Source of the DNA: a virus
Taxonomy: Duplodnaviria; Caudoviricetes
IMG/VR virus record: IMGVR_UViG_3300033121_001357
Span: 1-64,000 of that record
Length of the DNA stretch: 64,000 nt
Strand: one strand, 5' to 3'
The translations under genes were made by a program, and so were the position numbers. Positions 1-64,000 of this stretch are shown piece by piece; position 1 is the first letter of the stretch, and each line of letters opens with the position of its first letter. The notes beneath the pieces are model-generated. The model saw nothing but the letters and a program-made list of their open reading frames with translations. It had not been told where the DNA came from and did no database searches.

Positions 1-339
1 AGGAATGTCATCCATAGTTGCAAATGGATTGATTGCAGAAGGAAGTGCGGCTTGATCCAGTGCATCCTGAACGTCTGCGCTCAGCTCAGTTCCACCACTA
101 CCAATCTGGATAGATTCAGTTCCAGTCCAAATGTAAAGGTCCCCGGCGTAAACAACAACCTCACCCTTCTTTGGGGGACGGGCTTGCCAGGTATTATAGG
201 CAGAGAGGTCTGCGAGGGTGGTAGCCTCGTGATAATGAGCATTGTACTTCTGAGCAGCAGATCTGGCGGTGTCTCCGTCTCTACCATCAAGTGCAGATGT
301 GCCAATGTCCATTAGTGCTGATGTATTCGGTGTGTTCAT
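1..339 (-). CDS. Tail fibre / baseplate-attached fibre protein, N-terminal part (runs off the window end; not in the ORF track)
   Basis: Manual translation from ATG 339 (TAATG overlap with upstream stop): MNTPNTSALMDIGTSALDGRDGDTARSAAQKYN..., open to position 1. The IGT..DG.GD..R....K.N pattern resembles T4 gp9/gp10-type fibre N-termini. Last gene of the baseplate cluster. Confidence 0.6.
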   Translation of the reverse strand, partial: MNTPNTSALMDIGTSALDGRDGDTARSAAQKYNAHYHEATTLADLSAYNTWQARPPKKGEVVVYAGDLYIWTGTESIQIGSGGTELSADVQDALDQAALPSAINPFATMDDIP

Positions 340-2522
340 TACTCTTCACCAATAATTGCTGAAAGGGAAACGGTTAGTGTTGGAGCAGACTCGATTACTG
401 CTGATAGGGCAGTATGGACTACGCCGCTTATTCTCTCAAGGTCTATTTCAACTAGGTCTGAAGCTGGCCACTCGTATCCGTCTTTGACCGGAGCAATGTA
501 AACGTAGATCTTTCCAGTTCCTTCAATAGGAAGTTGATTCAGTGGGACCTCCGCTGTCAGACTATTGATATAGTCTGATTCTTCCCCATCAACATCTATA
601 TTGATAAAGCCCTTATTCTTTGACCCGCTCAGATAGACTCGATAGGAGTCGCATTCAACGTTGTCTGTCCAGATAACCTCTAGAGTATTTGTCTCTGAGT
701 CGAAAGAGACTCCGACGATCTGAGGCTTTTCTGCATAGTATCTAATGACTGGATAGGAACCAAGTGCCATATGCCTTGAGACTAGGGCCGTTACGTCTTC
801 CTTTGTAAAGCTTCCTCCACCTTCCTTGAGTAGTCGGAATGGAGCATCAACAATAAATGCTCCATGTAGAGGCACAGATCGACCAGATAGTTTGTTATCT
901 GAAATCCACTGTAGCTCTGGATACTCATCGAGAAACTTCGGCAGGTTCTCCTCTACCTTTTCTGTCAGCTTGTTTCCCTCTTGTCTTACATCAATGTAGG
1001 TGAGATCGATTGCTGAAGCCTCTCTGGTGATCGTAATACTTCCAAGAATTAAGTAGTTAGGGTGTTGCTCTTTGAATAAAGAGTAGCCTGTTTCATCGTC
1101 TTCATCTGGGACTAGAGTTGGAGTTAGCTCTGTCTCACCAAGTCTAGAATCGGACCAGGCGACAATGTTGTCATCTTCATCCAAGATGATGTGATGAATG
1201 CCGACCTGAAAGGCTGGCATCTCGGATTCCGGTAGCGCATAAACTACTGCACGACCCTTTAGAAGATGTCTATTGTGTAGAGGATTTAGGTTTAGACTTA
1301 AGTATGTGAAGTCTCTTACCTCTCTATATCCTCTTATGAATACTCTATCTGTAGTAAGGAGTTGCTTCTCTAAGTGGATAAGACCTGCATGCTTGCTAAA
1401 TGACAGCTCATTAGGATCAGGGGTGTTCAGTGGGAAGCGTACTAGCTCAGCCTGTTCGCGCCAACGGCCCATACGATCTACCCAAAAAGTTCTTGGGCTG
1501 TTGGGAGCAGTGGTGTAGCCGAACTTGGGGTTAAGCATTTCGTCTGTGACTAATAGCTGGATATGGTATTCCGAGTTATCAATTAGATGCTTGAATGGAG
1601 TGGCGACGATGTGTCCTGACAGAACAGCGCACTCCTGAGTACCAGTATACTGAATGGGCTCCACAGGCGTGAAGGCTTGGAAGTGATACTCCGGAATGAA
1701 GTAATGCTCCTTATTGCCATTCACAATCGTCGTAATCTCTCCATTGCTTACACTCAGGTACCAAGGCTCTGTAGATCTAGCGAGCAACGGCTTGTGTAGT
1801 TTTAACTGAGACTCAGGGACGAGCTTAATGTAATACGGACCTACACCGTTATGAAGGATTCTATAGCGATACTTACCACTGAGCTTACGAACAGTGTAGA
1901 CACGCCTCTCTCCCCCTGGAAAGTCAACAATGTTGGCCTCTCTAAAACCAGGTTCACTTTCTAATAGTCTGAATACCTGAGTCCCATCTGTAGCGGTATA
2001 CCGGATATAGTAAGCAACTACACTTGCAGATGCCACGTCATACTCTGGCTCTAGGTCGTGAAAGATGGCGATCTCAGACTCGCTAACCACAATCTTATAG
2101 TGAAGACTGTCTACCGTAGACATATTCTGATCTAAGATTTCTGGCTGAGTGCTAAAGCCTCCAGGTATCACGTGCTTGTAGAACAATGGTATTGGCGTTC
2201 CTCGCCCATCCATCTGAGTGACGTTTGTAATGAGAGCGTATTTACTTGGAAGATCGAACATTTGATTGACGTTACGACGAGTGAACCTTACTAGGTAAGA
2301 ATTCTCTGCAATCTCAACGAGACCTGGAGTCTCGTTGATGTCTCTGATGTTGATGTTCTTTGGAGAAGTATCGGGCATCCCAATATATGAGATTGGGACT
2401 TGATGTGGCTGAGGCTTGCCCACGTAGACAAGGTGACGATAGTCGTTTTGTATTGAGACGCTGAATGTCCCAATCTGCCTTTTGACTGGGACATCGTCTA
2501 CGCCAAATCTGATTGGGAGCAT
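339..2522 (-). CDS. Putative baseplate/tail structural protein (727 aa)
   Basis: Long ORF in the baseplate cluster, beta-rich composition, no catalytic motif recognised. Confidence 0.5.
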   Translation of the reverse strand: MLPIRFGVDDVPVKRQIGTFSVSIQNDYRHLVYVGKPQPHQVPISYIGMPDTSPKNINIRDINETPGLVEIAENSYLVRFTRRNVNQMFDLPSKYALITNVTQMDGRGTPIPLFYKHVIPGGFSTQPEILDQNMSTVDSLHYKIVVSESEIAIFHDLEPEYDVASASVVAYYIRYTATDGTQVFRLLESEPGFREANIVDFPGGERRVYTVRKLSGKYRYRILHNGVGPYYIKLVPESQLKLHKPLLARSTEPWYLSVSNGEITTIVNGNKEHYFIPEYHFQAFTPVEPIQYTGTQECAVLSGHIVATPFKHLIDNSEYHIQLLVTDEMLNPKFGYTTAPNSPRTFWVDRMGRWREQAELVRFPLNTPDPNELSFSKHAGLIHLEKQLLTTDRVFIRGYREVRDFTYLSLNLNPLHNRHLLKGRAVVYALPESEMPAFQVGIHHIILDEDDNIVAWSDSRLGETELTPTLVPDEDDETGYSLFKEQHPNYLILGSITITREASAIDLTYIDVRQEGNKLTEKVEENLPKFLDEYPELQWISDNKLSGRSVPLHGAFIVDAPFRLLKEGGGSFTKEDVTALVSRHMALGSYPVIRYYAEKPQIVGVSFDSETNTLEVIWTDNVECDSYRVYLSGSKNKGFINIDVDGEESDYINSLTAEVPLNQLPIEGTGKIYVYIAPVKDGYEWPASDLVEIDLERISGVVHTALSAVIESAPTLTVSLSAIIGEE

Positions 2523-2529
2523 TTCTGAA

Positions 2530-5061
2530 TTAACCTATGTAAGTAGGGAAGAGCTTGAGACGGACACCGTACAGATTGAATAAAGGAGCTGAGAGCAAAC
2601 CACCTGTTCCTCTGCACCAAATCTCTAGGAAGTATATCCTGTTTGGATCTACAGAGATAGCGTCTCCAGCATCACCTGTATTTACATCGATTGCAACGAA
2701 CTTGTTATCATAGGCAGCACCGCCCGTCACCTTACGACTGAAATGAACTGTCTCGCTGAGTAGACCATCTCCCCAATCAAGAGGATTGAGTTCTAGGGTA
2801 TCAGGATCAAGACTGTTCCATACTTGTCTGGACTTTAAGAAGACCTTGATGAAGGTAGTGTTGTCTGGCATTGCCGTCCAAAGAACGAACTTAGCATTCT
2901 TGATCTTCCAAGGAGGGAGGGCACCGCCATTAATGGCTAAAGCGGAGGAGCCAGATACCGACACCGGGATCCGAATCTGAGTCTTGAGACCGCATGCTTC
3001 GTAGAGAATCCCTGGATTGACAGACTGTGTTGTTACACGCTGCCAACCAGGGATGGCCTCCGATGGTGCTGTTGCAGAACCAAAGGCTCCGCTTGTCAGA
3101 TCTCCAAGATCTGCATCAGCAGGATTGAAGTTAGCAGCAGCGGTTAACCTCCAGGGTATTCTACTGCCTACTGCTAGATGTGTAGCGCCACCGCTATCTG
3201 TGTCATAAGACATCGGAGCCCAGTCTCCGCTTGCCGGCACCCAGTGGTAGACAGGGACTGTCATCGTGGCCATCTGCACCACATCAGTGGTGATGCCTCC
3301 AACAAGAAGTCTTGTATCCTCGATGCTCTCATTTACTTTCAGAGCTAGATCGTAGGTTGGCCCGTCTGCGCCACCGTAGAAACCGAAGGAGTCACTATCA
3401 ACAGCACCATTCACGAATAGTAACTTAAGGTCTGTTGTTTGGAGGACACCGGTCTTTAAGGTTGTTCCCCATGTTAAGAGAGAGTTCCCAGAGACCCGAC
3501 CAGCAACTAAGATGTTGTTAAAGAGGTCCCAATGAAGCTGCCCACAAAGCCCAGCCTCTCCGAGGAAGACAGAGCCTCCTGTGATACGCAATGGTGCATC
3601 ATCTACTACTACCTTCTGCGTGCTTACAAACTCTCCTTCATCATCAGTGCCATCAAAATAGATAGCACCATGCGAAGTTGAACCTAGATATAGCTTATGA
3701 GAGATAGCCGAGTTAGATATTGGACTCGTTGTGTTGCTTGGTCCAGAGGCAGCAGTTCCGATAAGTACATTGCCAAGGATTGCGTTGTCTCTATTAAGCG
3801 GATCAGAAGAGAGTGTATAGCCACTTCTGCTCAAGTACTGGGGGAAGTGGTTATATCTATCTACTGGAAAGAACCACTTAGTAGCATCGAATCTCTTGAC
3901 TAGACTCATAGCTTCGATACTAGCTGAATCGTCTGACCCATCGTGCTTATGGCGCAGGGCATAAGCTCTTTCATGGACTAGAGCTTCAGTTATAGAATTT
4001 CCGGCAAATGCTACGATGTACTGATTAATGAGCCCGATGTCATCATCATGAGGCATCGCTCCGATCAGCTCTGCAGGGAGCTGAATCCTAATCCGAGTAG
4101 GGAATCCAGGATCATAGAAGAAGGCGATCTGATCTTCAGAGTTGTGGTTGACAACCTGTGTCTGATGTCCATCTCTATTAATCCATAGACTGACAAGACC
4201 ATCCGGAATGCGGTTGTCTTCGTCGATTAGAGCCATGATATTTACTGGAACGGTGTACTTAGGAGTGTGCGCTAGATCAAGCCATCTGACGTCTCCTCCA
4301 CCATCATGGGCCAGGTTTAGCACATCTGCATTCAGTGCAGAAAATGGAGCAATTGGATTCATTGCTCTGAGGATATAAGGGAAGCCGATATAGAGGTTTC
4401 CGCCAGCTTCACTTAGCGTGCAGAGGTCAGTAATACCTCCTCCTGGATTATTTACTGCAGCAATCTCATAGAGGCTTGGAACAACGTTAGCACCAGAACC
4501 AGGGGCGTATGACTGGTACCCGTCAGTTGACTGTGGGTTGACTCTATACTGTAGTTTGGCGTTTTCGATGATTGGAGTAGAGGTTAGTACCCTACGGCCA
4601 GATACGGTATATTTATTTGCGGCGTTTAGATTGATGGCGGGGTTTGGAGAACCGGGAGCGACCTTGAGCCAGTCGTCTCCGTAGACGTTATCTGCATCGA
4701 AGTCGCCAAAGATGTTTGCTAGTGCTCCGTTCGTTGCGGGTGTGAATGTGAGAGTAGCTTCCTTATAGCCAACGCCAGAGACAAGCTTCTCCACAATGGT
4801 AGGGGCACTAGCAGCTCCGGATACCAAGTTGGATGGAAGCCTCGGATTAATCCAGCCCATACTTCCTAGAGCTCTGATTAGATTTGTAATGTAGCTCGCT
4901 CTGTCGCTGGACTCTGCGTCTACATCCCCAAGGATTCTGCCGACGATGCTAAATGCCACGTCGATCTGGTTTGCCCAAGCATTAAGCATTTTCGCTGTAG
5001 GCTGTTGACCATCTGCGAATACGACTGGGATTGGGTTTAGATCTGAAAGAATGTCAGCCAT
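2530..5061 (-). CDS. Putative tail fibre / baseplate protein (843 aa)
   Basis: N-terminal 'FADGQQPTAKMLN', internal HxH motif (LRHKHDG), Gly/Asp-rich beta-type C-terminus; lies after the baseplate wedge genes. Confidence 0.5.
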   Translation of the reverse strand: MADILSDLNPIPVVFADGQQPTAKMLNAWANQIDVAFSIVGRILGDVDAESSDRASYITNLIRALGSMGWINPRLPSNLVSGAASAPTIVEKLVSGVGYKEATLTFTPATNGALANIFGDFDADNVYGDDWLKVAPGSPNPAINLNAANKYTVSGRRVLTSTPIIENAKLQYRVNPQSTDGYQSYAPGSGANVVPSLYEIAAVNNPGGGITDLCTLSEAGGNLYIGFPYILRAMNPIAPFSALNADVLNLAHDGGGDVRWLDLAHTPKYTVPVNIMALIDEDNRIPDGLVSLWINRDGHQTQVVNHNSEDQIAFFYDPGFPTRIRIQLPAELIGAMPHDDDIGLINQYIVAFAGNSITEALVHERAYALRHKHDGSDDSASIEAMSLVKRFDATKWFFPVDRYNHFPQYLSRSGYTLSSDPLNRDNAILGNVLIGTAASGPSNTTSPISNSAISHKLYLGSTSHGAIYFDGTDDEGEFVSTQKVVVDDAPLRITGGSVFLGEAGLCGQLHWDLFNNILVAGRVSGNSLLTWGTTLKTGVLQTTDLKLLFVNGAVDSDSFGFYGGADGPTYDLALKVNESIEDTRLLVGGITTDVVQMATMTVPVYHWVPASGDWAPMSYDTDSGGATHLAVGSRIPWRLTAAANFNPADADLGDLTSGAFGSATAPSEAIPGWQRVTTQSVNPGILYEACGLKTQIRIPVSVSGSSALAINGGALPPWKIKNAKFVLWTAMPDNTTFIKVFLKSRQVWNSLDPDTLELNPLDWGDGLLSETVHFSRKVTGGAAYDNKFVAIDVNTGDAGDAISVDPNRIYFLEIWCRGTGGLLSAPLFNLYGVRLKLFPTYIG

Positions 5062-5072
5062 TGAGAGCTCCG

Positions 5073-7895
5073 TTAAGCTGTGTAGCTAAATACCTTGCTG
5101 GTTCTTCTTGTAGAAGGAATTGAATCATCGCCTGGGTGGAAGCCTCCAACTGCAATGTGATAACTTCCAGGGACTACCCCTGTAGGAGGTTCGGGCAGGT
5201 TTGGAATCTTGATCTTGGTTCCGCTTACGAATACTACATCATTTGTAATGTCGATGATACTCGATATTCCGCCGTCATCTGTAGCCTTGATGATGAAGAC
5301 TGACGGTTTTAACTCTTCAGTATCTGGAAGGAATGTCCCAATGATATTGAGTTCCATTCCTACTGGTCCAGAGTTTACCGTAGCATTCAAACTATTTTCA
5401 AAGTGATCAACTTGAATGTCGTTTGGAGAAAGGAAGACTGCAGTTCCGATTCTGGAAGAATCGTCGTTTTCTTCTTCTGGAGGGATCTCGTGAAATCCAT
5501 CAGAATCCTCTCCGATTAAGTTTGGCAACTTCCACTGTCCCTTCATTGTTCTATTCAAGGTTAGGTTAAACTCGACTTCATTGCTAATCAGAATGGGGCT
5601 TTCTACAGTTTGAGCTTCGATCCTGGCAGTTCTGTCAATAACAACTTCGTATGCCATAATCAGATTCCTGACCCCACCGTTAACCGGCCTAATGAGCTCT
5701 CTATCAAAATATAGAGCAGAAAGATTGGAAGAGATCTGAGTCACGCTAACAGGGTGGACAACGCGTCTTGTACTACCGGTAAAGTAACTCCACACCTTTG
5801 TCAGACCGCCTGTCCTGGAGATACCGTTGTAAGGAACGAGATATTCTTCGGGGGCAGCAGGATCGTCATCGTAGTCATCTACAGTTGTAGCACCAGGAAT
5901 GCTTACAATGAAGATGTAGATTTCCTCTGGGCTGTTGGTGACTCTCTCTGGAACTAATAGAACGTTGTTTGTCCATGGATCCCCAATACCATGCCAGGAA
6001 CCCGTGCCTGGATCTCCATCCTGGAATACAGGTCCGAAAGGATGAGCCTGGAGATTTAGAGAGGCTGGATCGGGGTTCAGGGGAGATGGGGTGTCTTCTG
6101 GCATGGCCTTGTAGAAGTTAATTCTTGAGACGAATTCAGAGAAGTTACTCTTACCGAAGACCTCCGTATAGACATATCCATCTCCATCGGTTACGCCAAA
6201 GTCCTGGGTGAAGACCATGAGTCCATCCTTGGAGATAAGATGAACCGGGATATTTGGGACACCCTGTGGGGGATTTCCCTTGGCGATTACACGGGCCTTA
6301 ACGATTGCAACATCTGATTCCATCATTGGTGGAATCTCAAGGCCCTGGAACTCTCCTGCAACTAGCTTGCCATGTGCAATAGTCCCGTCCTCTCTTGTGA
6401 ATGCTGGAGCCATGGTTGTTAGCTCGATCTTCCAAGGAGTTAGTCGTCTGTTGTCGAGTACTAGAAAGCCTCGCTTTAGTGCATTTGTAAGTGGATCCAG
6501 GTCCTCTGAACTATCGAAGAATATTGGCTCTACATTATCTGCATCATAACGGATGAGAGGTACTGCCGTATACTTTACGGTCACGGCTCCCTCAGGACGT
6601 GCTCCATAGACTGGAGCACTAGCAGGTAGTCCACCATTACCAAAGCGAATCTCGCCATAGATTGGATCTAGCTCATAAACGTTCTGATCGTCTTCCTCTT
6701 CAACATCATCTAGGGACTCGACACGAGTCCACAGGACTCCGTCTACCTTTAGCTGGAAGCTCTGAGTATCTAGCACGAGGTTTCCGACTAGGTCTGCATC
6801 TTCGAAGATGCTCCGATCTTGTACTGGAAAGATTGGCAGATAAAATGTCTGCCCGGATTCGGAATCATCTGCGATACCAATCTCGTAGAAGTCGTTAGTA
6901 TCGAACATGTCCATTTGAGAAAGGCGGACATCCTTATTGAAGATGATCTTTGCCGGATTGTTTGGCCAGTAGCTTATTGTTCCAAAGTTCTCATACTCTT
7001 CTGCTCCTAGATAAAGCAGAATGCCACGACCGTCTCCCTCACTCCCCTGATATCCGATTGCGTACTGTCCTGCCTCTAGCGGATCGGCACCCGGATCTAC
7101 TCGTCTAGTATGCCATTCAGAGAACGGGATCTCGGTCCTGAAGATGTCTGGTCTACTGAACTGAACCTTCCAATCTCTGATTGGACTTTGCTCTGTGTAT
7201 ATGATTGCGATGTCACTGGCTACTGTTAGATTCTCCCCTTCAATTAGAGGCTCTCTTGCAACCCCTCCAGCAGCCTTCATGACAATCTTGAATTCATCTT
7301 TTGTTGTATCCGTGTTGGGATATAGATCGCCATCGCTCTCAATACCCTGAGATCTGTATCCTGTAAATTTGGCAACCTTCTTGAAGGAGCTATATTCAGA
7401 GATGGCAAATGTCGATGGGTCTCTTTGGAAATAGGCAATAGAGATTGGGATGTTAGCACTGGGCAGACGAGTGAGCTCTACGCAAGAACGCACAGATGTT
7501 TCATCTACAACCCCGCCACTATAGGTGAGGGTTTCTTCGTCGATATCGTCGCCAACAAGAGCTACAGTACTAGTTGAGCTATGGAGATAGTGTGGGCTAT
7601 TAAAAACAAAATAGTTTCCCCGAAGAACTCCTGGAGTCCATCCGAGAATATTCTGCTCATCCTCAAAACGAATCTCATCAAGCTCTAGGTCGCTTCCTCC
7701 TAGAACGCCGCTTCTAAAGTAAGACCTTGGGACTCTCTGTAGGTCTAGGTTCGAGACTGATGGGAGTGTAAAGTTTGAATTTGTTTCGGATGGATCTATC
7801 CAGAGACCCTCATCGAACTTCCATCCAGGGAGGTTCTGGAATACGCCCTTTTCAGCAGGGCGCTCTATCTTCTTGAATGCTCTAACGATTGCCAT
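5073..7895 (-). CDS. Baseplate wedge-like structural protein (940 aa)
   Basis: 'VDGVLWTRVESL...YELDPIYGEIRFGNG...GARP' resembles the motif of gp6-type/baseplate assembly proteins; gene order. Confidence 0.6.
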   Translation of the reverse strand: MAIVRAFKKIERPAEKGVFQNLPGWKFDEGLWIDPSETNSNFTLPSVSNLDLQRVPRSYFRSGVLGGSDLELDEIRFEDEQNILGWTPGVLRGNYFVFNSPHYLHSSTSTVALVGDDIDEETLTYSGGVVDETSVRSCVELTRLPSANIPISIAYFQRDPSTFAISEYSSFKKVAKFTGYRSQGIESDGDLYPNTDTTKDEFKIVMKAAGGVAREPLIEGENLTVASDIAIIYTEQSPIRDWKVQFSRPDIFRTEIPFSEWHTRRVDPGADPLEAGQYAIGYQGSEGDGRGILLYLGAEEYENFGTISYWPNNPAKIIFNKDVRLSQMDMFDTNDFYEIGIADDSESGQTFYLPIFPVQDRSIFEDADLVGNLVLDTQSFQLKVDGVLWTRVESLDDVEEEDDQNVYELDPIYGEIRFGNGGLPASAPVYGARPEGAVTVKYTAVPLIRYDADNVEPIFFDSSEDLDPLTNALKRGFLVLDNRRLTPWKIELTTMAPAFTREDGTIAHGKLVAGEFQGLEIPPMMESDVAIVKARVIAKGNPPQGVPNIPVHLISKDGLMVFTQDFGVTDGDGYVYTEVFGKSNFSEFVSRINFYKAMPEDTPSPLNPDPASLNLQAHPFGPVFQDGDPGTGSWHGIGDPWTNNVLLVPERVTNSPEEIYIFIVSIPGATTVDDYDDDPAAPEEYLVPYNGISRTGGLTKVWSYFTGSTRRVVHPVSVTQISSNLSALYFDRELIRPVNGGVRNLIMAYEVVIDRTARIEAQTVESPILISNEVEFNLTLNRTMKGQWKLPNLIGEDSDGFHEIPPEEENDDSSRIGTAVFLSPNDIQVDHFENSLNATVNSGPVGMELNIIGTFLPDTEELKPSVFIIKATDDGGISSIIDITNDVVFVSGTKIKIPNLPEPPTGVVPGSYHIAVGGFHPGDDSIPSTRRTSKVFSYTA

Positions 7896-9205
7896 TATTC
7901 ACCCCAGTACTGACTATAGCTTCCAGCGGTTAAGACCTTCCGGATGATATCATACATCTCATTTGTAGGTAGTCCGTTGATGGTCTTGGACTCTACGTCG
8001 TTATAGAGGTCGGTCTCTATTTGATTGAACAGGACTCTCTGAGCTCCTCGTGAGGTTAGATCTATGATTCTAATCTCTGAAGCCTCTAAGTAGAATTCTA
8101 GTTCACTAACTATATAGGAGACAAGAACAGGGGAGGTCGGCTGTGTGTATGCTGTGATAAATCCATTGCTGTAGTCTACAGCATATTCCCCAGCAAGATT
8201 AACATCAGAAGCTTCTGCTACTGGTCGTGAGAGTTCTGAGCTTCTGCTGATCTGAAGGCTGCCTTGGACTACGTTCTTCTGGCTCAACCTCATCTTGTCT
8301 TGAGGTAGAAGCTCTTCAGTAATTAGCTTTCTTGAATCGTATACACGAATGAAGCGTGCCTGCTGAAGATCATCTCCAACGATTGTTGCCTTATAGTAAG
8401 CACTTCCGTTGATCCAGTCTGCTAGTTTTCCGACTGTGATGTTTAGCTCGGTCTCCTGCTCCAGTACTGGGCGAAGACCAGTATGCTGATCGTCTAGGTT
8501 TATCCACTCGCTATAGATTCTTGCCCATCCTTCTTCGATACAGAATCTAAGCTTGCTTTTGTCGCCTGCGTAATCATCTCTGATGGAGACCTTTAGCGAA
8601 GGGCCAGTATTTAGGCCTAGCTCTCTTATAGCACCATTGATGAGACCGTTATAAGTAGCATTTGACTTCTTTGCGATACTGAGCCGAATCCTTTCGACAT
8701 AGTCTCTGTTAGCTTCGCTTGGGAGTCTGGGGATAGAAAGGAGACTTCCGAAGTGATCAAAGATGTTACCAACTTCATTTACCCTGACTCGGGTGATCTG
8801 CTTGCGCTCTGGGGCCCGGTCTGGAATGGCATCCTCAACAGCGAAGCTCTCTGTAGAAATCTCCGCTTGCTCAACAGACACGCTTAAGCTTAAGAGGCCT
8901 GCGATTCCATTTCTAATAATATCTGTATCAGTGATACTGATCGTTCTAAGATCGTCAGATGCTGATGTGTCTGCAGAGTTGATTGGTAGTATTTCGATGA
9001 TTGCTGCTGCAGGTCCCTTGAAGAATATACTGCTAGCAGTAGAGACACCCGAAGATGCTCTTGTTAATTTCAGGGGGATGTAGATCGACTGGTCTGAGGT
9101 AAAAACTAATGTGCCAGTTACAAGTCTCCCCTTTGGGGTCAATGGTCCTTCAACATTATAGGATGTACCATTGATGGTGACGGTGCCAACGTAGTTCTTA
9201 GCCAT
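7895..9205 (-). CDS. Baseplate wedge protein, P2 gpI-like (436 aa)
   Basis: 'FDHFGSLLSIPRLPSEANRDYVERI' resembles the gpI/gp7-type D..G......R...E.D..YR.RI motif. Confidence 0.55.
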   Translation of the reverse strand: MAKNYVGTVTINGTSYNVEGPLTPKGRLVTGTLVFTSDQSIYIPLKLTRASSGVSTASSIFFKGPAAAIIEILPINSADTSASDDLRTISITDTDIIRNGIAGLLSLSVSVEQAEISTESFAVEDAIPDRAPERKQITRVRVNEVGNIFDHFGSLLSIPRLPSEANRDYVERIRLSIAKKSNATYNGLINGAIRELGLNTGPSLKVSIRDDYAGDKSKLRFCIEEGWARIYSEWINLDDQHTGLRPVLEQETELNITVGKLADWINGSAYYKATIVGDDLQQARFIRVYDSRKLITEELLPQDKMRLSQKNVVQGSLQISRSSELSRPVAEASDVNLAGEYAVDYSNGFITAYTQPTSPVLVSYIVSELEFYLEASEIRIIDLTSRGAQRVLFNQIETDLYNDVESKTINGLPTNEMYDIIRKVLTAGSYSQYWGE

Positions 9206-11126
9206 CGAATCTTACCTCAATTGCATCATAGTCTTCTCTGAAGAGAAGTCTTCTTCCCGTTGGGTCTGCGATAAACAAATCATAAGAGGGAATCAACTTG
9301 TACATCACCTCACCATTTGATGCAAGCACCTCTCCACTCTCAGAGATATGGACTCTATTTGCTGTGAATGCATCACCAATAAGGTGAAGAACTGGATACT
9401 CTGCAAGAGCAGCCTTCTTTCTAACTTGCACAATCCGTCTAACAATCTCAGTAGTTCCATCTGTAAAGGTAATCTCTAATTCAAAGATGTAGTCACCAGT
9501 ATTATCTAATACAACCTCGAATTGTTCGTCTGAGATTCCATATGTTGTGATGGGGAACTTGTTGTACTTTAAGAATGGAATGTCTCCAACTAGACCATTA
9601 TTCACATCTAGATAGACCTTATCATCCCAGTCTTTCATGACTGCCCACGACCAGCACTTCACTAGTTTAGTAGCGCGTGGTCTCTCTACCTGAATTGATA
9701 CCTGGCAGTATACATCCCCGCCATCTTCCGTCTGTGGCTCTGCAATTGCTGCACTGAATCCGACTTCTGGATCCTCTGTAGCTCCTGTAAGTCTTTGCAG
9801 ATTAGAAGGAACATTGTTTCTTCTGTCCCAGATGTACAGATTCTCTTCGTCAATTCCATAGATTAGGTTGCTGAATGGATCAATGGTGAAGTCAGAGAGA
9901 TGGACATACTCTCCAAGTGTATTGGCTAGCCTAGTCCTCTCTTCAACATTGAATGTATCCATTCCCTTTGCAATGTCAAGTAAGTGCCCCTGCCCAGAAA
10001 TCATTACATCTAGGTAGCTACTAACTATGTCGTCGCCTACCTGATACTTGATTGTTTCTTGCTCTCTACTGACAATCCTTCGATTTAAAGGATCGGGCTT
10101 TATGCTAAGCCGAGGTGGAATTGCAAATACAATGATCTCACCTTCAGTTGTTTCTGCATCTTCATTAAGCCGGATTGCCTCTACTAAGGACCATCTGGAT
10201 AGGGTTGCGACAACACCATTCTCTGCTAGGAGAACGGACTCTGTTTGCTTAATTCCCTTGTCCGAGATTCCGCTGATTAAGATCGTAGTATTAGTAAGTT
10301 CCTCATTAACCATTCTTACTAGATTTGTAGCTGAGTGAACGTTGATATGTAGTCTAGTATTTGGAACCCTGAAGGGTTCGATCTCAGCTACAGACTTAAT
10401 TGCAGTGGATGGCGTTAGAGCTCCGGTCAGATCTGCATGATGTTGAGCATGCCATCTTGTTGGCAGGGCCTCTGTCCAAAACTCTCTGAAACTTGATTTA
10501 TACGTTAAGGGAATCTTATTAACCCCCTTGATACCATAAACTGTTGGAGGTGAGATCCTTATCTCTCCTGCTGAATCAACGTAGAGGCTCAGCTGTTCGT
10601 TAGAACTTAGTTCATATTCAGAAAGCCAATCTGCATCAGAGATATTTGAGGCATTGATTAGTAGTGACTTATTCAGCTCATATGCGCCCTGCTTTATATA
10701 GTCTAGCTCTAAAGCAATCGGATTCATCATCTGCTGAAAGATACTTGTCTTATCAGAAGCAGCTTTTGTGTATTCAGGGAAGTATGCCGCAAGGATTTCT
10801 AGGTATGGAGAATATACATAGTCGTTATTTCGGATGGATGCCTCTGCGGCCACCTGAATCATCCACGTCTTTTCATATGCTTCTGTGTATACAACCTGAA
10901 TCCTTAGTTTCAAGTCTGGGCTTCCAGTGATGTATGACTGGAAACTAAGGGCATAACCATTCAAAATGTCTGAATGACTAAAGCCGACCTCGACATCATT
11001 GACTGTGATTTTGATTGCGTCAAGAAGCGCCTGACCAAGAACTAGATCTGTGGTTAGGTTGATTGTGAAGGTCTGTAGACCTGCAGAGATCGACGCCCCA
11101 GGAGCAGCTTTAGTGGCTAAGATCAT
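9198..11126 (-). CDS. Putative baseplate protein (642 aa)
   Basis: Directly follows the baseplate J-like gene with an overlap; no catalytic motif. Confidence 0.5.
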   Translation of the reverse strand: MILATKAAPGASISAGLQTFTINLTTDLVLGQALLDAIKITVNDVEVGFSHSDILNGYALSFQSYITGSPDLKLRIQVVYTEAYEKTWMIQVAAEASIRNNDYVYSPYLEILAAYFPEYTKAASDKTSIFQQMMNPIALELDYIKQGAYELNKSLLINASNISDADWLSEYELSSNEQLSLYVDSAGEIRISPPTVYGIKGVNKIPLTYKSSFREFWTEALPTRWHAQHHADLTGALTPSTAIKSVAEIEPFRVPNTRLHINVHSATNLVRMVNEELTNTTILISGISDKGIKQTESVLLAENGVVATLSRWSLVEAIRLNEDAETTEGEIIVFAIPPRLSIKPDPLNRRIVSREQETIKYQVGDDIVSSYLDVMISGQGHLLDIAKGMDTFNVEERTRLANTLGEYVHLSDFTIDPFSNLIYGIDEENLYIWDRRNNVPSNLQRLTGATEDPEVGFSAAIAEPQTEDGGDVYCQVSIQVERPRATKLVKCWSWAVMKDWDDKVYLDVNNGLVGDIPFLKYNKFPITTYGISDEQFEVVLDNTGDYIFELEITFTDGTTEIVRRIVQVRKKAALAEYPVLHLIGDAFTANRVHISESGEVLASNGEVMYKLIPSYDLFIADPTGRRLLFREDYDAIEVRFDG

Positions 11127-12340
11127 TTTTCGATAATCCTAATAGCTTCAGTAATAGAGCCTTCCAGTGTAAGCCTCTCGTCGGCAAGTAGAGAGAAATT
11201 TGCATTCTTGATTGGTGTTGGCCTTCGAGTATTCGTAAGAATAGATGGACGCCACACATTCACTTCTGTCAAGGGGGCATTGGGTGCTCCGATATCCATG
11301 ATGCGGGTATCGCTCTTTAGGACTGCTGCAACAATGGAATTGATTACTAAAGTCCCACCTAGCGAGGTTGTAGAGACAATGTCAGCAATTGCCTGACGAA
11401 TGTTCTTGTTTACCTGTAGCTTTTCGGGAGCAGAAAGACCTCTCGAGTATTTAACATCCAAGGCCACTTCGAGTCCTGCTAGCTGTGGGGCCCGAACACG
11501 GATGTCCATTCCTAGAGCAGCAACGTTCGCTACAGCGATTCTAACGGCTTCTAAGGTCGCTGTGGACACAGCCCCTGTCTCGGTATCCAGAAGGATGTCT
11601 GCAGTCCCTATACCCCTGTATAGCTCCAGGATTACAACATCTGCCACAGACTGTACGCTAAGAGCGGCGAGTCTTACGGCGGTATAGTTTGCAGCTTCAG
11701 AACCAAGGATTGCATTCTGAATTCGATATCTAAAGAACGTATCGCTCTCTTGCTCGGCTCCGCTTTCGATTGAGCTAAGATTCTCAACAGCAAGCTTCTT
11801 CCTTGGGAATGAAGCATAGCTTTCGAACTGGATTCTAGTCAGGACCCCCTTTCCTATGTTGCTATTCACACCAGGCTTTAAAGCCCTTATGGAAATAAAG
11901 GTCTCTGTAGATGCTGGATCCAGTGTCAGGCTATATATAGTGGCGTATCGAATCTGTCCATCAGCAGAGCTGATAATCGTTCCAGATGGAATTGTCACAG
12001 GCAGGTTGTTGTTGATGGCGCCAAAAGTAGATCCGTCTTCAACAAATAGTCTCACGATCTGCATATCCGAGGAGACCATTGCAGTTGTTTGCTGCCCCCT
12101 CTTCACACCTACGAGCTCACCAATGAAATCTAGATAGACTCCGTTGGCACCACCGACCAGTCCTAAGACTGTATTTGCGGTGACAATTTCTTCTAGCCTT
12201 TCAATCTCAGCAGCCATAATTCCCATCAGAGTTCTAACCTTAGAACCTGGTGTAATTCTAGTTAGCTGGGTATTCTGCTTTAGCTGCGTAGTAACTCTTT
12301 CTAATATTTGATCTGCGTTTTCGATGATTATGTTAGCCAT
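11123..12340 (-). CDS. Baseplate J-like protein (405 aa)
   Basis: 'TPGSKVRTL', 'ANGVYLDFIGELVGVKR', 'IPSGT', 'A..PG...NI' and 'GAEQESD..FRYRI' are typical Baseplate_J motifs. Confidence 0.85.
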   Translation of the reverse strand: MANIIIENADQILERVTTQLKQNTQLTRITPGSKVRTLMGIMAAEIERLEEIVTANTVLGLVGGANGVYLDFIGELVGVKRGQQTTAMVSSDMQIVRLFVEDGSTFGAINNNLPVTIPSGTIISSADGQIRYATIYSLTLDPASTETFISIRALKPGVNSNIGKGVLTRIQFESYASFPRKKLAVENLSSIESGAEQESDTFFRYRIQNAILGSEAANYTAVRLAALSVQSVADVVILELYRGIGTADILLDTETGAVSTATLEAVRIAVANVAALGMDIRVRAPQLAGLEVALDVKYSRGLSAPEKLQVNKNIRQAIADIVSTTSLGGTLVINSIVAAVLKSDTRIMDIGAPNAPLTEVNVWRPSILTNTRRPTPIKNANFSLLADERLTLEGSITEAIRIIEK

Positions 12341-12341
12341 T

Positions 12342-12758
12342 TCAGTATCCTATAAATCTACTAGCATCTGAATCATATCCAAGTTCTTCGGTAATTTCAC
12401 CTTCGGAAGTTGCAACAATGATTCTGAATAGAAAGAGTCCATCAGAAATTCTGAAGGGGATGATCTCAAGATTTGCTGGACTGATTAATCTGTCCTCTGT
12501 TAGGGAAGATGTAATGGCTCGGGCGACTTTTCCTAGTAGGGTAGTAGTCCCCGGTTCTCCGATGAAGAACTCTAGGTTAGCTCCAATGTCTTTATTTAGA
12601 AGCCAGTCGCCCTTGATTGCCCTTAGCCTCATTCTGATCTCTTGAACAAGGGCTCTTGTAGAAGACGAAGACGTATCCTTGATGTCTCCCTTATTGTCTA
12701 TTTGAAAGTCCCCTTCATTAGAGAACCAAAGGTCAACCGAGTTTGCCATCTCATACAA
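12342..12758 (-). CDS. Baseplate gp25/gpW-like protein (sheath initiator)
   Basis: About 135 aa; 'GD....GDI..Q.IRMRL...KGDW.....IGANLE.FIG' pattern; immediately upstream of baseplate J. Start may be the Met of MANSVD. Confidence 0.7.
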   Translation of the reverse strand: MYEMANSVDLWFSNEGDFQIDNKGDIKDTSSSSTRALVQEIRMRLRAIKGDWLLNKDIGANLEFFIGEPGTTTLLGKVARAITSSLTEDRLISPANLEIIPFRISDGLFLFRIIVATSEGEITEELGYDSDASRFIGY

Positions 12759-13182
12759 CTCCTGCTAGAGCGGTCTGAATCTTAGCTACTTGGACGAAAT
12801 TCTTAACTGCGTCCATAGGAAGAGAGAACCTTAGTACCGGTATTGGAGTAAGAATAGTAGATGGAGCCGCTGATAGAAGGAGGTCATTTAGCTTCCACAG
12901 ACCTGCGATACGGATATTTCCAGGGGTGGTGGTCAGGCCTGCTGGTCCTCTGATCACGGTTCCACTCTGGCCAATTACAGAAATCCCTACAGTCTTAGTA
13001 GAGTCATCTGCATCTGGTGCACTAATGTCGATGATATCTGGCGTAAGTGCGATGGCGGCTCTTGCTGTGTCTGATGCTTTTAGTAGTTTCGTTTCTGTAT
13101 AGCGAAGTCGACGAATCTTACCAGCCAGGTCTGTCAGTTCCTGAATGGTTTCTGGAGGGTTTAGCTTTTCAAGAACTGCCAT
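12751..13182 (-). CDS. Hypothetical baseplate-region protein (143 aa)
   Basis: Coupled ORF between hub/spike and gp25-like genes. Confidence 0.5.
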   Translation of the reverse strand: MAVLEKLNPPETIQELTDLAGKIRRLRYTETKLLKASDTARAAIALTPDIIDISAPDADDSTKTVGISVIGQSGTVIRGPAGLTTTPGNIRIAGLWKLNDLLLSAAPSTILTPIPVLRFSLPMDAVKNFVQVAKIQTALAGVV

Positions 13183-13186
13183 GATC

Positions 13187-13558
13187 TTACTGTCCTACAA
13201 AGATAGAGTTCCTAATCGGAACGTATGTTGGCGTGTTTGAAGTGCCTGGTGTATGTGCCAGTTCTAGATACCCTTTCTTCGATTGCCATCCTGCACGATA
13301 GAGTAGAGCCAGGGTCTCTCCTGGCTTAATGCCCCGAGCAATAGTCTCGTGGCATGGGCCCTTGATTGGGAATCTAGTATCTTGGTCAACATCGGAGATT
13401 GTATCACTTGTTTCTCCGTTTACTATCAGCTGAACCGTGGCAGTGTTCTCTTCTGCAAAGTATTCTCTGATTCTGACAGGGATTGGAGCCTGCATGATTG
13501 ATTGCATATATCGTGCAAGAACGTTCTTTGTCTCTCTACCGGCTATCTTTTTAAACAT
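13187..13558 (-). CDS. Putative spike N-terminal (OB-fold-like) protein (123 aa)
   Basis: Directly downstream of the hub; 'VRIREYFAEENTATVQL...IKPGE' resembles gpV/gp5 OB-domain patterns. Confidence 0.4.
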   Translation of the reverse strand: MFKKIAGRETKNVLARYMQSIMQAPIPVRIREYFAEENTATVQLIVNGETSDTISDVDQDTRFPIKGPCHETIARGIKPGETLALLYRAGWQSKKGYLELAHTPGTSNTPTYVPIRNSIFVGQ

Positions 13559-16500
13559 TAGTACTCAGTGCTCCACCATTTAGCTACGCCAAATTTAATG
13601 ATCTCGACTGCATCTTCGAGACCATCGGTATAGTACCTCCACTTCTTGATGCCGTTATCAATAGCACCTGAAAGGTCTGTAATGAGTAGACCGTCTGTTT
13701 CCATCCCTTCAACGCCTGAGATATAGGGCTTGCCCTCTTTGATCAGGGGTGTGATGAGGATCGGCTCCCTTGTTGAATTGTACTTCAAGAACTTGTAGAG
13801 ACAGGAGCCGGCAATGATTGCGGCAATGGATACAGTAATCGGAAGGAATTCAAATGCAATCGCAGTTGCTGCACCTGTGGCAAAGCCGGCTACCTTCTCT
13901 CCATTGATATCTTGACGTATAGCTGTTGGTATTAGTCCAATGCCACCTCCCAAGAATGCTCCACCTTTAAACATGTTTTCGATGCCCTGCTTTTGGAGAA
14001 TCGGTGCTGCCTCAGCTGCATTGGTGGCAGCATTAGACCAGATTGTTTCCTCTAGTGTAAGTGGCTGAACTTTTGTTGCTTCAAGCACCTTTGGAGCATT
14101 TTGAGCAAAGGCTACGCCTTCATTCACCTGTGCCGAGCCCTTTGTAAGGTTCGCGATGCCTGAGCGCAATAGACCTGTGATTCCAAGACCCAGTAGGGCT
14201 CCATTTGTAAAGTCTTTGATCTGCTCAGTAAAGAACTGAGAGACTGCATCAACCATAAGAGTTGTAACTTCTTCTCGGACTGTCACTACCATATTGGGGA
14301 CAATCTCACTGATAAATCCAGTGTCTGGTGAGAATGTGTGGACAACCTCTTCAATCTCGATGGGACCGGCCATATCTGCATAGTTATCGTGAACCCAGAG
14401 CATGTCATATGGCTTGAGCTTTGCTCTACCAACAATAGTAAGGGTTCCCTTATAAACTCTCTTTAGAGAGTTGGCCAAGAGCTGAGATGCATAGCGCCTG
14501 GCCAGATCTGTTGTTGTACAGTTAGGCCATGCTTCAATTGTTCTTCTGATGTGATGCTCGCGAATATTGTCGTCTGCATTTACAGTAAGGACCTCTGGTG
14601 CCTCTTGGAAGAAGGTTCCGAAGTTTACATCATTGTCTGAATAATGAAGCTCAACACTATTAAAGGTATCTCGATGGTCGACCTTAATGCTGTTTGAGAT
14701 AATGTCATGAAGACTTGTAACCATCTCGTAGTTTCTGAATGGCCGCAACCTATCACGCTGAAAGGCTAGTGTAGACATAGCTAGTTGGTCTGAATCGATA
14801 GCTCCCCTTGGATTACTAAGGTTTCCTTTTGCAAAATTCTCATAGGTAGCCTTCTGCATTTCCATTACAGCAGCCTTTGCCTGAGGGTAGTACTTTGCAA
14901 AGAGCGTGGCGTCCTTGGCTCCGGCCTTAATCGCAAGAGCGGCGAGCTTTAGCTGATCACCCCCTGTATTTGCAATTAGCCTAATTCCTTCCTGAAGGGA
15001 GGCGTCTTCAACTAGCGGACTACTTGCCACCGCATTTGCTGTGAAGTTTAGACCAACCCCACCGTGTCCTCTACCTAGATTGATAATAGAATTCCTCAAG
15101 TCCATTCCATCGATCGTGGCAGACTTGAATTCATTCCTTAACTCATCCATGTCGTTAGCTGGACGAGATAGGTAAAGCTGGTCAGGCTGACCAAAGAACA
15201 TTGTCATTCGTGTATCGATACTATTGCCATACGGAACAGGATAGGCGATGTATCCGGGGTGCCTTAATTCCATCTCCTTAAACACATCCCAGATTGTAGT
15301 ATCCCAGTATACATACTCTAGATCGCCCCAGATGCGAGCCCACGAAGAAGCATAAGTATTTGTATCTGGAATGAAGAGATTGTCGTCTACAACACTCGGC
15401 TTCCAGGTCCAAGCCGTCTTGACCTTACCATCGGGACGAAGCTTCTCGTGTCCAAATAGACCACCAAAAAGGTCGACATCCTTGAGCTGCCACCTGCCGA
15501 AGTGACGAAGCTCCTCTCTGTCCAGAATGTCGTAGAGAAGGTCTGCGGTTGTTGTATTGTAGATGTCTACGTTCTCAGAAGGGTCATCCCCAAACCTCTT
15601 TGCAACAAGCTCAGTGCCATAGCCCTGGCATACAATTGTGATAAGCTTGTCTCCTTCGAATTGAGCGATCTGCCCAACGAAGACAGTCTCAAGTTCATTG
15701 GGGTCATTCACATAGCCAAACTTAACTACAACCTTCATCCCCTCTTTGATCACTGTGCTATAGAAAGGATTGTCGTCATCGACGAGCTGCTTTTCCTTAA
15801 CAGCTCTCCCATGTATATCAATAGGACCTGCAATGTCTCTATAACTTCCATCTGTCTTATAGTTGTATTTGCGATTGTAAAGAATGCCGTCGACGTCAAG
15901 AAGCTGAATGACACAGGTGCTTGCTGCCATATCCTTGGCATGAACGATGCTTATCTCCTTAATGGCATTGACACCATAAAAGTCATCTAGGGCTACTGTC
16001 TGGCCCAGCTTATCTAGAGCTCCCTCCAACTTACCATCAGGAGCTGCTAGACCTAACTCTCCGTCTTCTTCGACAAAGAAGATTTTAAAGGTAGGAAAGC
16101 TTCTCCTTACCGTATAGTGGTCAGAAGAGTATTTCTCGGCGAACCTAGAGAAGACCTCCTTATAAGCACCTTGCTCAAACTTGTGCTGAATTCTAACACC
16201 GTTCTCTAGACGCTCTCCGAATGCAGAGACGTCGTTGAATCCGCTGATGAGCTGGTCTGCATAGGCAGACTGATCGTACATGGGAGGAATGGTCTTTTCT
16301 CTTTGGTATGGCTTTCCAGATTCATAACCTCCTGTTTTTCTTGCGGCGATATCATTCTGAAGAACTGGCGTGACTCCGTTAATGGTTGCAAGAACTGTAG
16401 GATCCGGAGTTGCCTCGGCTCTATCAAATACCAGGGGTGTAGAGTACTTATTCGATTTGAATACGGTCGTGACAATATTTGATTGTGTGCCTGTTGTTTT

Positions 16501-19500
16501 GAATTTCCCCTTATTTACGCCATTGTCTCCGATATAGATGTCGCTCCTTCCCTTGTTTGCGGCACGAACAGTTCCGTCTAGCTGGTCCTGATCTGGATGA
16601 ACCCCGAGGATTCTCAGATAGTTATCGACTACCTGATCGATAGCAACCATGCCATAGCGCATACCTCTAGCCTTTGGTCGAGTGCTGGCACCAGCAGTCC
16701 CTAGGATCTTTTCTAGAGTTGCGGAATTACAAAGGTTCACATCTGATTCATTAACCAGAAAGAAGTCTGGGTTGGTGTCTACTGATAAACCAGTAATCGG
16801 GTTTGGAGGTAGTAATAGGTCGGGAAACGCCTGATTGCTCTTGTCGTACTTGATAGAACTACCGACAGTTGCATAGAGCTTTGCGAAATCATTATCCAGT
16901 GGCTTTGCTCCATTATCCGAGGAGCCAAGTAGGAGGACTAATGACTGTGCTGGCCCAGATGCCCAGATCTTGAATGATAGATCAGAGAGCGCTCCTGGGT
17001 TTTCCCTGTCTCCAAATAGGGCATATAGTACCCCTCTCTGGAATCTTCCCTCAAATGCAAAAGCCTTTTCGTTCTCTAAGAAATACTCTCCAGCTTCAAC
17101 CTCTTCTGAATAGTAAGCGATAAGGTCTTTATCAGTTCTACCAAATGGCACTGGTATAGTTCTAGCCAATAGATCGGCCAAGGCACGAATCTGAGGAGAC
17201 CCGATTACCATACTTCTTGGAGCGTTATAGGCTGTTTCAATAGTGATTTTTGAAACGGCACTTGAACCAGATCCAGAAATCTCTTCTTTAAGGAAGGTGC
17301 CAAAACCCTTATTTGTAGTGACTTCGGTACTAATCCAGCGCTTCTTAAGAAGTGTTTCTACGACCTTGAGTGCCATTGTATTATAGTTGGCTTCTGCACT
17401 TGGAACGATGATTGGTCGAAGCTGTTCGTTTATAGTGTTGTCAATCAGACGGAGTGTGATATCCAATCCTCCTGGACTTCCCTGGACCGTGTCTACATTG
17501 ATGCTTTCAATCAAAACGTTCTTAATGTTTAGCGCATTAAGAAGATCATTCCTAATGCTAACCCCCTGCCTTCTAGCGAACTCTCTGAAGGAGATAGCCG
17601 AGTATTCATAAGAGTTCTGAAAGTTCTGAAGCAATCTTAAGAACTCTCTTCCCGTGCTTCCTTCAGCCCTGATAGAGATAGTTGCCACCGTATGCTGTCC
17701 ACCAGTGTACTGGATGGTTGGGAACCTGTGTCCATCGAGGGGCATCATTACAAGGTTGTTACCGAAGCCGACATTGATATCGGTCGGGATTACAGAAGTC
17801 TCTAGATCTGCTGTGTCTAACGTGTACTGAGTAATCTGTGCGATCTTACCCGTGACTGCGTTCTGGACAAAGTACCAATTGCCATCAATCGCGTTTGCAA
17901 GCTCAACCAGAACTGCATCCTCATCTGTCTTTGGATTTGCTCCAATCTTTCTAGCTGTCTCCTTGAGCTGATCTCTTGTCATCGCCTCTGGTGCGATTGG
18001 AGTAGCATGATTTTGTAGAGCAAGAACGGCCATGCCCATTGGGTCCATTACTGCAGAGATTCTGACTGCACTCTCTGTAGTGTCATTCTTCACCACAGGA
18101 GTCTTCATATCTGTCTCAACGAATAGGCCCAATGAAATAGGGTCTAGAGCAGGACCCTGATCAGCATCCCTCCCCTGTCTATATTCGAAGTGTAGGTGTG
18201 GGAAATTAGCCTTTGCTGCTGTTAGTCCAATCTCAGCAAAGACTTCTCCTTGCTTGATAGGTCCAACCTTTGCCCTAACATTCTGAAGGTGGATGTACTT
18301 ACTGGTATTGCCATTAGGATGCCTGATGGCAACAAAGGCTCCAGCTCGCCATGCTGGATTGGTGATAAGCTTGCCTTCTTTATTTCTAATCTGCTGTGGA
18401 AGGGCACGCCACTGCTCTTCGGTCTGGACCTTAAAGACAATACCATCCATTACAGCACGAACAGGGGTGCCTACTGGACCCTGAAGGTCTGTGCCTCCAT
18501 GCATTCTTCCATGACGCATTCCTACACGGCCACCTACCTGGTTATACTTTAACTTGCCAGGGATGGGTGCTAGAAGCTTGCCAGAGACAGCGGTTCTAAT
18601 CGCATGCATCGCCTCTAGGGGGTTTTGCTTTGTAAGCTCCTCTGCAACCTGCCTGGCTGCCATGAGGCGCCTTTTCTCACTCATCTCCTGAAGGATCTGA
18701 CCTACTGACTTTGGACCACTTGGAGTCTCAATAGTTTTTGGGGCCTTCATAATGGTAAAGTCAAACGCAATGTTCTCATTAAAGCCGCTGAGATGGAATG
18801 CTGGCATAGCCGACATTGTCTTTGCTAGGTAAGCCTCTGGGCCATCCTTCTGAGCAAGGACTGCAGGATTTGTTGACTTGTACTTATAGGGCCAAAGGTA
18901 TTCATTCAGAGGACGAGCTTCAAAGATATTCTCTGTCTGGCTGTGATATGCGGTTGCATTATAAACAGTAGATGGATGTCCGTAGTTCTTGATAAAGAAT
19001 GCACGTCCGGTATCCGAATCAGACTGAGTCTCCTTCTCTCCTTGGGCCTTTAATGAGGCATAGATGTTTCTAAATTCTGCAACAGAATTCATTCCGTTGT
19101 TGTCCACCCATTCTTTACGAAACTTAATCCGTGGGGTGAATGGACGATGGTTGTACCAAGTAAATTGGAATTCTGCACTGAGAGCATAAGGCATCCCTCT
19201 GACAGTTGAGATGTTCACCATCTTCAGGAATGCGCCGATGTTCTCATCTGGAACAACAGGAAGGACTGTATAAAGAAGCTCGTTCTTGATAAAGCAAAGC
19301 GGCATCCTCTTAAGACTATAAAGGATCGGCATTAGCGTATTGTTGATAGAGCCAAGATCGGTCCCATTCTCTCCGTTGAGGTCTTCAGTTACACCGGTAA
19401 AGATAGCGGATACGACGAAGTCGATCTGGCTCTGTCCGCTGCGACTCTTGGTAGATTCGCGCGTTCTTAGCGTCTCGAACTTGAAGTTGTTGTTCCGCTC

Positions 19501-19608
19501 TGAGAAGGAGATAGCATTTGGTGGAATGGGGAATCTGATCCCATTAATCTCAAACTCCCCGGATGGTAGAATGCCTGGGTCGGATAGTTCTGTTGAATTA
19601 AGATCCAT
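13558..19608 (-). CDS. Baseplate hub / tail-associated lysin with internal M23 metallopeptidase (2016 aa)
   Basis: M23 motifs HGGTD (HxxxD, about 18487-18501), YIHL and PHLHFE (HxH, about 18190). The C-terminal half has hub-like 'G..V.V..GY......VF.G.I' and 'G....VGRA.LKPYD...G...IEEV.H.F....GF' patterns. Confidence 0.75.
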   Translation of the reverse strand: MDLNSTELSDPGILPSGEFEINGIRFPIPPNAISFSERNNNFKFETLRTRESTKSRSGQSQIDFVVSAIFTGVTEDLNGENGTDLGSINNTLMPILYSLKRMPLCFIKNELLYTVLPVVPDENIGAFLKMVNISTVRGMPYALSAEFQFTWYNHRPFTPRIKFRKEWVDNNGMNSVAEFRNIYASLKAQGEKETQSDSDTGRAFFIKNYGHPSTVYNATAYHSQTENIFEARPLNEYLWPYKYKSTNPAVLAQKDGPEAYLAKTMSAMPAFHLSGFNENIAFDFTIMKAPKTIETPSGPKSVGQILQEMSEKRRLMAARQVAEELTKQNPLEAMHAIRTAVSGKLLAPIPGKLKYNQVGGRVGMRHGRMHGGTDLQGPVGTPVRAVMDGIVFKVQTEEQWRALPQQIRNKEGKLITNPAWRAGAFVAIRHPNGNTSKYIHLQNVRAKVGPIKQGEVFAEIGLTAAKANFPHLHFEYRQGRDADQGPALDPISLGLFVETDMKTPVVKNDTTESAVRISAVMDPMGMAVLALQNHATPIAPEAMTRDQLKETARKIGANPKTDEDAVLVELANAIDGNWYFVQNAVTGKIAQITQYTLDTADLETSVIPTDINVGFGNNLVMMPLDGHRFPTIQYTGGQHTVATISIRAEGSTGREFLRLLQNFQNSYEYSAISFREFARRQGVSIRNDLLNALNIKNVLIESINVDTVQGSPGGLDITLRLIDNTINEQLRPIIVPSAEANYNTMALKVVETLLKKRWISTEVTTNKGFGTFLKEEISGSGSSAVSKITIETAYNAPRSMVIGSPQIRALADLLARTIPVPFGRTDKDLIAYYSEEVEAGEYFLENEKAFAFEGRFQRGVLYALFGDRENPGALSDLSFKIWASGPAQSLVLLLGSSDNGAKPLDNDFAKLYATVGSSIKYDKSNQAFPDLLLPPNPITGLSVDTNPDFFLVNESDVNLCNSATLEKILGTAGASTRPKARGMRYGMVAIDQVVDNYLRILGVHPDQDQLDGTVRAANKGRSDIYIGDNGVNKGKFKTTGTQSNIVTTVFKSNKYSTPLVFDRAEATPDPTVLATINGVTPVLQNDIAARKTGGYESGKPYQREKTIPPMYDQSAYADQLISGFNDVSAFGERLENGVRIQHKFEQGAYKEVFSRFAEKYSSDHYTVRRSFPTFKIFFVEEDGELGLAAPDGKLEGALDKLGQTVALDDFYGVNAIKEISIVHAKDMAASTCVIQLLDVDGILYNRKYNYKTDGSYRDIAGPIDIHGRAVKEKQLVDDDNPFYSTVIKEGMKVVVKFGYVNDPNELETVFVGQIAQFEGDKLITIVCQGYGTELVAKRFGDDPSENVDIYNTTTADLLYDILDREELRHFGRWQLKDVDLFGGLFGHEKLRPDGKVKTAWTWKPSVVDDNLFIPDTNTYASSWARIWGDLEYVYWDTTIWDVFKEMELRHPGYIAYPVPYGNSIDTRMTMFFGQPDQLYLSRPANDMDELRNEFKSATIDGMDLRNSIINLGRGHGGVGLNFTANAVASSPLVEDASLQEGIRLIANTGGDQLKLAALAIKAGAKDATLFAKYYPQAKAAVMEMQKATYENFAKGNLSNPRGAIDSDQLAMSTLAFQRDRLRPFRNYEMVTSLHDIISNSIKVDHRDTFNSVELHYSDNDVNFGTFFQEAPEVLTVNADDNIREHHIRRTIEAWPNCTTTDLARRYASQLLANSLKRVYKGTLTIVGRAKLKPYDMLWVHDNYADMAGPIEIEEVVHTFSPDTGFISEIVPNMVVTVREEVTTLMVDAVSQFFTEQIKDFTNGALLGLGITGLLRSGIANLTKGSAQVNEGVAFAQNAPKVLEATKVQPLTLEETIWSNAATNAAEAAPILQKQGIENMFKGGAFLGGGIGLIPTAIRQDINGEKVAGFATGAATAIAFEFLPITVSIAAIIAGSCLYKFLKYNSTREPILITPLIKEGKPYISGVEGMETDGLLITDLSGAIDNGIKKWRYYTDGLEDAVEIIKFGVAKWWSTEY

Positions 19609-22600
19609 TAACTGCCTCTCTCAATTCTGCGTCTAATATACTCTTCGTTAATTCTAGAACGGTAATCATTGACTGTTAGATTTACGCCTGCATCTGGGAA
19701 GTTGTGCTTGAGTCTTTCTGCTATAGCATTTGAATTAACAGGGGAGGATGTGCTGCCCGTGATCCTAATAGACTTACCGGAACCAACTGCTACTGGCGCA
19801 AAGTTCCCCATGTCCATAGGAGGCGTTGTAGGCTCCCCTGTTCTATGTGCACCTTCAGCTCCATCTGCTACTTCTGAGGAGATATTTCCAGGAGAGCTTA
19901 GCAGCATAGACGTTGCAATAGCAAGACCAGCTCCGACTAAAAGAGGCTTCTTGTGCTTTAGGAATGTGCTGTAGACGTCCTCAAAGGATGTCGCCGCATT
20001 CCTAACATGCCTTCCTAGAGAAGAGCCCTCAGAGGCAGCTACAAGCTCTGCTGTTGCATTCTTATAGAGCTGTCCATGTAAGGTGTCCAATGACCCCTTC
20101 CTCATAAGGGTTATCATTCTTTCTAGCTGTTCAACACCTGCATCTTGCCCTCTAAGGGTCCTCAAGAGATTGCCCTCACCCGTAGCCACGGCCTTGTGAG
20201 CAGATTCAATGATTGCAGTTGTGTTTTCAATTGATGCAATCTTTCCAAGTGTCTCTAGGTTTCCCTCTGTACCATGTAAAGCGAGAAAGTGATTCCTGAA
20301 GTTTTCAGCTACTGTAGGAACCCCAACGTCTCTAAATTTACCCTGAAGAGCATGCATCATATATTCAATGTGATCTGCAGCTTCAGCCATCTTACCTGCA
20401 CCAATCTGTCTGGCCTTTAGTGGACTCTCAGGCATTACTCCATAGAGCATCTCACCATAGAGTCTCATATCAACCATACTGGAAGGAGTCGCCTGTCGGA
20501 AGACTCGGCGAGAGAAGTCTGTGGCGTTTGTCATGGCACCGATGCTACCCTTCTCAAGTTCTGCGGCTTTTGCAGCAGCAATACGTCTGGCGTTCCATTC
20601 CGGAGTGCCAGGTATAACATCTGCTGCCTCGATCATCTTGGCTTCCTTGGCATCCTTAAGCGCTGAGTAGAGCTTGGCCTGACGGATCTTATAGATAAAG
20701 CCCTCTTCAGCTAGCTGATGCTCAGCGGTCATCTGTTGTGGCCGAAGTCCCTTTAAGAAATCCTCCTCATTGGAAATGATAGCATCCCTTTCCTGTTTGG
20801 ATAGACCTGCATATTTGGCAACAATACTCTGGTGATATCGAGACCTTGTCTTAAGTTTGTCATAGGTATTTCTATCTTTGATTGCAAAGAGGTTTAGCTG
20901 GTCATCGTCAAAGTCTGCGCCGAAGATAAGTTCCATATGCTTTGGAAGCATGACCTGACTACCAGCATGCTTTTGCTTAACTGCTCGCTTAATAGCTCTG
21001 CTATAGAGGTCAAGCTCTCGACTCTCACTATGCATAAAATCGTAGTTTTGCTGCTGCTTTGCGATTGCCTCATTGGCGCTCTTTGTAGTTCTGTCGAGGA
21101 CCTTCCTTCCCTTCCGTCTGGTTGTCTTGTATCCCTTCCCCTTCTTCTTTCTTGCACCTTCTGTTTCTGCCTTGACCTTACCAACTTCTATCTCAGCCTT
21201 TCTCTTTGCATCATGCAAGAGTCTTGCAGATACAACTTTATCAAATAGAATTCGGTTCTTTGTCTTTAGGTACTCCGCTGAGTCCAAGGAGAAGAGGCTC
21301 GTCTTAAGGCCTGTGATATCTTCGGCATTCCGGATGATGGTATCAGCGTGCTTTTCTAGGACCTTGTCTAAGCTTCCCACATTTGCAGCACTAATACGAA
21401 ACATCTCTGTTGGAGGATCTCTTGAGAGGATCATAGCAGCCTTGCCTGAACGCAGGTCTGCCATACGCTCTGCAATCTCGTCAGCATCAGCACCTAGCTG
21501 CCTCAACTGCTTTTCGTATTCACTCTCTCTAATAAGAGGCTTGTGTTCCCAGCCTTCAAGACCCATCTCTGCAAATGTTTCCGGCAATAGATTCGACTGT
21601 GCACGTAGACGGGAAGAGCCGCTTACTGGTCCGGAGAGAGCGGCAGTGGGAGACTGGTTCTTACCAATTGTAATCTTGGCAGCTTCGTCTCCATAAATAG
21701 CAGCACCTCTCATTGCCTCTGCCTCATTCCCGTTAGCCATACTTTCAATAGTATCAACCAATGCAGTATCTAGTTTCGTGGAGGCTACCCTACCCCCTGG
21801 ACCAGTAAAGCCACCTGTGTGCTTACTGATCTCTTCTGGGTGATAGATGTATCGCCCCTTATCTCCCTTTCCTGTTACATCAAATACCAGGGGTGCGTTG
21901 TCGCCCAAGTCGAATGTCTCTCTCATTGTGCTGAAGGCCTTTGATCTCTTTAGCTGATTTCTAGAGATTAGGTCTCTGTAGATGCCCTCATCGAGATTTG
22001 CATTCTGTAGATCCAAAGCAGTAATGGCTTTGACATTGGGTGAGATTCCCTCCATGAACACGCCAACTCTACGATAGACCTCGTTCCCCTCTTCAATATC
22101 AAATCCACTTCTTCGACCTAAGAGCTCGATCATAGCATCGGCCATTGCTCCGCCTTGGGCCCTACCATGCTCTGCCATCTGCATTGAGATTGAGCCCATG
22201 CGACCTGAACCGCTTGTGACAGCAGAGTTACCACCGATGGAAAATACGTGGTTTTTGATTCCATACTGGAGCTGAGACTGTAAGGCACGTCCGTACGCTG
22301 TACGGACTCCGCCTGCTGTAAACGTTCCTTTCCTCATGTACGTATAGAACGCTCGTGCTGCAGCGTCATCACCAAGTTTAGCAATCCTACCAAAGGCCTC
22401 TCTCTGTGGTCCCGATACCTCTTCGGCCTGGCTTAGGTCTTCAAAGAGCTTGCTGGCACTCCACATGCCCCGCCCCTTCCTCTTGACAGTTAGGGCAGCA
22501 GCCTTATCGAAATTCTCTGCCAAGTTTCCCTTAGACTCATCAAATACAAGTGATCCAACCTTACCTGTAAGGCCCACACCTCTGAAGACTCTCTGCTCAG

Positions 22601-25055
22601 CCCTCATTGAATAGTATTCCTTCAATAGCTCGGGCGTTGAAATTGCCCCGCTCTTGTTATAACCCTTCATAAGGATCTGTCGGGTGGTGGCCATTCTCTG
22701 CTCTAGATCAGCCATATATCCTGAGATCTCGTGAACCATTGCTTCAGTAGCTTGAGGCATTGTTCTTTCGGAGATCTTCTTTAGACCCTGGACGCCATAT
22801 CCCTGAAGTCCCTCAGTGTTCTTCCAGGCAGTGTTCCAAGCGTCATGAAGGGGCGTCCCCTTCATTGCATCCCTGTAGTTAACAAAGTCCCCGCCCGAGG
22901 CAAGCACAGCTCTTTCGTGTGGCGCAAGCATGTCGTTCATATCTTTGAAATAAAGATCGAGCTCTTGCTGGGAGGCGCCCCTCTTTACCAGATCCTGATA
23001 TACGTAATCGTTGCGGGCAACTTCGTACATAGCTGCCATCTTTCTTCCGACGAGGTTATCAAGCTCCTCTTTGATCGTAACCTTCATGCCGAAGCCCTTA
23101 TCGCCCTGACCCAGTGTCCTCTCTAGTTCACCATTCAGGACGAATTTATTTCCATCCTTTGTTGGGATTAGCTGGGCTCTGTTCACGATAAATCTTTCCG
23201 CATTCTCAGGAACTGTCTCGTAGGTTCCATTCGGATTCAGACCAAGTACCTCTCCGGAGCGATAGACAGTGCTCTCTAACATTGCCAACTCTGTTGGAGT
23301 TCCTCCCTGGACTCCAACTCTTTTCATCAGATCTTCTATTTCTGAAACAGCGATGCCGCCCTTAAGACGCTCTCTGAATTCAGCCATTCCAGGGATATCG
23401 GAATCCACCAAGGTCCCGAGGCGGTCACTAAAGAATGAAGATCCATGAAGGTTAACAGTATGGGTGCTTCTGTACTTGATCTTATCAAGTAGGACCATTT
23501 CGTCTTCGTGTAGATTGATGTGACTCAGTCCCACAGCTCTGAAAATACTATTGGATATATCTTGTGGTACCGAGGCTACACGGATATGGCTGAGGGCCTC
23601 ATTGGCTGCAAGCTGGGCACTGCCTCTAACGATGTTCTTGGGGGCGCGCTGCATGTAGCTGACTCGTGTGCCTCTTAAAGACTGAGCAATCGTCTTGTTG
23701 TCACCAGACATCCCAGCGAAGGAAGATCCAAAGATTCTGCCAAATGGGTTCGGAATGTTTCTGATACCAGAAGTCTGCTGTGTTGGGGAAAGACCGGCAT
23801 TGACATCGAACTTCATTGAACCAAGAAGCTCATCATGTAGCTTCATAATATCTGCTGAAGGTGCAGGCATTCCATGGAGACCGCGTAGGGTCACCTGATA
23901 TGCAAGCTTTCTGTTGTAGCTCATATTGGCAGTCATGGCTACAAGAGGCTTGCCAGTGTCCTCTCGTGCATGGCCAATTAGGCTCGCATAGAATCGCCTA
24001 TTTGAAGTCTTACTCTCAACAATGTCTTTTAGCAGACCATCAGCAAATGTCTGAGCGAAGTATTCATCTGGTGAACGATAGAGGGCGTTTATGTCTTTAA
24101 CTCCTGCGATAACGTTCTTTTCAAAGTTCGCTGTTCGAACCCTTCTGGCAATTAGAGTTCTCTCTCCAAATGTACCCAGTCTAACGCGGCCATTCATCTC
24201 TATAGGAAGCTCTGCAATAGTCCTATTCCCCTGAATGATATGCACATTCGCAAGACGCTCTTCTGCATCTACCTGTAGTGCCATCATCTTCATCTGAAGT
24301 CTGGACTTAGAATTGTTTGGTAGGGCGGAATTGTACTCGTTTACAAATTCCTCAATCCTATTCATGTGCTCGAGAAGACCTGGACGATGTGCTAAGCGTG
24401 CGGGATTATAGTCAAAGGTATTGGTGAGAGTGGATACATTGAATGCGTTTAATCCCTTACCGGGCACCTTGGTAAGGTCAGAGATTCTGAGAATTGCTCC
24501 GTTACTTTCAATGTGTGCTGCATTTGCTCTGATAATCTTCTCGGCAGCAGTTCTACCCTTAGCTCCTGTAAGGTTCCCGATAAGCCCCTGCTGACGAGCA
24601 ATAAGTTCCATATACTGACGATGGGCTGGACTGGCGTCCATTATCTGAATAAGAGATTCTCTAGAAGCTCTTCCAGACTTTAGGTCGATACCAAATCCCT
24701 CGAGGTGTCCAGGCTCTAGTTTGAATGCAGTGGCGAGACTTTCGACAGCATGCCCTCTAGCTCTACGGATGCTTGCACGTAGCTCTGGCGTATTAACAGC
24801 ACTTTCAAAGTTTCCCTTACCAGTAAATGCAGAAGCAATATCTTCTGAGCTCATGACATACCTATTCTTACGAGATACCTGTAGAGCATCGAATAGGGCC
24901 CTCTGCTCTCTCTGCTGTCTCCACGGGGCAGAGATAGTACCTCTACCTTTTAGGTCGTCGAGCGTACGAATGCCTGCAGTTGCTAGACCTCCTAGCAACA
25001 TACCTGGTGCGACATAATTCCCGAAGAAATCTCTTCTGGTCTTCTTATTGCTCAT
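19608..25055 (-). CDS. Putative single-chain two-barrel (double-psi beta-barrel) virion RNA polymerase (1815 aa)
   Basis: Ordered motifs: NLHEDEMVL (aa about 516, cf. RpoB NFEDSI); RTLGQGDKGFGMKVTI (aa 651-658, cf. RpoB GDK..G.KGVI); LSGPVSGSSR (aa about 1149, cf. RpoC KRVDYSGR); ILSRDPPT (R1212, cf. RpoC LNRAPT); FGADFDDDQL (D1381/D1383/D1385 at 20901-20915, cf. NADFDGDQM). Confidence 0.75.
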   Translation of the reverse strand: MSNKKTRRDFFGNYVAPGMLLGGLATAGIRTLDDLKGRGTISAPWRQQREQRALFDALQVSRKNRYVMSSEDIASAFTGKGNFESAVNTPELRASIRRARGHAVESLATAFKLEPGHLEGFGIDLKSGRASRESLIQIMDASPAHRQYMELIARQQGLIGNLTGAKGRTAAEKIIRANAAHIESNGAILRISDLTKVPGKGLNAFNVSTLTNTFDYNPARLAHRPGLLEHMNRIEEFVNEYNSALPNNSKSRLQMKMMALQVDAEERLANVHIIQGNRTIAELPIEMNGRVRLGTFGERTLIARRVRTANFEKNVIAGVKDINALYRSPDEYFAQTFADGLLKDIVESKTSNRRFYASLIGHAREDTGKPLVAMTANMSYNRKLAYQVTLRGLHGMPAPSADIMKLHDELLGSMKFDVNAGLSPTQQTSGIRNIPNPFGRIFGSSFAGMSGDNKTIAQSLRGTRVSYMQRAPKNIVRGSAQLAANEALSHIRVASVPQDISNSIFRAVGLSHINLHEDEMVLLDKIKYRSTHTVNLHGSSFFSDRLGTLVDSDIPGMAEFRERLKGGIAVSEIEDLMKRVGVQGGTPTELAMLESTVYRSGEVLGLNPNGTYETVPENAERFIVNRAQLIPTKDGNKFVLNGELERTLGQGDKGFGMKVTIKEELDNLVGRKMAAMYEVARNDYVYQDLVKRGASQQELDLYFKDMNDMLAPHERAVLASGGDFVNYRDAMKGTPLHDAWNTAWKNTEGLQGYGVQGLKKISERTMPQATEAMVHEISGYMADLEQRMATTRQILMKGYNKSGAISTPELLKEYYSMRAEQRVFRGVGLTGKVGSLVFDESKGNLAENFDKAAALTVKRKGRGMWSASKLFEDLSQAEEVSGPQREAFGRIAKLGDDAAARAFYTYMRKGTFTAGGVRTAYGRALQSQLQYGIKNHVFSIGGNSAVTSGSGRMGSISMQMAEHGRAQGGAMADAMIELLGRRSGFDIEEGNEVYRRVGVFMEGISPNVKAITALDLQNANLDEGIYRDLISRNQLKRSKAFSTMRETFDLGDNAPLVFDVTGKGDKGRYIYHPEEISKHTGGFTGPGGRVASTKLDTALVDTIESMANGNEAEAMRGAAIYGDEAAKITIGKNQSPTAALSGPVSGSSRLRAQSNLLPETFAEMGLEGWEHKPLIRESEYEKQLRQLGADADEIAERMADLRSGKAAMILSRDPPTEMFRISAANVGSLDKVLEKHADTIIRNAEDITGLKTSLFSLDSAEYLKTKNRILFDKVVSARLLHDAKRKAEIEVGKVKAETEGARKKKGKGYKTTRRKGRKVLDRTTKSANEAIAKQQQNYDFMHSESRELDLYSRAIKRAVKQKHAGSQVMLPKHMELIFGADFDDDQLNLFAIKDRNTYDKLKTRSRYHQSIVAKYAGLSKQERDAIISNEEDFLKGLRPQQMTAEHQLAEEGFIYKIRQAKLYSALKDAKEAKMIEAADVIPGTPEWNARRIAAAKAAELEKGSIGAMTNATDFSRRVFRQATPSSMVDMRLYGEMLYGVMPESPLKARQIGAGKMAEAADHIEYMMHALQGKFRDVGVPTVAENFRNHFLALHGTEGNLETLGKIASIENTTAIIESAHKAVATGEGNLLRTLRGQDAGVEQLERMITLMRKGSLDTLHGQLYKNATAELVAASEGSSLGRHVRNAATSFEDVYSTFLKHKKPLLVGAGLAIATSMLLSSPGNISSEVADGAEGAHRTGEPTTPPMDMGNFAPVAVGSGKSIRITGSTSSPVNSNAIAERLKHNFPDAGVNLTVNDYRSRINEEYIRRRIERGS

Positions 25056-28000
25056 TAGGCATCTCCATATCTAATGCCAAACTTTCTAAGTTGGGCATCG
25101 ATATCCTGTCTTCTATCTGCTCTTAAGTCTAGTGAGATCCTTGTCTTGTCTCCAATTGTATCAACAACTTCTACATTTAGATCGTTAATCTTTGAAGACG
25201 TTAGGCTCTTAATCACATCCTCTCTTACACCAGCCGACTTCATTAACTTATTTGCTGCAACATCTACATATGGCTTTCTGCTTACATTCATAACATCGTT
25301 ATCCCAAAGGTCAAAGTCATGAAAGTCTTTGCCTAATGTCTGCACTACTTTCAACTTTACATCATCAATATTAACATCTGGATCATATCCAATCCAGTCA
25401 GCTGCTGGCATTCCGAATGGAGACTGGTCATCGAAATATGGCTCTAGTCGTTTTGCTCTTAGATAGTTTGGGAATGTATCTGGATTTGTTCTTCCACTAC
25501 TGACAGCCTTCTGATATGCCTGCCAGCTATTCACATCTGCCATCTGACCTTCTGTGGCCCTTTGACTTTCAATCGCTGTTACGAGATCTTCCTCACTAGA
25601 AGATAGGTCGCCCTTTGCTGCTAGGCCTGCATAGATCTGCTTCTGCCACTGAGCTGTATAGAACTTTCTTGTGTAGTCAGGAACTAGTTCAAGGATTCTG
25701 GCTCTTGCATTGGGGTCTTCAGTAGCAACAAACTCATCAAAGAAGTTTCTCTCCTCTCTTGGGAGTACCTTCTTAATGTTCTCCATGTCTCCATAGGGGT
25801 CAGCACCGTACATTGTGTACTGAGCCTTTCTGGCATAAGCATAAGCAGCTCGACCTTCACCCTGACTTCTTGCATTTGCTTCCAGTCGCTTGTACTTAAG
25901 ATATTCAAGTTTGTCGAAGTAACCCTTAAGGGCTCGCTCTTCCTGAACGCTTCCTGGGATACCTTCATAGCCGAGGAGGTTCATGGTGTTGTTGAAGGCC
26001 GGCTTTATGAAATCCTCAATTGGACCTTCCCAGCTAGGTGTCCTAGTACTGTAAACATTGCGATCTTCGTATTCAGCAATTGCTGATACCGGACCTGCGA
26101 ACTTGTGGACAGGGGAGATGGGTAGTAGGTGCTCTACAGGATTCTTACGGCCAAGCTCTGTAATAAAGCTCCAGTAGTTACCCAGAAGAGAGTCTGGCTT
26201 GTCTCTAAACTCTACCCTCTTCTCTCTTTCGATGAGCTCTTGCTTAGTGGCCTCGTACATCCACCGATCTTGCTCTGAGAGCTGGTTCCCCTTTGCAAGG
26301 TTATCCATCTTTTCAGAGATAGATTTGAATTCCTTCGAGAATGGAGCGACGTCGCCTAAGATTCGATATTTATGAATGTCTGGATAGTCTTCTGGGTTTA
26401 CACCTTTTAGTTCTTCATACCTTGCAGCGTAACCTGATCCTGGAAGTCTATACTCGCCTTCTGGGATTGCAGCGTAAGGATCTCCATGCTTGAAGTCTGT
26501 GTAGTTATTTGGGCCAGGCATCCATGATGGCATCTTATTGGCAATTGGGTTTAGCTTCTGAAGCTCATAGCGTTCGTTAGGAACGAAACGTCTAAAGGCT
26601 TCAGTAGTCATATAGCCACCACCAAGATTCAAATCCCAGAACCGATCTTGCATACTTCCGACATTAGCAAAGGAGGCTAGGACAGGACTATCAACTCCGA
26701 AGTCTGGAGTGCCGGTTAGCTTCTTCTTAAAGGTAGAGAATATGAAGCCCGGAAGACCCGCTGCTTCTGTGGCCTTATAAGCCATTTCTCCGGCCAGAAA
26801 GGACTGACTGTATGGTGAGCTAGCCCTGATGGGTCCTGTGCCCCCTAAAGCCCGGCTAGGGGCATTAGACGCGTCACTGCCGTAGCGAACGATATCTCCC
26901 CTCTCGATGGCTCCCGCATCCCCTCCAAGCTCGTCTGTATGCATTGTGACAGGGTTCTTTAGAACCCTACCAATGGTCATACCCCAAAGGGTGCCTAGCG
27001 GACCAAACCCTGTGGTGTCAGGACCAGAGATTGGGTAGGGCCTGTCCTCATAAAGCTCCTTCTCTTTCCAGTAAGGATCGTAGAGTCCCTTAATGAATCT
27101 GGAGAATGGGCGATCTGCCATACTGCCGAGCTGGAGCTCATCGGCGGGTTTATCCATGAGGCGGCGGAACCACCCGGGCCTATAGTATTTGGTTTCTTCG
27201 CCCTCGATATCGGTACGACCCATTTCCCAGTTCGCACCCTTCTTTACTGCGACTTCTGTTTCTCCAGCCTGCTCGGCCACAACTTCATCGTAGCTTTGAG
27301 AGGAACCAAGTGAGCCTAGGAAGAACGGTGCAGAGAGTGCAGCACCTATCACAGCGCCAGCAAGACCGAACTTGGCACCCCTGGTCATCGGGCTCTTGAC
27401 AAACTTCTTCATGAAGCCCAGCTGCTCTGGTAGTTCATGAATCTCTTCTCTAGCTGTCTTCCAGGCTAGCTGGTCTGAGACTATTGGGTTTGTAAGAGAA
27501 GCAGCAACACGTCCTGTTAGATAGCCTGCCATTGGGAAGGCCATTACACCCAAGAGTCTATGAGAACCCTTTGCCTCCTCCTCTTGATAACTATTTAAGG
27601 ACGTAAGTCCAGTGACATCAGAGGCTCTTGCATAGAGCCTCTGAGCAGCACCAATTGCCTCTCCTCCGAGCTGTCCGAGATTTCTACCACTAAGCAAGTT
27701 GGTAATAGCACTACCAACCTCATAGGTTGCAGCAATCCCAAGGGCCAGGGGGATCATGCGTCTTATGTGTCTGCCCCAGAGGTCTCCTACACTTCCAGTG
27801 TAGTCGCCACCGGTACCAAAGATGTTTCTGAAGAAACCATATGCCTTAGTATTCTTTGCAGCATCTACGGCTCTAGTCTTACCTATCAGTTCTTCAATTG
27901 CCTCGAGAGGCGTGTCCATCATCCGCAGATAGCGCTCGGACATCTTCTTGGCAAATGTATGACCCTCAAGGGCTGCCCTACGGGTTCTTGGAGAAGATGC

Positions 28001-28960
28001 CTTTGTGAGAAAATCCTCAACTGTCGATGGATCAGTAAAGGCACCCACCACCCCTTTGGTTGTACTACCTAGGGATACGCGCTCTGGGGCTTTAAAGACT
28101 TGATAGGTAGATGGGTTCTTATGGGAGATGGGGCGGGCACCCATAGCCTCTGAGATGGCATCTGTATCTCTAATGATTTGCTGAGACTTGGGTAGTCCAG
28201 TATCGGGATTGATCCCGATGTTTGGATCCTCTATGTTCCAGCGACGGACACCTATCTGAACATCTGGGACAAGGAGCTTTCCAATCTTTCCATCAGGGGT
28301 GGATGAGAACAGGCCCGGGAACCTCCCTGGTTCGAGCTCTCCAGTATTAATTAGATCGGTAACACGTAGACGAGCTTGGTCCATGGACATCGGGGTCCCC
28401 GCTGCAAGGGACCTGTTCATGACGTATTCAGCTAAGTGTTCGTTTGTTGTCGGGGAAACGTGAAAGCCATGAATTCTTTCTAGAGGTTCGAGCTTCCTTC
28501 CGACAAGGGCTGCGTAATGATCTTCAGCTCCGATGATATCTGCAGGATTAATCCTGAGATAGGAGTTTGCATCTGTGAAAGCTTGTCTAGAGGCGAAGCC
28601 AAAGAGGCCGAAGGTTCTAGGAACCCCACCACCCATTTCTTCAAATCTCTTAATACCCTCTAAGAGAAAGTCACCAAGGCGGGCTTCAATCTTACCATTC
28701 TGAAGGGCATAGCCCCTTACCCCCCACCAAGGAGTCTGACCAGCCCTATTGAGACCTTCGGTAAGATACTGAAACTTATGTGGGTCAACTGATACGGTTA
28801 CGTTCTTAGATGCCCAACGTACACCGTAGATACCAACAGTGCCCAGTGCAGCATACTTGAGAGCGTTTGTAAGGGTGTGCGTCTTCCGATCCTCAGAAGG
28901 TCCCACCTCTGCGAATGGCTGTCGGTTAGCTCCTCTGATGATCTTTGCAACGTCATTCAT
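25055..28960 (-). CDS. Tape-measure-like / DNA ejection protein (1301 aa)
   Basis: Follows two chaperone-like genes after the tube genes; several Gly/Ala-rich hydrophobic segments (IPLALGIAATYEVG, LLGVMAFPMAGYLTG, FGLAGAVIGAALSAPFFLG); coupled to the 1815-aa gene by TAATG. Confidence 0.5.
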   Translation of the reverse strand: MNDVAKIIRGANRQPFAEVGPSEDRKTHTLTNALKYAALGTVGIYGVRWASKNVTVSVDPHKFQYLTEGLNRAGQTPWWGVRGYALQNGKIEARLGDFLLEGIKRFEEMGGGVPRTFGLFGFASRQAFTDANSYLRINPADIIGAEDHYAALVGRKLEPLERIHGFHVSPTTNEHLAEYVMNRSLAAGTPMSMDQARLRVTDLINTGELEPGRFPGLFSSTPDGKIGKLLVPDVQIGVRRWNIEDPNIGINPDTGLPKSQQIIRDTDAISEAMGARPISHKNPSTYQVFKAPERVSLGSTTKGVVGAFTDPSTVEDFLTKASSPRTRRAALEGHTFAKKMSERYLRMMDTPLEAIEELIGKTRAVDAAKNTKAYGFFRNIFGTGGDYTGSVGDLWGRHIRRMIPLALGIAATYEVGSAITNLLSGRNLGQLGGEAIGAAQRLYARASDVTGLTSLNSYQEEEAKGSHRLLGVMAFPMAGYLTGRVAASLTNPIVSDQLAWKTAREEIHELPEQLGFMKKFVKSPMTRGAKFGLAGAVIGAALSAPFFLGSLGSSQSYDEVVAEQAGETEVAVKKGANWEMGRTDIEGEETKYYRPGWFRRLMDKPADELQLGSMADRPFSRFIKGLYDPYWKEKELYEDRPYPISGPDTTGFGPLGTLWGMTIGRVLKNPVTMHTDELGGDAGAIERGDIVRYGSDASNAPSRALGGTGPIRASSPYSQSFLAGEMAYKATEAAGLPGFIFSTFKKKLTGTPDFGVDSPVLASFANVGSMQDRFWDLNLGGGYMTTEAFRRFVPNERYELQKLNPIANKMPSWMPGPNNYTDFKHGDPYAAIPEGEYRLPGSGYAARYEELKGVNPEDYPDIHKYRILGDVAPFSKEFKSISEKMDNLAKGNQLSEQDRWMYEATKQELIEREKRVEFRDKPDSLLGNYWSFITELGRKNPVEHLLPISPVHKFAGPVSAIAEYEDRNVYSTRTPSWEGPIEDFIKPAFNNTMNLLGYEGIPGSVQEERALKGYFDKLEYLKYKRLEANARSQGEGRAAYAYARKAQYTMYGADPYGDMENIKKVLPREERNFFDEFVATEDPNARARILELVPDYTRKFYTAQWQKQIYAGLAAKGDLSSSEEDLVTAIESQRATEGQMADVNSWQAYQKAVSSGRTNPDTFPNYLRAKRLEPYFDDQSPFGMPAADWIGYDPDVNIDDVKLKVVQTLGKDFHDFDLWDNDVMNVSRKPYVDVAANKLMKSAGVREDVIKSLTSSKINDLNVEVVDTIGDKTRISLDLRADRRQDIDAQLRKFGIRYGDA

Positions 28961-28962
28961 TC

Positions 28963-29715
28963 TTACATCCCACGCTGTCTAAAGTAGTCAGCTCTCAACT
29001 GAGCGGCCTTTTGCTTTCGCTCTCTGACTGCTTCTATGGCCTCTCTTCTTTCTGTCATCTCAGCTTGCCTCATCAATCTCGGATCTGATTGAGGACTCAG
29101 TACTCTGTGCGAATCGGCGATTTCTTTATCAAGATTGAGTTTCTGCTTCTTCATCATGTCTAGTCTTTCAGCCTCAGGGTCGACGATCCTGAATGGAACA
29201 TCAATTGTCTGACCTCCGAGGATAGCTTCTGCTTGAGCAGCTCTCTTTAATAGAGTTTGCCACTCCATCTGTTCGACCTCCTCTGGTCTATACGAGGGGA
29301 AGGCGCGACATATAGCAATGACTAGCTGGTCCTCTAAGAAGCCAACGGTCTCTCTATGTAAGGAGAGTTGTTCCATAGCCTGTTCAGGCTTGGTGCAACC
29401 AGAAATCCTTAGAATAGACTTCACAACACTACTGATGATCCCAGCATCTTGAGCATTCCTCGACTCTTCGATCCAGGCTTCATGCTCCTCTTCTGGAACA
29501 TATTCTGGTATTGGATCATCGAATGATGAGTAGATGACACACTCTTCGTAGATCTTATTTTCTAGTTCTAGATAATCGAAAGGTGAGATGCGGAAAGATG
29601 CGTCCCTATATCGTTTATAGGTGGACCAGTTGAGAGGCTTCCACACAACATAGCCTTCATCGAACACGGTCTGATACAGGGATTCGTTGGCTATCTTGGC
29701 GGATAGGTATTCCAT
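28963..29715 (-). CDS. Putative tail assembly chaperone 2 (250 aa)
   Basis: Between tube genes and the tape-measure-like gene; helical and charged; 'YRPEEVEQMEW..LL' resembles chaperone C-terminal patterns. Confidence 0.5.
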   Translation of the reverse strand: MEYLSAKIANESLYQTVFDEGYVVWKPLNWSTYKRYRDASFRISPFDYLELENKIYEECVIYSSFDDPIPEYVPEEEHEAWIEESRNAQDAGIISSVVKSILRISGCTKPEQAMEQLSLHRETVGFLEDQLVIAICRAFPSYRPEEVEQMEWQTLLKRAAQAEAILGGQTIDVPFRIVDPEAERLDMMKKQKLNLDKEIADSHRVLSPQSDPRLMRQAEMTERREAIEAVRERKQKAAQLRADYFRQRGM

Positions 29716-29801
29716 GGTGGGTTATCTTCTTACGATAAGAATTGGCTTCCTGCGGTCGGCCTTGGTGACCGACCCCTTAACTGAGCAGGAGCTCATTTGA
29801 G

Positions 29802-30470
29802 TTAGAGCTTAATGCAGGAGGCGAACGCCTGCTCACCGGACATGAACTTAGAGTGGTCCATGATGACGCCGAACAAAGCAGGGATAAGACCCGCATCGCT
29901 CATTGTAAGGAATGCCTGGTCTACTGAAGGGAATAGGACAGAAGCTCTAAGAACACGTTCCTGATACTGTGTGTCTACGAGTGTCGGATCGATCTTTGCC
30001 TTATCTGTTGAGGCTAGTAACCTAAGGTCATTCTGAATCATTGTATGCTCAAGTCGACGAAGTCTCTTGAAGATTACAATGGTATCCTCATCAGGAATGA
30101 AAGCATGAATTCTTCCGTGCTGGGCCTTCCAGGTTTCAAGCTGATGACGAGACAGTGCGGGGAACTGTAACGGAATTAGATCCAGGGGGTCAGATGGGCC
30201 GTCGTCCTCTTCCTCGTCTACTTCAGGTTCTGCTGCCTTAACAGGAGCCTTAGCAGCGGGCTTCTGTTGAGGGGCTGGTCTTGCTGGGGCTGCTGGCTGC
30301 CTAGCGGCTACGCCTTTTATGCCAGAACGAAGAGGCTGTTTTGGAGCCTGTTGGACTTCGTCGTAGGACTCAAGTCCAGCCTCTGCGTTCTGCTCTGCCT
30401 CTGTCAAAATGTCGTTTATCATGTCATCGCCCTGTGCGTTAACAATAATGGGTGTAGGTGTGGTTCTCAT
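29802..30470 (-). CDS. Putative tail assembly chaperone 1 (222 aa)
   Basis: 'LETWKAQHG.I....IFKRL.R.E...VLFP......AGLIP.L...IM..S.F' pattern after an acidic/Pro-Ala N-terminus; position downstream of tube genes. Confidence 0.6.
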   Translation of the reverse strand: MRTTPTPIIVNAQGDDMINDILTEAEQNAEAGLESYDEVQQAPKQPLRSGIKGVAARQPAAPARPAPQQKPAAKAPVKAAEPEVDEEEDDGPSDPLDLIPLQFPALSRHQLETWKAQHGRIHAFIPDEDTIVIFKRLRRLEHTMIQNDLRLLASTDKAKIDPTLVDTQYQERVLRASVLFPSVDQAFLTMSDAGLIPALFGVIMDHSKFMSGEQAFASCIKL

Positions 30471-30481
30471 ATATCTCCAAA

Positions 30482-30688
30482 TTACTCAACTTGAACTATG
30501 CCAATTCCGGCGTCGTTGACTTCAAATGACTTCATTGCCGTAAAAATATCAATACCACGATAGATAACTGGTTGACCATCTGATTCAAATAACTTGAACC
30601 GATCACCAGCTCTAAGAACAGATACGGGTTCTGGGGGTCCCCAGATTCCATCTCTATTTACTAATACATAGCGTTTAGAGTTGTCCAT
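30482..30688 (-). CDS. Hypothetical protein (68 aa)
   Basis: SD-like AAAGGA before the ATG; fills the gap in the operon. Confidence 0.55.
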   Translation of the reverse strand: MDNSKRYVLVNRDGIWGPPEPVSVLRAGDRFKLFESDGQPVIYRGIDIFTAMKSFEVNDAGIGIVQVE

Positions 30689-30700
30689 ATTTAGGTCCTT

Positions 30701-31555
30701 TTAGTCAATGTCGCGAGCTATAAAGCTATAGCTCTCCATGATTGGTTCACCATTGGATATAATCGTTTGGGACTGTCCTGTCAAGTAAACACTTCTTAGT
30801 CTACGAACTGTATGGTCAACACTTGGATCATTATAATCTCCCATGATAAGGAAGATGTCGAATGGGGGCATTAGATCGAAGCGCTCTCTCTGTGGTGTTT
30901 CTGGTCCACCCGGAGTTGCCTGCATCTGTTCTTGTTCTCTTGCATATTTTTTAAATTCTTTGTTGCCCAGATTCCGGACTTCATTAACAGTTTGGAGCTC
31001 TCTAAAGGTCACGTTTGGATGTGGCATCTGACCATTGTAGTATTGCTCTTCAAATAAAAACTGATCTGAGTGATGTCGACCGATTCCCTGAGCGCTTCCA
31101 AGATCTCGATTAACAATTGCCTTTCCAATGATATTTAGATAGTTGGCTTCAACATAGTTGATTGTAAAAGAGCCCTGAACAATAAGGTTTCCTGTGGCTA
31201 CTGTCCTAAAGAGTTTGTCAGCATACCCATACAGGGGAGTGCGGTTTGTTATCGTTGCAAACTGAATGGAGTTGATTTCATCGATGAAGACATCCCCAAA
31301 ATAGATCTGAGCCTGTGAAGCGCTGTAGTAACTTACACGGTATCTTTCATCTGTTAGTGGTGGGGGTAAGGGGTTTGGGGCTGGTCCAAAAGGTGTCTTA
31401 TTGTTACGTATCGACGGATCGGGAGAAAGCTTTCCTTCTACTGATAGTGGATCCATAACGATGTCTGCATCGTATGGATTTCCGACTATCTCAAGTTGAT
31501 CCATAAGAACATCTGCATTGTATGGTCTTTGTACGCGGCTATTGGGTGCTGCCAT
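30701..31555 (-). CDS. Tail tube-like paralogue 3 / tube initiator (284 aa)
   Basis: 'YYSASQ..IYFGD.FIDE...PLYGY....F..VATG...VQGSFTIN...PPFDI...E.YSFIARD' aligns by eye with the two tube genes. Confidence 0.65.
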   Translation of the reverse strand: MAAPNSRVQRPYNADVLMDQLEIVGNPYDADIVMDPLSVEGKLSPDPSIRNNKTPFGPAPNPLPPPLTDERYRVSYYSASQAQIYFGDVFIDEINSIQFATITNRTPLYGYADKLFRTVATGNLIVQGSFTINYVEANYLNIIGKAIVNRDLGSAQGIGRHHSDQFLFEEQYYNGQMPHPNVTFRELQTVNEVRNLGNKEFKKYAREQEQMQATPGGPETPQRERFDLMPPFDIFLIMGDYNDPSVDHTVRRLRSVYLTGQSQTIISNGEPIMESYSFIARDID

Positions 31556-31561
31556 GATTGC

Positions 31562-32203
31562 TTACCTAAATGGATTACGGCTCTGTCTCAGGAGCTGTTC
31601 TTGGATCTGACTTGGTGAAGACATGATGGATCTAAATGTTTTCTTACCGAATCCACCTCCCGCTAGATCCTTAGTTCCTGCTGTTGGTGTCATTACGGCC
31701 ATATGAGCTGCCGTATATTGTACAGTATTTTCTGTAATCAAGTCTTGAATAGACATAACCTGACCTTCAGCAGAGATGTCGATTCCAAAGATTACAAGTT
31801 GAGATCGATGTCCGTATTCATTAGCGAAATTGATAACGACATCAAATGGCGGGAGTTGGTCGACCATTACGTATTCTAGATCTGAGTATTCAGAAACAAC
31901 ACTATTTGTATTTGTGTCTCCAGACTGTCGACGCAATACATCTAATAGAACATGCCTATCAAAGACGGTAAAGACCATTGAGCCTGCGATAGTCCTAGTC
32001 CCCCTGGTTCTGCCTTTCTCTCCTACATATCCCAAAGCTCTAACTGGTTGCTTGTCTCTGAAAATGCTGTATGAGATCGTCTGAAGCGTTGCCAGGACCT
32101 GTGTAGTTGGCTTTTGGTTTCCAGCTCGTGGGACCGATATGATTGCTCGAATATCTGTTCCTGAGTAGGAATTAAAAGCACCCGTATATGAGTTGTCTGC
32201 CAT
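31562..32203 (-). CDS. Tail tube-like paralogue 2 (about 213 aa; start reassigned to MADNSY)
   Basis: Shares NSYSGTDIRA, TLQTISYS, RG.R.IAGSMVF..FD.H and DQLPPFD....ANEYG with 32275-32913. The track start at 32251 lies in a terminator; GGAG precedes ATG 32203. Confidence 0.75.
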   Translation of the reverse strand: MADNSYTGAFNSYSGTDIRAIISVPRAGNQKPTTQVLATLQTISYSIFRDKQPVRALGYVGEKGRTRGTRTIAGSMVFTVFDRHVLLDVLRRQSGDTNTNSVVSEYSDLEYVMVDQLPPFDVVINFANEYGHRSQLVIFGIDISAEGQVMSIQDLITENTVQYTAAHMAVMTPTAGTKDLAGGGFGKKTFRSIMSSPSQIQEQLLRQSRNPFR

Positions 32204-32214
32204 GTAAGCTCCAG

Positions 32215-32248
32215 AAAATAAAAAGGGGAGAGCCGAAGCCCTCCCCTT
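32215..32248 (-). terminator. Rho-independent terminator after the major tube gene
   Basis: Minus strand AAGGGGAGGGC-TTCG-GCTCTCCCCTT followed by TTTATTTT. Confidence 0.85.
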
Positions 32249-32274
32249 CAATTACGCCTAAAACCTGAAGTGTT

Positions 32275-32913
32275 TTAAGTCGATGCACCGACTTCGTTGG
32301 CGTTAAGACCCGTGCCAGCATCTCGTACACGAACCCAGGGTGTCAAGCTACGACAGACATATGTTACCTGATGTTCGATAACGATGTCATCAATTGAAAC
32401 ACCAGAACCCTCATTTAGGAATTCGATACCGAGTACTCTCATCTGAGCGGCAGCACCATACTCATTTGCGGCATGGAGCGTGACGTCAAATGGAGGAATC
32501 TGGTCAACATACCATGGAGTGGCAAGCTCCTGATCGCCAGTTGGATTCTCGAAGGGAGTTTCTGCGCCAAAAACATCTGTACCAGGACCGACTCCATTGC
32601 TGTTAGATACAATCTGACCATTCTCTAGTGGACGAAGGTCGTCTATGTCAGACCAGAATTTACTGGTATTCATCTGACCTAGAACAGCATGCTTGTCGAA
32701 CTGGATAAATACCATTGAACCTGCGATACCACGCTTACCTCTTGAGAAGGAGCGAGGGTCAGCTGCACCCATTGTGTAGATGGGGGCCTTTTCGCGGGTT
32801 ACGCTCCAGGAGATAGCCTGGAGCGTACCGATGACCTGGTTCTTAAAGACAGCTCTGATGTCTACACCGCTAAAGCTGTTGTATGAACGGGTGAACTCAC
32901 TGCTCATTCCCAT
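32275..32913 (-). CDS. Major tail tube protein (212 aa)
   Basis: Directly after the sheath; strong SD (AAGGAG); followed by a terminator; motifs shared with two paralogues. Confidence 0.8.
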   Translation of the reverse strand: MGMSSEFTRSYNSFSGVDIRAVFKNQVIGTLQAISWSVTREKAPIYTMGAADPRSFSRGKRGIAGSMVFIQFDKHAVLGQMNTSKFWSDIDDLRPLENGQIVSNSNGVGPGTDVFGAETPFENPTGDQELATPWYVDQIPPFDVTLHAANEYGAAAQMRVLGIEFLNEGSGVSIDDIVIEHQVTYVCRSLTPWVRVRDAGTGLNANEVGAST

Positions 32914-32928
32914 GATTGGTTAACTCCT

Positions 32929-35436
32929 TTACGCCTGAAGCGCGATATCAACGTTGATCTTGCGGAGTTCGTTGACGATTCTGAGACTTAGCTTGACCCT
33001 TGCTGTTCCGCGCACCTGGTCAATTCTGGACTGGCTTACAGTGGCGCTGAAAGAAAGAATTGCGCTGTTGGAAGCCTTCTGCATGTCGCTGAGCTCCTTG
33101 AGGAGACGAGTCTCAAGAGCACCCTTCCTGATTGGGGTAAGTGGCTCTCCAAGGAATTCTCTACCAACTTCTCTGACCTTGGTGATGACCTGGGACACGA
33201 GACGAATACTCATGTTCCTTGTGAAGTCGGAGTTTGGTAGTGCAGCAGACGGTGCATCTACTACAATTACGTCGGTTCCCTTCTGGTCGAATACTGTATA
33301 ACGAGCACCAGTCAAAGAATTCAAGTGACGCTTTGCAAGCTTCTGTGCCAGACGCACTCTGCTGGTATTGCCGATGCCAACCTTCTTCATTGTGGCAGCG
33401 GACCAAGGGGCGATGGCGGAGAGTAGACCTGCGTAGATTGAGGCACCTGAGTTGATGTATCCAAGACCTGTTGTATCGGCGTTGTTCTGGAAGATCGGCC
33501 AAGTTGGAACGATACTTAGGAACTTACCGAGGTCGATTTCAAAGTTGTTGTTGTCAAGTACGAGAGTGGCGTCGTCGAGTTCACCGGACTCCGTAGCCTT
33601 AAAGCCAGGATCGAACTGAGCACCGTTGACGGAGTATTTCTTTCCAGCGATGAACTTAAAGCCAAGTAGGCCGCTTCCGTTTGTGATGACATCACCAGTC
33701 TCGGTATCGTAAACAGGGGACTTGCCGATCCAACGAGCGATAGACGCTGGGTTGAAATGGTTTGTCGGCGGATTTACACCGATAACTGCGATCGTGGAGT
33801 TCTCGTTCTCAGTAGCCTCGTGGCAGAACCTTGCAATGCGGTAAGCGAAGTTCACCTCATTGTAAGTATAGCCATCTAGGTCGATCTTGGAGGTGTACCA
33901 CTGATGGACCAAAGCACCATCAACCTCAACACTACGGTGATAGAAGAGAAGGTCAGTGTCGTATACCGCGAAGGCCGGAGTACGAGCAGCTACGACTGTT
34001 CCACCAACACCGCTAAGAGAGAAGCTCACATTACGGTCAAAGTGGACAATCAGCTTAGTAGCAGCAGAACCATCTTCCCAGCTTAGAATACGAGCTGTAC
34101 GAACAAGTTCGCCAGCAGTGTGGTTGTCGCCGAAAGCAGAACCCTGTGGGCTTCTGAATACGATCCAGCAGGCGCCTCTGCCAGCAGTTGCAAGAGCAGT
34201 CTTAGCAGTCGTTCTCTCATCGGCATCGTCGAAAGTAAGCTCAAAGCGATCTGCTCTACCAGCTAGAGTCGTTCCTACCACGTCCTGAATGGTACCAGTC
34301 GCAGTGGAATCCATGAGCTGTGTCGGGAGCGCAGTAGCGCCTGTAGTCTCACCATCAAGAGCCGGGTCGTCTAGATAGACACCGGGCACAAGTAGTACGT
34401 CGATCGGAGAAGCCTCGAGAGCCATAAAGGCATCTTCAACAGCTTCGTACATATTCATCTTTGCGGGCTCGACCTCATCAACAGTCAGATCAGCGGTGCT
34501 GCCAAGGCTGTTCACTACCTTGTTCAAACCATTGAAGTCAGAACCAGGGGTGACTAGGAGCTTCTGAACGCCGGACGCTGCTGTGATGTAGAGTCTGTCC
34601 GTAAGAATATTGTCGATACGAATCGGACGAATCTTGGAGATGAAGCGGATCTTGTGGTTCGCACCTTCGGGGAAGCTGAGAGCCGTTAGATCAGAGTCTA
34701 GCGTAAGCGTCTTGGAGGCGATGTCGACCGCAGTGAGCGTGCGCTCCTGAAGGACAGAGCCATCACTCTTAAGGCACTGTACAAAGTACGGGTTTGTAGA
34801 AGCGTTGAACTGGAGGCGACCAAGGTTCAGTGTTCCGGCATCGTTCATGACGATGGTGTCCATTGCGGTATCGTCTGGAACGGTGAACGTCTGGTCGGTC
34901 TCGTCGTCCTCAACCTTTGTCTGCTCACCAATGGAGCCTACGAGGTTACCCACGGCCTTCTCGCCTGTGATCGTCACAGTGCCAAGGTCCACAGGGTTTG
35001 TGCTGTCGTTGCTGTATAGAAGCTCGCCAGTTGTGGCGTTGTATACCTTGAGGATGTCCTCAGCATTGTCGTAGAGGATGCTGTACCTCTCAAGGGCATT
35101 GGAGCCTTCTACAACAGTTGTAATGGTATATCCTGCGCTGCCAGCGCTGTCGCCAATATGCTCAATCTTGCCTCTAGTAGCAAGTACGCGGTAGGCGGAT
35201 ACGTTGTCAGCACCACCCTGGAATGCCTCGACGATAGCGCGAGCTAGGGTTCCCTCGGAACCAAAGCGAGAAAGGGCTGTGCTGCTTGAGTAGAGCTTAG
35301 ACTCAAACTTAGAAGGCCCCTGCTTTGCTGTGCCAAGAACACCTACGACTGGGCCAACGGGAGCGATGTCAAGTAGGACATTGCCATCGTTGATTGTCAC
35401 GGAGGTGCCTGGAAGGTTTGGGTACTTGTCTGTCAT
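32929..35436 (-). CDS. Tail sheath protein (835 aa)
   Basis: N-terminal 'YPNLPG......D', 'VLGTAKQGP', 'FG..G.L......AFQGGA'; C-terminal 'SIRLV......REV...FLGEP......L..VNELRKI.V.I'. SD AGGAG. Confidence 0.9.
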   Translation of the reverse strand: MTDKYPNLPGTSVTINDGNVLLDIAPVGPVVGVLGTAKQGPSKFESKLYSSSTALSRFGSEGTLARAIVEAFQGGADNVSAYRVLATRGKIEHIGDSAGSAGYTITTVVEGSNALERYSILYDNAEDILKVYNATTGELLYSNDSTNPVDLGTVTITGEKAVGNLVGSIGEQTKVEDDETDQTFTVPDDTAMDTIVMNDAGTLNLGRLQFNASTNPYFVQCLKSDGSVLQERTLTAVDIASKTLTLDSDLTALSFPEGANHKIRFISKIRPIRIDNILTDRLYITAASGVQKLLVTPGSDFNGLNKVVNSLGSTADLTVDEVEPAKMNMYEAVEDAFMALEASPIDVLLVPGVYLDDPALDGETTGATALPTQLMDSTATGTIQDVVGTTLAGRADRFELTFDDADERTTAKTALATAGRGACWIVFRSPQGSAFGDNHTAGELVRTARILSWEDGSAATKLIVHFDRNVSFSLSGVGGTVVAARTPAFAVYDTDLLFYHRSVEVDGALVHQWYTSKIDLDGYTYNEVNFAYRIARFCHEATENENSTIAVIGVNPPTNHFNPASIARWIGKSPVYDTETGDVITNGSGLLGFKFIAGKKYSVNGAQFDPGFKATESGELDDATLVLDNNNFEIDLGKFLSIVPTWPIFQNNADTTGLGYINSGASIYAGLLSAIAPWSAATMKKVGIGNTSRVRLAQKLAKRHLNSLTGARYTVFDQKGTDVIVVDAPSAALPNSDFTRNMSIRLVSQVITKVREVGREFLGEPLTPIRKGALETRLLKELSDMQKASNSAILSFSATVSQSRIDQVRGTARVKLSLRIVNELRKINVDIALQA

Positions 35437-35448
35437 TAGAAGTGCTCC

Positions 35449-36138
35449 TTATTGTGGGGAACTTGTAGTAGTAATAATACTACGAAGTACGTGCTCCTTA
35501 ATCACTCGTATCTTTTCTGTCCTTACGTAGTAGACCAAAGGTCTGACTACAATCTTGCGGTTATCGGGCGATAGGACAGCATCTGAACCGCGCCCCTCAT
35601 AAGCAATCTGCTGAACCCCGCTAGCCTTGAAATACCACATCCAGTTTTCCATAAAGGACTCGAACCATAGGGCTCTCTGGTTTGCGGTTCTGTTATCTCT
35701 AGCGTAGATCTCGAAGGCGACCTTGTTATCAAACCACTGTCCTAGTGTGAAGATTTTGAAACCTGGATAATCAGGATCAATTATCGATTCACGAACAAGT
35801 GGTCTCATCTGACGAATGTTACCTTCACTCATTGCTCTATGAGCAGATGTCTTCTCAAAAGTGCCTGGCATTCTCTGTAGTAGACTATAGCTGATGACCT
35901 CAGTCTTCAAGTTATCATCTACTTCGGGGAATTGCTCTGTGTATAGAAGCGGCACCTTTGTTCCATCAATCTCTTGCTGGTACTTAAGAGCTAATCCAAC
36001 AAGACCAAAGAACTCTGTAATGTCAACAGCAGGACGTGGTGTCCTTAGCTTTGGATCGATTCCAGAACTTCTGTACTCCTCAGCTAATGCTGCAAAATAG
36101 TCGTCAATCCAAGAGCCGATTACTTCATGCTGATCCAT
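35449..36138 (-). CDS. Putative tail terminator / completion protein (229 aa)
   Basis: Immediately upstream of the sheath; 'FEIYAR....AN.....FE.FM' and 'L.YYVRTE' pattern. Confidence 0.55.
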   Translation of the reverse strand: MDQHEVIGSWIDDYFAALAEEYRSSGIDPKLRTPRPAVDITEFFGLVGLALKYQQEIDGTKVPLLYTEQFPEVDDNLKTEVISYSLLQRMPGTFEKTSAHRAMSEGNIRQMRPLVRESIIDPDYPGFKIFTLGQWFDNKVAFEIYARDNRTANQRALWFESFMENWMWYFKASGVQQIAYEGRGSDAVLSPDNRKIVVRPLVYYVRTEKIRVIKEHVLRSIITTTSSPQ

Positions 36139-36185
36139 TCTTTTCTACCAATAACATTTTGAGGTTATTTGCCAAGGGTTTTCGA

Positions 36186-36731
36186 TTATTCCGAATAGCA
36201 AGACAGTCGCCAGTATTCAGTACGGCCGTTATCGGACTTGAACTTCTCTGCCATATGAATGTTATGTGATAGGACTGCCTTGATTGGAGAAACTAGCTTG
36301 CCCTCTCTATCTGTCAGTGGCTCGATGATCTTATCGTAACGCGTGATCATCTCTACTGGTTCGACATAGAAGAAAGACATGGCGATTGTGTTCTTTCCCC
36401 ACTTCATATACTTCTCTACGTCTTGGTACTCGAATCTATCTGTCTTATAGGCTGTGATGATCTTGTCCGTAAAGAGGTAGCCTTCACCATCACAGATGTT
36501 ACAGCGATATGTCAGTTCGGGCTCATTGGATGGTCCGGTCTTACAGGCACATGGGATGAGGTCTTCTGCAGAGGTGGCCTCCACCACACCTTCCCTGGTA
36601 TTCATACTTCTAAGGATATAGAAGGCCCCCTTTGCCACTTCGTCAGGAGCTCCGAATAGAAATCTATTCATTTCAACCCTTAGATCTAACTCTCTGGTCT
36701 TAGATGTATTGGGGAATGGATTCCATTTCAT
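36186..36731 (-). CDS. Putative head-closure / neck protein with Zn-binding Cys motif (181 aa)
   Basis: CAC...C..C.G.GY motif; neck-gene position. Confidence 0.55.
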   Translation of the reverse strand: MKWNPFPNTSKTRELDLRVEMNRFLFGAPDEVAKGAFYILRSMNTREGVVEATSAEDLIPCACKTGPSNEPELTYRCNICDGEGYLFTDKIITAYKTDRFEYQDVEKYMKWGKNTIAMSFFYVEPVEMITRYDKIIEPLTDREGKLVSPIKAVLSHNIHMAEKFKSDNGRTEYWRLSCYSE

Positions 36732-37423
36732 AGGTCTCTATAACCTTTCTTAGGACGTCTCTGGGCAGCGCCATCTGTCTTTCTAAAGTAATAATCTTTA
36801 GCATTTGCTGCTGGGATGTTTGCTCCTTCATACTCTGGAGTAGAGGCCCATAGACGAGCGGGAACAGGGGTGTCTGGGTTGTTCAGCCCCTTGACTGCAG
36901 ATCTGATCGTACGCCCCCAGCGTCCGCCGTCTTCGAGGATTGCTGTCAGCGTTTTAAGCTGCTCCTGTGCGTCTCTAAGCAACTGTGCAGCAGCTCCCTC
37001 TCTCTTGATAGAGAGGTCGCCTAGACGCTTCTGCAGCTTGGCGGTCACGGAAGAGCCAGCTAGAAGGCCGACTAGGGTTGCGGCAGTAACCCACCTGCTG
37101 CGATAGCTGGCGTACATCTCTGGATTGATACTGGCTGCGTCGGGGCAGAAGTTTAATAGGTCTGCCTGTCTGGAGTAATACTGTACTAGCTGATTTATTG
37201 TCTCATCAGGGATTTCAACTAGGAACTCACCGGCCATGAGGCGGACTCTAGTGGCGTTTGAGTAGAAGGGATTAAGAGTAGTCGTATAGTGAGATTCGTA
37301 AGTCCCACCCAGTGTGCTCCCGTCAGTTGCCCTTAACCCCCTGATCGTAATGAATATTAGTCTATTCTCTACAGGTCTACCGGGAGCAATTATGGCTTGT
37401 AGTGAAACTGTAATCATTACCAT
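36728..37423 (-). CDS. Putative head-tail adaptor (231 aa)
   Basis: Helical; 'KRLGDLSI' beta-hairpin pattern typical of adaptors; neck position. Confidence 0.5.
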   Translation of the reverse strand: MVMITVSLQAIIAPGRPVENRLIFITIRGLRATDGSTLGGTYESHYTTTLNPFYSNATRVRLMAGEFLVEIPDETINQLVQYYSRQADLLNFCPDAASINPEMYASYRSRWVTAATLVGLLAGSSVTAKLQKRLGDLSIKREGAAAQLLRDAQEQLKTLTAILEDGGRWGRTIRSAVKGLNNPDTPVPARLWASTPEYEGANIPAANAKDYYFRKTDGAAQRRPKKGYRDL

Positions 37424-37815
37424 TCTCTCCTAGAGAAACGGGAGTCTGGAGTTAATACTGCTCCTGTAGGGAATGCAAAGCAGTACATATCAGTAACACC
37501 ATCTAATAGGCGGTACTGGAAGGCAGGGATCGTCCTCTTGACTTGACGTCCGATATTAACCTCAACCCGTCTGAATACTCTGATCAGCTTCCCACACCCA
37601 ATCTCTGCTGAAGCTACGATAGACTCCAACTGCCTATCCTCATCATCAAATAATGAGAACTTTCTCAAATCAATGAGATTGGCATTGGTGAGTACTAGGC
37701 TTGGATGAGATTTGAGGTAGGAGAGATCGGGATGGGTTTCTTCGATAGTCACTTCACTTAGAGAGCTTCCAGGAAGACTGAAAGTGAAGTGCCACTGGAA
37801 AAAGAACTTGTCCAT
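37417..37815 (-). CDS. Hypothetical protein (132 aa)
   Basis: Coupled ORF in the structural operon. Confidence 0.5.
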   Translation of the reverse strand: MDKFFFQWHFTFSLPGSSLSEVTIEETHPDLSYLKSHPSLVLTNANLIDLRKFSLFDDEDRQLESIVASAEIGCGKLIRVFRRVEVNIGRQVKRTIPAFQYRLLDGVTDMYCFAFPTGAVLTPDSRFSRREW

Positions 37816-37817
37816 AT

Positions 37818-38354
37818 TTATTCCTCATCGTATCTGAGGATTAGCTCGTAGCTGTCTGTATCGCCGGTTTCTACTGAGGGAAGAACTTCCATTTGAAGGA
37901 CAAGGTATTTGCCGATTCCGGCATCTTCAATATCACCATCATCGACGTTCGCATCATAGGGACCCTCTCCCAAAGAGAGTGGCTCTGCTGATGTGTAGGT
38001 GAATAGATTTTGCTTAGGCGCGGCCATTGCGCCAGCAATACCATAGCCGCCAACCTTAGGCGTAGCAAAAGCGTCTACGGCCTTTGCCCAAATAGAAATT
38101 CCAGTATTCGGTGTTCCCGACGTAAAGACCTCTAGGTTAGAGATATTTGCAGAATCCACAAGGTCATCGATGTATAACCTGAGGTACTTCTCATAGGAAC
38201 GGTAGACTCCAGCATTAGGGCGCACGAGCTTGTCATTCTCGTCAACGACGCTGTCGTCTGCGCTCTTGAATCGAACAATGCCACCACTCTTTGGAGTTGC
38301 AGCCTGCGTGCCGAGAGTACCATTCCATTCGTTTAGTTCAATTGTTGCTGCCAT
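37818..38354 (-). CDS. Putative virion structural protein (178 aa)
   Basis: Acidic, beta-rich, ends YDEE; structural operon. Confidence 0.5.
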   Translation of the reverse strand: MAATIELNEWNGTLGTQAATPKSGGIVRFKSADDSVVDENDKLVRPNAGVYRSYEKYLRLYIDDLVDSANISNLEVFTSGTPNTGISIWAKAVDAFATPKVGGYGIAGAMAAPKQNLFTYTSAEPLSLGEGPYDANVDDGDIEDAGIGKYLVLQMEVLPSVETGDTDSYELILRYDEE

Positions 38355-38357
38355 GAC

Positions 38358-39359
38358 TTAACCTGAAAACCTTAGTGTAAGGACCTTTCCACTTACTGTT
38401 GGAGTAACCTTCAATGAGACAGACTCTGTAGTCGTTTCATCTAGCGGGAGACTTTCCATTAGAACTCGAATAAAGGCATCGGATACCGAGTCTGGATCGA
38501 TATTCTTATTGAACTCAATCACAATACGATCAAGCCCAACCTTCACATTTGAATCGCCCCTTTCTGGCGTAATCGACACAACTGCAAACTCGGGGCCTTC
38601 TGCAGATACAACCCTGTCTACCCTTCTGAATCCATCTACAGTCTTGTCTGCGAGACGATAAGACGGGGAGTCTTCTGATACCTCTGTGTATGTCGAAGAC
38701 CCCGTATAGAAGGTAAAGGCGTTAATATCCTCGAGAGGGACACCTTCAATAACGTCAAAGGTGAATGTGTCGCCAACGGCATATGCACCAGTCTTGAATA
38801 CAGCGCTTAGGCCCTGCTCCAAGGCGATGAGCCTATCGGTAACAATAGTCTCTGAGTCGAGACCATTCGATGCCTTTCTGTAGACGAATCGGGCAGTGCC
38901 GAGTGCTCCTGCAGTTACAATCTCGATTGTGAAGGTATCATCTTCCCCAAGGTAGGGACCTTTGATGACCACTTCCCCTGTTCCGGTATTTCCTGGGTCA
39001 GGTATTACGTCATCAATTGTTCTAGTAAGGGCTTTCGTCCCAACGAGGACTTTATAGGTAGTGTTGGGGAGTAGAGGAGACTTCGGTGTAAAGATAAATG
39101 TGCGGTTATCAGTAGTTGAAATCGTCCCCTCTACAACCCCAGAGAATGGACCTGACCTTAGATAGTCGGTGTCAGAATCAGGGCTAAGGTTTTCTAGACC
39201 TGGACCTTCTACTACTAGCTTCTTTGCTTCTGTAGCAACGACAAAGGCGCCATTAGAGATGCTATCAACATCTACATCCTCATCGAATGTAATGGTAACA
39301 ACGGTCTCAAGTGGCTGATTCAGTGCGTTGTTTGCAGGGCTAGTAGATAGGATTTCCAT
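38358..39359 (-). CDS. Ig-like (Big_5-type) domain virion protein (333 aa)
   Basis: Two Big_5-like starts: 'ILSTSPANNA.N.PL...VTITFDEDVD' and 'VVSITPERGDSNV......IVIEFNKNIDP'; also 'FTPKSPL.PNTTY.V'. Confidence 0.7.
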   Translation of the reverse strand: MEILSTSPANNALNQPLETVVTITFDEDVDVDSISNGAFVVATEAKKLVVEGPGLENLSPDSDTDYLRSGPFSGVVEGTISTTDNRTFIFTPKSPLLPNTTYKVLVGTKALTRTIDDVIPDPGNTGTGEVVIKGPYLGEDDTFTIEIVTAGALGTARFVYRKASNGLDSETIVTDRLIALEQGLSAVFKTGAYAVGDTFTFDVIEGVPLEDINAFTFYTGSSTYTEVSEDSPSYRLADKTVDGFRRVDRVVSAEGPEFAVVSITPERGDSNVKVGLDRIVIEFNKNIDPDSVSDAFIRVLMESLPLDETTTESVSLKVTPTVSGKVLTLRFSG

Positions 39360-39362
39360 TGG

Positions 39363-39656
39363 TTACTCTCCGGCTGATTCGCTGTTCTTTGAACCAATTA
39401 CAGAGACGAAGGTTCCAGTCTCAAGATCAAGGCGCCAATCCTTTAGCTCTTCACTAGAAATACCTTTAGCCTTTGCAAGGTCTTCGGCTAGCTTCCTCAG
39501 GTCGCTATGGACCTGGTTGGTAGACTGGATTAGTTGGCTCTCAATTTTGAGGAAGTTGGTCCTTAACTGAGAATGGGCTACAGCAAGCTCTGTGAGCTTG
39601 TCTTGCATCTTACGCATCATTGTAAGATCAGCAACTGAGATACTCTTATCGGACAT
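39363..39656 (-). CDS. Coiled-coil hypothetical protein (97 aa; start reassigned to MSDKSI)
   Basis: ATG 39656 overlaps the upstream TAA (TAATG); heptad-like helix ending 'LDLETGTF'. Confidence 0.55.
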   Translation of the reverse strand: MSDKSISVADLTMMRKMQDKLTELAVAHSQLRTNFLKIESQLIQSTNQVHSDLRKLAEDLAKAKGISSEELKDWRLDLETGTFVSVIGSKNSESAGE

Positions 39657-40252
39657 TAGACACCTAGAGTTAACTGGAAGGGCTTGCTCTGAAGCAAACG
39701 CTTTGTGTTCTGAACTACGACCCAGCATGAGCCGCGACCACTTTCTTTTAGATATGTATTGTCATTCACTGACACAGTAGCAACGATTTCAGTATCGCCT
39801 ACGTTCACGGAATTGATTGTGGCAACAATGGTGTGCCTTGTCTGTGGCGGAACCTGGCTCCTTGTTCGATCAGGGGATGTCATGAGGATGACCCTGAGGT
39901 CTGCATCCTCTGCTCCGAAGTTGGTCCCCGTGATGGTCAGCTCCGTAGTTCCAGTAAGACCAACAGTGGAATCATCAGACTGGTCGGTTACGACGTCTGA
40001 GATGGTTGGAGCTGTTATGCATTCCCACTGGGTAATGCCAAGAACATCGCCATCAGCATTTCTCTCGATAGTCCTAGCGAAGACAACATCTGTGTCTTCG
40101 TCATCTCTGTCCCGCAGGAAGGTCTTAGACTCAACGATAGTCTCATCAGTAACCTCGTCGTTAAAGCCTGTTGCGGTAAAGGAGGGTTCTTTCATTAGAG
40201 CGATCATGTCATTATCAAATGACATGAAAATCTTCACTGTCTGTGGGTCCAT
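39656..40252 (-). CDS. IPT/TIG-like domain virion protein (198 aa)
   Basis: 'APTISDV.......G.T.LTITGTNFG' is a typical IPT/TIG signature. Confidence 0.6.
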   Translation of the reverse strand: MDPQTVKIFMSFDNDMIALMKEPSFTATGFNDEVTDETIVESKTFLRDRDDEDTDVVFARTIERNADGDVLGITQWECITAPTISDVVTDQSDDSTVGLTGTTELTITGTNFGAEDADLRVILMTSPDRTRSQVPPQTRHTIVATINSVNVGDTEIVATVSVNDNTYLKESGRGSCWVVVQNTKRLLQSKPFQLTLGV

Positions 40253-40255
40253 AGA

Positions 40256-40777
40256 TTAGTCTTCCTCTTCTAGGACAGTTCGCCTAGTGCTCTTTACTAC
40301 TGGCTCTTTGGCAGGACTGTCGATTACGAGGTCTTCAATTACCTCTTCAGACTCTGTGATTTCGCCATAGAACTGTTCAGAGAGATCCGCATTAAAGATC
40401 CCCGTCAAAGATGCCTGGATGATATTCAGAACACTCTGACGCGGAGACTCCTTTGCCTTTTCAAGCTTGAGTAGTTCCTGAAGGCTCTTAACATCTTTGG
40501 TTAATGCCATTCTTGAGACATAGCGTCTCTGAATGTCCGTTGCTGGCAAGGACAGAATCTGCTCAAAGGTAGCACTCTTTGAGGACATCGCAAACTGCTC
40601 GGAAACTAGAGTGATAGTGTTGTTGTTCAGTGCACTCTGGAGAATCTGTCGATTCTCTTCAGTCATTTCCTTAAGCTCTTCGTCAGTGACCAAGCGTACT
40701 GGATTTGCCCTGGAAAGAACAATGTCAGTTCCAGACAAGGACCAGAAGGGTCTTAGTGGGCTTAGATAGATATACAT
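40256..40777 (-). CDS. Hypothetical protein (173 aa)
   Basis: SD GGAG/AAGGA; 'LQELLKLEK....PRQSVLNII' helical motif common in phage head-region proteins. Confidence 0.55.
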   Translation of the reverse strand: MYIYLSPLRPFWSLSGTDIVLSRANPVRLVTDEELKEMTEENRQILQSALNNNTITLVSEQFAMSSKSATFEQILSLPATDIQRRYVSRMALTKDVKSLQELLKLEKAKESPRQSVLNIIQASLTGIFNADLSEQFYGEITESEEVIEDLVIDSPAKEPVVKSTRRTVLEEED

Positions 40778-40851
40778 ATTCCTTACTCCATTTAGTGGAG
40801 AACCAATGGAGGCAAGTATATGAGAGATTCTTCTATTGTGTCTAGGATTTT

Positions 40852-41025
40852 TTAGGAGGAAGCTTTCTTCTTACGTGAAGACTTCTTCTCAGGTGGGGTT
40901 TCGGCGGGCTCTTCTGGAAGGATTTCTGCGGGAACTGGATCTGCAACTGTTTCCTCTAGAACAGGCTCGAGAATCTTTGCTGCCTTCTTACGTTCTAGAA
41001 TTTTTCCGTTATGACTCCAAAGCAT
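40852..41025 (-). CDS. Small protein (57 aa), not in the ORF track
   Basis: AAGAGG then ATG 41025: MLWSHNGKILERKKAAKILEPVLEETVADPVPAEILPEEPAETPPEKKSSRKKKASS*; fills the operon gap on the coding strand. Confidence 0.65.
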   Translation of the reverse strand: MLWSHNGKILERKKAAKILEPVLEETVADPVPAEILPEEPAETPPEKKSSRKKKASS

Positions 41026-41056
41026 GTTTGCCTCTTAAAAGCTGAGATAGATTACG

Positions 41057-41602
41057 TTAGGTCGCTAAGGTCTTCTGTTCAACCCATAGTGTAATCTTTA
41101 TGGTTCCATCTTCCCCACCAGTCTTATTCTCGACTGTTAGATAGATGTTGTTATCTTCGCTCCGATGGGGTGCGACGACCGTCAGGACCATGCCACCCAT
41201 ACCTCGATAGCGAGGTAAAATGTCTGTAGTTCCTGCTCCAAAGTAAGCATCACCTGTCAGAATGCCAATAAGTTTGCTGCGAGCGCTATCTGCATACTGC
41301 TTGATAATTGCTGAAGTTACGGATGCATTCGATACCGGCTCCCATGTGACCTTGGGAATATAGCCATCCGGGAATCCAATATCAATTGTCAAGTTTCCGG
41401 AACCACCACCGCTGATACTTTCAGTGGTTCCTTCGAACTTGGCGACCGATCCTCCGCCTCCGCCCGCACTCTCAACAGCACTGGCCAACTCGTCGATTGC
41501 TTCCTTAACAGTTCTGGCTGCAAGGCCAGAAACTGTTGGATCATAGTCGACTCCTAAGCTTTCTGTCTTAATCGAACCATCAGAGTTCCATAGTCTAGCC
41601 AT
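41057..41602 (-). CDS. Putative head fibre / decoration protein (181 aa)
   Basis: 'SGLAARTVKEAIDELA' fibre-type repeat followed by a poly-Gly linker and a beta-rich domain. Confidence 0.5.
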   Translation of the reverse strand: MARLWNSDGSIKTESLGVDYDPTVSGLAARTVKEAIDELASAVESAGGGGGSVAKFEGTTESISGGGSGNLTIDIGFPDGYIPKVTWEPVSNASVTSAIIKQYADSARSKLIGILTGDAYFGAGTTDILPRYRGMGGMVLTVVAPHRSEDNNIYLTVENKTGGEDGTIKITLWVEQKTLAT

Positions 41603-41618
41603 GGTTCACCCCCTGATA

Positions 41619-42059
41619 TTACTCATTAGGTGTGAAGTAAACGATACCTACGGTTACGGATCCAGCGGTAGTTCCACTGAGGTTTACGTCGGAGGTTAGC
41701 GTAAGCGTAATAGCTCCGTCAGCAGGTCTCATGATAGCACCAGCAGCGACTGCACCAGCAGTAGCGCTACCTGCCATAATGTCCCAGTCATCATCCGGAG
41801 TGATTTCTACATCGCCCACTGTAAGAGACTCAAGGACGTAGCTTGTATCTCCAACAACTGCAAATGCAGTGTTGAGGGTCGTGTAGCAACCAAGAATTAC
41901 GGCGCCGTCAGGAATGTCACCTAGACCAGAAAGATCTCCTAGGTCAAAGTCACCCGTGACAGCATCGGTATCAGCAAGATCTGCGAAGGTGAGAGTGGCT
42001 TCAAAGCACTTTACAGCCCTCTGGAAGATCCCCCAATTTGAAAGGTCCTGAACTGCCAT
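41619..42059 (-). CDS. Putative capsid decoration protein (146 aa)
   Basis: Directly after the major capsid gene; strong SD AAGGAG; acidic beta-sandwich pattern (IP.GAVI...TAF...TAGSV.V.I.Y). Confidence 0.5.
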   Translation of the reverse strand: MAVQDLSNWGIFQRAVKCFEATLTFADLADTDAVTGDFDLGDLSGLGDIPDGAVILGCYTTLNTAFAVVGDTSYVLESLTVGDVEITPDDDWDIMAGSATAGAVAAGAIMRPADGAITLTLTSDVNLSGTTAGSVTVGIVYFTPNE

Positions 42060-42073
42060 TTGATTTTCTCCTT

Positions 42074-42106
42074 AAAGAAAAATGGGGCCCACGAAGGAGC
42101 CCCATT
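42074..42106 (-). terminator. Rho-independent terminator after the major capsid gene
   Basis: Minus strand AATGGGGCTC-CTTCGT-GGGCCCCATT followed by TTTCTTT. Confidence 0.8.
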
Positions 42107-42136
42107 AAAGTTAGCTAGCTCCCGTTACCCTATTAG

Positions 42137-43435
42137 TTAGGGAACCGCTACGTCACGAGTTGTAGGCTGAATGCTACCTGCCATGTTGATTGTTGCCTGG
42201 GCCGGGAGAACGATCTTGTTGCTATCAACTACGACGTTCTTTGCGATTGCGAGGCCAAGACCACGATTCTTCGGACGAATCATGTACTTCTCAGTCAGGT
42301 TGATCTTCAGGATGTCTGTCTCCGGGTCGGTCCACTCGCTTGTGCTGAGTGCCATTTCCTCGAAGTAGAAACCAAGCTCGTTGCTATCGGCCATGAGGAT
42401 GCTTGTGGTGTTTGTGCTGGCGTTGTACGGAACGAACGGAGACACGACCACTGTCATCGGGAGACCGAAGTAGTTCGGAAGTACCGGAGCAGAAGTCAGA
42501 TTCTGGCTGAAGTCTGCTGGGGTGTTCGGAAGGGCAGCACCATCGCTGTTGTTGCCGATCGGAGCACTTGGCCAAGTACGATACTGACCACCGGAGTAAC
42601 CCTCACCACCGAAGGAGCCCGGGAAGTCCTGAACAGCCGGATTGCCAGTCCACTGGGAACCGAAGAACGGGCTGCGGGCCATCTGAGCGAATACGCGGAG
42701 CTGAGCGTCCTGAACGAACATGAGCCAGGTCAGCGGGTGAACAAGGATCATATTCGGGGTCCAGCCATGGGCTAGAACCTGGGCGTACATCTCGAAGACG
42801 TCGTCCATCGTAATGGTGCCATTCAGAGCACCGCTGAGGTCGCGACCAGTAGTAGTGCCGAAAGCAGAGTTGCTCGGGCTCAGGTTATCATGGGTGACCT
42901 TTGCGAGGTGATACCACATGTTGAAAGCCTTCTCTTCCTTGTTACGGACGAGGGCCTTTGTAGCCTGACGGAGAACCATGGAGACCACGTCGAAGGAGCT
43001 GTACTTGAGAACCTCATCAGTGAACTTCACTGAGAGACCGTACTTGCCCATCTTAGCGATCTGGCTTCCACCTGCGAACGTCACTCTAAGCTCCGGCCTA
43101 CTTTCAAGCTCACCGATCTCGAAGTCGCCGTCTAGGGCGCCGAAAACGAGAGGCATATCTACGTGGGCACCAGGGCCGTTGTAAGGCATCCTCTGTAGGA
43201 GCTTGGTGGCAATGAGCATCGGCTCGACTGCTTCCTGAATGGAGTTGTTGATTACCTTAGGAATGAAGAGTGGGGCTTCCCACATTGCGAGGGCGTCCTT
43301 AAGAGTCAGCTTCTTACCATCGGGTAGAAGGTGCTCTGGGTCGCGCATGGCCTTCTCAAAGTCCTTGAACTTGATAGAAGCCTGCTCGTCGACCTCGCGG
43401 AAGTTTGCGAACTTCAACTGGGCTCTCTTGCTCAT
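42137..43435 (-). CDS. Major capsid protein, HK97-like fold (432 aa)
   Basis: 'P.VI...IQEAVEP', 'IGELE..PE', 'KYG....FTDE....S.FDV' and 'PN.ILVHP..W' motifs; strong SD; follows protease and decoration genes; followed by a terminator. Confidence 0.9.
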   Translation of the reverse strand: MSKRAQLKFANFREVDEQASIKFKDFEKAMRDPEHLLPDGKKLTLKDALAMWEAPLFIPKVINNSIQEAVEPMLIATKLLQRMPYNGPGAHVDMPLVFGALDGDFEIGELESRPELRVTFAGGSQIAKMGKYGLSVKFTDEVLKYSSFDVVSMVLRQATKALVRNKEEKAFNMWYHLAKVTHDNLSPSNSAFGTTTGRDLSGALNGTITMDDVFEMYAQVLAHGWTPNMILVHPLTWLMFVQDAQLRVFAQMARSPFFGSQWTGNPAVQDFPGSFGGEGYSGGQYRTWPSAPIGNNSDGAALPNTPADFSQNLTSAPVLPNYFGLPMTVVVSPFVPYNASTNTTSILMADSNELGFYFEEMALSTSEWTDPETDILKINLTEKYMIRPKNRGLGLAIAKNVVVDSNKIVLPAQATINMAGSIQPTTRDVAVP

Positions 43436-43448
43436 TGTTTATAACTCC

Positions 43449-44588
43449 TTACTTATGGGCCTGGGAGATTACGATCGTGCCCAGTGTTGCGCCTGCTGTG
43501 TGCATATTCCAAGGATAGCCGCTTGTAGCAGAGCCAGGCATCTTCTCGATTGCATCGAAGCCAGGGATTGTAGAATCCCAACGGGTCTTGACCTTGTCGA
43601 GTAGGGACCTTGGATGACGGACGTCCTTCTTGATTACCTGACCGACGATGCGCTTGTGGTACTTCTGAACGCTTGTAAGAACAGCGGCCAGGGCAGTGTT
43701 TACAGCGGCTCTGTCTGCTGCGTCGTCACCAGTGAGAACTCCACAAGTTACGCTTGCAGGAGTGGCTGGAACGATATTGGAGTCGCGGTTGAATGTCACA
43801 CGATCGCCGTAGGAGAAAGAGGACATAGCACCTGCGATAGCAACAGCCTGACCAGGGATGAGTAGACCACTTGTGTCTGCGACAACTGGGTACTCGAGGC
43901 AGTAGTTCGTACGAACCGTCTTGGGCTCAAGCTGAAGCTGCCAAGCGTCGTGACGAAGCTGGGTGCCATCATCGACAGCCTTGCGGGCCTCCATGCCTGT
44001 AGCGGAACCGGTGTTGAACATGTGCTCATTTGCACCGCGGCTCATTACGTCAGAGCTTGTGCGAATCCAGGAGTACGGAGCGACACCGATGTGATCACCG
44101 ATGGTAACTGCCCATGTCATGACACCGTTGCAATCAACAGCAGAAGAGCTGCCAGCAAAACCGCTGTTGAAGTTCGGTAGAGCAACGCCACCCTTGCGAA
44201 GCATAGAGTAAACGACAGGCTCGCCGACAGCTACCGTGACACCACGAGAGTTAACAACACCGTTGTCAACGTCAGTCTGGTCATACTTGATTAGATCAGC
44301 AGTTACGAAGTTAACGTTGCCAGTACCGAAGTTGGTAAGGGCCTCAGTAGACTCCTGCTCGATCTTGTAACCTGCGGGGACCAGGAAGCCTAGGCTGTCA
44401 TGAGCAATGACCTTACCAGTCATTACTACATAGTAGTCAGAGTGCTTCTCGATAAAGCCCTGCAGTGGGAGGTAAGGGGCCGGATGTGCGTGCAGACGAG
44501 GAAACTCTGTTGGGCAGAATTCCACGTTGGGCACCATTGTGCCCACGTCCCTGTTGTACCTCTTAACCGTTGGGTTGTACTGTGACAT
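43449..44588 (-). CDS. Head decoration / cement protein (379 aa)
   Basis: Between protease and capsid genes; 'GKVIA.D..G.LVPAG' and 'GD.V..N..SN.V...IVGQV' patterns; SD GGAGG. Confidence 0.65.
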   Translation of the reverse strand: MSQYNPTVKRYNRDVGTMVPNVEFCPTEFPRLHAHPAPYLPLQGFIEKHSDYYVVMTGKVIAHDSLGFLVPAGYKIEQESTEALTNFGTGNVNFVTADLIKYDQTDVDNGVVNSRGVTVAVGEPVVYSMLRKGGVALPNFNSGFAGSSSAVDCNGVMTWAVTIGDHIGVAPYSWIRTSSDVMSRGANEHMFNTGSATGMEARKAVDDGTQLRHDAWQLQLEPKTVRTNYCLEYPVVADTSGLLIPGQAVAIAGAMSSFSYGDRVTFNRDSNIVPATPASVTCGVLTGDDAADRAAVNTALAAVLTSVQKYHKRIVGQVIKKDVRHPRSLLDKVKTRWDSTIPGFDAIEKMPGSATSGYPWNMHTAGATLGTIVISQAHK

Positions 44589-44603
44589 TAGTATTCCTCC
44601 AAA

Positions 44604-46475
44604 TTATGGGGTCATGTCTCGCGGGACGAGCCCCTTATTCTGTGCATCCATCCAAAACGACTTAGCCCTACCAGAACCGTCGGGTCCATAGAAGAGATCC
44701 CAATACTGCTTGGTGTAACCAGCGTACCTCTCAGCATCCTTCTCTCTCTGCTCAGGCTCTGGAGCCCTTGGATCTGCAACCTGCTTGCCACTGGCAACCC
44801 TATCAGAGCCGGTGACATTCTTGTTGCGGATGTCCTTGATGGAATCCTTGAGAGAGTCCATAGAGCGAGAAGAGTATTCCTTGAGGGCTTCGACCCTGTC
44901 CTCAATCTTAAAACCACGATTGAGCTGAGCGTCGACAAGGCTCTCAGCAAGAACCAACTTGTGATCCTTGATGAGTTCCTTATTGGCAGCCTCAAGCTGA
45001 GACACCTCAGCGGTCAACCTGGAAGCCTTATGCTTCCATACGCTAAGGTCAGCATTTAGAGCCTCGAGCTTTGCTTCTGCGTCAGTAAGCTTTGCGCAAG
45101 TCTCATCATATAGCTGCTTTAGAACTGTTTCCGGTGCAGGCTCTGAACTATCCTGAACAGGCTCAGACTCAGTAGTGACCGACTCTGTCTGTGTGGCATC
45201 CTGCACACCAGTCTCGGACTCAGAGGCCTGAGATGAAGACTTGGCGAGAACATCCTTTACAGACTGGAGAAGAGAGTCACGAGTCTCAGAAGTCTCTAGC
45301 TCATTTAGAAGAGCCTCGATAGCCTGGGCGTGAGCTGCGTCCTTGACAGGGAAAGTCCTGTTAGGGCCAATGAAGACAGAGTCATCTAGACCGCTGAGTA
45401 GGTCGCCAGTTAGACGAGGTGCGTCAGCAGCAAGATGCTTTGCAATGGCCTCATAGTTAGAGGCTGTATCCTTGATTAGATCAGATAGCTTCATGCTTTG
45501 TCCTTGGTGTTGTTCCTGACCCTGTTCTTTGTTTCCAATTACTGAGGAGGTTTTTACAGTAGGGGCATTTGAATTGGAAAGCTGCAGAGTTTCGGGCATG
45601 TCTACAACACAACTGTCCTTTAGACGGAATGTCTGATTGTTGATAGAAATGTGGAAGTCAGAGAAGATCTCCACTGGCTTGCTGTAAGTAAGATCCTGCG
45701 TGGCATCTGCAAAGGATAGGTTCTCTCCGACCTGAATGATCTGAGATAGTGGAGCAGCAGGATTATTGACTGGAGAAACCTCATCAAACCCGTATTCAGA
45801 TGGGACGATTACGCACTCGAATCCGTCAATAATCTCACCACGCTCGTGCCCACAGTCCGTACGCCAGTCAATTAACTCCCCCTTCCTTGCACAACTAGAG
45901 CAGTATACGTGCTTCGGAGTTCCCATGCCAGTAGATACGGTTAGGTATCTGCCATCGAGAATCTTCCTAATAGCATCCTGATCTGTGATGTCCCAGAGGC
46001 CAAGAATGTAGCCAACACCCTTATACTCGTCTCTCTTTGAGAGATCAAGGAACGTGGAGACTGTCTGCAATCTTGAGAGTGGCTTAGATGTCTTATCCTT
46101 GAAGGTTCTCATCACATTATAAATGGATGAGTCGAGACCAATAGCCTCATTTGTGGTATCGACATATCTAGCGTCGATAACACGACCAATGGGGTCTACT
46201 AGCTCCTGATGATGGATTTGAACTGGCTTTGGAAATGGGTGGGTAAAGCTGCGGGTAGCCTTGAAATGTTCATCTGGTAGATATATTGCCTTGTTCTTCG
46301 TACGAAGACCAGCAAATGTCATTCTCACCTTTGCACGAAGACGATAGCCCGTTTCGGAAGTGCTGTCTTTTGTCTCAAACAGCAGCTTCTTGTATGGCTC
46401 TACTGCCACCGGCTCTGCAATGAGAGAGGTGTAGTCCATAAGCGGAATCGGTCTTACGAAGTTATTCGTGCTCAT
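44604..46475 (-). CDS. Prohead protease fused to scaffold (623 aa)
   Basis: 'H.....PIGRV', 'KILDGRYLTVSTG', 'C..C...C.H.RG' and 'EVSPVNNPA' protease motifs; coiled-coil C-terminus; follows the portal. Confidence 0.8.
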   Translation of the reverse strand: MSTNNFVRPIPLMDYTSLIAEPVAVEPYKKLLFETKDSTSETGYRLRAKVRMTFAGLRTKNKAIYLPDEHFKATRSFTHPFPKPVQIHHQELVDPIGRVIDARYVDTTNEAIGLDSSIYNVMRTFKDKTSKPLSRLQTVSTFLDLSKRDEYKGVGYILGLWDITDQDAIRKILDGRYLTVSTGMGTPKHVYCSSCARKGELIDWRTDCGHERGEIIDGFECVIVPSEYGFDEVSPVNNPAAPLSQIIQVGENLSFADATQDLTYSKPVEIFSDFHISINNQTFRLKDSCVVDMPETLQLSNSNAPTVKTSSVIGNKEQGQEQHQGQSMKLSDLIKDTASNYEAIAKHLAADAPRLTGDLLSGLDDSVFIGPNRTFPVKDAAHAQAIEALLNELETSETRDSLLQSVKDVLAKSSSQASESETGVQDATQTESVTTESEPVQDSSEPAPETVLKQLYDETCAKLTDAEAKLEALNADLSVWKHKASRLTAEVSQLEAANKELIKDHKLVLAESLVDAQLNRGFKIEDRVEALKEYSSRSMDSLKDSIKDIRNKNVTGSDRVASGKQVADPRAPEPEQREKDAERYAGYTKQYWDLFYGPDGSGRAKSFWMDAQNKGLVPRDMTP

Positions 46476-48523
46476 CTATCTGTCTCCGCAACAAGGTCAC
46501 ATGTGCAGTTTGGGTGGAAAGGAGGCAAGGATTCAGGACTTGCGTCACTGAGTTCAATAACGACTCCATGCCAGGTTTCATGGTCTTCACCATCTGGATC
46601 ACATTGGATTGTTGCGAAGCGGACTCCATTAGCCCTCATAGCAGCAACCTTTGCTAGCACATAAGCCTTATGCGTTAGTGTTGATTCAATAAATCGAATT
46701 CTATACTTTAGAGCATCAATTGCAAGCTCATCTCGCTCCCCAGCCATTAGTTGTCCAGAAGTTTTGTTAGATGCTTCTCCGAAGAGTCTTTCGATATCGT
46801 CTCCAGCGTCCTTCATCACTCTATCTCTAATTGCGGAAAGCTGAATCCTTAGCTTCTCTGTTAGGGGATACTCTCGAGCTCCCCTTACAATTGCTCTATC
46901 TAAGATGTTACGAAACTCGGTCTTGATTCTCTCAGAGGTCATCATAAAGAGCTGTCGCACAAAGGAGAGGTTCGTATGAGACTTGTTCATGGCCTTTAGG
47001 TCATCGGCAAGTCTTGTGTAAAACTCTTCGGCAACGAAATCTTTTGAAGTGGATGACTTTCTCTTTGAAGGACCACTCTTCTTTCCATGCTGGTTGGTTG
47101 GCTGCTGACGGTTCTTAGCCTGAGCCTGAACCTTTTCTAGGTCTGCCTGTGCCTGCCATTCTGCCTTCTGCTTCTCTACGCGATGTAGATGGGTGTCTTC
47201 TCTCGTACCGTCATCCAAGGGGTCCTTGCCCATGTGCTTACGCATCTCGGTCTCTGTAACCGTATTCCCCTGGTACATGAGCATGTAGTGGTTCTGCAGC
47301 TTGATCTGGGACTCTACGTCGATTTCGTTGAACTGAAGTTCTACGCGTACCTCTTCATCCGAGTGGTCATAGTTGAGAGTGCTTTCTAGCATGAGCTCTC
47401 TAATGATCTCAAAGTTGATGGTATTGGCCATGTTAGCTTGATAGAACTTTACGTTATCGATAGCGAGCTTTGACATGCTGTCGGCAGTAGATCTGTTTGC
47501 GGTATTTCCATAACCGAAGTCTAGTTCTGAAAGACCTGAGCCTGCGATTACTCTCTTCTTGAAGTACTCTAGGTAGGTCTCAGCTCTTAGGGCTCTAGAT
47601 TCAGAACCTAGACCAGTAATCTCATGTCTCCATGGAGTGATGAGCATACCGTCTGTTGGCATGTCTTGGATTTCTGCTCTGACGACATCCATTTCGGTAA
47701 GACCGTCTTCGAAACGGAGCTCTGGGAACTTCTCAGTACCTACCTTGTACTGGTACAGGGGGTAGATGTGCTGGTAGACGAGGTTCTCTACATGCTCTTC
47801 GATTCTTCGTAGAGCTAGGATATCTTCAAGGACCGGTGCCCATGCTGGTGTGCCGGCAAGCATGTGTGGCTTCTTGTAGATATGGAAGTGGATTACATCC
47901 TCGGCTGGATATACCTTAAAGCGTCCGTCGGGCATGATGTGCTTATAGGACTTGATATGGTTATCCTTACCGATCTTGAACTGGATTGTATCGGGCGATG
48001 CGACGAAGTAGCCGGCAACCGGTTCCAGCTTCTGTCCATCAATATTTCGAATCTTTCCAGAAGATGCCTCAAAGTCCCTTGCCTTGATTACAAAGCAGTT
48101 GTGGTATCTAATGAGGTTGGAGAAGATCTCTACAAGAAGTGCCCACCAAGTCTGTCCCTGAGCTACCTCAATCTCGGCAATCCTTCTCCGAATGTAGTTC
48201 AGACAATTCTGGTCCCTTGAGACGATTGTCCACCCACCCTTAATGGCCAGAGCGAGCTTCTTGAAGTTAGCCTGATAGACGAAGGCGTCAGTGTCTTCGG
48301 CCATGCCGATATCAATGAAGTTATACTCGCCAGGATAGAACTGGTCATCTGCTGTCTTCTTGTTGTTTGTGGCGGGTAGCCTATAAGTAAAGGTCGGGCG
48401 CTTAAGAGCAGGAGGGATCTGCTTTAGGATATTGACCTTTGGCTTCTCACTGGGATCAGCGAGATCAAGTCTTGGAACCCTTGGCTTTACGACGGAGTCC
48501 ATCTCTAGAATCTTCTCTTCCAT
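46472..48523 (-). CDS. Portal protein with MuF/SPP1-gp7-like C-terminus (about 683 aa; start reassigned to MEEKIL)
   Basis: 'L.RYHN.F..K', 'EDVIHF.......G.P.....LEDI..LR.IE', 'E.R...G..PL'; C-terminal PPFHPNCTC. GGAG plus TAATG at 48523. Confidence 0.8.
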   Translation of the reverse strand: MEEKILEMDSVVKPRVPRLDLADPSEKPKVNILKQIPPALKRPTFTYRLPATNNKKTADDQFYPGEYNFIDIGMAEDTDAFVYQANFKKLALAIKGGWTIVSRDQNCLNYIRRRIAEIEVAQGQTWWALLVEIFSNLIRYHNCFVIKARDFEASSGKIRNIDGQKLEPVAGYFVASPDTIQFKIGKDNHIKSYKHIMPDGRFKVYPAEDVIHFHIYKKPHMLAGTPAWAPVLEDILALRRIEEHVENLVYQHIYPLYQYKVGTEKFPELRFEDGLTEMDVVRAEIQDMPTDGMLITPWRHEITGLGSESRALRAETYLEYFKKRVIAGSGLSELDFGYGNTANRSTADSMSKLAIDNVKFYQANMANTINFEIIRELMLESTLNYDHSDEEVRVELQFNEIDVESQIKLQNHYMLMYQGNTVTETEMRKHMGKDPLDDGTREDTHLHRVEKQKAEWQAQADLEKVQAQAKNRQQPTNQHGKKSGPSKRKSSTSKDFVAEEFYTRLADDLKAMNKSHTNLSFVRQLFMMTSERIKTEFRNILDRAIVRGAREYPLTEKLRIQLSAIRDRVMKDAGDDIERLFGEASNKTSGQLMAGERDELAIDALKYRIRFIESTLTHKAYVLAKVAAMRANGVRFATIQCDPDGEDHETWHGVVIELSDASPESLPPFHPNCTCDLVAETDR

Positions 48524-49878
48524 TAGGAAAGCTCCTGCATCCATCTATCTAGATGGTCACTATTCCCAGTTCTCTTAATGCAGTCCCTTAGAACGAATGC
48601 AAAGCGCTTACTCGATGTAGGGGTTGTATTGTTATCCCTTGTATTTGTCGGGAAAGCGGCTGGTGAACCAGTTGAATTCGTTTCTTGGCCCGGCTCTGTG
48701 ATGTTGACTTGGTTTGGGCTTCTCCTGTTGATTTTATCAACGATCAGCTTCACGTTGTCTTCTGTACAGAGCTCCTTGATTTCTCCAAGACTAGCAATTA
48801 CCTCACAAATGTCGATGATGGTGGCGACTGCCTTTACTTGGTCAAGAAAGCTAATGTTCTGTTGAGTGATTAGCCATTCGCCGCCCAACAAATCGATTAC
48901 CGTATCTTGCGCCTTAATTAGATTCTTCTCTACCCAATCAATACCACCCTGTACGAATTCACGGATGATGGCAGCAACATCTGTAGGAGTGGCTGCCGTC
49001 TCTGCAGCAAGGTCATTCAAGAAGAGTCTTGAGCGACTAGAGTAATCAGCGATATCTGTTAGTACCTCATCTGTCTTCTTGCCTGTTGGATCATATTCAA
49101 ACTGAATGGCCTTAGGACCGTGCGTATTGGAAATCTTGAAGTCTCTAATGGAGACTGCGGATGCCTCAATCTCATTAAGGATACAGTTGATCTGCTGGAG
49201 CAACATCTGCAGATAGGCACCTAGGAAGTCCTCTAGGCCAACGATGTATGGCCTAAGTAATGTGTCCAGGATGTCATTCAAAGCAGATTCCAAGTTAAAG
49301 GAGATTGACTCCAGTAGCCTAGAAATATAAGCCATCAAGATTCCAGCAAGAACGAGGAGGTCCTGTGGACACAGATTCTTAAAGGCATGTAGGAAGTCAC
49401 AGAGCCAATCTAAGATTGGATTTCCATCGAAGAGGTCTTCTAAGTCTAGAAGGAATCTATAGCGGGCCTTTAGGTCCATTGTCAGGATTTCTTTCAGCCT
49501 CTTCCAGTCGAAGTCATCAATGTCCCACTTAGAGTTACAGGGAATACAGTCCTTTAGCTTCCTAAATAGATTTGAATGAGTGGAGTAGCCTTCGTCTAGA
49601 ACCACTACCCCCTGAATCTCTTCAGAAGCATTCTCTGCTGGAGTCCCTGTATTTGTAGGTTGTGGTGCTGGGGCTTGGGCTGAACCGGTAATCCTATCTA
49701 CTCTGTTCTTGGAGACCTGACTCATCGTCTGAGTTCTGACGATATCTCTAGCAGCCATAGCCTCTGCAGCACGGATTCTATTCATTCCAGATAGAGCTTG
49801 GGCTCTCAAGAAGCTCTCATAAGCCTTGATAATTACCTGGAGGTCTTTTCTCTTTGAGAGGGCATGTTCTACATTCAT
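48523..49878 (-). CDS. Hypothetical helical, Cys-containing protein (451 aa)
   Basis: Coupled to both neighbours; CIPC and scattered Cys. Confidence 0.55.
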   Translation of the reverse strand: MNVEHALSKRKDLQVIIKAYESFLRAQALSGMNRIRAAEAMAARDIVRTQTMSQVSKNRVDRITGSAQAPAPQPTNTGTPAENASEEIQGVVVLDEGYSTHSNLFRKLKDCIPCNSKWDIDDFDWKRLKEILTMDLKARYRFLLDLEDLFDGNPILDWLCDFLHAFKNLCPQDLLVLAGILMAYISRLLESISFNLESALNDILDTLLRPYIVGLEDFLGAYLQMLLQQINCILNEIEASAVSIRDFKISNTHGPKAIQFEYDPTGKKTDEVLTDIADYSSRSRLFLNDLAAETAATPTDVAAIIREFVQGGIDWVEKNLIKAQDTVIDLLGGEWLITQQNISFLDQVKAVATIIDICEVIASLGEIKELCTEDNVKLIVDKINRRSPNQVNITEPGQETNSTGSPAAFPTNTRDNNTTPTSSKRFAFVLRDCIKRTGNSDHLDRWMQELS

Positions 49879-50288
49879 TAGAGAAGATCCGTAGGACTGA
49901 GTGGCGGTAGGGCGATAACCTCATCTGGGCTACCTACCTTTGATGGAACCAGAGCAATACCTTCTCCAGTTGGCTGAGGAAGACCTGCAGGAAGAACTAG
50001 GGCAAGACCTACACTCTGTGCTGGGATTACAGGGGTGGTGGCGCTGGGAACCCCGATTGCTGGTGATGTAGGAGTCCCTTCTGCATTATGCGTATGGGAA
50101 GCCAGTGCGGCCTGTAGAGACGCTATCTGAGCATTCAACTCAGCGATGGCAATTCTAAGGTCCCCATAGTGAACGAAGTCCTGGACTATATGAGGGTATA
50201 GCCTCATATAGAGCTTCTTTAGTTGTTCTATGACTACATCTGCCGGACTTCTATTGAGAAGCTTATTGGCATATTCAGACAGTGCCAT
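49878..50288 (-). CDS. Hypothetical protein with coiled coil and HxH (LASHTH) motif (about 136 aa; start reassigned to MALSEY)
   Basis: 'LNAQIASLQAALASHTHNAEGTPTSP' resembles the trimeric metal-binding spike/fibre tip motif; AGGTGAG precedes ATG 50288. Confidence 0.5.
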   Translation of the reverse strand: MALSEYANKLLNRSPADVVIEQLKKLYMRLYPHIVQDFVHYGDLRIAIAELNAQIASLQAALASHTHNAEGTPTSPAIGVPSATTPVIPAQSVGLALVLPAGLPQPTGEGIALVPSKVGSPDEVIALPPLSPTDLL

Positions 50289-50715
50289 GAGACTGCTCAC
50301 CTATCTCGATTGCGATATCTCTGTCTAGTTTTAGGGCTTGGAGATACATAGAGAATGTCACCCTTCTGTGCTCGCCCTGAAACATCTCGATTACTGCCTG
50401 TGCTAGTTCTGGATTCTTCTGTGGGTCAAATTCTAGAGTAAGCTCTCCAACCTTTTCACGCAGCTTTGCAAGTAACTTGTCCCCTGTTTCAATCAATTCT
50501 TGATAGCCCTGAGAAAGTTCATCAAGAGCAAGTGGCTCTTCTTGGGTGGAAGTCGTAGTCTCCGCTTCTGCTCTAGCAACTGAGCCTGCCTGCTTTGGCT
50601 TTCTGACATCTACTTCTGGTTTCCTAAATAGACTGTCAGTCTCACTGAATGTTAGGCCCTTAGCATCTGAAACAGTGGATACCCTGATCCTTAAGTCGTT
50701 AAGTCTAGTTGCCAT
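50275..50715 (-). CDS. Hypothetical protein (146 aa)
   Basis: Coupled ORF (TAATG). Confidence 0.55.
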   Translation of the reverse strand: MATRLNDLRIRVSTVSDAKGLTFSETDSLFRKPEVDVRKPKQAGSVARAEAETTTSTQEEPLALDELSQGYQELIETGDKLLAKLREKVGELTLEFDPQKNPELAQAVIEMFQGEHRRVTFSMYLQALKLDRDIAIEIGEQSHGTV

Positions 50716-51230
50716 TAGACGAGATGCTCCGTGTATTCGATCTCAAGGGCAAAGTTTAAGTCGCCTTGTGGGCACCCTCGAGTACAGGAGACTCTTACCC
50801 AAAATGGATAGTACTTTGTATCCGCATGTCCCGCGGAGCCAAGTTCTGGCAGTCGCGTGTCAATTGCACCACCCACCAAGGGTGACTGTAGAACAGCACA
50901 GTCGTTGGGATCTAGAGGATCGTCTCCCGAACCCGGACCGTTAGGGGCAACAGAAGCCCAGCGATTCTCAGCAGGCTCCTTGTCTCCAGACAGAAGCTTA
51001 ATGCTTACAGCAGTACTCGTAATCGCAGCTCCGATAGTCGACGTAGGTCGGAGACGGATATCTGTGTAGTACTTCGTTGCATCTGTATTGCGGATATACA
51101 CCTTCTTCGTAACTGGAGAGCCACCGGGACTTGTTGCCAAAAGAACTGGAGCAGCAAATGTCACGGAGGAAATCTCGTCGAATGTTGCGGTGCTTTCATT
51201 GAGGATATAAAGCTTAATCATTCGGTTCAC
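50715..51230 (-). CDS. Putative structural protein (171 aa)
   Basis: Beta-rich; 'KKVYIRN....YY..I' and 'PFWVRV'; overlaps the terminase stop. Confidence 0.5.
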   Translation of the reverse strand: MNRMIKLYILNESTATFDEISSVTFAAPVLLATSPGGSPVTKKVYIRNTDATKYYTDIRLRPTSTIGAAITSTAVSIKLLSGDKEPAENRWASVAPNGPGSGDDPLDPNDCAVLQSPLVGGAIDTRLPELGSAGHADTKYYPFWVRVSCTRGCPQGDLNFALEIEYTEHLV

Positions 51231-53212
51231 CTGAATGCAGAGCGTTTGATTGGGGCTCTTGAATTTCTCTTCTTATAGTCGATATGTCTGGATCTGCTTT
51301 GGTCCGGAATGTGTGTAACACGTGTGACCTGCTGACCAGCAATCGTGTCCGATTCTACTACAACTCTTGTGGGTATGAAATTCAGTTCTCTTTCTTTATA
51401 TGCCTCAATCTGTGTCTGTATATCTTTTTTCTCCCCCGTCCTGGATACCGGCCTATTACTCCGATCTGTAGGGATAGAGATATTCTTAGAAATATCTACT
51501 GCAATCTCACCAGGCATGCCAGTGAATCTAATTGCCATTAGAGGAGCTGGAGTACCTAGCTTTGAGAACTCCATCGTAAAAGCAAAAAGACCTAGCATGA
51601 ATGCATCGAGTCGGTGGTCCTCGATATCATCATTAATCATTGCATAGGTAGGTTGGGCGCCTGCCTTAGAGATCTTCTCGATAATGTAACCACGTAGAGC
51701 TCTAATTAGGTTGCCGTCATACTTTGACAGACCGATTTGTCCAGACTCAAAGATACGTACAGCATTCTCAACCACAGCAGGCTTTGCATACTGCTTAATG
51801 ATTGAGCCGTTTGTTGGGTGGCGCATCTCTATCTTGCTACCAAAGTCGATGGCCTTGATGATGGACTGTAGTCTCTTGTCTGCGGTATTAGGAGCAGACT
51901 TAGTGCCGAAGTCCTGAAGCATCTCAATCTGTACCGAACCCGCTCCCCTGTCCACATAGATCCAAGCAGGGTTCCACTTCCTATTAAGTCTAATGATTTC
52001 GTTGATAGCCTGGATCTGCGTGTTACCTTCACGATAGACCTGACCTACATCGTAAACCTTATACACAGGATGCGGCTGAGTGGGATCTGCTCCGATAACG
52101 ACAACTTCGGTACCGTGAACCGGATTCCAGTCTACTCCAAAACAGTAGATGAAACTGGGGTCAGGCTCACTATCCTCATATTTATAAGTGCCATCAGCAA
52201 GTGCAGCATCAATGTGTGTATGCTGGAATACACCTTCTTCAATTTCACCATACTCTGCAAGGATCTCGTGCAGGTACTTAACGCCTGGATTTAGCATGCG
52301 CTGTTCGAACTCCATATCCTCGTCCCAGTTAGGACGACACATTGATGGATAGTGGAATGATCTGAAGCAAGGGTCGTGATCCCACTTGTAGAACTGTTCA
52401 TGAGCACCGCTTGGTGTAGAAGCTGCAAGTAGAATGGTATCTTTGTGTTCAGAAAGGATTGCTACGATAGCAGAAAGATCATTGGAAGTAAGATAGTCTG
52501 CCTCATCGATGATGATCATATCTGCGGCCTGACCGCGGATAGACTCATTTCCAGAAACGAATCCAACCATATAGGATCCGTTTGTAAGTTCAATCCGTCT
52601 CTGTGGGCTTTTTACGTATCTGGAGCAGCACTCCTTTAGTGAAGGTGAGTGTTCAATAAAGTCGTTGATCTGATCGAATAAAAGATCCAGCTGTGAGATA
52701 TTCGGAGTGATAACAAGAACTCTATAGTTCTTGTTTGTAATCATCTTATGTAGGACTTTTGCACCAATGGTCCAGGACTTTCCAGAACGACGACCTAGTC
52801 TGTATAGCTGCCTATTCGCCGTACACTTTACCATTAGCTCCTGATAGAAGTTTGCCGTCTCGTCAAGATTGTATCTCTCAATATTTACAGGATTGGCCCT
52901 CTGTGGAATCCAAGGACCTCTCTCACTGCTCTCTTTATTAAAGACAGTGATATTCTTTTTGGCCCATAGAACCGGATCTGCAACGGAGGCAAAGAGCTCT
53001 GCATCAGCAGCAAGCTGAGGGAGATTTGCCTCCTCAAGCATTTCGCGGACACTGGCCACAGAATCCGCCGGGATTCCCTTACACTTAATAGCAAAGTCTC
53101 CCTTCCTCGCTACTATTCTTCCTGTCTCTGGATCGATTACATCCTGTGGAGCCCTATTACGAAGCTTACAATCAATACAACCAGGATGTAGATTCGACTC
53201 TGCTATTTCCAT
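51227..53212 (-). CDS. terL: Terminase large subunit (661 aa)
   Basis: Walker A LGRRSGKS, Walker B IIIDEAD, coupling motif ASTP, RNase H-like nuclease GVDWN...VDRG...DHRLDA. Confidence 0.93.
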   Translation of the reverse strand: MEIAESNLHPGCIDCKLRNRAPQDVIDPETGRIVARKGDFAIKCKGIPADSVASVREMLEEANLPQLAADAELFASVADPVLWAKKNITVFNKESSERGPWIPQRANPVNIERYNLDETANFYQELMVKCTANRQLYRLGRRSGKSWTIGAKVLHKMITNKNYRVLVITPNISQLDLLFDQINDFIEHSPSLKECCSRYVKSPQRRIELTNGSYMVGFVSGNESIRGQAADMIIIDEADYLTSNDLSAIVAILSEHKDTILLAASTPSGAHEQFYKWDHDPCFRSFHYPSMCRPNWDEDMEFEQRMLNPGVKYLHEILAEYGEIEEGVFQHTHIDAALADGTYKYEDSEPDPSFIYCFGVDWNPVHGTEVVVIGADPTQPHPVYKVYDVGQVYREGNTQIQAINEIIRLNRKWNPAWIYVDRGAGSVQIEMLQDFGTKSAPNTADKRLQSIIKAIDFGSKIEMRHPTNGSIIKQYAKPAVVENAVRIFESGQIGLSKYDGNLIRALRGYIIEKISKAGAQPTYAMINDDIEDHRLDAFMLGLFAFTMEFSKLGTPAPLMAIRFTGMPGEIAVDISKNISIPTDRSNRPVSRTGEKKDIQTQIEAYKERELNFIPTRVVVESDTIAGQQVTRVTHIPDQSRSRHIDYKKRNSRAPIKRSAFR

Positions 53213-53220
53213 AAATCACC

Positions 53221-53949
53221 TTAATCGCTAAACGGATTCAAGAAGCTTACTGCGGCAAGACCTGCCTTTAGGGCAAGACCACCTGCAGCAAAACGGGCAG
53301 CACCAACACCGAGTCTCTTCATGCCTGCATTCTTTGCACCAGCGAAGTCAGAAGCACCAAGCCAGCCTAGAAGACCGTAGCCCGCATTACCCATCTTGCG
53401 CATTAAGGGGTTCGAACTATCTAGTCTTTTTGCAAGGAAGCCTGAGATTCCATTTCCAATCTTCTTGGGATCTGCAGCCCTTGCTGCAAGACTTTTCTGC
53501 AGAGAGGCTCGCCATGAATTAACTTCTGCACCCCACTCAGGATAGTCTATTTTGCCTAGTGCCCGGAATCTTGAAGCAGTAGGACCTAGACTAGATCCAG
53601 AGGGTAGGCCTAAGATGTTTCTTGCTTCCATCCAACCACCCCTCCAAGCATTCCCTCCGCCACTTGCTTCTAGACTACTCTTAGCCTGATTATAGTATTT
53701 CCTGGCTTGAACCTTAGCCCAAGGTAGCCCCGTATTCTTTCCATAGTTATAGCCTGCCTTAGCCTGGTCTCTGCTCCAGCGGGCAAGAGCTCTAGTGTCG
53801 GAACCAAGCTCTGTCTTGTTGTACTTAATGGCACCCGCTCTGATTACACCATAACCAAGAGCCGCACCACCAGCATACAGGCCAACACGTCCCCAGTTAA
53901 CGCCGGGACGCTCATTGTATCCATCATTTAGTCGGTTGTAACCCGCCAT
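53221..53949 (-). CDS. Gly/Ala-rich basic protein with hydrophobic termini; putative internal virion/ejection protein (242 aa)
   Basis: N-terminal GLYAGGAALGYGVI; C-terminal LGVGAARFAAGGLALKAGLAAVSFL. Confidence 0.45.
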   Translation of the reverse strand: MAGYNRLNDGYNERPGVNWGRVGLYAGGAALGYGVIRAGAIKYNKTELGSDTRALARWSRDQAKAGYNYGKNTGLPWAKVQARKYYNQAKSSLEASGGGNAWRGGWMEARNILGLPSGSSLGPTASRFRALGKIDYPEWGAEVNSWRASLQKSLAARAADPKKIGNGISGFLAKRLDSSNPLMRKMGNAGYGLLGWLGASDFAGAKNAGMKRLGVGAARFAAGGLALKAGLAAVSFLNPFSD

Positions 53950-54340
53950 TTATCATAACCTCCGGTTTTGTCGTCATCCTTCTAGTATTCAAGATAACGA
54001 TCCTACTGAATATATAACTGAAGAAGTGCTCTTTCCCGGTGACTATATTCTGATGACACTCCTTACAAAGTGTAATTCCATTCTCTTCTACAAGGGTCAA
54101 TTCTGGGAATCTCTTCTTTGGTCTAATATGGTGAGCCTCCAGTGCTCCTCCCTTCTGACCACACATCTGACATTGATATAAGTCTCTCTTGAGTACGAAG
54201 TCTCTCCACGCCTTATAGGCAGGAGTTCCGTATAGAGCCTTAGCTACTTCATATGTTAGAGGGACAAGGCCCTGAAGGCCTGTCCTCCTTGGTCTAGATA
54301 CGAGCTTCTTAGAACGCTTCTTCTTACTTGGCTTTCTCAT
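53924..54340 (-). CDS. HNH endonuclease (138 aa)
   Basis: 'WR..VL.RD.YQCQMCG...LEAHHI.P.........NGITLCKECH'. Confidence 0.85.
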   Translation of the reverse strand: MRKPSKKKRSKKLVSRPRRTGLQGLVPLTYEVAKALYGTPAYKAWRDFVLKRDLYQCQMCGQKGGALEAHHIRPKKRFPELTLVEENGITLCKECHQNIVTGKEHFFSYIFSRIVILNTRRMTTKPEVMINGGLQPTK

Positions 54341-54911
54341 AGTGAACCAACTTCAAAGAAGGCGTAGCTACTGCATAGGCAACTAACCTCCCCTGACCGA
54401 GTCTTGTGATGTGAGCAACTACCTGGCCTATAGAGAAGTATCCTCTAAAGTGTCCCCAGTTGCCAATGTGTCCATATAGGAATCTACCATTATTTGTTCT
54501 GTACTTATAGACAGCAACGTTGTGTCCTTCTCGGACTCCATTACGTCTCAGCCATCTTACTGTAAGAACGTTGGATTCATAGACTCCTTCAATTCTCTCA
54601 AGAGCCTTGGATGCATAGGTCGCATATTCATCACAGTCTGTTTGGGTCTTTGTATGTGTCAACCCGTACTGAATGATCTGAGCATCCTTCATCCATGGAT
54701 GAGGAAGTTTGAACATAGAGGTTGTTAGGATATCGGGAGCCCAAACGAAGATTTCAAGTGTTCTTTCAAGCTCCTTCAAAGAAAGGAACTTGGGCAGCTT
54801 ACTATGTTTATTCGTGAGTAACTTGAATAAGAAGTTCAGTACTCTACTGAATAGGTAGACGCCGATGAAGCCAAGCTTGCTTCGATGAAGATAATTCTTG
54901 ATTGAGCTCAT
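54324..54911 (-). CDS. Transglutaminase-like / papain-fold cysteine peptidase (195 aa)
   Basis: DCDEYA (Cys), GHNVAVY (His), IGNWG (Asn); N-terminal hydrophobic segment; SD AAGGAG. Confidence 0.6.
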   Translation of the reverse strand: MSSIKNYLHRSKLGFIGVYLFSRVLNFLFKLLTNKHSKLPKFLSLKELERTLEIFVWAPDILTTSMFKLPHPWMKDAQIIQYGLTHTKTQTDCDEYATYASKALERIEGVYESNVLTVRWLRRNGVREGHNVAVYKYRTNNGRFLYGHIGNWGHFRGYFSIGQVVAHITRLGQGRLVAYAVATPSLKLVHYEKAK

Positions 54912-54940
54912 GATTCTCTCCTTTATTGGTCAAAATCTAC

Positions 54941-55546
54941 TTAGTTCTCGATAGCTTCATCCTCTTTCCAAATAATCCCATCCAATATACGACCGATTGT
55001 AGATCTGGATACGCCGTATAGCTCTGCTAACCTTGTCCTTTCACCGCGCTCTCCAGTGCCAGATGCTCTTATCTCTCTTACAATCTTCCATGTAAGTTTG
55101 GCAAGATTATGCATTTCACCTCGTCTCTTTTTGCTCATTTTCTGCTTTGACTCTTCTCTATGTTTATAACCTAGAAGTCCATTTGGCTTGCCCTTTCTCG
55201 TGAGACTCTGTCTTATTCTTGCTTCTGTGGACTTCTTCGAGCCTAAAGAGCTTCCTGCTTTCGGACAAATATTGTATCCAAATTTTGGATCTGCACTCTT
55301 GAATAGGTCAATGAAATATTGCTCTCTTTCTATCAGGAACTCTTTGTTTTCAACAAATTCAAGAACTCCAAAATGGAAGTTCTCTATTCCTCGAATATTT
55401 ACCGCTCTTTGTAGGTAGAGATTATGGTGTTACTGTTTATTGAGTGAGCTTTTATGTGTTCTCCACCTACCCATAAGGTTAATGGCAGACCCAATGTACA
55501 CCTTATCTGTATTTAGATCTAAAATGTAATAAATACCACTAGCCAT
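54941..55546 (-). pseudogene. GIY-YIG homing endonuclease gene with an in-frame TAA (201 codons if intact)
   Basis: MASGIYYI......VYIGSA.NL..RW..H...L.KQ*HHN.YLQRA...F.F.VLE.....REQ.FID...GYN..., then NUMOD3-like HREESKQKMS and a C-terminal HTH. Stop at 55430-55432; the track shows only the last 65 aa. Confidence 0.85.
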
Positions 55547-56474
55547 GGTATGCAAGAGCCTCTGAACCGAAAGCAGATCGACAATTCATTTGCGAGCGAT
55601 AAATAGACTGTACTGCTCTCTGCCTCATTGTTGCTGCTTGTTCTGAATCCAAGAATGTAGACCTAAATGGCTTTGAGTGGCGTCCATATTTAAGGCCCCA
55701 GTCTGATAGGGCATGGACTCCTTCAATGGCTTTAGTGGCCAAAATTGCTCCACCAAATGCCATACCCAAGAACCCTACACCAGCAGCAACTGTACCAATG
55801 GCAGTACCAGGGGCGAGTGAGGAGCCTATCGCGGCACCTACGGCACCACCACCCACGAAGCCAATTTCAGAAGCTACTGACTGTGCAAGCATCGGAGCAA
55901 GGCCGGTCTTTGGATCCATTAAGTTATCGCCACTTGTTAGGGCTGCGAAACCGGCATGAAGACCCCACGCTAGAGGTGAGAGTACAGAGAACTTAGCGAA
56001 GTTGCTAGCACCCTTACGCAGATGCTGTGCTGGAGTTCTCATCCCAAACTTACGAGCACCAAGATTGCCAAATTCATCAATCTGACGGCCGTACTTATTG
56101 GCGATACGTCCAGCAGTATCTCTCTCTGCAATCGGGACCCCTTCTCTGTAGTATTTGTCCGCAAGTCGCTGATTCTTTCTTAGTTCTGTGGCGAGATTCC
56201 CTCTCCAATTTAGATACCCATCTGTTAGATGTAGGGGAGCCATAGCGGCCCCTCTCAAGATACTCCTAGAATTCACAGCGGCATTGGCCATGCCACTTAG
56301 AGCAAGTGCAGTCACCTGTCTGGTACCTTGAAGGGCATGGAAGATAGTCTGGCCAGCCATTGTATCGGGCGCCTGTCCATACCCAAATAGACCTCTACTA
56401 AGACCCTGCCAGATTCCTCTTTGGGTCTGACTATGCTTTGCCCACCTATCTCTAAGTCTTTCGTAAGGAGTCAT
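55539..56474 (-). CDS. Glycine-zipper protein; putative ejection / membrane-channel protein (311 aa)
   Basis: 'IGFVGGGAVGAAIGSSLAPGTAIGTVAAGVGFLGMAFGGAIL' GxxxG zipper; basic remainder. Confidence 0.5.
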   Translation of the reverse strand: MTPYERLRDRWAKHSQTQRGIWQGLSRGLFGYGQAPDTMAGQTIFHALQGTRQVTALALSGMANAAVNSRSILRGAAMAPLHLTDGYLNWRGNLATELRKNQRLADKYYREGVPIAERDTAGRIANKYGRQIDEFGNLGARKFGMRTPAQHLRKGASNFAKFSVLSPLAWGLHAGFAALTSGDNLMDPKTGLAPMLAQSVASEIGFVGGGAVGAAIGSSLAPGTAIGTVAAGVGFLGMAFGGAILATKAIEGVHALSDWGLKYGRHSKPFRSTFLDSEQAATMRQRAVQSIYRSQMNCRSAFGSEALAYHG

Positions 56475-56477
56475 GCC

Positions 56478-59400
56478 TTAACCTCTATGGTGTCCTATTA
56501 CATTGTATCTATTCATATTTCTACGCATCTGACTAACTGCCGCTCTATGTCCTGACATTAAGGAAGACTTGGCATTTAGGTTTGTGGGCGTACGCGGAAT
56601 CTTGTTCCTATCAATGACATATCCGGAACCAAAATCCTTGATATTGGCTTCACGACTAGCGCCAATCCAACCATGTTTCATGCCCTCAATTGTATTGAAG
56701 TCGTCTTTTCCACCAGCAGCTTGCATATCAGAGAATTCTGCATCTGGATTCCTCATTCTATTTAGGATTGCAGCGGTTTTGAAGTCTCTGAACAAGCGTC
56801 CTAGATCTGTATAGCTAGTATTAGTAATACGACGCTTGCTGTTCATCTGCATCTCTCTAGAGATCTGCCAGGCTTCTTCGTTCCACATACCACGTTGAGC
56901 GGCAAGAGCTTCTTGCTCTGCTCTATTAAAATCTGTGGCGTTTACGATCTGGTCCTTTCTCTTACCAAAGGGCAGAGAGGCTGCTGCACCTGCTTCAACT
57001 AACTGAAGGTTGATGTTGGTGTTGTTGTCACCCAAAAGGACACCGGCTGTACGACCATAAGAGGAGCTGCCATCTGGATTATAGGCTAGACGTAGCTGCT
57101 CCTGCCTTGCAAGGATCTGCTCTAGCTTTGCCTTGGCCTCTTGACCGTAGGGCTGATTTGGCCAGATTCTTCCAGGCTGATTCTCGTGTTCAATTTCAGG
57201 GGCGTCAATGCCAGCAAGACGGACAGTCATCTCTCGTCCACCTCGCAGAGTCACGTTTACGGTGTCAGCGTCTTCTACAGAGTAATCTGTAATCGTTGAA
57301 TCCTGGATGTCGCTACCCTGGAAGCCCATATTGAGTCCTTCAAATGGATCCTTCAAGGTATGTGAGCGGGCGATGTGTCTGGAGTACTGCTCAAGACCTT
57401 CCTGGAGGATGTCTTCAGCGAAAATCCTCATACCCTGCCATGGAGAGCCGAAGCCATAGTGCTTACGCATTCGGGCCCCAATACCCTTACGTCCAGTCAG
57501 AGGAGACTCCTCCTGCATACCCATAATGCTGTTTCCATGGATGTTTGTTGGGATGCGGAACCCACTTCGACGACTGCTTCGTCTAATCCCGTTATCACCC
57601 CCTTGATCCATGGATGTGATTCTAGCGAACTGCTCAAGACCTTCCTGAGAGATATCTTCAAAGAAAGGACGGAGTCCCTGGATGTCCTGAGACGACATGC
57701 CTTGCCATGGAGAACCGAAGCCGAAAAACTTTCTAAGCTTCGCACCTATACCCTTCTTACCAGAGATAGGCGATTCCTCTTGCATACCAGGAATGACGTT
57801 AGCTTCTACGTTGGATTGGATTCGATTTTGAGCTTCAGCGGCCTGCTTTCGCAGGATTGCTGCTTGCGCTCGCTGTTCTATTGCGATCTTTCTAGCTCGT
57901 GCTGGAGTTATACCTAGCTCACCACGGGCATCCATGCTCCTGAGTAACTGGCCAATTGAATCATTGGCCAAGGACTCTGGATAATGTTCATACTGGGTCT
58001 TGTGAGCGCTAAATTCTTCGAACCATTGATGAGACCTTTCTGAGTATCCACTTTTTGCAAATGCTTCCTTTGCCTCTTCACTTAAAGACCCAGTCCTACC
58101 ACTAAGCGAGTTGCCGGCATGTTTCTGGTGATCTCTCTCATGCTTGATTGCTCCTCTAAGTACCTGTCCTGGATCTAGGTTATGCTCTTTAGCATAGTCC
58201 TTTGCCGCCCTTGAGTTAATAAAGACAGGCCTTAAGCCCTTAGATTCTGCATCTGCAACTTGCTTAAGAAATGCCTCTTTCTCGCTAGCGAGCCCTTCGA
58301 TATCCTTTGCATATTCAAGCCACTCTCCCTCTTCGCCTTCAGCACTCCATCTCTTATACCGATCTATTTTTGATTCCTGTTCCGCAAAGAATTGTTCCCA
58401 GCCCTTCACGGTATTGAAATCGGGGGCCCTCTCATGCATGAACTTTATTTCATTGGCTAGGGCATCAGACCATGGCACACCCCGTGCTTCGCACGCCTTT
58501 TCGGCAACCGAGGCCACCTCTTCCAGACTGTTTTTTACATACACGAATCCAACTGCTCCAGTTTCACGACCCATGACTTTAGAAAGAGCCCCTTCGCCAA
58601 AACTGATTATGCCCCTCCAACCTGAACCGAAGTCAGTATTGTACTTACGCGAAGCTCCCGAGATACCTGCGTGCTTCATACCTTCGATATAGTTGTAGTC
58701 ATCATCATTAGAACTAATGAGATTTGCGGCAAAGAGGGCACCAGCGCCCACTAAACCAATCTTCCAGTTCTCTCTGAGGAAGTTCTTAAACTTAGACCCC
58801 ATTGAGGCTTCAGCAACTTCAGGAGCTGCACCAGAAGGAACAAGCCGAGGACTAAGCTCCTGTGCTAGAGATTCCATCTTAGGAGCATGCGTACTAAGCG
58901 CATGTTCTAGAGCCTCTGCCCGAGTTGCCCCTCCTGCTACCTTGGCCTTTACAGACTCCTCAAAGGCATCGATGTAGCGGGTCCTAGCTTCTGCGAGGGC
59001 AGCATCATAGTCAACCTTGACTCCAATACCGCTACGAGCCTCTCGGGCAGCCCTGGCCCTAACCACCTTCTCGATATCCGTAGAGAACTCATGCGGATTC
59101 ATTCTGGGATCTGCCTTTGTTCTAAGGAAGAACTGTAGCTTCCTACGGCTATACGTTCCGGTGTTATCGTCTAGGACTTCTACTGGAAGGCTTAAGGTTC
59201 TATTAGAATGTCTTACACGAGCCCCCTTTAATAGCTCATAATCAGGCTTGCCCTGTGCCTTGGAGAGAAGGAATTTCTGCTGATTCGTATATGTATCAAT
59301 GATGTTCTTTACAGTATTCCTTCTCTTAATCTCCGGAAGGTCCTTACCAAGATCCCCAAAGAATCTCTGCATATGCTCTGGCAGAGCTTCTCCCTTCTGC

Positions 59401-60317
59401 ATCGCATAACCAGCTCCGGCTAGATCTCTAACCATCTGCCCCTGGAGAACGTTGTCAGCAAGTGCTGTATGCAACTCATTCTCGCCATACATCAAGTTGG
59501 CATAGGTATTTACGCTGGTTCCTGTAAAGATTTCTCCTGTCTTAGGCATATACCCACGGTTCTGAGCCATGGCAAATACAGACTTTGACAAGTCCATAAT
59601 GTCAAATACTCGAGTACCGTTGAAGGACCTTTCAAGCTCTGGAGCGAATCCCTTGGTAAAGACTTCTTCCCAGGCATTAAGGTGCGTATCTAATGTCCCC
59701 AGTGCTGTAGCTCTAGATGCCCTACCAAGAGTCTGCTTGAGTTCCAGGGGAGTGGTGTAGAGGCCACCTCCAGGAGTTGGAGATCCTCTCGTGAAACTCT
59801 GTAGTCGATTCTTGACGCCCCAGTTCTCAAAGTGCTGTGCGCCTATACGCTCATTAATAAATGAGCGTTCGTGTTGCAGGTTCTGCACCCAGACATCGCG
59901 ATTCCCGAGCTGTGAGAGGGCCTTATAGCCTGCTTGCTTCTGGGTGGTACTGGCGTTATGGAGCACGTCCATAAATGGCCCAGAAAGGTCCCCAGAGGCC
60001 TGCAATGCGGCCTCTCTCTTTGCGATTAGGTCACGGGTAAATGGAGAGATCTCACCAGTTCGCTTTCCGCCGATGACAGTTGGCTTTACGAATTCGTGAG
60101 TGAAGGTAGACTTGGGCCCGATGCCATGCATGAAGCCCATTTCGTAGATAGGAGAGGAGGGATGAAGGCCACCAGTCTCAATATCAAAGATGGTTGCTCT
60201 AGAAGCAATCTTTGACAGTTGCTCTTCAACTCCTGTAGAGAATGATTGAGTGCCATTAAGAAGTCTGTCTCTATACTCCTTAGCTAATTCAATTTCTCTC
60301 CAGGAGCCGTATGACAT
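56478..60317 (-). CDS. Modular (polyvalent) protein: DEDDh exonuclease + HExxH zincin + SNase-like nuclease (1279 aa)
   Basis: IFDIETGGL...QNLQHE...HTALAD (DnaQ-like); IKHERDH...FEEFSAH (zincin, 58128-58142); VEDADT..VRLAGIDAPE..YG.EA..YGR..NINLQLVEAG.A (thermonuclease). Confidence 0.8.
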   Translation of the reverse strand: MSYGSWREIELAKEYRDRLLNGTQSFSTGVEEQLSKIASRATIFDIETGGLHPSSPIYEMGFMHGIGPKSTFTHEFVKPTVIGGKRTGEISPFTRDLIAKREAALQASGDLSGPFMDVLHNASTTQKQAGYKALSQLGNRDVWVQNLQHERSFINERIGAQHFENWGVKNRLQSFTRGSPTPGGGLYTTPLELKQTLGRASRATALGTLDTHLNAWEEVFTKGFAPELERSFNGTRVFDIMDLSKSVFAMAQNRGYMPKTGEIFTGTSVNTYANLMYGENELHTALADNVLQGQMVRDLAGAGYAMQKGEALPEHMQRFFGDLGKDLPEIKRRNTVKNIIDTYTNQQKFLLSKAQGKPDYELLKGARVRHSNRTLSLPVEVLDDNTGTYSRRKLQFFLRTKADPRMNPHEFSTDIEKVVRARAAREARSGIGVKVDYDAALAEARTRYIDAFEESVKAKVAGGATRAEALEHALSTHAPKMESLAQELSPRLVPSGAAPEVAEASMGSKFKNFLRENWKIGLVGAGALFAANLISSNDDDYNYIEGMKHAGISGASRKYNTDFGSGWRGIISFGEGALSKVMGRETGAVGFVYVKNSLEEVASVAEKACEARGVPWSDALANEIKFMHERAPDFNTVKGWEQFFAEQESKIDRYKRWSAEGEEGEWLEYAKDIEGLASEKEAFLKQVADAESKGLRPVFINSRAAKDYAKEHNLDPGQVLRGAIKHERDHQKHAGNSLSGRTGSLSEEAKEAFAKSGYSERSHQWFEEFSAHKTQYEHYPESLANDSIGQLLRSMDARGELGITPARARKIAIEQRAQAAILRKQAAEAQNRIQSNVEANVIPGMQEESPISGKKGIGAKLRKFFGFGSPWQGMSSQDIQGLRPFFEDISQEGLEQFARITSMDQGGDNGIRRSSRRSGFRIPTNIHGNSIMGMQEESPLTGRKGIGARMRKHYGFGSPWQGMRIFAEDILQEGLEQYSRHIARSHTLKDPFEGLNMGFQGSDIQDSTITDYSVEDADTVNVTLRGGREMTVRLAGIDAPEIEHENQPGRIWPNQPYGQEAKAKLEQILARQEQLRLAYNPDGSSSYGRTAGVLLGDNNTNINLQLVEAGAAASLPFGKRKDQIVNATDFNRAEQEALAAQRGMWNEEAWQISREMQMNSKRRITNTSYTDLGRLFRDFKTAAILNRMRNPDAEFSDMQAAGGKDDFNTIEGMKHGWIGASREANIKDFGSGYVIDRNKIPRTPTNLNAKSSLMSGHRAAVSQMRRNMNRYNVIGHHRG
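56619..58706 (-). repeat. Four copies of a protein-level linker repeat (N-x-I-x-GM...R....FGS[GP][WY]) in the modular protein
   Basis: Copies at about 58611-58706, 57696-57800, 57429-57533 and 56619-56708. Confidence 0.85.
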
Positions 60318-60320
60318 AGC

Positions 60321-61154
60321 TTACTTCCCCGCAATCTTTGCTTCGATTTGCTGTAGCTTCTGACGTAGATCCGCTTGTAGATTCGCAGCATCTACCTTGT
60401 TTGTCTCGTTAAGAGCAGCCTCTCTCTTGTACTGGTCGTATCTTGTAGCTACGAGGTTCTTACGAAGTCTTTCCTTTCTAGTGTAGATCTTCTCCTTAAC
60501 CTTCATAGCATCAGCAACATCCTTTACATGTTGCTCTCTTTCACCATTCTCATCATATACGACAGCAACAATCTTATCCTCAGTAAGGTCCTGATACTTT
60601 GCTGCCAATACTGCGTTCATTCGGTGCTCTAGTACCTCACACTCAGCAAGCTCTAAGATCACTCTTTGATCTGTATAGTTACCGGGATCGTCTGTAACAC
60701 CAAACTCTTCCGCATATCTAGCTACCCATTCAAATAGTAACTCTGTCTCTACAGGACAAGTTCTACCAATTGGGACCACGTTCCTCTGTTCACCTTCAGC
60801 ATCTAGTTGCTTTTGTAGTTGTACAAAGGGGCAAGAGGCTGCCATAGGACAGACACTCCCTCCATAACAGATCAGGGGAGTAGAGGAGGTGGCTCCAATC
60901 TTCATTCTGTTCTGTGCTGCGTGAATCTGGCGGGCCTCTTCAGGAGTAAGAAGAATATCGGCATACTTGGCAGGATTGAGATTCAATCCCTTAAACCAAT
61001 TATGCCTTACAAGCTTCCCTTCTGTAGTGATAGCAGTTCCATCAAACTTAACCAGAGCAATCTTCTCACCATGGTTCTTATCAATCTTCGCTATCTGCTG
61101 TGTTGCCGGAGTTCCATCCTCATCAACAGCAACTATAAAGTCTTCTCTTTGCAT
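60321..61154 (-). CDS. Cys-rich hypothetical protein, possible terminase small subunit (about 277 aa; start reassigned to MQREDF)
   Basis: AAGGAG precedes ATG 61154; C.G...CP...CP...G..CP.E cluster then long helices. The TerS suggestion rests on position and size only. Confidence 0.4.
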   Translation of the reverse strand: MQREDFIVAVDEDGTPATQQIAKIDKNHGEKIALVKFDGTAITTEGKLVRHNWFKGLNLNPAKYADILLTPEEARQIHAAQNRMKIGATSSTPLICYGGSVCPMAASCPFVQLQKQLDAEGEQRNVVPIGRTCPVETELLFEWVARYAEEFGVTDDPGNYTDQRVILELAECEVLEHRMNAVLAAKYQDLTEDKIVAVVYDENGEREQHVKDVADAMKVKEKIYTRKERLRKNLVATRYDQYKREAALNETNKVDAANLQADLRQKLQQIEAKIAGK

Positions 61155-61462
61155 AGCTCCTTCTCTACCTCTTGGACAAGCTCCTTCACCGCATCCCAAC
61201 GATCACCCCTGTTCGTAAGAGAATCCAATAAGGCTCTCTGTACATACTTACAGTCCATAACGTCTTGATGCTCAGTAGCATTAGCCAATCCAAAGATCCT
61301 TTGTACGTATACTCCATTCTCTCCAAGAGCTGTTCTTAACATCTCCAGTAGAGCAATTACCTTAAGAGTCGTATCCAAAGAAACTCCAAGCTTCTCTTGG
61401 CAGAGCTTGTCAAACTCTCTTCTAACTTCTGTCATATTTGTCGTCTCCAGAAAGGACATCAA
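61133..61462 (-). CDS. Hypothetical protein (about 100-109 aa)
   Basis: Coding-strand ORF overlapping the next gene; start uncertain. Confidence 0.5.
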   Translation of the reverse strand: MMSFLETTNMTEVRREFDKLCQEKLGVSLDTTLKVIALLEMLRTALGENGVYVQRIFGLANATEHQDVMDCKYVQRALLDSLTNRGDRWDAVKELVQEVEKELCKEKTL

Positions 61463-61478
61463 AGGAGACTAGAGTATA

Positions 61479-61946
61479 TCACTGTTGTGGCTGTGAGGAT
61501 GCAGTAATGGCTGGCTTTTCTGGAAGAGTGGCGGCATGTGGTTTAGCGAGGTTGAATAGAAACGAAACAATAGCAGCTAATATAATGGTGCTAACAGCAC
61601 CAATAATGGTCCACTTGCCCAGAAAGGTGCTCTGAGCAATCTCAATATCTCTGATCCTTTTCTCCTTATCCTTATTTTCAGCCTTCAGATTTTCTACATC
61701 TACGCTAAGTGTGATCACCTTGTTAGGTTCAATGGAGGCAATCTTTGTTTGAATTGCAGAGATTTCTGCCTTAATTGATCCAAGTGCTTCATTTAACTTG
61801 GTGTCTATGTCTGATCTCAATTCAAGGATTTCGTTTCTGAAATCAACAAGATTGGAGAATGACTTCTCTTGTGCGGCGCCCTGTCTTTTCAGTTCCTCTA
61901 GAACATACTTAGACCACTCTGGCCACCCGTTCTGGTTTTCGCTCAT
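61479..61946 (-). CDS. Coiled-coil protein with C-terminal transmembrane helix (XhlA/holin-like architecture, 155 aa)
   Basis: SD GGAG; heptad region followed by WTIIGAVSTIILAAIVSFLF; first gene of the minus-strand block. Confidence 0.55.
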   Translation of the reverse strand: MSENQNGWPEWSKYVLEELKRQGAAQEKSFSNLVDFRNEILELRSDIDTKLNEALGSIKAEISAIQTKIASIEPNKVITLSVDVENLKAENKDKEKRIRDIEIAQSTFLGKWTIIGAVSTIILAAIVSFLFNLAKPHAATLPEKPAITASSQPQQ

Positions 61947-62171
61947 TTTTCGTTCTCCAACTTAAAAGGTAGTACCCGTTTCCCTCCGAATAAGGTCAAT
62001 AACCAATAAGACCTTAGGTTAAAACCTATTGTAAGTAGAAGGGTGCTGGAAATAAAGGGGAATAGAATTCCTCGTGTGAGAGACCCGTTCGTGAACTCAC
62101 ACGTTCATTCTTCGTTAAAACTTGAATGAACCTGAAAATAAATACCGAATTTTACATCTGCTAAGTCTTCC

Positions 62172-62362
62172 CGCGTGAGGACCTGAAATTGCTGAAAAAA
62201 TATGGAGCTACCTAGCTTCATATGAGCATTAGCGAAATATGAAGGTGTGAGCTTTTGCGAACAGTGAGTTCCTAAAAAGTAAGAGCGAATACATCAAGTT
62301 GCAGTTCTCGCATCCTCTCGCGTAAGACCTCGAAATTGCTAAAAAAATATGGAGCTACCTAG
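62172..62362. repeat. Imperfect 44-bp direct repeat, 2 copies 147 bp apart
   Basis: 62172-62215 CGCGTGAGGACCTGAAATTGCTGAAAAAATATGGAGCTACCTAG and 62319-62362 CGCGTAAGACCTCGAAATTGCTAAAAAAATATGGAGCTACCTAG. Confidence 0.9.
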
Positions 62363-62520
62363 TGAGTTCTGTCGACACTCAAGGGACCCGTAGTTGCGAG
62401 CCCCCGGGGGTCGGATATAGGACTCATGGTGTGGTGGTCAGGCGCCACGTTAAACAAACCTGACTGGTGCATTCAGTCCACTGGCCAATAATTAGTGGAC
62501 ATTGAAGCAAGGAGATAGCC

Positions 62521-62832
62521 ATGCTGTCCAACGATTTCTTCCGTTTCATCTTCATCGAGCGTAGTACTCACTCCCGCACGGCAATGCTGGAGATGCTGGA
62601 CGCGCTGTACAACTACTACCCCGAGGGCCGGGAGGAGAACGCGGCCATTCTCACTCTCAGTCTCGACTGCATCAACGCGTGCGAGGGCGAGAGTGAGAAT
62701 GAGAAGGACCTCCTCCGCCGCAGGGCCGAGGCCCGGGCCGCGAAGTTCGATCAGAACTTCTTGCAGGATGAGATGCGGGAGCTGGCTGACCTCCGAATCG
62801 CCAAGGAGGCAGAGGAGGCTCAGGACTGGTAA
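62521..62832 (+). CDS. Hypothetical protein (103 aa), first gene of the GC-rich plus-strand block
   Basis: SD AAGGAG; strong GC3 bias; acidic and helical. Confidence 0.75.
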   Translation: MLSNDFFRFIFIERSTHSRTAMLEMLDALYNYYPEGREENAAILTLSLDCINACEGESENEKDLLRRRAEARAAKFDQNFLQDEMRELADLRIAKEAEEAQDW

Positions 62833-62869
62833 GATCCGAGCTTCTTCGCTTCTCTTCCTACAGCCCTCT

Positions 62870-63037
62870 AGCAGAACGGGCATCACAATAGTTCTGCTCT
62901 CCACTTATACCTATCAGCATCACAACTAAAGTGGTGTTGGTAGATATAAGGGTGCAAGGAAGCCCACTGTGGATGGTCCATAGTGGGTACGGTTACCTGT
63001 CCACTGGGTAGTGGACACGGGCCCTATTGTATAGGGC
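62870..63037 (+). other. Array of five tandem stem-loops in an intergenic region
   Basis: Hairpins at 62870-62898, 62904-62950, 62963-62987, 62998-63017 and 63021-63037; most stem mismatches read as G:U on the plus strand. Confidence 0.7.
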
Positions 63038-63050
63038 ATGGGGCAGGTAG

Positions 63051-63263
63051 ATGCTGTTCTTGATCTCGTGGCTGCTGAAGGCGAAGTTGCAGTTCTGGAT
63101 GCGGTGGGGGAAGTGGACGGCCCGGGGTCTCCTGGGCGCGTACGCGTATATGTACTGCACCAGGTCGGGGGCGATGTTCGTCCCCGTGATCCTGGCGGCC
63201 GTCCTCGTCCTCGCTGTCCGGGAGCGGCGTACGCCGCTCCCCAAGCGGCGACGATTGAACTAG
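63051..63263 (+). CDS. Small membrane protein (70 aa)
   Basis: GC3-biased frame; hydrophobic AMFVPVILAAVLVLAV then a basic tail; bounded by hairpin arrays. Confidence 0.55.
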   Translation: MLFLISWLLKAKLQFWMRWGKWTARGLLGAYAYMYCTRSGAMFVPVILAAVLVLAVRERRTPLPKRRRLN

Positions 63264-63269
63264 GTGATG

Positions 63270-63414
63270 GGTGTCGAGGACTTCGGTCCTCGACATTAAA
63301 CCACAGCCCCCGTCCAAAGTCGTGGGGCACAGGTGTGCAGAAGCCATCGTCACATAGTGTGGTCGGTGGCACATTCATCGTCTGGCTACGGTCAGACAAT
63401 CGCCCTTAGGGGCA
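63270..63414 (+). other. Second intergenic stem-loop array with UNCG tetraloops
   Basis: TGTCGAGGAC-TTCG-GTCCTCGACA (63272-63295), GTCTGGC-TACG-GTCAGAC (63380-63397), plus weaker stems at about 63306-63328, 63343-63370 and 63402-63414. Confidence 0.7.
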
Positions 63415-63427
63415 GAAAGGCAGCATC

Positions 63428-64000
63428 ATGCTGCGCATCATCTCTCTCTCCCTCGTCCTGTTCGGCGTGTTCGGCGCGTGGCTCGGGATGCTGATGGACA
63501 CGGCGGCCATCGCGACCGCCACCACCAGCAGCATCGCCACCCACCCCTCGTTCGCCGGCATCTCCTGGATCGGCATCGCGGTCATGATCGTCGGCATGCT
63601 CCTCGGGCGCCTGTCCGGCCTCGTCGCCCACCGCGGCAACGTCTCCGCCATCGTCGTGTCCGAGGAGCTCTTCAACCAGGTCGCGGACTTCTGCGACGTG
63701 GAGGTCCGTGACCTCGAGGAGAGCCCGGTGCGGTCCCTGGATGCCGAGGGCATCGAGCAGATCGCGAGCCTCCAGATGAACATTCGGGAGGTGATCGCTC
63801 GCCTCCCGAAGCCGGCCGATCTGGCCGGTGCCGAGGCCTTCCGCGCCTACAACAAGGCGCAGCGTGAGATGGCGAGCCCGATCGCCACGATCGCCCGCAT
63901 CGCTCGCCGTGAGGCGTTCGATGCCCACATCCAGTACCGGCGGGCGCTCCGGGGGACGGTCGGCTTCCCGATGCTCCAGTGCACCCCGTCCTGCCGGGAC
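63428..64000 (+). CDS. Membrane protein with two N-terminal hydrophobic helices (partial, at least 191 aa; not in the ORF track)
   Basis: AGAAAGG then ATG 63428: MLRIISLSLVLFGVFGAWLGMLMD...FAGISWIGIAVMIVGMLLG...; open to the window end; nearly all third positions G/C. Confidence 0.75.
   Translation, partial: MLRIISLSLVLFGVFGAWLGMLMDTAAIATATTSSIATHPSFAGISWIGIAVMIVGMLLGRLSGLVAHRGNVSAIVVSEELFNQVADFCDVEVRDLEESPVRSLDAEGIEQIASLQMNIREVIARLPKPADLAGAEAFRAYNKAQREMASPIATIARIARREAFDAHIQYRRALRGTVGFPMLQCTPSCRD

Follow-up and report, generated by a model that had tools for sequence, protein, structure and literature searches.

A predicted single-chain β-β′ RNA polymerase in the tape-measure slot of a contractile-tailed phage lineage

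In this study, we analysed a 64,000-nucleotide stretch of DNA from a tailed phage (positions 1 to 64,000 of IMG/VR record IMGVR_UViG_3300033121_001357; hereafter, the window) and found that P0001, an open reading frame of 1815 amino acids with an ATG start on the minus strand (positions 19608..25055), is best described as a single-chain RNA polymerase in which both catalytic halves of the cellular enzyme are predicted to lie in one polypeptide. Structure models make the RNA polymerase fold almost certain, and with good confidence we predict the enzyme to be active. Our main reading, to which we assign a probability of roughly 0.6, goes further: judging the packaging and the early transcription from the genomic context, we propose that P0001 is carried in the virion, injected, and used to transcribe the first phage genes. 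The case is built on the open reading frame itself, its homologues, structure models, fold searches, and the position of the gene in the tape-measure slot of the tail operon.

RESULTS

A polymerase fold in an undescribed protein family

Standard sequence searches give no indication of what P0001 is. There was no match to it in Pfam (E ≤ 0.1), PHROGs, or NCBIfam, none among PDB sequences by phmmer or profile hmmsearch, and none in 50,697 phage records by megablast or tblastn; a word-indexed search of 5.8 billion proteins retrieved P0001 alone. A full HMMER scan of 1.84 billion representatives returned 24 homologues, most of them 1743-1929 amino acids long, and 18 sequences with 21-36% identity to P0001 made up the alignment in which conservation was assessed. 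This family is undescribed and is a variation on the known theme of virion RNA polymerases. When compared with Escherichia coli RpoC by hhalign, the sole match places GADFDDD of P0001 on NADFDGD (E 0.045, not significant alone), and the sole match to RpoB places the GDKGFGMK stretch on β residues 1056-1077 (GDKMAGRHGNKG; E 0.24, likewise not significant alone).

The fold assignment is carried by two AlphaFold models, one of residues 450-1600 (model 1; pLDDT 88.3, pTM 0.81) and one of residues 1-1000 (model 2; pLDDT 80.6). The preliminary description of this DNA had proposed structure prediction and Foldseek as a check, and the PDB neighbours of both models turned out to be RNA polymerases exclusively: the best 50 matches of model 1 are all chains of β or β′ type, and the best 50 of model 2 are all Rpb2/β, 47 of them at E ≤ 1e-3 (best E 8.1e-5). 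The accompanying Foldseek TM-scores are low (~0.1) because the cores alone superpose. VIA-align gave the same division, with the best nine matches of model 2 all of β type (Z 6.8-9.9) before a drop to helical noise, and with largest subunits as the best matches of model 1 (Z 10-11.7).

These alignments delimit two modules on the minus strand. The β-like module (residues 224-950, positions 22206..24386), assigned from the VIA-align and Foldseek matches to Rpb2/β, includes the first double-psi β-barrel and matches AR9 7s00_C (Z 9.9), phiKZ 7ogp_C (Z 9.4), and the Xanthomonas oryzae β chain 6j9e_C (Z 8.8, 475 aligned residues, model 224..946 on chain 36..1283). The β′-like module (residues 1002-1600, positions 20256..22052) includes the second double-psi β-barrel and C-terminal helical elements, and VIA-align matches it to E. 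coli β′ 8txo_J (Z 11.7, 326 aligned, model 552..1151 on chain 24..1249), 7ob9_A (Z 11.6, 337 aligned), and 2pmz_A (Z 11.2). A designed double-psi β-barrel, 7dww_A, aligns to residues 697..943 of model 1 (Z 8.3, rmsd 2.2). P0001 therefore has the β-type and β′-type barrels by which the two-barrel superfamily is defined. Single-chain members of that superfamily span both halves of model 1 at rmsd 4.0-4.8, namely, RDR2 7w84_A (Z 9.9, rmsd 4.0, 321 aligned, model 3..1125), QDE-1 7y7p_A (Z 9.8), P74-26 gp62 8f5m_A (Z 9.4), and P23-45 gp96 8h2n_A (Z 8.1, 298 aligned). Because these enzymes align over both halves and each half matches its own subunit, we read P0001 as a β-β′ fusion polymerase, whose chain would comprise a helical N-terminal region (1-223), the β-like part (~224-950), the β′-like part (~1002-1600), and, at the C terminus, a hydrophobic segment followed by a small terminal domain.

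Catalytic-type residues are invariant in the family alignment

Six motifs of P0001 are colinear with E. coli β (reference motifs FEDS at 813 and GDKMAGRHGNKG at 1063) and β′ (GKRVDYSGRS at 344, RAPTLHR at 425, NADFDGD at 458, and the bridge helix at 781). On the β side, all coordinates being on the minus strand, LHEDEMV (residues 515-521, positions 23493..23513) is the counterpart of FEDS, with D518 invariant, and GDKGFGMK (651-658, 23082..23105) would supply the two basic residues of the β-type barrel, with K653 invariant and position 658 occupied by lysine in 15 of the 18 aligned sequences and by arginine in the other 3. On the β′ side, SGPVSGSSR (1141-1149, 21609..21635; family consensus SGKVQGSxR) corresponds to GKRVDYSGRS and keeps G1142 and G1146 in all sequences, and SRDPPTEMFRI (1211-1221, 21393..21425; consensus RxPxTELHRI) corresponds to RAPTLHRLGI and keeps R1212 and P1214. 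The metal-binding triad D1381/D1383/D1385 lies in GADFDDD (1379-1385, 20901..20921; consensus GAD[FY]DxDQ), is found in 18 of 18 aligned homologues, and forms the sole DxDxD within P0001. A putative bridge-helix motif, LEKGSIGAMTNATDFSRRVFR (1500-1520, 20496..20558), is part of a 38-residue helix (model 1 helix 1036-1073, P0001 residues 1485-1522), and its residues E1501, K1502, G1506, N1510, R1516, and R1520 are invariant as well. Past the catalytic barrel, where a bridge helix and a trigger loop would be expected, the alignment to E. coli β′ extends as far as chain residue 1249.

Most of these motifs had been picked out in the preliminary description, and all of those that it named are present: K653, K658, and DFDDD at 1381-1385 are exactly where it had placed them, LHEDEMV had been put at 516, and recomputed positions are 1142-1149 for GPVSGSSR, 1210-1216 for LSRDPPT, and 1379-1387 for GADFDDDQL. 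It had also made conservation in homologues a test of the idea, which the invariance of the catalytic-type residues at 21-36% identity bears out. What did not hold up was the emphasis on a Gly-to-Asp change in the catalytic motif, which is no trait of the family: the fourth position of the DxDxD motif is D in 8, A in 3, N in 3, G in 3, and Q in 1 of the aligned sequences, and we accordingly rejected "DFDDD variant" as a defining label. As judged from the alignment, the invariance of the aspartate triad, K653, R1212, P1214, and the bridge-helix-like residues amid freely varying positions indicates selection on catalysis.

The β′-type barrel also harbors a basic helical-hairpin insertion (residues ~1232-1365, positions 20961..21362, minus strand; model 1 helices 810-854, 860-892, and 895-912). 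The first aspartate follows the RxP arginine at a distance of 169 amino acids in P0001 and of 103-278 across the family, and because of this large insertion within the catalytic barrel the spacing falls, in nearly all members, outside the 20-100 residues that a published survey used as its filter for RxP...DxDxD.

P0001 occupies the tape-measure slot of a tail operon

The genes around P0001 run in the order sheath, tube-like, small genes, P0002, P0001, hub, small genes, gp25-like, and Baseplate_J-like, an order also found in Bacillus phage 0305phi8-36 and in Acinetobacter phage vB_AbaM_ME3 (ME3). A block of ~1300 amino acids, ~1800 amino acids, a ~2000-amino-acid hub, and then Baseplate_J recurs in the two relatives that were examined for it. 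Upstream, P0002 (positions 25055..28960, minus strand, 1301 amino acids) is the orthologue of ME3_35 and 0305phi8-36 gp145 (BLASTP E 5e-66 and 6e-25), and downstream, P0003 (13558..19608, minus strand) is a 2016-amino-acid baseplate hub with an M23 peptidase domain at residues 368-480 (Pfam, PHROGs) that matches the hubs of 0305phi8-36 and ME3 by tblastn. The stop codon of P0002 overlaps the start codon of P0001 in the sequence TAATG, the stop of P0001 overlaps the start of P0003 in the same way, and scans for sigma-70-type promoters and terminators gave no signal separating the three genes. According to their annotation, both gp145 and gp146, the counterpart of P0001 in the 0305phi8-36 slot, were detected as virion proteins by mass spectrometry.

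The gene context given in the preliminary description is real, as sheath, tube-like genes, and a 1301-amino-acid gene lie upstream and an M23 hub and baseplate genes downstream. Its placement of P0001 between a tape-measure gene and the hub has to be revised, the 1301-amino-acid neighbour being the gp145 orthologue and P0001 the slot occupant. A tape-measure gene is expected to follow the tail chaperone genes and to precede the baseplate hub, and P0001 has this location; unlike the mostly extended helical protein expected there, its residues 224-1600 are predicted with high confidence to form a globular polymerase core. The tape-measure slot known from the 0305phi8-36 lineage is taken here by P0001 itself, whose C-terminal module (residues 1734-1810, positions 19626..19856, minus strand) resembles the end of gp146 (hhalign E 0.003 against gp146 2450-2524). 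In 0305phi8-36, the final 60 residues of orf146 alone had been aligned with positional homologues (Hardies 2007, PMC2147016). Ahead of this module, family conservation and Kyte-Doolittle values define a conserved hydrophobic segment (1702-1723, positions 19887..19952, minus strand); the most hydrophobic 19-residue window of P0001 begins at 1705 (Kyte-Doolittle 1.53), and a scan at a threshold of 1.6 found no strong transmembrane helix. A similar hydrophobic element occurs near the C terminus of gp146, ME3_36, and MTATph1 CDS0031, which by eye share the layout of hydrophobic segment, linker, and terminal domain. At the other end, the N-terminal region (1-223, positions 24387..25055, minus strand) is helical and modelled at low confidence (model 2 pLDDT 41-80), gave no match in the fold search, and has a hydrophobic, Gly/Ala-rich stretch (residues 14-29) that is conserved in the family consensus. 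The tape-measure-like parts of P0001 could amount, at most, to residues 1-223 and ~1600-1815.

ME3_36, the positional counterpart in the isolate vB_AbaM_ME3, was linked to P0001 by motif and then by a structural match. The family gave no significant hhalign match to ME3_36 or to gp145, and BLASTP found no match between P0001 and ME3_36 or between gp146 and ME3_36. The slot need not always hold a polymerase, since gp146 of 0305phi8-36 lacks a DxDxD motif.

Other polymerases and genome-level observations

In a CheckV-complete relative of 204 kb, we could recognise neither a further RNA polymerase nor a sigma factor, and a DxDxD of β′ type occurred nowhere else. In the record from which the window is taken, which is ~46% complete so that one may be missed, the DxDxD scan and Pfam likewise revealed no second polymerase or sigma factor. 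The Pfam searches for a second polymerase used PF05183, PF00623, PF00940 (without a positive control), and PF04542 on this record and the complete relative. PF05183 matched neither P0001 (E ≤ 0.1) nor G000, G001, G002, or G003, and neither this record nor the complete relative has a match; the profile did recover its positive control, 0305phi8-36 orf99 (E 1.1e-20).

Two further features of the genome were recorded. The phage lineage carries a Pol III-type replicase motif of its own, and the GC content jumps past 62 kb of the window. A prophage-host junction or a chimeric assembly was considered for the latter and rejected, as the complete relative has the same GC-rich block.

DISCUSSION

The idea that a diverged single-chain two-barrel RNA polymerase is encoded in a contractile-tail module, put forward in the preliminary description, is supported here by invariant catalytic motifs and two confident structure models. 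In the mechanism that we propose, D1381, D1383, and D1385 of the β′-type barrel would bind Mg, K653 and K658 would be contributed by the β-type barrel, and the long conserved helix 1485-1522 would serve as the bridge helix. Translational coupling to late tail genes, together with a place in the tape-measure slot of a myovirus (~200 kb) belonging to the 0305phi8-36 lineage, suggests that P0001 is made late and built into the virion, where it would most likely reside in or at the tail lumen with its C-terminal module docking to the hub. Upon sheath contraction, it would leave through the tube in extended form, refold at or beyond the inner membrane, and begin transcription of the first phage genes on the incoming DNA. 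As a folded core of ~1,400 residues is too big for the lumen of the tail tube, storage in an extended or unfolded state must be assumed. From this context, we think it probable that P0001 is virion-borne and lean, somewhat less firmly, toward a role as the transcriptase of early genes.

An active polymerase might also be made with the late genes and, rather than being packaged, act in the cell, perhaps on genes that are expressed late or very late. Such an enzyme would have the same fold and the same catalytic conservation, and with neither a further phage polymerase nor a sigma factor found in the complete relative, part of the phage-specific transcription may depend on P0001 inside the cell. 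Yet, P0001 sits within the tail operon, flanked by orthologues of two virion proteins with overlapping stop and start codons, and a cytoplasmic enzyme has no evident need for that position or for a hydrophobic segment and terminal domain of the type seen in the tape-measure slot, so we regard this alternative as rather unlikely. We give still less credence to P0001 being a structural tape-measure or ejection protein that descends from a polymerase and was kept, without catalysis, for its shape or for DNA binding: its slot and its gp146-like termini would suit such a protein, and the crystal of crAss gp66 shows the motif in a non-catalytic conformation, but neither the triad nor K653, R1212, P1214, or the bridge-helix-like residues vary among sequences that are 21-36% identical to P0001. 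It is less probable again that P0001 is a two-barrel enzyme with another template or product (an RNA-dependent RNA polymerase like QDE-1 or RDR2, a primase-like enzyme, or a PolD-like DNA polymerase) that is injected to prime replication and not for transcription. Its structural neighbours do include QDE-1 and RDR2 (Z 9.8-9.9), and a fold does not reveal the choice of template; however, DNA-dependent multisubunit polymerases give the best and longest alignments in both halves, no PolD chain is among the matches listed, and the lineage has its Pol III-type replicase motif. Chance motif matches in a large orphan tail protein lacking a polymerase fold would accord with the absence of significant database matches, but this explanation can be dismissed, given that both models retrieve RNA polymerases alone and that the motifs are invariant and colinear with β and β′.

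There are precedents for late-expressed polymerases of the two-barrel type that are delivered with the virion, namely, gp66 of phi14:2 (10.1101/2020.03.07.982082) and the tape-measure-fused gp96 of Thermus phage P23-45 (PMC10770324). Like gp96, P0001 is a single-chain two-barrel polymerase encoded where a long-tailed phage has its tape measure, and in both proteins the chain also contains elements of membrane and tape-measure type. However, P23-45 is a siphovirus, and its gp96 has 5,002 amino acids, of which the N-terminal ~1,100 residues are the polymerase and a long true tape measure follows (Chaban et al. 2024, PMC10770324), whereas the phage studied here is contractile-tailed and the polymerase makes up most of the 1815 residues of P0001, with short, terminal tape-measure-like parts. 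The two proteins have no detectable sequence similarity, and the β-like half of P0001 aligns with nearly the whole β subunit, while gp96 is described as flat and clamp-less. With gp66 of the crAss-like phage phi14:2, P0001 shares a giant size of virion type, a DFDxD motif with a residue other than Gly in fourth position, both barrels in one chain, a divergence too great for standard searches, and a gene within a block of very large structural genes. That phage is podovirus-like, and the closest structure to gp66 is QDE-1 (Drobysheva et al., bioRxiv 10.1101/2020.03.07.982082), in contrast to the multisubunit β and β′ chains closest to P0001; the gp66 structure is not among the matches listed.

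YonO, 0305phi8-36 orf99, and the eukaryotic RdRP family (PF05183) are single-chain two-barrel enzymes like P0001, which lacks a PF05183 match. The structural neighbours of P0001 are β and β′ across ~1,400 residues and so extend past the minimal core of the YonO/QDE-1 type, and QDE-1 and RDR2 (Z 9.8-9.9) resemble it less closely than multisubunit enzymes do. In addition, orf99 is a non-structural gene in the other genome arm, whereas P0001 lies in the tail slot, and polymerases of the orf99 and P0001 types look mutually exclusive in the few genomes examined. The best neighbours of each half are the RNA polymerases of phiKZ and AR9 and the cellular multisubunit enzymes, with Rpa1, Rpb1, and E. 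coli β′ at Z 11-11.7 for the β′ half. Those enzymes consist of two to five separate polypeptides, whereas P0001 is one chain with β followed by β′ in the E. coli motif order, no Pfam-level similarity, and a helical insertion of 100-280 amino acids in the β′-type barrel. Finally, gp146 of 0305phi8-36, annotated as "hypothetical tape measure protein," shares with P0001 its genomic slot, bordered by the gp145 orthologue and the hub, as well as the C-terminal layout, but it has no DxDxD and no detectable similarity beyond the last ~75 residues.

To our knowledge, virion-delivered two-barrel RNA polymerases are known from few settings, namely, the multisubunit enzymes of phiKZ type, crAss-like gp66, and P23-45 gp96, and each has shifted ideas about the extent to which this ancient enzyme can be reshaped. 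The P0001 family adds a contractile-tailed lineage to these settings, a one-chain β-β′ architecture in which far more of the cellular subunits is preserved than in enzymes like YonO or QDE-1, and a large insertion within the catalytic barrel. The family suggests that the linkage of a polymerase to the tape-measure slot has more than one origin. It also poses a physical question, that is, how a core of ~1,400 residues can be stored and then travel down a tail tube, and bench testing is feasible because the structural match ME3_36 belongs to a cultured phage, vB_AbaM_ME3. As a speculation that we hold only tentatively, in a clade of ~200-kb contractile-tailed phages the slot protein may be a complete β-β′ polymerase that lies extended in the lumen, is fired on contraction, becomes anchored in the membrane by its hydrophobic ends, and pulls in the entering genome while transcribing it; it would be the only polymerase of the phage and may recognise the structured elements in which the GC-rich early region abounds.

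P0001 and its family

The 1,815-aa open reading frame claimed in the preliminary description was confirmed at 19608..25055 on the minus strand, with an ATG start, and its product (P0001, a candidate single-chain β-β′ RNA polymerase) contains all five of the motifs named there: LHEDEMV (residues 515-521), GDKGFGMK (651-658, containing K653 and K658), GPVSGSSR (1142-1149), LSRDPPT (1210-1216) and GADFDDDQL (1379-1387), in which DFDDD (1381-1385) is the sole DxDxD of the protein. The residue numbering given earlier proved exact for the catalytic residues and, elsewhere, correct to within a few positions.

P0001 has no match in Pfam, PHROGs or NCBIfam, among PDB sequences by sequence or profile search, or in GenBank phages by tblastn, and a word-indexed protein search found no relatives. 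When residues 450-1600 were run with HMMER against all 1.84 billion cluster representatives, 24 homologues emerged (18 at E ≤ 1e-30), most of them 1743-1929 aa long. Across 18 aligned full-length members (21-36% identity to P0001), the invariant columns include D518, K653, G1142, G1146, R1212 and P1214, the triad D1381, D1383 and D1385, and E1501, K1502, G1506, N1510, R1516 and R1520; position 658 is lysine in 15 of the 18 and arginine in the other three. At the fourth position of the triad motif, eight sequences have D, three each have A, N and G, and one has Q; the Gly-to-Asp change, previously called unusual, thus falls at a variable position and is no family signature.

The family consensus motifs (LHEDE, GDKxFGxK, SGKVQGSxR, RxPxTELHRI, GAD[FY]DxDQ and EKGxIGxMTNAxDFxR) are colinear with those read from the Escherichia coli MG1655 genes, that is, FEDS at 813 and GDKMAGRHGNKG at 1063 in β, and GKRVDYSGRS at 344, RAPTLHR at 425, NADFDGD at 458 and the bridge helix at 781 in β′. 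The family profile has one match in RpoC, exactly on NADFDGD, and one in RpoB, exactly on the GDK...K motif; since their E values are only 0.045 and 0.24, these matches are supportive but insufficient by themselves.

Predicted structure

An AlphaFold model of residues 450-1600 (model 1, own numbering), built from a 25-row alignment, reached a pLDDT of 88.3 and a pTM of 0.81. Its best 50 Foldseek matches in the PDB are all RNA polymerase chains, Rpb2/β as well as β′ (E 1.7e-3 to 1.1e-2, probability 0.66 to 1.0). In VIA-align, a Foldseek-independent search of 48,161 chains, the largest RNA polymerase subunits head the ranking, all spanning model residues 553-1151 (human Pol I 7ob9_A, Z 11.6, 337 aligned; Drosophila Pol II 9mu7_A, Z 11.3; archaeal 2pmz_A, Z 11.2), and re-alignment with E. 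coli β′ (8txo_J) gave Z 11.7 with 326 aligned, model 552..1151 against chain 24..1249. Both halves of model 1 are aligned by single-chain two-barrel enzymes, namely, maize RDR2 (Z 9.9, rmsd 4.0, 321 aligned, model 3..1125), QDE-1 (Z 9.8), P74-26 gp62 (Z 9.4) and P23-45 gp96 (Z 8.1, 298 aligned); a designed double-psi β-barrel superposes on 697..943 with an rmsd of 2.2. These modeled cross-barrel alignments imply that the Asp triad and the Lys pair converge.

For a second model (model 2, residues 1-1000; pLDDT 80.6), every one of the best 50 Foldseek matches is a second-largest subunit (E 8.1e-5 at best; 47 of the 50 at E ≤ 1e-3). The best nine in VIA-align are all β-type, followed at Z 6.2 by helical-hairpin noise; scores against this model include Z 9.9 for the AR9 non-virion polymerase (7s00_C), 9.4 for phiKZ 7ogp_C and 8.8 for Xanthomonas oryzae β (6j9e_C, 475 aligned, model 224..946 against chain 36..1283). 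The proposed check by structure prediction and fold search thus filled the best 50 Foldseek places with RNA polymerase chains for both models, and the earlier reading as a single-chain two-barrel RNA polymerase holds, with paired barrels supported by two models and motifs conserved in homologues. Given the fold matches of both halves, P0001 is a β-then-β′ fusion that retains much beyond the two barrels.

The β′-type barrel is interrupted in model 1 by a basic helical hairpin of ∼130 residues (roughly 1232-1365), a lineage-specific insertion that separates its RxP strand from its DxDxD loop. The spacing from the arginine to the first aspartate is 169 residues in P0001 and 103-278 in the family, compared to 35 in E. 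coli, and the filter used in a published survey of viral two-barrel polymerases, '[RK]xPx{20,100}DxDxD', would exclude nearly every family member. Residues 1-223 are helical and of low model confidence; at the C terminus are a hydrophobic segment (1702-1723), which is conserved, and a ∼75-residue terminal domain.

Genomic context

From ∼340 to 61,200, every gene of the window lies on the minus strand and belongs to a structural module that reads, in transcription order, terminase (51227-53212), Mu F-like head protein, major capsid protein (42137-43435), tail sheath (32929-35436), two tube-like paralogues (31562-32251 and 32275-32913), three small genes, P0002 (1301 aa), P0001, the baseplate hub P0003 (2016 aa), three further small genes, a gp25-like gene and a Baseplate_J/gp6-like gene. 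TAATG stop/start overlaps link P0002, P0001 and P0003, and a scan of their boundaries for promoter-like or terminator-like signals found none; the three-gene block is present in both relatives examined. Because CheckV rates the window's 94.5-kb IMG/VR record as ∼46% complete and a 204,008-bp relative as complete, the source phage is a jumbo myovirus of ∼200 kb.

Other features of the module deserve mention. The hub's lysin domain is M23 in P0003 (13558-19608) and one relative and an SLT lytic transglycosylase in the other (15331-21417); a cell-wall-cutting domain is thus exchanged within an otherwise conserved hub. The two paralogues after the sheath match phrog_9206 (E 1.6e-36 and 3.4e-49), which is labeled 'major head protein'; given where they lie and the map of Bacillus phage 0305phi8-36, they seem to be tail tube and tube paralogue, which would make the PHROG label misleading. 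Residues 1031-1147 of a 1279-aa protein encoded upstream of the terminase block (56478-60317) form a staphylococcal nuclease domain (Pfam E 3.2e-18).

By terminase and hub, the nearest cultured relatives are jumbo myoviruses of Moorella (MTATph1), Bacillus (vB_BceM_WH1, Edson, KLEB27-3 and 0305phi8-36) and Acinetobacter (vB_AbaM_ME3). The order in 0305phi8-36 is sheath, tube, tube paralogue, two chaperonins, gp145 (1930 aa), gp146 (2537 aa, annotated 'hypothetical tape measure protein') and gp147, the hub; according to its annotation, mass spectrometry identified gp145 and gp146 as virion proteins. Since gp145 (E 6e-25) and ME3_35 (E 5e-66) are homologues of P0002, and P0003 matches the hub proteins of the cultured relatives, P0001 occupies the gp146 slot. 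It had been placed between a tape-measure-like gene and the hub; it does adjoin the hub, but the upstream neighbor is the gp145 homologue and P0001 itself sits in the slot of gp146. The family profile matches gp146 only over the last 75 residues (E 0.003), and Hardies et al. (PMC2147016) aligned orf146 with its positional homologues over the last 60 residues only. By eye, P0001, gp146, ME3_36 and MTATph1 CDS0031 have a common C-terminal layout of hydrophobic segment, Pro/Gly-rich linker and small domain. In MTATph1 (7887-15243, CDS0027-CDS0031), the slot gene is seemingly split by a transposase gene, CDS0028; CDS0031 (313 aa), directly before the hub, retains the hydrophobic segment and terminal domain typical of the slot.

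Counterparts in other phages

ME3_36 (1603 aa; 9729-14540 of the ME3 locus sequence), which takes the position of P0001 in this cultured phage and is annotated merely as hypothetical, has no significant sequence similarity to P0001 and contains SREP...(37 residues)...GGDHDQDQ, a β′-barrel-like pattern. Among the predicted viral structures of BFVD, model 1 matches ME3 protein A0A172Q021, stored in two parts of 801 and 802 residues (part 1, E 1.8e-3; part 2, E 4.3e-6; probability 1.00), which we take to be ME3_36 because the parts sum to 1603. Two uncultured-phage proteins outscore it (a 'minor tail protein', E 3.4e-8, and another, E 2.4e-7), and polymerase subunits of giant eukaryotic viruses come next.

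A second ME3 protein, A0A172Q0S6 (798 aa; E 0.018, probability 0.99), could, on this structural match, be a second polymerase of that phage. Weaker matches are found to large proteins of Microcystis myoviruses, LMM01 A0A7J4_2 (E 4.8e-4, probability 0.54) and MaMV-DC A0A075BUT7_2 (E 6.3e-3, probability 0.89). The P0003 peptidase domain also matches LMM01, and these myoviruses may have the same arrangement.

Other polymerases and transcription signals

Neither gp145 nor gp146 of 0305phi8-36 has a DxDxD, nor do MTATph1 CDS0026 and CDS0027. The 0305phi8-36 genome encodes a YonO/RdRP-type polymerase, orf99 (209484-211547; PF05183, E 1.1e-20), and the PF05183 profile has no match in ME3, MTATph1, the window's record or its relatives. 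The PF05183 polymerase and the slot polymerase do not co-occur in 0305phi8-36, ME3, MTATph1, the window's record or the 204-kb relative and look like alternatives, on this small genome sample; ME3 and the P0001 clade are the ones with the slot polymerase. The complete 204-kb relative has one copy of the P0001 family, no match to PF05183, PF00623, PF00940 (searched without a positive control) or PF04542, and no further β′-like DxDxD among open reading frames of at least 250 aa; a very diverged second polymerase is possible there.

GC content, ∼0.45-0.50 across the structural module, rises to 0.55-0.66 over the early region, which is transcribed divergently (window 62001-64000 and record 64001-94493). 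An assembly chimera or host flank is ruled out as the source of this jump, since the complete relative has a matching GC-rich block at 50-80 kb, which makes it a trait of the lineage. Two hairpins in the interval separating the structural module from the early genes (62476-62500 and 62999-63016) have a common stem, GTCCACT/AGTGGAC (two found, 0.01 expected by chance), and might be promoter or RNA elements for the P0001 polymerase.

Novelty and proposed mechanism

Virion two-barrel polymerases, and a polymerase linked to a tape-measure gene, are already known; the P0001 family itself was not. A slot polymerase of a contractile-tailed phage is not described in the openly available literature found by full-text search, and ME3, Acinetobacter, Moorella and 0305phi8 are absent from the supplementary files of Chaban et al. 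that were searched, including the survey table (Supplementary Data 4).

Alongside the demonstrated fold, conserved catalytic-type residues, operon position and neighbor orthology to virion proteins, we infer that P0001 is enzymatically active. If a polymerase gene lies among late structural genes, its product has to be carried with the particle to serve early transcription, an argument that proved right for crAss-like phi14:2 gp66 (10.1101/2020.03.07.982082) and P23-45 gp96 (PMC10770324). The main physical difficulty is that a core of ∼1,400 residues has to be stored in, or passed through, a narrow tube; gp66 and gp96 pose the same problem, already accepted for them. P0001 would be produced late and built into the virion, probably in the tail lumen and docked to the hub via its C-terminal module, like tape-measure-slot proteins. 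Upon contraction, it would exit via the tube in an extended state, refold and transcribe the early genes.

Follow-up and report, generated by a model that had tools for sequence, protein, structure and literature searches.

A conserved peptide motif marks the junctions of cassette exchange in a family of multi-enzyme polyvalent proteins of uncultured phages

Introduction

In a family of phage-encoded multi-enzyme proteins, whole cassettes have been replaced, deleted or duplicated between closely related phages precisely at a peptide motif of about 35 residues, with breakpoints on its DFGS[GP]W core. The motif is conserved at the amino acid level, not at the DNA level. The representative studied here, P0001, is probably a beads-on-a-string polyvalent effector that is delivered with the virion, and the motif, besides being the exchange point, would be a signal; we put the probability of this reading at roughly one half. 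Polyvalent proteins are regarded as the earliest weapons of a phage in the cell. For the question of how such proteins assemble, exchange and release their domains, the motif offers a junction that is defined by sequence, and its use in exchange can be seen directly in natural genomes that are nearly identical.

Results

Overview of the gene and its product

The window, a stretch of 64,000 nucleotides, belongs to a large uncultured phage. The full record comprises 94,493 bp, and the genome size was estimated by CheckV to be about 200 kb. The source is probably a contractile-tailed phage. All features described below are encoded on the minus strand. The gene for P0001 (56478..60317) is an open reading frame that encodes 1279 aa according to the list of reading frames and its translation. 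Its ATG lies 3 nt after the stop codon of the upstream gene, and the ATG of the downstream gene lies 3 nt after its own stop codon.

The order of elements in P0001 is a DEDDh exonuclease, a hydrophobic helix, the repeat R1, a domain with an HExxH motif and a downstream Glu, the repeats R2 and R3, an SNase domain, the repeat R4 and a basic tail. The layout of domains and repeats that had been proposed in the initial annotation was thus confirmed, i.e., the reading frame, the repeats, the exonuclease, the helix, the HExxH signature and the SNase are all present in the 1279-aa protein. It had also been proposed that a repeat follows each enzymatic domain. This is true for P0001, but in the family the repeats lie between domains, and about half of the proteins end without a repeat. 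The basic C-terminal tail of P0001 (aa 1235-1279, 56481..56615) ends with HHRG, and near homologues keep the tail. A terminal HHxG or a GG[KR]GH-like motif about 16 aa from the end was present in 96 of 196 family proteins, and the last 50 aa contain 20% K/R versus 6% D/E.

The enzymatic domains

The N-terminal domain (aa 1-496, 58830..60317) comprises an extra subdomain and a core (aa ~35-310, 59388-60215) of the DnaQ-like DEDDh 3'-5' exonuclease type, which is supported by conserved residues and an AF2 model. The DxE, D and Hx4D motifs are present (D45/E47, D141 and H283/D288); H283 is invariant, and at least 90% of up to 34 homologues have kept the other four residues. The model had a pLDDT of about 90 and a pTM of 0.82. 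It was superimposed on the epsilon subunit of DNA polymerase III with a Z score of 11.7 and an rmsd of 2.6 Å over 161 of 174 residues, and Z scores of 11.9-10 were obtained for DinG-exo, Pol III epsilon, ExoI, Cap18 and TREX1-like structures. The best Foldseek matches were nearly all DnaQ-like exonucleases or polymerase proofreading domains. The Pfam RNase_T profile did not detect the P0001 exonuclease. Taken together, the domain is an ordinary DEDDh exonuclease by sequence, catalytic residues and its RNase H-like fold. It differs from other members of this group by the extra helical/beta subdomain of about 190 aa and by being embedded in a string of 1279 aa.

Directly upstream of R1 the sequence contains a basic stretch and a hydrophobic helix (aa 509-535, 58713..58793; predicted helix 509-531). 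Family-wide, a TM-like helix precedes 22% of the repeats and 43% of the first repeats, versus 2.7% of random positions.

The second cassette, D2 (aa 580-823, 57849..58580), is helical and carries a zincin (gluzincin/MPTase-like) signature, which consists of HERDH (aa 726-730, 58128-58142) and the downstream residues E767/E768. The pattern HE[RQ]xH followed 35-45 residues later by EE[YF]xA is conserved in 23 domain copies, which stem from 22 of the 196 proteins pooled for the family. Modelling of aa 580-830 with AF2 gave a helical structure with a pLDDT of only 50-67, and neither Pfam (E<=1) nor NCBIfam contained a profile that matched the cassette. D2 thus has the HExxH and the downstream Glu that characterize zincins. 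The zincin fold consists of a three-stranded sheet with one N-terminal and two C-terminal helices, and such a fold is putative for D2.

The SNase domain (aa ~1005-1150, 56868..57305) was recognized by Pfam and in the AF2 model. Pfam PF00565 matched aa 1031-1147 with an E value of 3.2e-18 and 66.6 bits, compared to a cut-off of 21 bits, and the NCBIfam thermonuclease NucI model matched with an E value of 1.7e-11, which is under the model's own cut-off. The modelled domain had a pLDDT of 82-96 and a TM score of 0.85 to staphylococcal nuclease (1syb and others), and the catalytic-type residues R1033, D1038, E1041 and R1089 were invariant in 28 homologues. By sequence, Ca-binding and catalytic residues and its OB-fold it is an ordinary member of the staphylococcal nuclease family, and its difference from staphylococcal nuclease is again that it is embedded in the 1279-aa string.

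The junction motif

The consensus of the motif is FSGxDDxYNTIEG[LM]xHGGxAxxxR[KR]xNTDFGS[GP][WY]xG. P0001 contains two copies of type A, R1 (aa 536-568, 58614..58712, HMM E value 4.8e-22) and R4 (aa 1203-1234, 56616..56711, 3e-19), and two copies of type B, R2 (aa 836-875, 57693..57812, 4.5e-9) and R3 (aa 925-964, 57426..57545, 7.1e-9). An alignment of the four copies showed that R2 has the form GMQEE ... FGSPW with an insert of seven residues. Pairwise alignment identified R3 as a tandem copy of the R2 unit, with similarity that continues about 25 aa past the motif.

The HMM was iterated on 236 instances, nearly all of which stem from proteins other than P0001. A six-frame scan of the 94,493-bp record resulted in exactly four matches, all of them in P0001, and the next best had an E value of 0.24. 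The motif is confined to one protein per genome. P0001 is its only carrier in the 94-kb record, so the motif is no common tag of several cargo proteins. Among 1.84 billion metagenome representatives, 669 clusters (50% identity) were matched; the family comprises at least this number of clusters, all of them metagenomic, and no match was found in records of cultured phages. The initial annotation had proposed such a search of the genome and its relatives, and the expected picture of variable domains between conserved repeats was obtained. In addition, its view that the repeat is not a described family stands, because none of the entries in Pfam, NCBIfam, PHROGs or the PDB sequences covers it.

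The motif was detected 237 times in 84 of 86 homologues and 581 times in 194 of the 196 proteins that were pooled. A single protein can contain up to seven copies. Five positions are conserved to 94-99%, and the conserved residues are the polar N, E, H/E, R, T, D and S together with Gly and aromatic positions. The spacing can be as short as 41 aa, the motif also occurs in tandem without domains in between, and it contains insertion hot spots, e.g., an insert of 7-8 residues is tolerated in its middle. Short stand-alone members of the family have kept the motif at the N-terminus, an arrangement that is compatible with both a retained signal and a cleaved propeptide. In the AlphaFold models all four copies of P0001 had a pLDDT below 50 (24-44 for R1) beside domains at 82-97; the underlying alignments are shallow (28-34 rows), and at that depth a low pLDDT does not prove disorder. 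The models are best explained by an intrinsically flexible motif.

Exchange of cassettes at the motif

The 286 inter-repeat segments were grouped into 68 similarity clusters (50 singletons). The cargo found between repeats throughout the family includes kinases (ABC1, Pkinase, APH, RIO1), SNases, DEDD exonucleases and zincin-like domains, along with numerous domains of unknown kind. Whole cassettes differ between close relatives with 97-99% identity, and the breakpoints lie on the DFGSGW core. For example, P0010 and P0011 have flanks that are 99.3% and 96.8% identical, while the middle is unrelated. On the DNA level, the respective loci L077 and L078 share 97.9% identity as far as the end of R1, and the identity resumes at the DFGSGW of the next repeat. 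The pairs P0017/P0021 and P0005/P0009 show the same behaviour, and P0009 represents a natural deletion of the HExxH cassette in which the repeats have been kept. In nine close pairs, 79% of 24 internal ends of homology fell into a repeat, versus 13% expected. The proposal that the repeat is a handle for swapping cargo is thus directly supported, because replacements and deletions start and stop in the repeats of near-identical relatives. Breakpoints at linkers are also expected from selection against broken domains.

Every conserved residue of the motif is spelled by several codons. The invariant Ser is encoded by TCN in 50 and by AGY in 6 cases, and Gly is encoded by all four codons. The usage of both Ser codon families indicates that selection acts on the peptide, not on the DNA. 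The four copies of P0001 share only exact stretches of about 8 nt and differ at synonymous sites.

Gene neighbourhood and a fused tail-locus protein

The upstream gene (60321..61199) encodes a protein of about 277-292 aa with four conserved Cys and a coiled-coil tail. It probably starts at M16, and the copy in the ESM Atlas begins at residue 16. This 4-Cys protein had no match in Pfam, PHROG or NCBIfam. In 54 of 64 loci a homologue is the immediate upstream neighbour of the repeat gene, and most of the gaps measure -10 to +4 nt. The downstream gene (55539..56474) encodes a glycine-zipper membrane protein of 311 aa with a conserved C-terminal TMRxR...NARSA.G.EA, and in 45 of 64 loci one of its homologues is the immediate downstream neighbour, with -3 nt as the commonest gap. 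The same two families flank the repeat gene whatever its cargo. The tightly spaced block of three genes is located 2-3.5 kb upstream of TerL and about 7-8 kb upstream of the portal-MuF gene, and this linkage has been kept across dozens of loci.

The tail (tape-measure) locus of the window encodes a giant protein of 1301 aa (25055..28960), the homologue of which is fused to repeat proteins in six relatives. In these (P0039, P0043, P0052, P0079, P0086 and P0165) a head with the order exonuclease-repeat-SNase-repeat carries the homologue of the giant as C-terminal cargo, with 34-37% identity over about 700-1070 aa. In the locus L079 the fused gene is situated in a tail module that is collinear with the window. 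No copy of the motif was found in the stand-alone 1301-aa protein. The 94-kb record contained no orphan cassettes and, beyond the 1301-aa protein, no further homologue of the repeat or the cargo. The linkage to terminase and portal and the fusion to the tail-locus protein in six relatives lend indirect support to the suggestion that P0001 is an injected effector.

Discussion

Proposed function

The polyvalent protein would be made together with the virion genes and, like other polyvalent proteins, be delivered with the DNA. The motif would be a signal that is read by a conserved factor, and candidate readers are the 4-Cys protein, the glycine-zipper protein, a prohead protease and the interior of capsid or tail. 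When infection begins, the nucleases would act on nucleic acids and proteins of the host or of competitors, as would the kinases in relatives. As to the nature of the signal, a processing site that frees the individual enzymes is our tentative first choice, and a docking peptide that loads the string into the particle or holds it there is only slightly less likely. It is likewise conceivable that the family is an unrecognised effector system, i.e., a polyprotein of injected enzymes in which the motif is the crossover point and the cutting or loading signal for each enzyme.

Several other explanations have to be weighed against the virion-delivered effector. The protein might instead be an enzyme array in the infected cell that is anchored at the inner membrane by the helices and the glycine-zipper protein, with the motif as a membrane-proximal interaction element, and its nucleases and kinases would break down host or superinfecting DNA or alter the envelope. 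The enrichment of TM-like helices directly before repeats, the alternation of helix-repeat-helix-repeat in P0095 and some other members and the membrane protein as conserved downstream neighbour fit this explanation. However, 78% of the repeats lack such a helix, kinases and nucleases that alternate between the two sides of a membrane are hard to rationalise, and the tight linkage to terminase and portal and the fusion to the tail-locus protein in relatives also speak against the array; we regard it as unlikely. A somewhat poorer candidate still is a small folded or metal-binding hinge that was missed by AlphaFold, which would be no signal and would coincide with breakpoints because breaks inside domains are lethal. 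The conserved polar, Gly and aromatic positions could form a compact knot stabilised by metal or by itself, and the shallow alignments leave room for it. A conservation of 94-99% at five positions throughout 669 clusters, in contrast, is not a property of ordinary linkers, and tandem copies without domains in between, the tolerated insert in the middle and the lack of any PDB sequence match to the motif also argue against a hinge.

The zincin had been proposed as an enzyme that processes such proteins. The conserved signature of the HExxH cassette and the autoprocessing by MPTase that has been proposed for polyvalent proteins (PMC5512222) are in favour of a cleavage of the repeats by this cassette of the same protein. 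Its presence in only 22 of 196 repeat-bearing proteins weakens a general role in processing, P0009 has lost the cassette and yet keeps its repeats, and the peptidase fold is putative at the given pLDDT; we give this explanation little credence. Least probable by far is a purely DNA-level recombination handle without any role of the peptide. The location of recent breakpoints in the repeats would agree with it, but the divergence of the copies at synonymous sites, the short exact stretches and the usage of several codons, including TCN and AGY for the invariant Ser, speak strongly against it.

Significance

As a short peptide, the motif is amenable to tests for a role in cleavage or loading. 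If it is such a signal, it would be a general handle to find injected effectors in uncultured large phages and a means of bringing foreign cargo into phage particles. The numerous unknown cassettes between repeats represent a catalogue of candidate domains for host takeover or anti-defence.

Comparison with known systems

The polyvalent proteins that phages and conjugative elements encode combine 2 to 15 domains of disparate biochemical activity in one polypeptide, and their architectures are mosaic. It has been proposed that they are delivered with the DNA and that their domains are released by proteolysis (Iyer, Burroughs, Anand, de Souza, Aravind 2017; PMC5512222). The class was recovered through hallmark domains, namely MPTase, MuF, ArdC-N, DdrB-ParB and the LPDs. 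P0001 resembles them in having several unrelated catalytic domains, and its relatives add kinases and a shuffled order; judged by these sequence features, P0001 would count as a polyvalent protein by its multiple domains and mosaic architecture. It differs from the polyvalent proteins described in PMC5512222 in that one conserved motif marks every domain junction of its family. The paper mentions a cassette analogy with polymorphic toxins, and text searches of it gave no occurrence of the terms SNase, linker and DnaQ. In addition, P0001 lacks the hallmark domains MuF, ArdC-N and SNF2, and MuF is fused to the portal here. The Pfam families MPTase-PolyVal and LPD did not match P0001 at E<=1, and a lead to LPD23 from the ESM Atlas had a score of only 0.86.

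Alt and the internal proteins (IPs) of T4, with their capsid-targeting sequence, and the inner-body proteins of phiKZ are late proteins that are carried in the particle, ejected and cut by the prohead protease at conserved sites. Their signals are short (LxE or S/A/G-x-E) and common to several head proteins. In contrast, the motif described here comprises about 35 residues and is present in one protein per genome. The cargo-loading peptides of encapsulins are short and conserved; they are located in disordered tails or linkers and dock cargo enzymes to the inner face of an HK97-fold shell. The motif is comparable to them by analogy only, without sequence similarity.

In polymorphic toxins, the junction motifs VENN of CdiA and PxxxxDPxGL of Rhs demarcate variable effector domains and are the point of cassette exchange, and the Rhs motif is also a cleavage site. 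These systems have one variable C-terminal tip, an immunity gene for each toxin and orphan cassettes. The P0001 family has constant neighbours instead of immunity genes, no orphans were present in the 94-kb record, and several internal cassettes vary, each of which is flanked by the same motif. The likeness to CdiA and Rhs is that a short conserved motif is the exchange point for variable effector cassettes. If the family is indeed a polyprotein of injected enzymes, it would be the multi-cassette, virion-borne counterpart of polymorphic toxin systems.

Domain composition of the target protein

The ORF at 56478-60317 (minus strand) encodes a protein of 1279 aa; its ATG lies 3 nt past the stop of the upstream gene, and the ATG of the downstream gene lies 3 nt past its own stop. 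The initial annotation had read it as an exonuclease, a hydrophobic helix, a zincin and an SNase, delimited by four copies of a repeat (R1-R4, aa 536-568, 836-875, 925-964 and 1203-1234). AlphaFold modelled aa 1-496 confidently (pLDDT about 90, pTM 0.82), and aa ~35-310 superposed on Pol III epsilon (Z 11.7, rmsd 2.6 A, 161/174 residues) and also on the DinG exonuclease domain (Z 11.9), ExoI, Cap18 and TREX1-like enzymes. Almost every top-ranking Foldseek row for this model was a polymerase proofreading domain or a DnaQ-like exonuclease. H283 was invariant in an alignment of up to 34 homologues, and at least 90% of these kept D45, E47, D141 and D288, so that the DEDDh assignment was borne out. 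The region aa 1005-1150 is an SNase, as revealed by a Pfam match (E 3.2e-18), a model that resembles staphylococcal nuclease (TM 0.85) and R-D-E-R residues that are invariant in the homologue alignment. The hydrophobic helix was also confirmed, together with a basic stretch, at aa 509-535, and the protein ends in a basic tail (aa 1235-1279) with HHRG as final residues. A full-alignment profile search of the PDB was dominated by SNase mutants and gave no match for other parts of the protein.

The assignment of an HExxH zincin to the cassette between R1 and R2 (D2, aa 580-823) could be upheld in part. The cassette carries HERDH at 726-730 and E767/E768 downstream, and the pattern HE[RQ]xH, followed by EE[YF]xA 35-45 residues on, was found in 23 copies of the D2 domain. 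An HExxH with a downstream Glu is the sequence signature stated for zincin-like MPTases (PMC5512222). Neither fold nor Pfam added support: the cassette was helical and poorly modelled (pLDDT 50-67), no Pfam match backed zincin membership, and the ESM Atlas gave a single weak lead (LPD23, score 0.86). Because no more than 22 of the 196 pooled proteins contain the putative zincin, it cannot be the general processing enzyme, a role that had been considered for it.

A conserved junction motif in a family of variable architecture

A motif HMM was built from the four target copies and iterated on homologues. Of the first 86 proteins 84 had matches (237 instances), and of the 196 pooled proteins 194 (581 instances, 1-7 copies each). 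The consensus is FSGxDDxYNTIEG[LM]xHGGxAxxxR[KR]xNTDFGS[GP][WY]xG, with F and S conserved at 99%, R at 94%, the two central Gly at 94% and 91%, and N at 89%. In about a fifth of the copies (type B) Glu replaces His, and some of these have an insert of 7-8 residues; R2 and R3 are of this type, with both Glu and insert. The profile matched nothing but the four copies (E 4.8e-22 to 7.1e-9) in the 94-kb record of this phage, and its next best hit was at E 0.24. A 54-copy profile retrieved 669 clusters at E<=1e-3, 106 of them at E<=1e-30, from 1.84 billion representative proteins. The motif is thus real, conserved and widespread.

The initial annotation had not recognised the repeat as a described family, and this was verified: the motif is covered by no entry in Pfam, NCBIfam or PHROGs, and no PDB chain matched even at E<=10. 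Cultured-phage records, searched at the DNA and the protein level, revealed no relative, the sole match being an unrelated SNase, and a literature search for "FGSGW" with phage returned unrelated papers only. The sequence also gave no support for any of several known elements that were considered: a kinase DFG relic, a double-glycine leader, a T4-type LxE site, an EF-hand loop or a signal-peptidase site, each of which misfits in register or conservation.

In both AlphaFold runs all motif copies had a pLDDT of 24-48, compared with 82-97 for the adjoining domains, and R1 did not pack back onto the well-modelled exonuclease. The alignments were shallow (28-34 rows), and the low pLDDT thus counts as moderate evidence that the motif acts as a linear, flexible signal, in agreement with the tandem copies and the tolerated internal insert.

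The architecture between the motifs is highly variable, and the proposed HMM search thus recovered the predicted pattern of variable domains between conserved repeats. In the first 86 proteins, 286 inter-repeat segments formed 68 similarity clusters, including 50 singletons, and their order was shuffled. Most cassettes match nothing recognisable; among those that can be assigned, protein-kinase-like domains (ABC1, Pkinase, APH, RIO1, WaaY, OspG-like), SNase and DEDD exonucleases predominate. An alignment of 34 family proteins (P0087-P0192) includes a member with an intein (Intein_splicing and LAGLIDADG_3), another whose cargo has a TCAD9 domain and a third with a DnaJ domain in its cargo. Successive FGS cores have a median spacing of 273 aa, about one domain, and a minimum of 41. 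In half of the family proteins the C-terminus is a short basic tail that carries an HHxG or GG[KR]GH-like motif. Immediately in front of the repeat there is a TM-like helix for 22% of all repeats and 43% of first repeats, versus 2.7% of random positions, and some short members start with helix and repeat or with the repeat itself. A word-based search for shorter proteins with R1 retrieved no small single-domain motif carriers; the profile search retrieved a few motif-bearing members of 418-667 aa. The 418-aa P0176 has the layout helix-repeat-SNase-repeat-tail.

Cassettes are exchanged, deleted and duplicated at the motif

P0010 and P0011, two family members, share 99.3% identity over aa 1-557 and 96.8% from aa 759/873 up to the C-terminus; the cassettes enclosed by these two stretches (~200 and ~315 aa) are unrelated. 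The respective contigs, L077 and L078, are 97.9% identical at the DNA level until nt 4667/11667, where ...TDFGSGWQGL of the first repeat ends, and identity returns at 5345/12697, at TDFGSGW of the next repeat. A similar replacement was seen for P0017 versus P0021. P0009 equals P0005 minus the zincin cassette, and the deletion between two repeats has left a tandem repeat pair. Breakpoints were counted in every pair whose HSPs reach at least 80% identity, and 79% of the 24 internal ends of homology (9 pairs) were inside a repeat, versus 13% for random positions. When relatives were compared with the target, the N-terminal homology of most ended at aa 567-576 and returned at aa 921-998. R2 and R3 are one unit duplicated in tandem, apparently an empty cassette. 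The repeat had been suggested to be a handle for swapping cargo, and replacements and deletions that start and stop in repeats of near-identical relatives support this view. Repeat identity was uninformative about which cassette owns a repeat (among homologous cassettes 0.475 upstream and 0.49 downstream, background 0.443).

The DNA of R1-R4 differs at synonymous sites, and among 56 distinct DNA versions of the motif the invariant Ser has a TCN codon in 50 and an AGY codon in six, and Gly uses all four codons. This codon usage indicates that the motif is more than DNA homology and that the peptide itself is under selection.

Conserved neighbours and fusion to a tail-locus protein

Exactly one repeat-bearing ORF was found in 64 of the 75 related viral contigs. 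Its upstream neighbour, in the window at 60321-61199 (minus strand), encodes a protein with four Cys (C111, C117, C123, C148) and a coiled-coil tail, and a homologue adjoins the repeat gene in 54 loci. Downstream, a homologue of the 311-aa glycine-zipper membrane protein (55539-56474, minus strand; conserved C-terminal TMRxR...NARSA.G.EA) adjoins it in 45 loci. All three genes occur together in 38 loci, with gaps mostly of -10 to +4 nt, and both flanking genes are conserved to the same degree as the target. In relatives TerL lies 2-3.5 kb downstream of this block and the portal-MuF gene at ~7-8 kb, and the conserved block thus resides beside packaging genes. Neither neighbour has a family annotation; the ESM Atlas returned viral hypothetical clusters for the 4-Cys protein, with weak YonG/Terminase_4 leads only. 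A C-terminal signal common to the target and the 311-aa neighbour was rejected, as tail HMMs cross-matched no better than E about 1. A promoter and terminator scan of 53.0-62.6 kb gave counts equal to the shuffled expectation. In the 203-kb relative L078 an HNH endonuclease gene (16909-17301, plus strand) lies between the block and the large terminase gene, with one 200-aa gene between it and TerL; no HNH was detectable at the equivalent place in the window.

All cargo segments were compared with the phage's own ORFs, and this revealed that the C-terminal cargo of six family members has 34-37% identity over ~700-1070 aa to the 1301-aa giant protein of the tail locus (25055-28960, minus strand). 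The six fused members have the layout exonuclease-helix-repeat-SNase-repeat-giant. The stand-alone giant has no Pfam or PHROG match, and its N-terminus is a hydrophobic helix. In L079, the contig of one of the six, the fused gene lies within a tail module collinear with the window, in the order sheath, tube-like genes, small genes, fusion, another giant and then the homologue of the window's 2016-aa peptidase/lysozyme protein. Thus, in some relatives the enzyme head is physically part of a tape-measure-locus protein, and such proteins are expected to travel with the particle.

Genomic background

The source record has 94,493 bp, of which the window is the first 64 kb, and because its CheckV completeness is 46%, the whole genome probably measures about 200 kb. 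The minus strand carries nearly all genes of the window, including TerL (51227-53212), the major capsid protein (42137-43435) and the tail sheath (32929-35436). The portal (46472-48544, minus strand; phrog_4728) is fused to a Mu-F-like C-terminal head-morphogenesis domain (PF04233, aa 545-684), with a score of 29.0 bits, just below the cut-off of 29.6. MuF is usually a separate protein, often with effector cargo. The tape-measure position is occupied by three giant ORFs of 1301, 1815 and 2016 aa. The largest (13558-19608, minus strand) has metallo-endopeptidase-like (aa ~360-480) and endolysin-like (aa ~1618-1971) PHROG matches, and it is likely to be a tape-measure or ejection protein with wall-degrading domains. 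This protein and the SNase region of the target both match the 2317-position profile phrog_8809, at different parts of the profile. At 62000-64000, where the minus-strand block ends, G+C rises up to 0.58, compared with 0.44-0.50 elsewhere, and overlapping ORFs were called on both strands.

The closest cultured phages by TerL are the jumbo myoviruses Moorella MTATph1, Bacillus WH1, Bacillus 0305phi8-36 and Acinetobacter ME3 (25-33% identity). Sequencing runs from four studies (activated-sludge, riverine and wastewater) contain contig pieces at least 99% identical to the locus 55500-61300; these pieces have 150-430 nt and are uninformative on cassette variants. One metatranscriptome library was among the runs, and presence there is not proof of transcription.

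Possible roles of the motif and comparison with known systems

The target protein may be a virion component that is delivered along with the DNA, and a conserved factor would read the motif. A processing site is the favoured reading of the motif, because a cut would free units that other phages encode separately, for example the stand-alone giant and the short protein P0176. Nearly as likely is a docking or loading peptide. A serious rival is that the target acts intracellularly and is anchored in the membrane; the association of helices with repeats and the membrane protein encoded next door both speak for it.

The target fits the architectural definition of the polyvalent proteins (PMC5512222), but Pfam detected none of the hallmark modules of that class in it. 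Text searches of that article found no mention of SNase, linker or DnaQ, nor the feature that the target adds, a single conserved motif that marks each domain junction. The repeat family differs from polymorphic toxins in that several internal cassettes vary and in that neither immunity genes nor, on the 94-kb record, orphan cassettes were found, but the VENN or DPxGL junction of these toxins is the nearest functional analogy to the motif.
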